Virus record (IMG/VR): IMGVR_UViG_3300008448_000485
Location: 1-27,727 of that record
Source: a virus
Taxonomy: Duplodnaviria > Caudoviricetes
Strand: one strand, 5' to 3'
Length of the DNA stretch: 27,727 nt
Made by a program: the position numbers and the translations under genes. A model generated the notes under the pieces. That model saw only the letters and a list, made by a program, of their open reading frames with translations. It was not told the origin of the DNA and made no database searches. Below, piece by piece: positions 1 to 27,727 of the stretch (position 1 is its first letter; each line of letters opens with the position of its first letter).

Positions 1-206
1 CAAATGACAACACAGTCGTAAACCAAGGCGATACTCTGTGGCGAATCGTCACTGTGAACTGCAGTGGAAACCTCAGGTCAGCCGTTGACGACCATGTTGA
101 GTTCTACGGAAGCGACATTGAGGTTGGACAGGAAATTGTTCTGAAGCAGAACCAAGACTGCGAATTGCGTCGTACTGACGGCGGTCAAGTAATGATGGAG
201 TGCTAA
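1..206 (+). CDS. LysM-domain protein, 5'-truncated by window edge (not in ORF track)
   Basis: Frame from nt 3 reads NDNTVVNQGDTLWRIVTVNCSGNLRSAVDDHVEFYGSDIEVGQEIVL...; V-x-x-GDTLW-x-I and I-x-VGQ-x-I-x-L are LysM signatures; TAA at 204-206 overlaps next ATG (TAATG). Confidence 0.8.
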   Translation, partial: NDNTVVNQGDTLWRIVTVNCSGNLRSAVDDHVEFYGSDIEVGQEIVLKQNQDCELRRTDGGQVMMEC

Positions 207-916
207 TGAAACGACTATCGCTATTACTCATTCCAGCCCTATTGGCACTCGCAACACCAGCGTCAGCAGATGTGTGCGTATCCCCGACTGAGTCAGCCCC
301 GACTGGTCCAGTTCGTGTCTACATCATTGACACAGAAGTTGGAACTCAAGCATTTGAACGACTAGAGGTCTACTCAAACGGTGGTCACTCAACCCTCGGC
401 AGAGCAGTCAGCCAAGCAGAAAACTGGCTCGGTAACTGCACTTACGCAGGTGTGGGAATCGGCGTTGGAAGTGGTGGAAACGGCTACAGACCGAATATCA
501 CATTGTGGTTTTACTCAAACAGACTTGACGCAACTCAAGCCCGTGCAACGGTGATGTCACTAATCGGGGCCGCCGCGGTCCCAGTAGTCACCAACGGTGA
601 TTGCGCTATCTCTTGTGATGGTTCATTCAATAGAACAAATGAGACGACCACGACAATCGCTACTACTACGACTGTGATTCCAACGACTACTACAACTATT
701 CCTGTTGTTGTTGCTCAGCCGTCCGCCGCCGCGGTAGCCCCGACTCCGACGACAACCACAACGACCATTGCTGTCGTGAGTGCAAGTGGCAGAATCGCCT
801 CAGTTGCGCCAACCAGTAAAGTAGTCACTAGATACAGGTGGGTGAAACGCAATGGGAAGTGGAAGCGTGTCGCATACCGAGTTCGTGTACTTGCAATTAC
901 AACTAATAACGGATAG
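206..916 (+). CDS. Secreted protein with Thr/Pro-rich linker and basic C-terminal tail
   Basis: Signal peptide MKRLSLLLIPALLALATPASA; poly-Thr runs; tail RYRWVKRNGKWKRVAYRVRV; start at 206 chosen from TAATG coupling. Confidence 0.7.
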   Translation: MKRLSLLLIPALLALATPASADVCVSPTESAPTGPVRVYIIDTEVGTQAFERLEVYSNGGHSTLGRAVSQAENWLGNCTYAGVGIGVGSGGNGYRPNITLWFYSNRLDATQARATVMSLIGAAAVPVVTNGDCAISCDGSFNRTNETTTTIATTTTVIPTTTTTIPVVVAQPSAAAVAPTPTTTTTTIAVVSASGRIASVAPTSKVVTRYRWVKRNGKWKRVAYRVRVLAITTNNG

Positions 917-925
917 GATAAACAC
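906..925 (+). promoter_or_regulatory. Leaderless promoter motif, copy 1 (ATAACGGA-TAGGAT-6 nt-ATG)
   Basis: TANNNT at 914-919, 6 nt before ATG 926; same motif at 1287 and 2230. Confidence 0.65.
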
Positions 926-1204
926 ATGACAGATAAACCGAGATACAAGGGTGACATTGTGCAAGCAAGCGTCATTATCAAACCAATGGACCTGTACGGC
1001 GTCCGCACAGAGTGGGCAGTCCGTTTTCATATCCAATCGCCAACTGGGGACTCATCTGATTTCCTTGAGATGGATATTCCAGCCGTAAGCAAGAGCCAAG
1101 CATGCGCAATCGCAGACCGCTATAACACGGTGTCTGCGCCCGAAATGGTTGGATATTGGGAGCGGGACATGTCAGAGTTTGACAGCGTACGCCAAACTGC
1201 TTGA
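926..1204 (+). CDS. Hypothetical protein
   Basis: 92-aa ORF in gene-dense strand, preceded by leaderless motif. Confidence 0.7.
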   Translation: MTDKPRYKGDIVQASVIIKPMDLYGVRTEWAVRFHIQSPTGDSSDFLEMDIPAVSKSQACAIADRYNTVSAPEMVGYWERDMSEFDSVRQTA

Positions 1205-1216
1205 TAAACTCGTAAA

Positions 1217-1283
1217 GCAAGCCACAACCTGAGTTAGCGGTTTTCCCCTCCTTTGTACCGTTAGCCCTAGGTTGTGGTTTTGC
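1217..1283 (+). other. Long intergenic hairpin with an anti-Shine-Dalgarno-like loop (CCCCTCCTTT)
   Basis: GCAAGCCACAACCT pairs with AGGTTGTGGTTTTGC; inner GTTAGCGGT pairs with ACCGTTAGC using G-U pairs; loop contains CCTCCTTT at 1247-1254. Confidence 0.6.
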
Positions 1284-1286
1284 ACT

Positions 1287-1306
1287 ATAACGGGTAAGGT
1301 AGACCC
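1287..1306 (+). promoter_or_regulatory. Leaderless promoter motif, copy 2 (ATAACGGG-TAAGGT-6 nt-ATG)
   Basis: TAAGGT 1295-1300, 6 nt before ATG 1307. Confidence 0.7.
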
Positions 1307-2233
1307 ATGAATATCTACCATAACGATAAGTACAACGGAACAGAAGTGGACTTTGAGACATTTCAGAAGTCTCGGTTCATTGCTGACGCAATTCGTGCAA
1401 ACCTCATTTCTCCTTACGACTTACAAGACCCAAAGTCAATGACGCCTATGGCGCATGTATGGGTAAAGAACAACATCACACCCGATTACTACAATGCGCT
1501 CATGACTGGCACGCCGTCATACTTGGCTTCATCAAACGGATTCCCTTGGGACGAGGGATTTATGCCAATGGTAATCAACTCAACTGCGGGCATTATGCAG
1601 GCAGTGGTAGATGTCGTCTCCGAAGGTGGGGTATCCGTGTCATTGTCTTGCGGAATGCATCACGCGGGGCCTGGAATGGGCGAAGGTTATTGCACTGTTA
1701 ATTCATTGGCTATCGGCGCAATCTTTGCTAGTCAAGAGTTCAAGCGCAAAGTTACAGTTCTTGACTTGGACGCTCATTGTGGCGGTGGAACATACAAGTA
1801 CATCTTGCAAGAGCGTGGCTTCCGTAGGAACTTGATAAATCAAGTAGATGTGTCTACATCTCCGTTTGACACCTACAGACCGACAAGCAAGAATGACTAC
1901 TTGGATATTGTCACCTCTTCACACGGCAAAGCACCACAAGCCGAAAAGGACAGGCAGTACTTGGACGCAGTAGAAAAGGCATTGGAACACATTGCCTCGG
2001 ATACCGAAATCGTTTTCTACAACGCAGGCGTAGACATCTACCCAGCAATATCTCCATCATGCGTGAAAGCCCGTGAGGAAATGGTTGCAGAAGCATTGCG
2101 TGACAAGCCAACGGTAATCGTCATGGCAGGCGGTTACGGAACAATGGAAGAAATCGTCCCACTCCACATGGCTACCTTGAGTTCATTCGCACGGCGGGAC
2201 TCCATGGCGCCATGTTCGGTTTTGGGGCAATAA
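1307..2233 (+). CDS. Zn-dependent deacetylase, histone deacetylase/AcuC/acetylpolyamine amidohydrolase family
   Basis: Motifs GMHHA, GYCTVN, VLDLDAHCGGGT, YNAGVD, GGY in canonical order. Confidence 0.9.
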   Translation: MNIYHNDKYNGTEVDFETFQKSRFIADAIRANLISPYDLQDPKSMTPMAHVWVKNNITPDYYNALMTGTPSYLASSNGFPWDEGFMPMVINSTAGIMQAVVDVVSEGGVSVSLSCGMHHAGPGMGEGYCTVNSLAIGAIFASQEFKRKVTVLDLDAHCGGGTYKYILQERGFRRNLINQVDVSTSPFDTYRPTSKNDYLDIVTSSHGKAPQAEKDRQYLDAVEKALEHIASDTEIVFYNAGVDIYPAISPSCVKAREEMVAEALRDKPTVIVMAGGYGTMEEIVPLHMATLSSFARRDSMAPCSVLGQ

Positions 2234-2249
2234 CGGGTAAGGTATACAC
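2230..2249 (+). promoter_or_regulatory. Leaderless promoter motif, copy 3 (ATAACGGG-TAAGGT-6 nt-ATG)
   Basis: 15 nt identical to copy 2; TAAGGT 2238-2243, ATG 2250. Confidence 0.7.
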
Positions 2250-2492
2250 ATGACACCAAACGAAGCACAACTCAAAGTACGACAAACATTGCACGACTCA
2301 ATGGTCATGCTGACGGCAGAAGACGAAGCGAATCCAACCGCAGAAGAATTACGAGACGCAGAAGAGTTTGCTGACTTCGTAGTTGCTGTTCTTGGAATCA
2401 GAGTAACTGAAGTCGGAACAGACGGAACATTTATGGCGAGACTTAGTCCTCGTGATAATCAGTTGAGTGCTGTTCCTTTCTCCCAACAGTAG
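2250..2492 (+). CDS. Hypothetical protein
   Basis: 80-aa acidic ORF with leaderless motif. Confidence 0.7.
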   Translation: MTPNEAQLKVRQTLHDSMVMLTAEDEANPTAEELRDAEEFADFVVAVLGIRVTEVGTDGTFMARLSPRDNQLSAVPFSQQ

Positions 2493-2550
2493 TTGCGACG
2501 CGGGGGTCCCGCTGCTAGGCTGAGGGTTCACGCATAACTAAGGAGACGAT

Positions 2551-3003
2551 ATGTCAACAGCAAACCTGACCATTTCGGGTAATGTCACACAAGACCCCGA
2601 ACTCACTTTCACAGCCTCTGGAGTTGCCCGTTTGGCATTTTCAGTTGCAGTGAACTACAACTACACCGACCAGTCTGGTGAAAAGCAGGAGAAAGTTTCC
2701 TTCTTCAATGTGACTGCATGGCGTTACCTCGCAGAAAACTCGGCAAAGGTTCTTGAAAAGGGAATTGGAGTCGTAGTGACGGGGCGTCTGGAGCAGCGCA
2801 CATACGAAAAAGACGGCGAAAAGAAATCAGCAGTTGATTTGATTGCAGACGAAATTGGTATTGCAACTCGCTCAATTGAGGGGGTTACTCGTCGTCAGGC
2901 TCAGGCTGGTGGGCAAAAGAGTGCACCACGCCCACAGAACTCGGCTTCACCACGAACCCGTCCTGCAGTGGCAACGGGCAACGAAGTAGACGAACCATTC
3001 TGA
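2551..3003 (+). CDS. ssb: Single-stranded DNA-binding protein
   Basis: ISGNVTQDPELTFTASG, AWRYLAEN, VVVTGRLEQR, acidic C-terminus DEPF; SD AAGGAG upstream. Confidence 0.95.
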   Translation: MSTANLTISGNVTQDPELTFTASGVARLAFSVAVNYNYTDQSGEKQEKVSFFNVTAWRYLAENSAKVLEKGIGVVVTGRLEQRTYEKDGEKKSAVDLIADEIGIATRSIEGVTRRQAQAGGQKSAPRPQNSASPRTRPAVATGNEVDEPF

Positions 3004-3017
3004 TTTAATCAGTAATT

Positions 3018-3068
3018 AAAAATCCCCCTGTTAATTTGCTACGGGATAGCAAGACAGGGGGTTTTTTT
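3018..3068 (+). terminator. Intrinsic terminator (potentially bidirectional)
   Basis: AAAAATCCCCCTGT...ACAGGGGGTTTTTTT with inner TTGCTA/TAGCAA stem, directly after ssb. Confidence 0.85.
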
Positions 3069-3094
3069 ATTTATATGTGTAATAGTATCCGTTA

Positions 3095-3514
3095 TTGAGA
3101 ACTATGACAACCGAACATCGCAAAGCCCCTCGCCGCAGGATAAAAGAAATCCGTAAAGTCGGCACATGGGGAAAAGTTATGTACGAACACATACTTGAGT
3201 GTGGTCATACTGAAACAAGAAATCGCAAAGCAACAGTTCCAAAGATTGCTTGTGCTTGGTGTTTGAGAACAAGTGCAAAAGAAATAGAAATTAGGGCCCT
3301 GGCGAACCCAGCCCCGATGCCCGACGACTACGACTCGCAGTTGCTGAAGTCGGAAACAGAGATTGACAGAGTGCGAGCAAAACTCTCACATGAGTTTCGT
3401 GTCCCACTTGAACAGGTTGATGTCACGGCTGTAGATGTCACAGGAAAGTTACAAATAAGTGGAGCAGTCATTTGGTTATCGGGTGCAGAAGTGCGTAGGA
3501 TAGCCGACAACTAA
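3095..3514 (+). CDS. Hypothetical protein with probable Zn-binding motif
   Basis: LECGH...CAWC; TAGTAT at 3083-3088 is 6 nt before TTG 3095 (ATG 3104 is an alternative start). Confidence 0.7.
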   Translation: MRTMTTEHRKAPRRRIKEIRKVGTWGKVMYEHILECGHTETRNRKATVPKIACAWCLRTSAKEIEIRALANPAPMPDDYDSQLLKSETEIDRVRAKLSHEFRVPLEQVDVTAVDVTGKLQISGAVIWLSGAEVRRIADN

Positions 3515-3535
3515 TTGCGACCACAAGGGGGACTT

Positions 3536-4162
3536 ATGCCTGATACAGATTTGCCAGCGGGACTGTCGCGGCGGAAAGTCTTCTCGGATGAAGAGAAGCA
3601 ATTGATTGACAAGTATCGTGCGGAAAAAACGCAGATTGAAGTTATTGCGACATTGATGGGATGTGGCAAAGAACGGATTCGTCGCTACCTCAAAGACGAA
3701 AAAGGCGAGACACTAAAGGGCGATTACCACAAGACGAGGATTGCGTATCAAGCGAGAAATGTAGATATCAACTATCCTGATTTCTCAAACGCCTCTTGCA
3801 AAGAACATGATGGAAGCCTCTGGTTTCCTCGTAATCTTCCAGATATGAACGGGGCTCAGCGCGCGGCCGAATACGAACGCATCGCTCAAGCCATCAGCAT
3901 TTGCAATTCATGCCCAATCCAACTAAAGTGTCTTGAGTACGCATTGCACGCAGAACCATTTGGTATTTGGGGTGGTGCTTCAGAAGCAGAGCGGGTTTAC
4001 TTGCGTGCACGACACAACATTGAGTGCTTGCGTGAGGGCAAAGTATTCATCAACGGCATTGGTCGCAGGAATTCACAAACATCAATGATTCTTCGTGAGT
4101 CCTATGCAAAGCGATTCCTCAAATCAGAGGCAGTTCGTAAGTACATAGAGATGGCTTCGTGA
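3536..4162 (+). CDS. whiB: WhiB-family Fe-S transcription factor with N-terminal HTH-like extension
   Basis: ASCKEHDGSLWFP...ICNSCPIQLKCLEYAL...FGIWGG..E.ER = four Cys plus G[IV]WGG turn; AGGGGG SD-like before ATG 3536. Confidence 0.9.
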   Translation: MPDTDLPAGLSRRKVFSDEEKQLIDKYRAEKTQIEVIATLMGCGKERIRRYLKDEKGETLKGDYHKTRIAYQARNVDINYPDFSNASCKEHDGSLWFPRNLPDMNGAQRAAEYERIAQAISICNSCPIQLKCLEYALHAEPFGIWGGASEAERVYLRARHNIECLREGKVFINGIGRRNSQTSMILRESYAKRFLKSEAVRKYIEMAS

Positions 4163-5862
4163 ACCAAATTTCCCCCCAACTGGACAATGTCCTATCCCGC
4201 TTGCAGGGAGTAGTCCGTGTCGGTGACGGTTTCCAAGCGAAGTGCCCGTGCAGGAACGACGACGAGAACCCATCATTCTCTGTATCAGAGGGAGAGAGTG
4301 GAAAAGTCGTTATGTACTGCCACGCAGGTCGTTGCGACACAGCAAAGGCATGTGAGAGTATGGGTATCTCTATGGCAGACCTCTATCCACCTAAAAAGAA
4401 AGAGGAACTGAAACTAGTTGCCACATACAGGTATCTTGATGCGAACGGGACTCTCCTGTTTGAGAAACTCAGGTACATTAATGAGCGAGGCGAAAAGACA
4501 TTTCGTCAACGCAAACGAGATGGAAGTGGTTGGTCATACAAACTAGGTGACACCCCTCGGGTACTGTACAACTTGCCAATGGTTGTCAAAGCAGTAGCCA
4601 ACGGCGAACCGATTTGGGTAGTAGAGGGAGAAAAAGATGCAGACACTCTCATCAAAATGGGTATATGTGCTACGACTATGCCCAATGGGGCGGGTACATG
4701 GTTGCCAATACATACAGAAGTTCTCGCTGGAGCGACGGTGGACATTGTCGCCGACAAAGACGCAGCAGGAACAAAGCACGCAGAGTCAGTTTACGAAGAA
4801 CTAAAGGAGGCTGGTTGCGATGTTCAAGTATGGACTTGCACCCGTGGTAAAGACATTACGGACCATCTTGGTGCTGGTGGGTCTATCAACGATTTGGTTG
4901 CTTATCAAGCGAGTGATGTGGTTGAAGAATCACCCGAACGACTGGAAGAGGAAGCCCCGACCCCAGAGTCAGGTGCGCTTACAGCAATCACCGAGTTATT
5001 ACAGCGTTCCGACATTTCAGATACACAGAAACTTCTCAAAGCGGAATTATTAATTGCGAGGACTTCATCAACCAAGCCGATAGACACTGGTCGTCTTGTT
5101 GCGTGGAGCGAATTCGTAAATGAATCAGATGACGATTCATACGACTGGGTAATCCCAGGATTATTAGAGCGTGGGGAGCGAGTAATTGTTGTAGCAGCGG
5201 AAGGCGTTGGTAAAACAATGCTTGCGCGACAGGTGGCGATTTGTTCTGGTGCTGGTGTGCACCCGTTCACATACCAGCCGATGAAGCCAGTGACCACACT
5301 TACTGTTGACTTGGAAAACCCTGAACGAATCATTCGTAGAACTTCTCGTTCTATTTACGGGGCTGCGGCCGCTGTGTCCCACACCAAGAATCATCAGTCT
5401 CATCTACTCGTCAAACCACAAGGTCTTGACCTATTGCGCTTGGACGATAGGGCTGTTCTTGAGGAGCACTTGGAGAATATTCAACCCGACATTTTGATTA
5501 TGGGTCCTTTGTACAAGGCGTTCCTTGACCCAGGCGGTCGTACATCTGAAGCAGTAGCCATTGAAGTTGCACGGTATTTAGACACGATTCGTGATGTATT
5601 CAAGTGCGCGCTTTGGCTGGAACACCACGCTCCGCTTGGAACATCTATGACTTCACGAGAACTGCGCCCGTTCGGCTCAGCCGTGTGGTCCCGCTGGCCC
5701 GAGTTCGGTGTCTCCTTGCAACCCGACATGACTGGAATGCCATATCACTACGATGTGCGACACTTTAGAGGTGCTCGTGACGAACGCCAATGGCCTACTA
5801 GAATAAAGAGAGGGAAACGATTCCCTTTTGAGGTCGTGGAGTTTGCAAACCATTCATTATGA
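4159..5862 (+). CDS. DNA primase-helicase (Zn-binding + TOPRIM + RecA-like AAA_25-type helicase)
   Basis: CPC..D..PS...CHAG.C; VVEGEKDAD and DxD of TOPRIM; Walker A AAEGVGKT; LEHH, RPFGS; GTGA overlap with whiB. Confidence 0.92.
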   Translation: MNQISPQLDNVLSRLQGVVRVGDGFQAKCPCRNDDENPSFSVSEGESGKVVMYCHAGRCDTAKACESMGISMADLYPPKKKEELKLVATYRYLDANGTLLFEKLRYINERGEKTFRQRKRDGSGWSYKLGDTPRVLYNLPMVVKAVANGEPIWVVEGEKDADTLIKMGICATTMPNGAGTWLPIHTEVLAGATVDIVADKDAAGTKHAESVYEELKEAGCDVQVWTCTRGKDITDHLGAGGSINDLVAYQASDVVEESPERLEEEAPTPESGALTAITELLQRSDISDTQKLLKAELLIARTSSTKPIDTGRLVAWSEFVNESDDDSYDWVIPGLLERGERVIVVAAEGVGKTMLARQVAICSGAGVHPFTYQPMKPVTTLTVDLENPERIIRRTSRSIYGAAAAVSHTKNHQSHLLVKPQGLDLLRLDDRAVLEEHLENIQPDILIMGPLYKAFLDPGGRTSEAVAIEVARYLDTIRDVFKCALWLEHHAPLGTSMTSRELRPFGSAVWSRWPEFGVSLQPDMTGMPYHYDVRHFRGARDERQWPTRIKRGKRFPFEVVEFANHSL

Positions 5863-6530
5863 GCGATAAGCCGATACTTAGCAAAGAGTTTCTTGCAGAA
5901 AGAGATGCGCGCATTTTCAAGATGCGTCAAGCAGGCGTTTCTGTATCCGAAATCTCCCGTCGCTTCAATGTATCCACAAGAATCGTGGGTTCAGCAATAA
6001 GCCGTCAGTTGGAGAAACTCAACCGAGAGACAGCACTTGCGTATCCAGAGGTTCTAAGAATGGAGTTGGAGCGTCTAGACGGATTGCAAGCCGCTATTTG
6101 GCCCCTTACGCAACATCGCAAAGAGACACAAGATGACGGGACTGAGGTCCAGTTCCAACCCGACATGAAAGCCGTGCAACAGGTTTTATCTATTATGGAT
6201 AGGCGTTCAAAGTTGCTTGGTATGGAACAGAACAATGTGAATGTCAACATGGACATCACGCAGGTTGGTCAAACACCTATCCGTGCGACACTTGCTGGGC
6301 AAGAAGGCATGCAAAAGAGCATTTCTGCATTTGACCCAGAGTCGGAAGCACGCGCACTCCTTACTCTCATGGGTGCATCTGGTGTATTACCAGCCGATAC
6401 TGTCTCCAAAATGCTAGGTGAAGGCACTATTGTTGACGCAGAGGTGATAGAAGATGAGCGAGATGGAAACGAATCCAGAAGAGATGGACAACTTGAAATC
6501 GGCGATGGACAAAGTAGCCGAGACGATTGA
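5859..6530 (+). CDS. HTH DNA-binding protein, terminase small subunit-like
   Basis: N-terminal HTH (RQAGVSVSEISRRFNVS), then ELERLDGLQAAIWP...IMDRRSKLLG pattern typical of actinophage TerS-like proteins. Confidence 0.6.
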   Translation: MSDKPILSKEFLAERDARIFKMRQAGVSVSEISRRFNVSTRIVGSAISRQLEKLNRETALAYPEVLRMELERLDGLQAAIWPLTQHRKETQDDGTEVQFQPDMKAVQQVLSIMDRRSKLLGMEQNNVNVNMDITQVGQTPIRATLAGQEGMQKSISAFDPESEARALLTLMGASGVLPADTVSKMLGEGTIVDAEVIEDERDGNESRRDGQLEIGDGQSSRDD

Positions 6531-6783
6531 ACCAACAGTCTCCAGTATTATCAAGGAAGACGACGGCCCCGCCAGCGACCAAGTACTGATTCGTACAACC
6601 AAGGCTGAGAAGGCTCGTTGGAAGAAGGCAGCGGACACGCTTGGTATTCCAATGTCTCAATTCTTTAGGGAAGTAATCAATGCGCGCGCGGAAGAACTAA
6701 TTGGTTGCACGCACCCGATGAACATGCGTAGATTTTACCCGTGGGCTCAATTCTGCAATAAGTGTAATACACGCCTCAAGTAG
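6454..6783 (+). CDS. Ribbon-helix-helix DNA-binding protein with C-terminal Cys/His motif
   Basis: QVLIRTTKAEKARWKKAADTLGIPMSQFFREVI; CTH...CNKC. Confidence 0.6.
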   Translation: MSEMETNPEEMDNLKSAMDKVAETIEPTVSSIIKEDDGPASDQVLIRTTKAEKARWKKAADTLGIPMSQFFREVINARAEELIGCTHPMNMRRFYPWAQFCNKCNTRLK

Positions 6784-6785
6784 AG

Positions 6786-7043
6786 TTACTTGCGAGGGGC
6801 GAAGTAGTCCTTTTCGTCTTCATCTTCGTTATCGCGGAAGTAAAGAAAGAACGCTGTAACAGGGTTTTTATGTGAGCGAAGCCAGTAGATGCGCGCTTCT
6901 TCAATATATTTCTTGTACTTCTTCTTTGCTTCTTCCAATTCGTACTGGTCAAGTAGTGCTATGTACTTGTCAGACATGCTCTTTTTAGTCAGGGGTGGGT
7001 AGTTGGACAACTCACGGTAGTAGTCATAAATCTTTTGACTCAT
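6786..7043 (-). CDS. Hypothetical protein
   Basis: 85 aa, ATGA overlap with stop of the giant ORF. Confidence 0.7.
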   Translation of the reverse strand: MSQKIYDYYRELSNYPPLTKKSMSDKYIALLDQYELEEAKKKYKKYIEEARIYWLRSHKNPVTAFFLYFRDNEDEDEKDYFAPRK

Positions 7044-10000
7044 TTCTTCTTCCTACTTTCACCCAGTGGTGCGCCAATGTAGCGGGCCCCAGGGCCCCGT
7101 TGTTTACCGTTGGACACGAACCGCTCTTGGCTCCAGTTTGCAAGCGTACGCTGTTTGCGCGAAGCCCGTTCAGTCTTGTAACCGCCCCCTGCCTCGCGGT
7201 ACTTCTTGGCAAGGAGTTTTGCTTTGCGCGTCGTCCACTTTCCTGATGCTCCGCCTTCTGAACCATTGAGTATCTCTCGCTTCAGTCGGTTGCGAAGTAT
7301 CGGCTTGGTATGTACGCCCTTCATTTCTAACGGCTGTTCGTTGATGAATGATTTAGTTGCGTAAGATACCCACGCATGACTTACTTTAGTCGTGCGCGAC
7401 TCTCGTGTCAAGGATTTCTCTCCACGCCCGCCAGTCATCTTGCCTAGTGAGCGCATAAACGCAGCATCATTAGCAAGGTCTGGTCGGTAACGACGCATCG
7501 CAGCGACAGCCATAGCCTCTGCAACCCGTGCTTCGCTCTCAGGTGTGTTCTTGTGTGTTGCGAGACGCATCATTGACTGTATCTTGCGCAGTTGCGATGG
7601 CGGGACTTCCTCCAGACGGCGTGAAGATGAGTACGACAAGCGGTCTTCTTCTGCAAGGAACTCTGCATCATCATCATCTCCATAGAGCAATGTCCCAAAC
7701 TCATCTTGTAGGTCGCTGAGTATGCTTCGTACTCTGTCCTTGTAGTTGTCGTTATCGTAGACATCTGGCGTGTCAATGAAGTCTTGGTCTGGGTCGTCCC
7801 AATCGCCCGTGACTGCTTCTTCAATTAGTTTTGAGTACAACCAAGCGTCATCAAGACCGTCATCTAACTGCTGTTCAGCATTATCAATGACTTGACGGAG
7901 TCTGCGGCGTGCTTCTGCTGCTTGCTCAGGGGTATCAGCATTCAGGTCATTCATTTCGTCTAGAACCTTGCGTGCCGCTTCTACCTGCGCGCGCGTGTGA
8001 ATCATCTTCTTGAGTGAGTAGTTGGCAGTACGAACCATTGCATCAAGGCGTGCCTCAATGTCGTTGGCAATCTCATCTGCTTCATAGAACTTTCTGTCAA
8101 GTGCTTCGTATGGAAGACCTGCTTCTTCTGCTTCAATGGCTTGCTGTTCAAGTTCGCGCGCGCGCTTGCGAGATGCCTTGTACTCCTGAAGCAATGACTT
8201 CATGTGTTCTTGTGTCTCTAGCGGTTTGCGCCACTGCCACAAGCGAGTTCCAGGCTGTATGAAGTCAGAGTCGTTGTTTGGCGTGCGGCCCGACGCGAGG
8301 CCCCGCGGTGTTGCGTTGGCATATCGGCGAACGATTGACTGTGGGTCATCAGGAATGAGTTTGCTGTCAAGGGGCATCTCTACTTCAAGTTGCCAGTTAT
8401 TGTCCCCAGCCATATTCTCAAGCCACTTGTTGAGAATTTTTCTCCTATTGCCAATAGCCCGTGCGCGTTCAGTATCGTATTCGGTAACTTCTTGGGGTAT
8501 GGCGTCGTCATCAAAGAGGTTGAGTAGGGTGGTGAGGTTTAGTAAACCTGTTTCCTCAAGGTCGCGCATCCACCAAGTGAGTCGCGCTGCTTCTTCTTTG
8601 CTGTAAATAAGACCAGTACCTTGACCCTTGCCCTTGATGAAGTCGTTTATGTACCTTCTAAACAACGATGTCGTCTCTTGAACATCGTGTTCGCTGATGC
8701 GCGTCAAACCAGTTCGTGGGTCTGCCGAACCGAATATTGCGTTGTAACCAAGTTTCGGCCAAACAAGAACACCGTCCATAGCGGCATCTCCGTATGCTGA
8801 CTGGAATCCTGCTGCCTTACCCCATACGAACGAGTGGTATGGGATTAGCCCGAAATCCCCTTGCGACCTGTATTCTTCGTTGACTGTGAAATAGGTGAGA
8901 GTGAATCGTGGCTTATCACCATAGTCAAATGACGCTTCGCGTTCAATGTAGCCGATTGTTTTCCCTTGTTTGTCAGCAAGAATCCCGTTGATATGGAACT
9001 TGAAACGGCCAGCATCGTCCCGCTTTATCGTTACGAAGTCAAAGGTGTTGCGATACTTCTGCGGGTTTGACTCAATCTTGACATCGCTTCCTGGGATATT
9101 CGTGCCGCCCATGAACATATCGTTGATGTACTTCGTGCTACGAAGGAGGGATTCAAGTGTTTCCCTGTCTTGTGGTGTGAGGTCTACTTTTACTGGGACA
9201 GAACCCCAACCATCGTTTTCCCTGTATTTCAAGTTGTCGCGCACCCTCATTGGGTAAATTCCGTTTTCAAGCATTGACTCAATATCTTCAATAGTCATAT
9301 GAGGTACTGCGTAGTCGCGTGTGCTTTGATTGTTAGCCCAGTTGATTATGTCGTAAGCCTTATTGAACTTAGCGTTGTAATCTTTGACGGCAGCATCTAG
9401 CGTGTTGTTGAGCGCCGCCATACCTGCGTTTGCCTTTTTCCAATCGTCCCTGAATGTTTTTCCGCGCTCCACCCATGGGGTCTTGCCACCATACATTTTG
9501 CTAAAGAAGTTGCCAAGTTTCTCCATGCGCTTCTCGTGGCGCTTGACGAACTTATCTACGACCTTTGCCCTAAACGATTCCATTTCTACTGGGTCTAGCG
9601 TGTATGCGTCTTCGCCAATGAGTTCCAACACTTCTTTGACTGCGTCTGCACGCTCTTTCTCGGTCGCCTCGTCTATGCGTCGTGACGCAAGACCTTGCTG
9701 TGATGCGAGACGCCGTGAAGCAAGACCAGTCCATGGTGGTGGTGCTGGAGTCGCAGCCGAACTGTTGCGTCGCATTCGTTCTGCTTCGCGTTCACGATTA
9801 TAAGGGGTATTTCTAAGCGCAAAAAGTGGCATACCCTGTTCGTACCAAGGCGTTTTTGAGTCCATATCTGATGGATTACGCAAGAACTGGTTGTGCATAG
9901 GCCTGTCGTTTTCGTCCTTGACTGTTGCAACCAACTTCGCTGCTTCAACTGGGTTCTTGACCGTGTCCATCGCTACGACGCCCCGTCTGTTGAGCATCGT

Positions 10001-13000
10001 GATTCTTCCCACCAATGTGTCTTCGTACCCGTCATACCCAAGCAGGACTGCAAGAGTTCCTTCGTTTGCATTGAGGATTAAATCCCGTGCTTTTTTAAGG
10101 TTGGAATCTGCTTCTGGGTCTTCTCCGATTTGGTCGTTAATGCTTAGCGCGCGCGACAGAGCCATCGCTATATCATTTCTGGTTTCGTCAGAAAATAGTT
10201 CTGGTATCTCTCTGCGGATTCTCATGTTTCTGACTCGCAGGTCATCTCGGTCTAGCGGTCGCTTATATCCAATTGCTTTTTTGAATTGTTCAAGGTCAAT
10301 GCTCTGCAGGAATATGCGGGCGTCACGAAGTTCGTTCCTCTTTGCTAAGCGTGCGGAAGGAGGAATGGCTACCAAGACTGACGGAATTTTATCTGGGTCG
10401 TATGATTTGGTAACTTCGCCAGAGATAAACGCAATACCTGACTCAGCCCGTGTGTCTACCTGCATTCCCGCTCTACCAGCGAATGGCGGTGTGTCGCTAA
10501 AAAGCGTTGCCCGTGCGGCGTTCATGGCTTCTTCTGGCTTCGTGCCTATTGGAACGACATGACCGACCCTATGAGTTGGAAAACCATTTGAGTTTTGTGA
10601 TATCAGCGCAACAAATTCTTCTTCTGTTGCTAATTGCGGCGGCAAGTTGTAGCCAGTGGCTTCAAGAAGAAAAGGCAACTCTTTATCAATGTGATTAACA
10701 GGACTACGGTCACGCTGTACGGGAGAACTGTCAATTTCGTTTGCGATGTTTGCTAGTAGAGATGTGGTTTTCTCGTCAATAGGTTCGTTAATGGTATTGC
10801 CCCTAATATCAAGCGCGTGTCGCTGCCTCTGCACTGGGGTATCAACAGTTCCGTCTTTACTATTGCGCCATGCTCGTATGAAGTTGGTTGGGTCGTCAAT
10901 AATCGTTTGGTATGGCAGGTGGTCAGTAGGCGCTTCACCCAAGTCAAGTACTAGTTCTCCGCTTGCAGGGTCAAGAGCGTCGGCAAGATACACTGCTAAA
11001 TCGTTCCCACGCTCTCTATCGTCAATATCAAATGAGTTGTAGAGCGTTACGAGGCTTGCCTTATGCGGTCTGTCTTCGGCAATCTGTATCCAAGCGGCTA
11101 CACGCAGTGCTTCGTCGTCGTTCTCAATGATAGATGGCAGTCCGTCTTGGTACTTCTTTACTTGTGCCTTTAGTCGTGGCAAGAGCCCATCAACGACTGC
11201 GTTGTGTGTGCTTCCTTCTCGTACTGGGAAACCAGAACGCACCCACACGAACGGCCCCGAACTTGCGGTATGGAGGGTGACCGACATGTTCCCATGCTCT
11301 TTGCCCCATAGGAACGCATGGTTGTTGATAAGTGCCGCAATGCCTTTGCTCTTATACGCTTCTGCGATAAACAGCGTGTCGTTGAGTAGGCTAATGCTTC
11401 CAGTATCAAACCTAAGCGTTCTGCCCCAACTTTCGGTTACTTTTCTGCCTTGTGCGTCAAAAATCTCGCCACTCATATAGAGGGCTCGCCCACTCATTCC
11501 GTACCCCGAAGTGCCGTCACGAACGATTGTGTTCGCTCGTGTCGCAAAAGTATATTCTTCTCCGTCAAGCATGACTGATTTTTCGTTGAGGTACATGTCT
11601 TGCATCTCATACATGGCGTCACGCATCACCCGTAGAGCGTCAATGTCTTCTTTGGATAGTTCGGCAAGGTCCACATAGAGCGAGCCACCTACAGCGCCAG
11701 GTTCTCTGTCAAAAACTCTTGGTTCTAATTCGCCTCGGTCAATGCGGTCAAGTATCGCATCTATCATTTCTGCTGTAATGCGTGGTTCTGGGGCAATTTT
11801 TGACCCACGACCTGGAATCATGCGACCAGGATTATCAGGGTCTGGCACCAACCTTGGCTGTTTGGCTGAATCTGCCAAGTATGCTTCCTTATTGGTTTTT
11901 GCCAACTTAGACAAGACGCTGTCTATCTCCTCACGCATTGCGTCGTACTTGCGAAACGCCTCTACGCCCTCTTTCCACGGTTTTTCATCTCCATAGATAC
12001 CGTAAATAACTTCGGCAACACGAGAGAGACGCTTATTTATGCGCTCTTGTACGAGTAGTTGAGTGCGCTCAATAATGGAGCGTGCTTCCTCTTTGTCTGC
12101 TTCTGTACTTGGATAGAACAGTCGGCGCAATATGTTTTTTAGCGGTTCTTTTTCGGCTGGAACAATACTCTCTAAGCGTCGCCCTCTGTCTCTGTCCATA
12201 GCAGTTGCTTCGTCATCTGTGTAACGACGACTAGCAAGCCCACGGGCACGCCAAGTGCGAGGGTCGTCGCTTCCGTCGGCTACTGGTCGCATAGCGTCGT
12301 GTCGTGGGTCGTATGTTTCGGTGTGTTCTAGCGCGTAGAACAGAGTCCCGTCTCTTTCTTCCACATTGGCGACCCTGAATGTTCCCTGCGTTAGCCAGTT
12401 GTCGTCATCTGTCTCTAGCGCCCGTGCGCCCGCCCGTAGCGTGAGGTTCACTGAATAATCCATATTTGGCTTGCTTGTGAACGCTGTTATGGGTAATGGA
12501 AACTCGTCGTCTACTGCTAACGCTTGCTCAAACTGTGCTTGGAGCATTGGTACGGCACGATAAAGGTTCTCGGTCGTTGGCTCTGAACGCTGTATGCCTA
12601 TGGCAATATTTACTGCGTCATTCATAGCACGCTCTACACGGTCACGGTCATCTTTAGGTAGGTTGGCAACATTACCTGTGATAACGCCTCGCAACATCTC
12701 TATATCGTTGGGTGTTTCGTTTCCGTGTAGTTTAAAGTCGTCAAGCGGGAAACCTAGCGTTACTGCTGATAGCGCCCGTGTCATATCGGAGTGCGTATCG
12801 TCTGTGACGAAACGACTAGCGCCGAGTTTCGCACGACCATCTAATCTTGTGTCGCCTATGAGGTGAACGCTTGGCGTAGCACGGTCATAGAAACGGTGGT
12901 CGCCTACGGTGAGTAGACGCTCACGACCACGACCGTCGTAGATACTCGTAGGGTTCGGTAGGTCGTGTAGTCGGTCGCCGACATCTACGCCATTCGTCGT

Positions 13001-14398
13001 TGGCAGAATGTTCTGGTTCTGTCGTGGCTTGCGCTCTAGCGCTAGTCCGTTAGGCAGACGGTCTTGCGGTGGTACTAGATATTGCGAGTTGTAAGCCCGT
13101 GGGTCTGTTTTTCGGTTATTGCGACGCTTTTTTTCTAGTCCTAATAGTTCGGCAAAGTAGTCGTAAGTAAAGTCATTGACTAGTTCGGTAATACTGTCTT
13201 GGTCTGGTCGTACTACGGCGGAATACGCTTCGGCGAACATTTCCCAAGGGGCATCTGTTGCGTAATGACTGTCTACCCAAAGATAACTGCCGTCACGGGC
13301 GTCATTGCGTGCGCCTCTACTCCATTTCGGAGTTTCCTTTTCTGCGAACACTAAAAACCCAAGCAAGTCCTCTGAACTTTCTGCGCTTCTCGGATTATCT
13401 TCGTTGTCGTCAAACATAGGGTCGTGTCGCTTGACATCTGCGATTTCTCTTACCCGTGACGCTTGGAAACGCCTTTTCATTAGTTCGTCAATATAGTGAC
13501 CGTATTCGTGGCGTAGGCTTCCCTCATTAGTTGGGTCTGCGTGACTTCTGCCGTAAATACCTTCTATCGTGTAAAACTCTGCGAAACCATTGTCGCCTGC
13601 CCTGTCTAAACTCTCTGGCGTCATAGTGATAATGTTCTGGTGCGTTGAGTAAAACATCCAGTTGTCGGTGGTGTTGTGACCGTACTTATTCATTACTACT
13701 TGCGGGTGACCAAAGTTCTGAACGACCCAGTAATGAAGTGGGCTTGTCTCTAACGACTTCTGTACCAACGCTCTAACCCGTGCGATAGTTTCTGGCTCAA
13801 AGTCTGGCTCAATATATTGCGCCTGAGTTATTTCGCCTCGTTCTAACTTGCGCTTGTTCAGGAAGTCCATCATTTCCATATCCCGAAACTGGCTATCAGC
13901 CAACTCTTTAGCGGCTTCGTATGCGTCGTCACTTGCGTATGCTGAACGCTGTCCTGCTGCGAACAATATGTAAGCGTCTCTTGCTTCGTCCATACTTGAC
14001 GGCACTACTAAGCGTGCTATTTCCTCTGGCGTTCTACCGTGTAGCCACTTAGGGTGTCCTATCGGCTTGTCACCTTTACGCTTGCGTACCTTAGCCTTAG
14101 TCTTACTGATTGCCCTTCTGCTTACAAGTCCGCTAGGGCTACCCGTGACGCCTTCGTCGCTACTCGCTGTAGGCGTAGTAGTAGGCAACTTAGGTGCGCT
14201 AGGTGTGGCAGGGCGCTCAAAGGGCGTACTGTCTTGTACGAAACCGTCGCCATCTCCGTCCTCTGCGTTAGGGTCAAAGCGTTCGTTCATACCGCCTAGC
14301 GTGCCACGACCACCACGACCACCACCACGACCAATAGAACCGCCAAGTTTCCTTAGCGCACGATTACCTGCCTTAGCGTCAAACTCAAACTGCGTCAT
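7040..14398 (-). CDS. Giant multidomain (polyvalent) protein: zincin metallopeptidase, two ART-like domains, two GNAT modules, DUF2786-like and DUF5872-like C-terminus
   Basis: 2452-aa uninterrupted ORF; H297EYGH + E386MFAE; LYR614...FTS642; AYKSKGIA/GPFVWVRSGF and EEYRSQG/GVLVWPKLGY; GYNLPP...LGYDGY...LNR; LRKIQSMMRLA...EAR; HTKPILRNRLK...GKWTTRKAKLLAKKYREAGGGY. Confidence 0.85.
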   Translation of the reverse strand: MTQFEFDAKAGNRALRKLGGSIGRGGGRGGRGTLGGMNERFDPNAEDGDGDGFVQDSTPFERPATPSAPKLPTTTPTASSDEGVTGSPSGLVSRRAISKTKAKVRKRKGDKPIGHPKWLHGRTPEEIARLVVPSSMDEARDAYILFAAGQRSAYASDDAYEAAKELADSQFRDMEMMDFLNKRKLERGEITQAQYIEPDFEPETIARVRALVQKSLETSPLHYWVVQNFGHPQVVMNKYGHNTTDNWMFYSTHQNIITMTPESLDRAGDNGFAEFYTIEGIYGRSHADPTNEGSLRHEYGHYIDELMKRRFQASRVREIADVKRHDPMFDDNEDNPRSAESSEDLLGFLVFAEKETPKWSRGARNDARDGSYLWVDSHYATDAPWEMFAEAYSAVVRPDQDSITELVNDFTYDYFAELLGLEKKRRNNRKTDPRAYNSQYLVPPQDRLPNGLALERKPRQNQNILPTTNGVDVGDRLHDLPNPTSIYDGRGRERLLTVGDHRFYDRATPSVHLIGDTRLDGRAKLGASRFVTDDTHSDMTRALSAVTLGFPLDDFKLHGNETPNDIEMLRGVITGNVANLPKDDRDRVERAMNDAVNIAIGIQRSEPTTENLYRAVPMLQAQFEQALAVDDEFPLPITAFTSKPNMDYSVNLTLRAGARALETDDDNWLTQGTFRVANVEERDGTLFYALEHTETYDPRHDAMRPVADGSDDPRTWRARGLASRRYTDDEATAMDRDRGRRLESIVPAEKEPLKNILRRLFYPSTEADKEEARSIIERTQLLVQERINKRLSRVAEVIYGIYGDEKPWKEGVEAFRKYDAMREEIDSVLSKLAKTNKEAYLADSAKQPRLVPDPDNPGRMIPGRGSKIAPEPRITAEMIDAILDRIDRGELEPRVFDREPGAVGGSLYVDLAELSKEDIDALRVMRDAMYEMQDMYLNEKSVMLDGEEYTFATRANTIVRDGTSGYGMSGRALYMSGEIFDAQGRKVTESWGRTLRFDTGSISLLNDTLFIAEAYKSKGIAALINNHAFLWGKEHGNMSVTLHTASSGPFVWVRSGFPVREGSTHNAVVDGLLPRLKAQVKKYQDGLPSIIENDDEALRVAAWIQIAEDRPHKASLVTLYNSFDIDDRERGNDLAVYLADALDPASGELVLDLGEAPTDHLPYQTIIDDPTNFIRAWRNSKDGTVDTPVQRQRHALDIRGNTINEPIDEKTTSLLANIANEIDSSPVQRDRSPVNHIDKELPFLLEATGYNLPPQLATEEEFVALISQNSNGFPTHRVGHVVPIGTKPEEAMNAARATLFSDTPPFAGRAGMQVDTRAESGIAFISGEVTKSYDPDKIPSVLVAIPPSARLAKRNELRDARIFLQSIDLEQFKKAIGYKRPLDRDDLRVRNMRIRREIPELFSDETRNDIAMALSRALSINDQIGEDPEADSNLKKARDLILNANEGTLAVLLGYDGYEDTLVGRITMLNRRGVVAMDTVKNPVEAAKLVATVKDENDRPMHNQFLRNPSDMDSKTPWYEQGMPLFALRNTPYNREREAERMRRNSSAATPAPPPWTGLASRRLASQQGLASRRIDEATEKERADAVKEVLELIGEDAYTLDPVEMESFRAKVVDKFVKRHEKRMEKLGNFFSKMYGGKTPWVERGKTFRDDWKKANAGMAALNNTLDAAVKDYNAKFNKAYDIINWANNQSTRDYAVPHMTIEDIESMLENGIYPMRVRDNLKYRENDGWGSVPVKVDLTPQDRETLESLLRSTKYINDMFMGGTNIPGSDVKIESNPQKYRNTFDFVTIKRDDAGRFKFHINGILADKQGKTIGYIEREASFDYGDKPRFTLTYFTVNEEYRSQGDFGLIPYHSFVWGKAAGFQSAYGDAAMDGVLVWPKLGYNAIFGSADPRTGLTRISEHDVQETTSLFRRYINDFIKGKGQGTGLIYSKEEAARLTWWMRDLEETGLLNLTTLLNLFDDDAIPQEVTEYDTERARAIGNRRKILNKWLENMAGDNNWQLEVEMPLDSKLIPDDPQSIVRRYANATPRGLASGRTPNNDSDFIQPGTRLWQWRKPLETQEHMKSLLQEYKASRKRARELEQQAIEAEEAGLPYEALDRKFYEADEIANDIEARLDAMVRTANYSLKKMIHTRAQVEAARKVLDEMNDLNADTPEQAAEARRRLRQVIDNAEQQLDDGLDDAWLYSKLIEEAVTGDWDDPDQDFIDTPDVYDNDNYKDRVRSILSDLQDEFGTLLYGDDDDAEFLAEEDRLSYSSSRRLEEVPPSQLRKIQSMMRLATHKNTPESEARVAEAMAVAAMRRYRPDLANDAAFMRSLGKMTGGRGEKSLTRESRTTKVSHAWVSYATKSFINEQPLEMKGVHTKPILRNRLKREILNGSEGGASGKWTTRKAKLLAKKYREAGGGYKTERASRKQRTLANWSQERFVSNGKQRGPGARYIGAPLGESRKKK

Positions 14399-14572
14399 AT
14401 ATCCCTAACGGCTGAACGGATTATCGGTGGTAACTAGATTATCTCATAGGGATACTGCGCTATTACACACTATGAGTTACCCGTAAGACTACCCGTGACG
14501 CTTGCGACGCTAGTGAAACAATAAGCGTGCGACATACTAAGACACTATGTTGTGTGCCTATGCCTATGGTGT

Positions 14573-14602
14573 GTGTACCTACTAGGCGTGTACCTACTAG
14601 GC
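14573..14602. repeat. Perfect tandem 15-bp direct repeat GTGTACCTACTAGGC x2
   Basis: Copies at 14573-14587 and 14588-14602. Confidence 0.9.
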
Positions 14603-14634
14603 AGTGTGTATCGTGGGGTCATACACACTGCCTA
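14598..14634 (-). terminator. 14-bp perfect hairpin after the 54-aa ORF (terminator or processing site; no U-tract)
   Basis: TAGGCAGTGTGTAT / ATACACACTGCCTA with 9-nt loop, 10 nt past stop at 14645. Confidence 0.55.
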
Positions 14635-14644
14635 TGTGGTATCG

Positions 14645-14809
14645 CTATGCGGTTGCTCTTGCTAGTTCGTTCTCTAAGAACTCAACTCGCCTAGCAAGGT
14701 AAGCGTGTTCGTTGCGTAGTTCGTTGTAAGAAACCGTTAGGTTCGTTGCGTGCTGTACTAGTTCATCTTTTTTCATCTGGCTAAGCATTGAGGTAATGGA
14801 CTGTGACAC
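14645..14809 (-). CDS. Small coiled-coil protein, 54 aa (not in ORF track)
   Basis: GTG start, AAGGAG SD 7 nt upstream, MSQSITSMLSQMKKDELVQHATNLTVSYNELRNEHAYLARRVEFLENELARATA; near-consensus promoter upstream. Confidence 0.8.
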   Translation of the reverse strand: MSQSITSMLSQMKKDELVQHATNLTVSYNELRNEHAYLARRVEFLENELARATA

Positions 14810-14845
14810 TGTGGTTCTCCTTGTGGTTGTTCCTTATAGGTGGTA

Positions 14846-14874
14846 ACACTATCGTCTAGGCGTGTATGTGTCAA
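14846..14874 (-). promoter_or_regulatory. Housekeeping-sigma promoter TTGACA-17-TAGTGT
   Basis: -35 TTGACA (14874-14869), 17-nt spacer, -10 TAGTGT (14851-14846). Confidence 0.8.
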
Positions 14875-14990
14875 GTATTTAGACGCTTATTTGTGTGACA
14901 TTTGTGTAACTTTTCTATGCGATTTCTGTGATATATCTACGCTGTGTTAGGCGTGCCTTACAAGCGTTAGTCTGACCTTACAATTCGGTG

Positions 14991-15087
14991 CGAACAAGCG
15001 TTCGGCTGTGGATAACTAGGCACGATACACACACTATACACACAAGGCTGTGGATAACCATACGAACAAGCGTTCGCCTGTGGATAA
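14991..15087. promoter_or_regulatory. Cluster of three perfect DnaA boxes and two LexA (SOS) boxes
   Basis: TGTGGATAA (reverse complement TTATCCACA) at 15007, 15049, 15079; CGAAC-AAGC-GTTCG at 14991 and 15063. Confidence 0.85.
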
Positions 15088-15223
15088 CCGTGTTCACTAC
15101 CACCCCTAGCCGACCCCGAGAGCAGGGCAGAAGCCCCGTCAACTTTCCAGAGATGTGCTGGCTGTGTGGGGGCGCATATGACACAAATTTGGTGCCCCAT
15201 TTTCTGAATAGATTTATCCAACC

Positions 15224-15982
15224 CTAAAGCACGGTGGTGATGATATGGCCCTCTATTTGGTCCGCAGGTATCGGATAGTCCACCACTAGTGCGCGTTGTA
15301 TCCATCGGTCGGTTCCGTCGTATCTGGCTGCAAAGGGTCGTCTGCCATGCACTCTGATTCGGTTGTTGAGCACCAGCAGGTCCCCGTACTCAAGCACAAT
15401 GGATTCAATAGAGTTGTTGACCGCTTCTCGCAGTAGTTCTAGGGCATGGCTCGCTTCTTCATTTTTCCCCGACATGACCGTATCGTCGTATACGAGTTCC
15501 AAGCCTTTGCCATTGTCTTGCAGTACTGACATAGTGAACTTTGCATCTGTTGCACCATTTTCTTTAAATGATGGGTCTATGCCTGTTTCAAACCATGGCT
15601 GTTTTAGTATCTCTATAGTTTCAGGGGATAGTTTTCCCATGATTTCGTTAAGAGATGCATATGTAGTATGCGCCGCGCTGTCACCTCTCAAACACAGCAG
15701 GAGAAGGTATGAGGGCTTGTACGGGTGGAATGCCGTCTCTGTATGCAGAGCCAGTTCAGCCTTAGATGATGAACTGATTTGCTCGGTCTCATTCTTTTTG
15801 ACTGGCAGCAGGTTCTGAATCAAAGCACCCTTTTGCTCTTGGATGTATCCGATTGGATACCCAAAGTCGCGAGCATATTTGAGCAGCACTTGAGTTGCTT
15901 GCATGTCTGGTATGCCGTAAGGGGACGCAGGGGTAGGAGGAATGACGCCGATGTCTAGACCCCTGAATAAAATAAGACTCAT
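15224..15982 (-). CDS. Fe(II)/2-oxoglutarate dioxygenase, clavaminate synthase/AsnO/VioC-like (TauD/TfdA superfamily)
   Basis: LHTETAFHPYKPSYLLLLCLR (H-x-E), GDLLVLNNRIRVHGR, RYDGTDRWIQR. Confidence 0.9.
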   Translation of the reverse strand: MSLILFRGLDIGVIPPTPASPYGIPDMQATQVLLKYARDFGYPIGYIQEQKGALIQNLLPVKKNETEQISSSSKAELALHTETAFHPYKPSYLLLLCLRGDSAAHTTYASLNEIMGKLSPETIEILKQPWFETGIDPSFKENGATDAKFTMSVLQDNGKGLELVYDDTVMSGKNEEASHALELLREAVNNSIESIVLEYGDLLVLNNRIRVHGRRPFAARYDGTDRWIQRALVVDYPIPADQIEGHIITTVL

Positions 15983-16005
15983 CTTTGTGTTCCCGTTAGA
16001 TTTAT

Positions 16006-16419
16006 CTAAGATTCAAACACATCTGCGAGCATGCTTCCTTCTGCTCGCAAATTGAATCCGCTTGTTCGGTTGTAGTGGAGCCATTGAATGTCGTCAATAT
16101 TCAAGTCATTGACAATCTTGAGTATGGTCAACTCAACATCCATGCTATTAGATGTATAAACATCTATCCGTACATGTGCTGGGACTGGTTCGTCAAAGAT
16201 ATGGATGGAGATGTGCGAGGTATCCAGCATGAGCGAGCCGATGAGCCCTCGCGCGCCCGCGCGCTTGCTGTAGCGCACGCGCGTACCGCCGACACGGTGA
16301 ACGCCGATGGTTTCGGCAATACCCTTGAGGAACTTGCGCAGTTGCCACTTACTGGTGATAGGAAATGCTGTCTCGGCATTAATCATCAAATGGTTATGAG
16401 AGTACTTCTTCTTTGCCAT
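16006..16419 (-). CDS. speD: S-adenosylmethionine decarboxylase (SpeD)-like pyruvoyl proenzyme, variant
   Basis: HNHLMINAE, GLIGSLMLDTSHISIHIFDE, IDVYTS; start 16419 or 16449 uncertain. Confidence 0.8.
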   Translation of the reverse strand: MAKKKYSHNHLMINAETAFPITSKWQLRKFLKGIAETIGVHRVGGTRVRYSKRAGARGLIGSLMLDTSHISIHIFDEPVPAHVRIDVYTSNSMDVELTILKIVNDLNIDDIQWLHYNRTSGFNLRAEGSMLADVFES

Positions 16420-16657
16420 ATGGATTTTCGGCTTTCTTGATGCAGTCATTCAGGGTTGATTCCGCCCAATAAACAAACTCTTTGAGGTCGGTTCCTGGGA
16501 ACTGCAAGCGTAGTACATGCTGAGCAACCATGCGGTTATTAATCGCATCACCTCTGTAGATGTCAACATCTGTGCCGCCAGCCCACCGAGCAGACCAAAT
16601 ATCCTTGCCATCACCAAAGATATCTATGGATACTTCGTGGGTGTCTATAACTTTCAT
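16394..16657 (-). CDS. Hypothetical protein
   Basis: 87 aa, AGGAG SD upstream. Confidence 0.7.
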   Translation of the reverse strand: MKVIDTHEVSIDIFGDGKDIWSARWAGGTDVDIYRGDAINNRMVAQHVLRLQFPGTDLKEFVYWAESTLNDCIKKAENPYGKEEVLS

Positions 16658-16681
16658 AACGGCTCCTGTAGTCGGTTAGAT

Positions 16682-16921
16682 TTATCTGGCTTGCTGTGTA
16701 CTGAGTTTGTTGATAATTGCCTTTTCAAGCATATACGCATGTTCGTATTCGTGGCGCATTGCATCAAAATCCTTGAATTCTGCCCAGTAACTCATTTTAA
16801 CTGCCGTTTTTCGCCATAATTCAATCAAATTCGCCGCATTTGTCGCATCATCGTGCATGAGGCATTTACTGACAGGATTTTTGACTCTGTCCAAAAAATC
16901 TTCATAAGTGATTTCAGTCAT
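16682..16921 (-). CDS. Hypothetical protein
   Basis: MTEITYEDF start overlaps upstream stop (ATGACTGA). Confidence 0.65.
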   Translation of the reverse strand: MTEITYEDFLDRVKNPVSKCLMHDDATNAANLIELWRKTAVKMSYWAEFKDFDAMRHEYEHAYMLEKAIINKLSTQQAR

Positions 16922-17231
16922 TGATTGTCGCCTTTTCGTATGCCTTAAGTGCAACAAGCATTAAATCATTGAAGCGTTGAGCAGAAAGGGTGTCGTACAC
17001 ATCGGGCTCATAATCATTTGGGTCAAAAGTACTCTGAAAATTATATTCTTTTTCAGGGTTGCCTTCTGTTTCGTTATCGTCGCACCAGGTTCGCTGGTCT
17101 TGCCTGTACTGCTTGGAATCATGGTCGGGGTGACGCAACTTCCATTCATCTCGTAACCGAAGTCGCTCTGATAGGTCATCAGAGTAACTCTTCAATCTGT
17201 CAAATGATTCTTTTGCGAAATTCTCGCTCAT
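16914..17231 (-). CDS. Hypothetical protein
   Basis: 105 aa, ATGA coupling to upstream gene. Confidence 0.7.
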   Translation of the reverse strand: MSENFAKESFDRLKSYSDDLSERLRLRDEWKLRHPDHDSKQYRQDQRTWCDDNETEGNPEKEYNFQSTFDPNDYEPDVYDTLSAQRFNDLMLVALKAYEKATIND

Positions 17232-17683
17232 TTCTGAGCCGCCTGTTCGTAAACCTCCATCGCATCGTGTGGATTGCCTTCAACCAAGTACTGATGCATG
17301 ACTCCAGCAAGATTGCACCACTTTTCCGTCTCTTCTCGCGCTTGGCCAGCGATTGCTTTCCAGCGGTCGCGTTCAAATTCAAGACTGAGCGCTTTCTTTG
17401 CCATGATTTCTGATTCAGATTCCCAGCCTTCAACTTCATTGTTTGTCAGTTTGGTGGCGATTTCTTTCCACTTGTCGCGCTCGTTCTCTGCGTCTTTCAG
17501 TTGGCGGAATGTTTCCATATCCATTTTTGCTACTTTTGATTTATCCATCATTTCCCTCGTTTCGTATTCTGCTTGTGCACCGCACTTACCAGTTCCTTCG
17601 TAGGAACATTGAGCCTTCCATGGCGTCATGTCGTAAACATCACACCAGGAAACTCCACACTTTTCTGTTTCTGCTTCGTACAT
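17228..17683 (-). CDS. Hypothetical coiled-coil protein with internal ERDxWxxIA repeats
   Basis: ERDKWKEIA, ERDRWKAIA, ETEKWCNLA; ATG 2 nt after upstream stop. Confidence 0.7.
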   Translation of the reverse strand: MYEAETEKCGVSWCDVYDMTPWKAQCSYEGTGKCGAQAEYETREMMDKSKVAKMDMETFRQLKDAENERDKWKEIATKLTNNEVEGWESESEIMAKKALSLEFERDRWKAIAGQAREETEKWCNLAGVMHQYLVEGNPHDAMEVYEQAAQK

Positions 17684-17685
17684 TT

Positions 17686-18189
17686 TTACTCCCACCACCC
17701 ATCATCTTGCTTCTTATTTAAAAACTCAACAAGAGTGCTGAATGGGATAAGAATATCTTTTGGGGCGCTATAAAACCACTCGTTTATTTCTCGTTTTTTG
17801 TCAAATGCGCTGACTTTTCTCCACCTGTCATATGTCTTTGGGGAGATACAAACTATGCCGTGAGATATTTGTGAAATCAAAACATATGCTGCTGGTTTCT
17901 TGACCTTTGCATCGTAGCCAGACACGGTATCAACAAAAAGAGAATTGAATGGGTAAGAAAGAACATCGTCAGTGAAGTCCCTGGTTGATGATTTGACTTC
18001 AAGACAGTTTTCGGACCAGTCAAAAACAATGTCTTTTTCGTACTTAGTCATAAATTCGCGCTCTTCATTGCTCTTGGCAATTTGCACTTCAGTTGCGCGG
18101 CAGCGAACACCGTTGTCATTCAGTCGGCGCGCTACTTTTTTAGCCCAAGTTCCACCTTCATAGAAGGAATTCACATAATCAAAAGCCAT
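17686..18189 (-). CDS. PD-(D/E)XK nuclease-like protein
   Basis: KDIV...LEVKSS with upstream helix E residue. Confidence 0.6.
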   Translation of the reverse strand: MAFDYVNSFYEGGTWAKKVARRLNDNGVRCRATEVQIAKSNEEREFMTKYEKDIVFDWSENCLEVKSSTRDFTDDVLSYPFNSLFVDTVSGYDAKVKKPAAYVLISQISHGIVCISPKTYDRWRKVSAFDKKREINEWFYSAPKDILIPFSTLVEFLNKKQDDGWWE

Positions 18190-18193
18190 ATTT

Positions 18194-18625
18194 TCAGTCG
18201 TACCTGTTGTTGTATAGCATGTCCATCACTTCGTCTGGTTCAAGCAGGAAACCTCGTGTTGGATTGTCTGAGTTACGAGCAAAATCACCCTTTGTTTCCT
18301 CGTTAAAACGGCCTGGATTAGCGCGTAAGTACCGCTTTAACCGCTCAACCGAAACAATCACAAACGCTTCGCCAAGCGAGTAGATGTAGACCCACCATTG
18401 CGCCGTGGTTACATTGATTCCAGACTTTTTCCACCCTCTGTTATACGGGTTTTGGTCTGTTTCTACCACCATTCTGCCATTGCGATATCTATCGGTCTTT
18501 ACTTCGCTTGAACCTGATATCAGACTCTGGAAAAACTTCTTTACCGACTCTTCACCTTGTTGACCAAACGCAAGGTCAGCATCAAAATTGGGGCTGATAT
18601 CAAAGCCAGGGTTATAACCACTCAC
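18194..18625 (-). CDS. PD-(D/E)XK nuclease-like phage protein
   Basis: FDADLAFGQQGE, EVKTD, VE...KSGINVTTAQWW. Confidence 0.65.
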   Translation of the reverse strand: MSGYNPGFDISPNFDADLAFGQQGEESVKKFFQSLISGSSEVKTDRYRNGRMVVETDQNPYNRGWKKSGINVTTAQWWVYIYSLGEAFVIVSVERLKRYLRANPGRFNEETKGDFARNSDNPTRGFLLEPDEVMDMLYNNRYD

Positions 18626-18927
18626 TTTTCATCGGCTTCTTTTGTTACGCACTCCCAGCCGCATGCAGAGTAGCCAATTGCATCTTTCCAATGGTCCTCA
18701 TTTTCTGGAGTCCATGTGAGGCGGGCAGTCTTCAGCAGGTTCATCATCGCCGCCACATCGTGAGGCTTAACAACCAACTTCCCGCGCCTATGAATGGTGC
18801 GTTCAAGGTATGTCTGCCAGAACTCTGCAGTTGTTGTGAAGTCGTCAAATGGTTCGCCGTACGAACTATTGCGCTCACCGTCAATGATTTTTGCTGTATC
18901 AACCAGGATTTCGCCACGAATATTCAT
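18622..18927 (-). CDS. DUF6378-like phage protein
   Basis: GERNSSYG.P..F...A.FW..YL...DVAAMM.LLK.AR...D.W.D.IGY; leaderless TAGGCT 6 nt upstream. Confidence 0.8.
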   Translation of the reverse strand: MNIRGEILVDTAKIIDGERNSSYGEPFDDFTTTAEFWQTYLERTIHRRGKLVVKPHDVAAMMNLLKTARLTWTPENEDHWKDAIGYSACGWECVTKEADEK

Positions 18928-18944
18928 GGCTGGAGCCTACCTAG

Positions 18945-19517
18945 TTATTTGCATCTATGTGCATATTCAGGACCCCATGCGCACGGGTCCCATGGGTCCC
19001 AGCCAGCGAGCCTGAACAGTTCTCGTCCAACTATCAAGTTGTTGACAGGGTCAAGTAGGTCTTTTTGCTTGCAAAAGCCGAACTGGACGCACGCAATGGC
19101 GTTTTTGTTTCGGCTTATATCCCAGTTCACGCCGTTAATTTGGAGCAAACCAGAGTCCGACTTATTCGTTGCTTTGGTGTAGCCAGTTATGTTGCAGTTT
19201 TCGTCAACAATGGAACTACCAATGCGATTCGGGCAACCACCCGACTCGCGAAGAATGATTTGTCCCAACTTTTTCCAAGTCTTCTTGGGCCAACCAGCCT
19301 GAGCGGCCAGTTGAGGAAGCCATGAAATGTCCCCATGAGCAAACACGATTGCCTGCTGGGATTGGGTTCGTCTTTCGTCTTGCTTTTGTAACAATTGTGC
19401 TGATTGGGAGGGTTCTCTCCATGAATCAACTGTCGGCACTGATGCCGCCTCGGCTGGTATTGCTACGCCAAGGGTGAAAAAAAGTAAAGAAATTCCCCAT
19501 CCAGTAATTGTTTTCAA
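18945..19517 (-). CDS. Secreted lytic transglycosylase (SLT/lysozyme-like)
   Basis: Signal peptide; IILRESGG (catalytic Glu), DSGLLQIN, LLDPVNNL, GWDPW; AGGAG SD before TTG. Confidence 0.85.
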   Translation of the reverse strand: MKTITGWGISLLFFTLGVAIPAEAASVPTVDSWREPSQSAQLLQKQDERRTQSQQAIVFAHGDISWLPQLAAQAGWPKKTWKKLGQIILRESGGCPNRIGSSIVDENCNITGYTKATNKSDSGLLQINGVNWDISRNKNAIACVQFGFCKQKDLLDPVNNLIVGRELFRLAGWDPWDPCAWGPEYAHRCK

Positions 19518-19622
19518 TTTTCTCTCCTGCTATCGGTGGATATGTCTGCGGCGTCCTAGTAATTACCGCGCTATGTATCTTTATCGCAAGTACATCTAGT
19601 CTATCAAATAATTACAGGCTGA

Positions 19623-19817
19623 TTACAACTTCTGCGGATTTCCCTTAAAGTACTTGACAAATTCGTCTCCATCAATGATGATTTCAGGTATTAGTGCTTC
19701 AATTTGCAACAGTAAATCAACGACTTCGGTGATTTTGATGAAGTTTCTTTTACCCGCAATAGACCTAGAAAGCAAGTTTTGAATAGATTCGTCTATTAGT
19801 TCATAGATATTGGTCAT
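19623..19817 (-). CDS. Hypothetical protein
   Basis: 64 aa; leaderless TAGGGT 6 nt upstream. Confidence 0.65.
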   Translation of the reverse strand: MTNIYELIDESIQNLLSRSIAGKRNFIKITEVVDLLLQIEALIPEIIIDGDEFVKYFKGNPQKL

Positions 19818-19904
19818 ATTCCCACCCTAGCGCAATAATTGCACTACCAAAACCCTAAATGATGTAGTCCGCCTTTCGCTAGATTTATCCGATAGTATGT
19901 CTGC

Positions 19905-20927
19905 ATGGCACATAACATAGAAATCGGAAAAGACGGACGCGCCAAGATGGCGTATTCAAATAGGGAAATCCCATGGCACCGACTAGGCAAGCCAATGGAC
20001 AAAGACGCACTCACGGCAGAGCAGATGCTCGTAGCGGCTCAGGCTGACTTTGATGTGGTTCTTGCGAGCGTGGCCGCAATTGACGCAGAAGGCAATATGT
20101 TGCGCAACCCAGACGGAACCCCAGTCATTATTGACGACTCTAGAGCCACCGTGCGAGTTAATCCGAACGGAACATTTGATGGCCTGTCAACGGTGGGCAC
20201 TCGTTTTGTTGTTCAGCAAAATCGCGAGGTCCTAGACCGTGCGCTGGATGTGGTTGGCGCTTCAAAAGGGGACGCTGTAGTTGACACCGTTGGAGTCCTT
20301 GACGGCGGTCGTGAATTCTTCGCCTGTATTGACTTGGGTGGGCTGATTATTGACCCGACTGGAGTCAATGACCAGATTGAGCGCTTCCTTCTCGTCCGCA
20401 ACGGGCACAACGGAAAGACCCCAATCACCTTTGCAAACACCTCAATTCGCGCTGTATGCAAGAACACCGTTATCGCAGGCTTAGACGCCGCTAGGAGCGT
20501 GTTTACGGCGCGCCACACCCGTAACGCCGACTCTGCAATGGAAGAAGCACAGACGGTTCTGCGCATGTCTACGGAGTGGGCTGCAGAATTTAGTCGCACA
20601 GCAGAAAAACTGCTCGCAATCCCAATGAATCCAGTAAAAATTGACAAAGTCATTTCTACTGCTTTCCCAAAAAAGACGCAAGAAACACAGCGCCAAGAGG
20701 AGAATCGCGAGCAAGTTTGGGCAATCGTTAGAGACATCTACAAGAACTCAAACAATGCTGGTGGGTACGGCGAAAACGGCTGGTCAATGCTTAATGCAAT
20801 TGGCGAGTATCTTGACCACTATCGCGATGCAGACATGCTTGACCGCGCAAATGCGTCAATGAACATGTACTCGTGGGTTTCAAAGACCAAGGTTCAATCT
20901 GAAAAATTTATTCTTTCGCTAGTTTGA
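19905..20927 (+). CDS. DUF932 family phage/plasmid protein
   Basis: MAHNIE...PWHRLG, VVQQN, GVLDGGR, NGHNG, IRAVCKNT, RHT, W...NAIGEYLDH; leaderless TAGTAT. Confidence 0.9.
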   Translation: MAHNIEIGKDGRAKMAYSNREIPWHRLGKPMDKDALTAEQMLVAAQADFDVVLASVAAIDAEGNMLRNPDGTPVIIDDSRATVRVNPNGTFDGLSTVGTRFVVQQNREVLDRALDVVGASKGDAVVDTVGVLDGGREFFACIDLGGLIIDPTGVNDQIERFLLVRNGHNGKTPITFANTSIRAVCKNTVIAGLDAARSVFTARHTRNADSAMEEAQTVLRMSTEWAAEFSRTAEKLLAIPMNPVKIDKVISTAFPKKTQETQRQEENREQVWAIVRDIYKNSNNAGGYGENGWSMLNAIGEYLDHYRDADMLDRANASMNMYSWVSKTKVQSEKFILSLV

Positions 20928-20990
20928 CATTGCGTAATGCGATAATGTTCATGTCGCGCAAATATTTTTGTCAAACGAGATTGGATATCT

Positions 20991-21407
20991 ATGTCAGATT
21001 TTAATGACGGGGAAGAAATTCCAAGCAGAGACGAGTTTTTGGCGTTTCTCAGTGACTTCATTGCCAGTGCGCGCAAGTCAGACGAAATGTTTCGCTCTAA
21101 TTACTGCGGCATGGTCGTCAACAAGGTCTATAACGACTTTGGGTATGAGGGTCTTTGCAACCTGATGATGGCAATTGATGACAGAGCACATTGGATTTCG
21201 GACATTTTGATTGAAAATTCCGATTTAGATGAAATCATGTTTGCAAAGTACGGGTTTTACGACTCAAAAATCACAGAGAAGGCTCGCAATACGCAAGCAA
21301 TGCTTGAGTTGAACGGAAAAATCTGGAAATTGCGTCGTCGTTACGCGAAGTTGATTGTTGAAGAACTAATTAACGGCAGTCCAATGGAAGAAGAAGAGGC
21401 GAGATGA
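20991..21407 (+). CDS. Hypothetical protein
   Basis: 138-aa ORF, coupled to next gene. Confidence 0.7.
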   Translation: MSDFNDGEEIPSRDEFLAFLSDFIASARKSDEMFRSNYCGMVVNKVYNDFGYEGLCNLMMAIDDRAHWISDILIENSDLDEIMFAKYGFYDSKITEKARNTQAMLELNGKIWKLRRRYAKLIVEELINGSPMEEEEAR

Positions 21408-21613
21408 GCGGATTGGCGCGTCATAAAGTCGCTAGTTCAATATGGAATCGCTTTATTGACAAAACATTAGGCATGTCCGATGAAGAAATTTCGGAATGGG
21501 TTAAAAACAACTACCCAAACGGCGAAATTAAGAGTAAAAAAGACAGATTTGGCAAAACAATATGGTTTGTTGATGTGTCTTCAATCAATTTGGCATTCCC
21601 CACAGGGGAATAA
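21404..21613 (+). CDS. Hypothetical protein
   Basis: 69 aa, ATGA overlap, GAGG SD. Confidence 0.65.
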   Translation: MSGLARHKVASSIWNRFIDKTLGMSDEEISEWVKNNYPNGEIKSKKDRFGKTIWFVDVSSINLAFPTGE

Positions 21614-21625
21614 CACCGCTTTTTC

Positions 21626-21850
21626 TTACAAGAAGTTTTTTGCGTCAAGAACAACGCCGTAAATCTTCTCAAAATCTGCACATAGCGGCTTGATTGACAT
21701 GGGCGTTCCATGAGTCGTGTAAACCCTGGTCCCCAAGTGTGCGGGAGGGTACATTTTGAACTTGTTGTTCTTGTTTATAACCGTGAACCCAATTTTTTCA
21801 ATTTCTCTTACAAACTTCATGATTGATTTGTTGCCATGGACTCTTGCCAT
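21626..21850 (-). CDS. HicA-like (dsRBD fold) protein
   Basis: FVREIEKIGFTV...FKMYPP...VYTTHGTP; size and pattern match HicA-like phage proteins. Confidence 0.55.
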   Translation of the reverse strand: MARVHGNKSIMKFVREIEKIGFTVINKNNKFKMYPPAHLGTRVYTTHGTPMSIKPLCADFEKIYGVVLDAKNFL

Positions 21851-21936
21851 TTTTTACCTCGTTAACTAGTGATAGTACTAGTTACTGTCTACAGGCAAAA
21901 ATGAAAAATGACAACCCTGAAACGGGGGTTTATTCC

Positions 21937-22104
21937 CTATTCTGGCTTCATGAAGTCTGGTGGAGCAATCTTTACCTCATCACGATGCAGGGAAAAGGCC
22001 CTACGAGCCTTTTTCGCGTCGTCCTCTGAGATTTGAGTTGGGGAAATACCAAGAATGCCCGCCATGCGCGACCTAAAAGTCTTTGATTGGCGGTTCTTGC
22101 TCAT
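21937..22104 (-). CDS. Small basic hypothetical protein
   Basis: MSKNRQSK..., 55 aa, 2 nt after upstream stop. Confidence 0.6.
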   Translation of the reverse strand: MSKNRQSKTFRSRMAGILGISPTQISEDDAKKARRAFSLHRDEVKIAPPDFMKPE

Positions 22105-22106
22105 GG

Positions 22107-22337
22107 TTACTTGGACAACCAACTCCGAAGACGCTTGAGGATGCCCTTGCGTTCGGCAATTGCAATTGCCTCGTTGATTTGGTTGGTAAGTTTCTCACGA
22201 ACTTCCTCAATTGCTTGTGGAACTTCAATGGTCACTTCTGCTTTCACTTTTTGTGGAGCAGCCTTTTTCTTTGGCGCAGCCTTTTTTGCTGGAGCCTTCT
22301 TAACTGCCTTTTTTGCTGTTTTCTTTTTAGTTGCCAT
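22107..22337 (-). CDS. Lys/Ala-rich histone-like protein
   Basis: MATKKKTAKKAVKKAPAKKAAPKKKAAPQK resembles PAKK/KAAK tails of actinobacterial HupB and histone H1. Confidence 0.7.
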   Translation of the reverse strand: MATKKKTAKKAVKKAPAKKAAPKKKAAPQKVKAEVTIEVPQAIEEVREKLTNQINEAIAIAERKGILKRLRSWLSK

Positions 22338-22397
22338 AACTATGAACCCTAGCCTATTATCCGCCACCAGCGGTGAAACTATTGCTAGTGTTCGTTG

Positions 22398-23018
22398 GTG
22401 GATTTATACGAAGATAGTTTTTCAAAAATTGCATTGACACTTACGGCGACCCAGGTCGCCAAGGGGCAAATCGTCAAAGAAGACGGAATTGGCGAGGAAC
22501 TGGCTTTCAACTTCTTTGCCTGGCGCGATTCTGTCCCAAAAATATGCGCCCAGTTGGACACTCAGTACATGAAAGAAGTGCCTGGGGAAAGATTCCTAAG
22601 GTGCGTTGATTTAGTCAAAATGTTCCGCTTAAAACTGGGCATGGATGCGGTGACATTTATTGCTGAGGGTTATGTGTCAAACGAAAAACACGAAAAGCCG
22701 CTGCCAGAAGCATTTGTTGAAAACGACCCAGATGTACACGAGTGCCTAACGATAATGCATTGCGAGATGCGCCCTGGCTCGGACACTCCAGACATCTACC
22801 TGTTTGCAATGCCCTATGAGTACAAAATTGGGCGCGAAGTAATTTGGGGTAATTTAAGGTCATTCTCGCAAAATGCCGCTGAGGTCGTGTCTGCATATTC
22901 TTACCCAAAAATGTTGTACACAGTTTTGAAGTACCCCTGTGGAGAACCTGTGGATAATCTTGACGAAGAGATGGTGGAACTTTTATTAAGCACTGGATTC
23001 CACATCCAAGAGTTTTAG
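22398..23018 (+). CDS. Hypothetical protein
   Basis: 206 aa from GTG 22398, 6 nt after TAGTGT. Confidence 0.7.
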   Translation: MDLYEDSFSKIALTLTATQVAKGQIVKEDGIGEELAFNFFAWRDSVPKICAQLDTQYMKEVPGERFLRCVDLVKMFRLKLGMDAVTFIAEGYVSNEKHEKPLPEAFVENDPDVHECLTIMHCEMRPGSDTPDIYLFAMPYEYKIGREVIWGNLRSFSQNAAEVVSAYSYPKMLYTVLKYPCGEPVDNLDEEMVELLLSTGFHIQEF

Positions 23019-23093
23019 TGCCCTCGGGTGGAATTGAACCACCGTGTACCCCTACGGTTTCCACACCTTATAAGAGTGAGCCGATACGAGGGC
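23019..23093 (-). tRNA. Non-canonical tRNA-Ile (anticodon UAU) lacking a normal D-arm, with expanded variable region
   Basis: GCCCTCG/CGAGGGC acceptor stem + A discriminator; GGTGG-TTCAATT-CCACC T-arm; CACT-CTTATAA-GGTG anticodon arm; only 8 nt between acceptor and anticodon stems; CCA not encoded. Confidence 0.8.
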
Positions 23094-23106
23094 GTATACT
23101 ATTGAC

Positions 23107-23418
23107 ATGACCTTTTACCGACAGGATAGTTTTTCGCAGTCATTTGTCGGTGGGAACATACCACTCTCAAGAGCCGACAGGCAACCATGCCCAGTGTGCG
23201 GGCACCCAACTGGTGATTGCGTTGGTGAATCAAAGAAGCCAGAGCATATTGCAGGCTTCAATCAAATTGAATCAATGAAATTAAATCAAACGGTTTTAGT
23301 TGAAGAAGATATTTGGGAAGAAATAATGTTGACACCTTTCACAAAGACAAAAATTCTTGTGTATCCAAAAGGAAAACAGATTCCAATCGCCGAAGCGGAA
23401 AAATTAGGATTAATTTAG
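23107..23418 (+). CDS. Hypothetical phage protein with CPVCGHPTGDC motif
   Basis: C-x2-C-x-H-x4-C; leaderless TATACT 6 nt upstream. Confidence 0.75.
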   Translation: MTFYRQDSFSQSFVGGNIPLSRADRQPCPVCGHPTGDCVGESKKPEHIAGFNQIESMKLNQTVLVEEDIWEEIMLTPFTKTKILVYPKGKQIPIAEAEKLGLI

Positions 23419-23482
23419 ACCCTTTCAGTATTTTCGGGTAGTGTAAACTCGTTAACCACTCGCTATTAGATAAGGGCCTATC

Positions 23483-25402
23483 ATGCTTGACCAGTCATTT
23501 GTAGATTCGTATTCCCTAAAATCAGCCCCATGGGGCTTTAACGGCCTTGGCGAGATTGTTTTCCTGCGTACCTACAGTCGCAAAAAGGAAAACGGAGACA
23601 CCGAACTTTGGCATGAAACCCTGCAGCGCGTAATCAATGGCGCAATTGAAATTGGCGCTCAGTTAACCGATGAAGAAGCACAAAAACTATTTGACCATTG
23701 CTTTAACTTGCGGGCATCTTTTTCTGGTCGCTCACTCTGGCAACTTGGAACTCCGCTTGTAAAGAAACTCAACGGAACTTCCCTAAACAACTGCTACTTC
23801 ACGAACATTGAAAAGATTGAAGACTTTGAACTCCTGTTTGAGTACCTGATGCTCGGCGGTGGAGTTGGTTTCTCGGTAGAGCGTTCAAAAATCCATGATT
23901 TGCCAAAGGTTAAAACTGGAGTGACAATTACCCACGAGCGTTCAAATGATGCCGACATAATTGTTCCAGATTCGCGACAGGGATGGAAGCGCCTGCTGCA
24001 TGCCGTACTGAAGTCGTACTTCCATACTGGGAAATCTTTCTCCTACTCAACAATTTTGATTCGCGAATACGGTGCACCATTGAATACATTCGGTGGTACG
24101 GCTTCTGGCCCTGGTGCATTGATTGACGGAATTAAAGATATTTGCGGAGTGATGGATAATCGCGTTGGAAAGAAACTGCGCTCAATTGATGTTCTTGATA
24201 TTTGCAACATCATCGGCCGAATCGTCGTATCTGGTTCTTCGCGTCGTTCTGCGCAAATCGCAATGGGCGACCCAGATGATGTTCTTTTCCTTCGCGCAAA
24301 GAACTGGGGTTCTGGAAATGTTCCAGCATGGCGAGCGAACTCCAACAACAGCATCTATGCCGACTACTACGAAGAGATTCAACCAGAACTCTGGAAGGGC
24401 TACGACGGAACTGGTGAGCCTTACGGCTTACTGAATCGTCGCCTCGCTCGTCGTTATGGACGCGCTGGAGAAGTGAATGTTGACAACTCTATTGAGGGAT
24501 TCAATCCGTGTGCAGAAATCGCTCTTGCTGATGGAGAGTCGTGCAACTTGGCAACACTGTTTTTGCCAAACATTGAGTCTTACGAGCAGTTTGTTGAAAT
24601 CTCAACACTTCTCTACAAGGTCCAAAAGCAAATCACCCGCATGGAATATCCATACGAAAAGACGACTTCAATTGTGCACAAGAATGCTCGCCTTGGACAG
24701 TCTGTAACTGGAATCCTGCAGTGTGACCCACAGAAACTTGAATGGCTCAGCCCTGGATATGTCGCGCTAAAAGAGTTTGACAAAAACTTCTCTGCTGCGA
24801 ACAGCATTCCAGTATCTGTCCGCTTAACAACGGTTCAGCCATCTGGAACATTGTCGCTACTCCCAGGAGTGACACCAGGAATCCACCCAGCGTACGCTCG
24901 CTTCTATACTCGCCGAGTTCGCTTTGGCTCGTCTGACCCGCTTGTAGACGCTTGTCGCAAGCGTGGGTACAAAGTTCAGTGGGATATGGGCCTTGACGGC
25001 AGAGAGGACCACACGCGCTATGTCGTTGACTTCCCATGTGAGTCGCCAGAGGGCTCAGTCCTTGCAGCCAGCATGACCGCCATTGAGCAACTTGAGTGGG
25101 TGAAGAAGATGCAAACCGAATGGGCAGATAACGCCGTTTCGGTCACTGTCTACTACCGCAAGGAAGAACTTCCAGCGATTCAAGATTGGCTTTCAAAGAA
25201 CTACGACAAGAGCGTCAAGTCCGTGTCGTTCCTATTGCATAGCGACCACAACTTCGTGCTTCCTCCATACGAGGAAATCACAGAGGCGGAATACCGTAAG
25301 GCAATTGCAAAGATTGACACATCAATTCCACTTGTACAGCGCTCATTTGACGGCTTGATTGAGATGGACGATTGTGCAACTGGAGCATGCCCGATAAAGT
25401 AG
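23483..25402 (+). CDS. nrdJ: Class II (adenosylcobalamin-dependent) ribonucleotide reductase
   Basis: RTYSR, LNNC, LMLGGGVGFS, RRSAQI, NPCAE, CNL, VQPSGT, C-terminal CATGACPIK; no small subunit nearby. Confidence 0.93.
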   Translation: MLDQSFVDSYSLKSAPWGFNGLGEIVFLRTYSRKKENGDTELWHETLQRVINGAIEIGAQLTDEEAQKLFDHCFNLRASFSGRSLWQLGTPLVKKLNGTSLNNCYFTNIEKIEDFELLFEYLMLGGGVGFSVERSKIHDLPKVKTGVTITHERSNDADIIVPDSRQGWKRLLHAVLKSYFHTGKSFSYSTILIREYGAPLNTFGGTASGPGALIDGIKDICGVMDNRVGKKLRSIDVLDICNIIGRIVVSGSSRRSAQIAMGDPDDVLFLRAKNWGSGNVPAWRANSNNSIYADYYEEIQPELWKGYDGTGEPYGLLNRRLARRYGRAGEVNVDNSIEGFNPCAEIALADGESCNLATLFLPNIESYEQFVEISTLLYKVQKQITRMEYPYEKTTSIVHKNARLGQSVTGILQCDPQKLEWLSPGYVALKEFDKNFSAANSIPVSVRLTTVQPSGTLSLLPGVTPGIHPAYARFYTRRVRFGSSDPLVDACRKRGYKVQWDMGLDGREDHTRYVVDFPCESPEGSVLAASMTAIEQLEWVKKMQTEWADNAVSVTVYYRKEELPAIQDWLSKNYDKSVKSVSFLLHSDHNFVLPPYEEITEAEYRKAIAKIDTSIPLVQRSFDGLIEMDDCATGACPIK

Positions 25403-25406
25403 TCGC

Positions 25407-25688
25407 ATGACGAAAAAACTTATTGACCTATATCCAGTCGTAATACGACAAGCGCGGTATGGGGGCATATACGAGGGCGCAGGGTGGATTGCATTCCCTG
25501 AATGCGACGAATTCACAGAAGCAATGAATGATTACTTCTATGGCGACGACTGCGATGCGGTTGACCTGTTTACTGACGAGTACAAGAAGACGGTTGGTCT
25601 TGGGATAAGTCCAGACCATGCGTATGCGGACTTGTGTTATAAGAACGGCATACCGATAGACCTTCTTGAGGACTGGTATCCGCTATAG
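25407..25688 (+). CDS. Hypothetical protein
   Basis: 93 aa right after nrdJ; YPVVIRQARYGGIYEGAGWIAF. Confidence 0.7.
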   Translation: MTKKLIDLYPVVIRQARYGGIYEGAGWIAFPECDEFTEAMNDYFYGDDCDAVDLFTDEYKKTVGLGISPDHAYADLCYKNGIPIDLLEDWYPL

Positions 25689-25764
25689 AGATTGTCTCCA
25701 TCTAATTTAGAGATACTTCAATGAGTTTGTATCTCTGTAAAAGATTGCTGGCATAATTCATGCC

Positions 25765-25911
25765 ATGCTTATTTTTGTTCTTTTCTCATTTGTCGCAATT
25801 ATCTCTCTTCATCTTCTTGTTGTGTCGTCAATTGACGACTACGACAACTACGGGAACAAGCACGCCGCCATGGAGTGGAGCGAGTTTGAGAAGAAGTATT
25901 CTGCGCGCTAG
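25765..25911 (+). CDS. Small single-pass membrane protein, 48 aa (not in ORF track)
   Basis: MLIFVLFSFVAIISLHLLVVSSIDDYDNYGNKHAAMEWSEFEKKYSAR; CATAAT 7 nt upstream; fills gap and converges on ferredoxin stop. Confidence 0.65.
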   Translation: MLIFVLFSFVAIISLHLLVVSSIDDYDNYGNKHAAMEWSEFEKKYSAR

Positions 25912-25915
25912 TCCT

Positions 25916-26161
25916 TCATTGTTCAATAAAAATACATTCGCCAGGGCATTCTTCGGCTGACTCAATAACATCTTCAAGCCTGTCGTCTGCGAAGGAAGCC
26001 ATTCCAGCCGCTCCTTCTGGGTTCCCCACAGCGGCCGCATAAATCTTGTCCCCTTCTTTTACATACGCAAGACCGTCTGGCATCATATGAAAAACATCTG
26101 GGGCTATCTCTGCGCATAGTCCATCTCCAGTGCATAGGTCTTGGTCAATCCAGACTCTCAT
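25916..26161 (-). CDS. Single-cluster ferredoxin (C-x2-D-x2-C...CP)
   Basis: MRVWIDQDLCTGDGLCAEIAPDVF...AEECPGECI; start 26161 via TAATG coupling. Confidence 0.92.
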   Translation of the reverse strand: MRVWIDQDLCTGDGLCAEIAPDVFHMMPDGLAYVKEGDKIYAAAVGNPEGAAGMASFADDRLEDVIESAEECPGECIFIEQ

Positions 26162-26610
26162 TATTTTTCCTTTGTAATTGGTCCACCAGCAACCCATGCT
26201 CGGCATGTTCTTTTTGAAGCACACTTAAAGTCAAATGCCTCACAATATCCAAGTTGACCAGCAGCATCAATTGCTTCCCATTCATCCTGTCTTTCGCCAC
26301 CAGTAACACCATCGTTAATGCAGGATTTCATTTTGGGGGTTTGAATGAATACCGAACAATTTCCACAACGCTGTTTTTTGGCACTTGCTACATCAACATC
26401 CCACTCATCTGCGAGTTTCTGCCAGTAGTCGGCATTTGGTTCGGCTGGATTGAGTGGACCATACATTGCTGTCTTGATTGCTTTGCCACGATTGCGAAGA
26501 TTGACTGCAATATCCTGAGTTGCCTTGGGGCATGAACCGCCCTCTTCGTCAGCCTTTGTTTCAAAACGAAAACCAAGAACCTTGCCAGTGTATTCACCCC
26601 AGGTTGTCAT
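26161..26610 (-). CDS. Cys-rich phage protein with HiPIP-like Cys spacing
   Basis: RCGNCSVF...GYCEAFDFKCASKRTCRAW. Confidence 0.65.
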   Translation of the reverse strand: MTTWGEYTGKVLGFRFETKADEEGGSCPKATQDIAVNLRNRGKAIKTAMYGPLNPAEPNADYWQKLADEWDVDVASAKKQRCGNCSVFIQTPKMKSCINDGVTGGERQDEWEAIDAAGQLGYCEAFDFKCASKRTCRAWVAGGPITKEK

Positions 26611-26900
26611 TATTTCCCTTCAAGATGGTCGGGAATTCCGTTTCCATCTTTATCCTCGTCTGAGTTTCTTCCAGTTGAAATCATAAGACCAGCAAGCGTA
26701 CCAGTAATGAAGGTTGCAACGGAAGAAAGGACGCTAAAGAACATCTTGTCGTTTTCTGCTTGAGCACCTATTGGTTGTGTGACGAATACGAGAGCGTAGA
26801 GGACGCCAACTGTTGTTATACACAAAACTCCAGCGAGTACGCACCCAACAACAAACTTGAGACGAGCATCAAGTTCTGCTGGTGTAAGTCTGTTTTTCAT
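26610..26900 (-). CDS. Two-TM membrane protein
   Basis: MKNRLTPAELDARLKFVVG..., two hydrophobic segments, DKDGNGIPD tail; ATGA coupling at 26900. Confidence 0.75.
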   Translation of the reverse strand: MKNRLTPAELDARLKFVVGCVLAGVLCITTVGVLYALVFVTQPIGAQAENDKMFFSVLSSVATFITGTLAGLMISTGRNSDEDKDGNGIPDHLEGK

Positions 26901-27133
26901 GGCGCCACTGTCTCCTCTACTGGAACCGTTTCTACGGTTGTTTCTGTTGGGTCCCAACCAAGCAGCGTTTTTGTGCAGTTTCCATCTACTTCGCATATTG
27001 GTGGCTCACATTCCTTTGTTCCCCAATTTTCTGGGTCTTGGCATGAGTAACGATACTTTCCGTCATAACCACAGGCTGAAATTGCAATCAGCATGATTGG
27101 AAGAAGTTTGATTAATCGTGTTGACTTGTGCAT
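26897..27133 (-). CDS. Small lipoprotein
   Basis: MHKSTRLIKLLPIMLIAISA-C lipobox; RYSCQDPENWGTKECEPPICEVDGNC. Confidence 0.7.
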   Translation of the reverse strand: MHKSTRLIKLLPIMLIAISACGYDGKYRYSCQDPENWGTKECEPPICEVDGNCTKTLLGWDPTETTVETVPVEETVAP

Positions 27134-27237
27134 GCACTGGCACCCATTAATTCGGCGCAAGGACAATCGCCCACGCACCAAGTTTCACAACTGCAATGTA
27201 CACATTGGCACTCAGACTTTTCGTGGCTACCGAACAT
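27112..27237 (-). CDS. Cys-rich metallothionein-like peptide, 41 aa
   Basis: MFGSHEKSECQCVHCSCETWCVGDCPCAELMGASACTSQHD: 8 Cys, 3 His, three CxC; fills gap between flanking genes. Confidence 0.45.
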   Translation of the reverse strand: MFGSHEKSECQCVHCSCETWCVGDCPCAELMGASACTSQHD

Positions 27238-27496
27238 CAGTCGCCTTTTCTTTTGACGGCTTCCTGTCAACCTTATTGAATACATCGTTGATTTCTGAAG
27301 TGGAAAGTTTTCCATCTTCAAGGAATGCGCGCGAGAGGCCTTCAATCACTACCGCAACCCCTCCAATTCCAGCCATGAAGACAGCCTTCAGTACTGGAAC
27401 ACCAGCGATAGTTCCTGCACCGATAACGCCAAGACCAGATGCGGCGAAAGTAGCAAGAATTCTAAGTGAGACATTGACTAGCAATTCTTTTTTCAT
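27227..27496 (-). CDS. Small membrane protein (holin-like)
   Basis: Two hydrophobic Gly/Ala-rich segments and charged C-terminus; GATAAT 6 nt before ATG 27496. Confidence 0.6.
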   Translation of the reverse strand: MKKELLVNVSLRILATFAASGLGVIGAGTIAGVPVLKAVFMAGIGGVAVVIEGLSRAFLEDGKLSTSEINDVFNKVDRKPSKEKATDVR

Positions 27497-27518
27497 ACAA
27501 CCATTATCCCACAAACAC

Positions 27519-27555
27519 AAAAGCCGCCACCGAAATTAATCGGCAGCGGCTTTTG
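27519..27555 (-). terminator. Intrinsic terminator
   Basis: AAAAGCCGC...GCGGCTTTT inverted repeat just past stop at 27574. Confidence 0.8.
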
Positions 27556-27573
27556 AACCCGAGGAGGATTTAA

Positions 27574-27727
27574 TTAGGCTTGTACGCCACCTGCATGGTC
27601 GCCACGAAGTACAGCAATGTCGTACTCGTTCTGGCCAGTCTGGTCTGCGCTCTGGTCTACAACCAGTGTTACTACAAGGTTTGCACCAGCGGTGCTAGAA
27701 CCAACTGCAGTCACATCAACTTCAACA
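27574..27727 (-). CDS. 3' end of probable virion structural protein (truncated by window edge)
   Basis: ...VEVDVTAVGSSTAGANLVVTLVVDQSADQTGQNEYDIAVLRGDHAGGVQA*; followed by strong terminator; function inferred from pattern only. Confidence 0.55.
   Translation of the reverse strand, partial: VEVDVTAVGSSTAGANLVVTLVVDQSADQTGQNEYDIAVLRGDHAGGVQA

Follow-up and report, generated by a model that had tools for sequence, protein, structure and literature searches.

We predict that a short motif of the form G-x-x-S, found repeatedly between the domains of a 2452-amino-acid (aa) phage protein, is a processing signal that is common to predicted head cargo and the tape measure protein (TMP) and is spelled differently from phage to phage. 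It is likely, from comparison of related genomes, that some protease cuts the linkers in which the motif lies. The chances seem about even that the enzyme is a second phage-encoded zincin, in the first place one that we designate Z1, which would free the effectors and split the TMP.

The window (the whole stretch of 27,727 nucleotides that was analysed) is a fragment of a phage genome with genes for WhiB, SSB, a primase-helicase and a class II ribonucleotide reductase. WhiB is a sign of actinobacterial hosts (PMC6802176). Freshwater metagenomes from several studies carry the window's phage, and none of the listed datasets that carry it is an RNA dataset. Its relatives have genomes of ~150 kb (from completeness estimates) and encode an HK97-type capsid, a portal and an S78 protease, along with a tail sheath identified by reading of ORFs. 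The right end of the window (23090..27727) overlaps contig G011 with 96% identity over 4.6 kb, and G011 carries a head module, either from this phage or from a very near relative. In the relatives, the primase-helicase gene (4159..5862, plus strand) is a conserved neighbour of the gene for the 2452-aa protein. Upstream of the latter are ~570 bp without a long ORF (14399-14966) that contain short repeated units (e.g., gcctagtaggtacac, present twice). Also encoded are a histone-deacetylase-like protein (1307-2233), a TauD-like dioxygenase (15224-15982), an S-adenosylmethionine decarboxylase (16006-16449) and a ferredoxin (25916-26224).

The 2452-aa protein (7040..14398, minus strand, as are all of its features given below) is a predicted head cargo protein for which 14 homologs were found, and its ORF is free of indels in contigs from three other runs. 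It combines several unlike effector domains in one chain (zincin, ADP-ribosyltransferase (ART) fold and GNAT) and is thus a polyvalent protein. Near the N-terminus is the sequence F-D-A-K↓A-G (14366..14383), a predicted Lys-type prohead-protease site at K9 (the arrow marks the bond) that resembles sites before the cargo leaders of G005-G019. It is followed by a near-invariant leader motif, DPxxxDGDGDGxVQDxTPxERP (aa 42-63, 14210..14275), which is common to cargo proteins and is the predicted capsid-targeting part.

The preliminary description divided the rest of the chain into an HExxH peptidase, an ART-like module, a GNAT module with a second ART-like module, a second GNAT module, and a coiled coil with DUF2786 and DUF5872. 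Most of this division holds. The zincin (MPTase-type) module (aa ~200-430, 13109..13801, with HEYGH at aa 297-301) matches Pfam Peptidase_Mx only with an E-value of 0.012, and is recognized by residues H297, E298, H301, E386 and E390 (the HExxH and downstream Glu of MPTases), which are invariant in 10 of 10 homologous sequences. Two other runs contain a divergent allele of its C-terminal half (13031-13406), with many differences over ~380 bp. The module at aa ~470-700 (12299..12991) has an ART fold (Foldseek E-value of 2.6e-5 to 6drh). GNAT module 2 (aa ~1575-2032, 8303..9676) was identified by structure comparison of aa ~1754-2023 (VIA Z 9.0, rmsd 4.2, 145 aligned), and GNAT module 1 (aa ~726-1160, 10919..12223) by its model and by paralogy with module 2 (25% identity, E-value 1e-10). 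The second ART-like module (ART-like2, aa ~1165-1557, 9728..10906) is a lead from the Atlas (0.85-0.87) to a possible ART-PolyVal-like domain. The helical or coiled-coil module that follows GNAT module 2 (aa ~2039-2315, 7454..8284) ends in a DUF2786-like hairpin in the model; the Pfam match is below the cut-off in this protein and above it in the homologs P0006, P0008 and P0009. The C-terminal basic domain (7040..7423) is DUF5872-like and lacks a direct match to that family, but aa 2360-2408 match phrog_17747. Three predicted Lys sites (K2328, K2349 and K2360) precede this domain, which is a separate gene in L008 and L011.

Copies of GL[AV]S[RG]R had been reported at five places in the chain, with a degenerate sixth, and all are there: GLVSRR at aa 90 (14114..14131), GLASRR at aa 720 (12224..12241), GLASRR twice at aa 1558 and 1569 (9677..9727), GLASGR at aa 2033 (8285..8302) and the degenerate GLALER at aa 451 (13031..13048). 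From composition, 0.0014 matches to this pattern are expected, compared with the five seen, and in none of 1000 shuffles of the protein did any exact hexamer occur three times. AlphaFold2 models of aa 90-1199 (mean pLDDT 70) and aa 1150-2340 (mean pLDDT 54) place all six sites in inter-domain coil, with pLDDT of 20-42 in the surrounding blocks (20-25 for the pair at aa 1558 and 1569, 23-24 at aa 2033, and likewise low at aa 451). The GNAT module 2 fold ends ten residues ahead of the copy at aa 2033. Proline-rich linkers were also borne out, each of the six sites being preceded by 3-5 Pro within 25 residues, compared with a mean of 1.3. Cutting at the motifs would give pieces of ~360 (zincin), 270 (ART), 840 (GNAT module 1 with ART-like2), 460 (GNAT module 2) and 300 residues.

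The motif persists in homologs, as a processing signal requires according to the preliminary description, although not every copy does. The copy at aa 720 is unchanged in all 10 sequences compared, the most distant with ~30% identity, and a loose form of the motif occurs within ~30 aa of the aa 451 place in 20 of 35 homologs, compared with a background of 19%. At aa 2033, L002 and L003 have GLTGRR. The copy at aa 90 is absent from P0003, P0004 and P0005, which are 73-91% identical, the one at aa 1558 is absent from P0003 and P0004, and P0006 and P0008-P0010 have a motif ahead of ART-like2 where the window protein has none. Single copies have thus been gained and lost among close relatives, which counts against the processing reading. 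Distant homologs with other architectures have variants (GLRSRS, SLRSSG, GARSRS and GLTGA), in some cases with one 4-mer in up to 10-12 copies per protein, and homologs exchange domains including HTH, RNase T, Zeta toxin, NUDIX and extra zincins. Similarity to cultured phage records is confined to the C-terminal 50 aa of the 2452-aa protein.

Motif copies are enriched at the borders of the exchanged modules. Among 54 cargo proteins, a motif is found within 25 aa of 33% of 479 alignment starts compared with 15% at random, and of 31% of 695 alignment ends compared with 14% (the maxima in 200 random draws were 19% for starts and 18% for ends). The copy at aa 90 and the GMSSRR of a module encoded by another gene (G013 66329) align with each other from their starts.

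We identified 17 further copies in four head-region genes of G011; its portal, capsid and a 1272-aa cargo protein lack the motif. Counting matches to a fixed pattern in 12 contigs of the relatives (freshwater actinobacterial myophages) and the window, we found 61 compared with 4.3 expected in protease tails (14-fold), 64 compared with 8.1 in leader-bearing cargo and 42 compared with 5.6 in Z1 proteins (each ~8-fold), 19 compared with 3.9 in the TMP (5-fold), none in capsids and portals (1.0 and 0.6 expected) and 33 compared with 24.8 in other proteins (1.3-fold), where the pattern derives from motifs that had already been observed and the class of other proteins takes in some cargo, including the 2452-aa ORF.

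The spelling is a property of the phage. Spellings include GLASRR, TLRSSG, KLSSG, GFAS and GSKSTT, and within a phage the cargo genes and the TMP linker agree. Across different genes (38 genes in 10 phages), spellings from the same phage match at 2.36 of 5 positions compared with 1.53 between phages, a value reached in 0 of 2000 label permutations, although modules shared by duplication inflate the likeness among cargo genes of one phage. The spelling of G026, GSKS[ST]T, is wholly unlike the others and is the best natural variant for comparing specificity, with ~30 copies distributed over the TMP and six cargo genes; its pattern matches 28 times in G026 and 0-2 times in each of 24 other sets.

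The motif could in principle have arisen as a side effect of module duplication or mark a site of DNA recombination. The copies at aa 720 and 1569 do begin two paralogous modules, and over 12 sets (6894 codon pairs) aligned motif residues use the same codon at a rate of 0.30 compared with 0.25 expected, with a raised rate in G015, G016, G022 and G007 (0.29-0.43 compared with 0.21-0.34). However, there is no codon excess in seven sets, namely the window, G005, G011, G014, G017, G023 and G027. Codons had been noted to differ among the five window copies, and the same-codon rate there is indeed 0.238 compared with 0.230 expected, with both Ser codon families in use (AGY in two copies and TCN in three). 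In addition, the TMP shares no module with the cargo yet has the cargo spelling of its phage. This explanation is largely refuted, and we give it only a minimal probability. From the genome-wide distribution, the spelling of each phage, the agreement of the TMP and the codon rates, we conclude that the motif is a protein-level signal read by something that each phage encodes or meets. As the signal is genome-wide and present in the tape measure, the reader must act in trans.

Motif sites occupy two constant positions in the TMP: 24 of 28 distinct TMPs have one in a central linker, and 17 of 28 have one at aa 35-55. The central site is after N-terminal hydrophobic stretches and before an M15-like end (a weak match, Pfam E-value of 0.054). 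When spelling profiles were built from cargo only, the phage to which each of seven TMPs belongs ranked 1, 1, 1, 1, 2, 2 and 5 of 10, and the G026 TMP has GSKS[ST]T at aa 616 and 672. A matrix of TMPs by spelling patterns, in which each phage's pattern matches its own TMP in 9 of 9 cases, was not relied on because the patterns were written after the TMP sites were seen and because the broad G011 pattern also matches six other TMPs, including that of G025, which lacks the motif; the cargo-only profiles and the G026 spelling were used instead.

Four phages (G008, G020, G021 and G025) lack the motif, and their TMPs are short (1133-1255 aa). No alternative linker-like 4-mer common to at least three of their large proteins stood out in a search that covered the 2454-aa protein of G008 separately and left out part of it and of the neighbours in G021. 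Three of the four form one clade (support 0.73; G020 was left out of the tree), and probably all four do.

HK97-type proteases cleave after Lys, and the capsids have sites of this kind: all 15 have [EQ]FK↓[STA]L and 13 of 15 have VK↓D, while none has the G-x-x-S motif. Lys sites like these are found on either side of the S78 domain and, as at K9, ahead of the basic stretch and DxDxDG motif of cargo leaders. The DxDxDG leader occurs on most cargo, in motif-positive and motif-free phages alike, and also on the prohead-protease fusion and other head-region genes. From this shared leader, we predict indirectly that the virion contains the cargo and delivers it along with the DNA. Because the capsids lack the motif and have Lys sites, the head protease seems to read a code of its own, and packaging is more likely a function of the leader. 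Some giant cargo lacks G-x-x-S, namely that of the four motif-free phages and P0034 (4528 aa; seven GNAT-like modules, neither a zincin nor a linker motif that recurs), so the motif would be dispensable for packaging if those proteins are packaged. Accordingly, G-x-x-S was rejected as a capsid-targeting sequence, being internal, repeated and absent from that giant cargo. It was also rejected as a prohead-protease site of the T4/SPN3US type, given its absence from capsids and its presence outside the head, in the TMPs.

A more elaborate version of the latter idea gives the HK97-type prohead protease, beside its Lys sites, another specificity for x-x-Ser. The enzyme shares the head with the cargo, and assemblin-fold proteases read short P3-x-P1 motifs, for example A-X-E in SPN3US (PMC10052503). 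This is improbable given the capsids, and given that the active-site segments of the protease are the same across spellings and in motif-free phages, which keep the S78 domain. G005 and G007, which spell differently, are 95% identical in this domain. Tails, moreover, assemble apart from heads. Hence, of the roles that the preliminary description had offered for the motif, a packaging signal and a site for the head protease are disfavoured, whereas the more general one, a processing signal that releases separate effectors, fits the comparative evidence (conservation, position at module borders and a protein-level signal), with cleavage itself a prediction. In motif-bearing phages, the S78 protease has an effector tail of 500-3000 aa (e.g., G005 29412-33089, G009 74948-83812 and G017 16602-26099), or, in G014 and G026, the gene that follows encodes the tail separately; in motif-free phages, the protease is ~550-720 aa long.

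Z1 is our candidate for the reader. The protein has the leader first and then a single zincin, at aa ~552-921 in G011, and its gene is single-copy at a fixed place in the head region, present in 16 of 16 motif-bearing contigs that cover that place and in 0 of 4 motif-free phages (15 of the 16 profile matches are training-set sequences). Z1 appears to be a fast-evolving zincin: HExxH is kept in 28 of 28 distinct domains, and H, E, H, G and E are invariant at ~20% identity. Within the covered module, G008 lacks two of the head and tail genes of G005, one for the Z1 giant and one for an adjacent 153-aa protein that resembles a leader domain. L277, L290 and L291 have a Z1-like leader gene without HExxH, and they lack the motif as well. 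The link between Z1 and the motif nevertheless rests on about one event, as the motif-free phages that can be placed form one clade, and these phages also lack the window-type zincin and a metallophosphoesterase. Spelling distance correlates with the distances of Z1, portal, terminase and prohead protease to a similar degree (Mantel rho of 0.30-0.36, Z1 no better than the others), and partial Mantel correlations are 0.17 for Z1 (p of 0.08) and 0.21 for the prohead protease (p of 0.09). A separate round of such tests gave weaker correlations, and neither round singled out one reader. Comparison of the Z1 profile with solved structures gave none below an E-value of 0.5, the Atlas gave only unnamed clusters, and Z1 and window-type zincin profiles have only the HExxH helix in common (probability 17%). 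The matrix-metalloprotease-like consensus is P-x-x↓L-x-small. It was considered for the motif and rejected, as Pro is at P3 in only 6 of 155 sites and the G026 spelling has Ser at the hydrophobic P1' place. We know of no zincin consensus that the motif fits, and the G026 spelling has no hydrophobic residue.

The zincin within the 2452-aa protein, or its orthologue beside the primase, might instead cut both in cis and in trans, acting on cargo and TMP. Its catalytic residues are invariant, most motif-bearing phages encode its type and all four motif-free phages lack it, and it fits the MPTase type as described in PMC5512222 (His at strand 2 and Asp three residues after HExxH). We regard this as quite unlikely, since zincins of this type occur in up to four HExxH copies per protein and in varying places, like shuffled cargo. 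Furthermore, the match in G026, the phage whose spelling is strongest, is weak (iE 2e-4, in a contig 63% complete), and G008 has zincin-bearing cargo yet no motif.

A soluble enzyme, either a phage metallopeptidase linked to MoxR or a host protease after entry, would have access to tail and head proteins both, and processing of virions by MoxR-vWA peptidases has been proposed (PMC7824862). A MoxR-like ATPase adjoining an HExxH metallopeptidase (e.g., L005 1452-3691) is encoded by motif-bearing and motif-free phages. A soluble reader is very improbable, in that the MoxR-linked peptidase is retained in the motif-free G020, G021 and G025, cuts made before packaging would detach modules from the leader, and a host enzyme fits phage-specific spellings poorly unless the hosts differ.

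It is also conceivable, although unlikely, that the signal is left uncut, with its Ser modified (e.g., phosphorylated) or with the motif docking on a phage protein that guides cargo and TMP through ejection. Ser is the only near-invariant residue of the motif and is followed by S, T, G or R, as such a role would predict. A calcineurin-like phosphoesterase is encoded in G005, G022, G023, G013, G027 and G028 and was not found in the four motif-free phages, and a binder acting in trans would likewise yield phage-specific spellings. On the other hand, the motif is at the first residues of shuffled modules, which is the pattern expected of cut sites, some copies have Gly in place of Ser (in L002, L003 and P0014), and giant cargo exists without the motif. 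Kinase-like genes of the head region, recognized by eye, are retained in motif-free phages. Look-alikes of HipA/PI4K-type kinases are at G005 44835-46901 and at the C-terminus of G005 46898-53518, with no Pfam match.

Returning to cleavage by Z1, we envisage that the leader would carry the polyprotein into the prohead, where the Lys-specific prohead protease would then take off the leader. A zincin, probably Z1, would next cut the G-x-x-S linkers, in the head or on ejection, and these cuts would release ART, GNAT, zincin and other modules of ~270-840 residues. In the TMP, a cut would separate the hydrophobic half from the end that resembles a wall hydrolase. Heads and tails assemble separately, so an enzyme packaged in the head would have access to the TMP only once the two are joined or while ejection takes place. 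Thus, there may be two proteolytic codes, one read by the Lys-specific prohead protease (shell and leaders) and the other, in a spelling private to the phage, by a dedicated fast-evolving zincin at ejection; for this combined scheme we put the chances at a little under even.

In eukaryotic viruses, a single viral protease cuts polyproteins at a short recurring motif and so yields several mature proteins. The products of those polyproteins are core structural or replication proteins, whereas the present case involves a tailed phage with several polyproteins, effectors and predicted cleavage. Phage polyvalent proteins, like the 2452-aa protein, are giant and combine zincin, ART and GNAT domains in shuffled order, and self-processing by their MPTases has been proposed (Iyer et al., 2017, PMC5512222). 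The text examined of that study includes no recognition motif, whereas the window group has a motif at module borders in up to six genes per phage and in the TMP. The phage-varying spelling here points to a single-copy zincin acting in trans. Prohead maturation in T4 and SPN3US, as described in the sections considered of PMC7411985 and PMC10052503, resembles our Lys sites and leader in that a short motif is read in trans in many head proteins and an N-terminal targeting propeptide is removed. However, the motif there is also in capsid and portal, and the removal of N-terminal propeptides accounts for 13 of 14 SPN3US sites, whereas G-x-x-S has internal positions, is missing from portal and capsid and occurs in a protein of the tail. 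The T5 TMP is cleaved between a hydrophobic stretch and a muralytic domain (PMC10038345), and in T5 and lambda the placement is similar to that of the central TMP site. The T5 site is single and after Arg near the C-terminus, and the text examined of that source mentions no signal shared with head cargo. No description of such a motif was found in the published literature searched (mostly open literature, as main texts without supplements).

The release of effectors by a zincin, proposed in 2017, can thereby be assigned particular sites and a candidate enzyme, along with variants of specificity that occur in nature (GLASRR compared with GSKSTT). One signal joins head cargo and the tail TMP, which bears on the passage of 200-450 kDa proteins through the tail tube. 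From the motif, the limits of hundreds of effector domains that lack annotation can also be drawn in this widespread lake-phage group. If the reading with two codes is true, any domain flanked by the spelling would be an injected effector, and the motif would predict the whole injected arsenal from sequence.

Directly before Z1 is a PepSY-like gene (G005 33227-34582; Pfam E-value of 1.4e-4, below the cut-off), which is kept in phages without Z1. PepSY domains are known as metalloprotease inhibitors.
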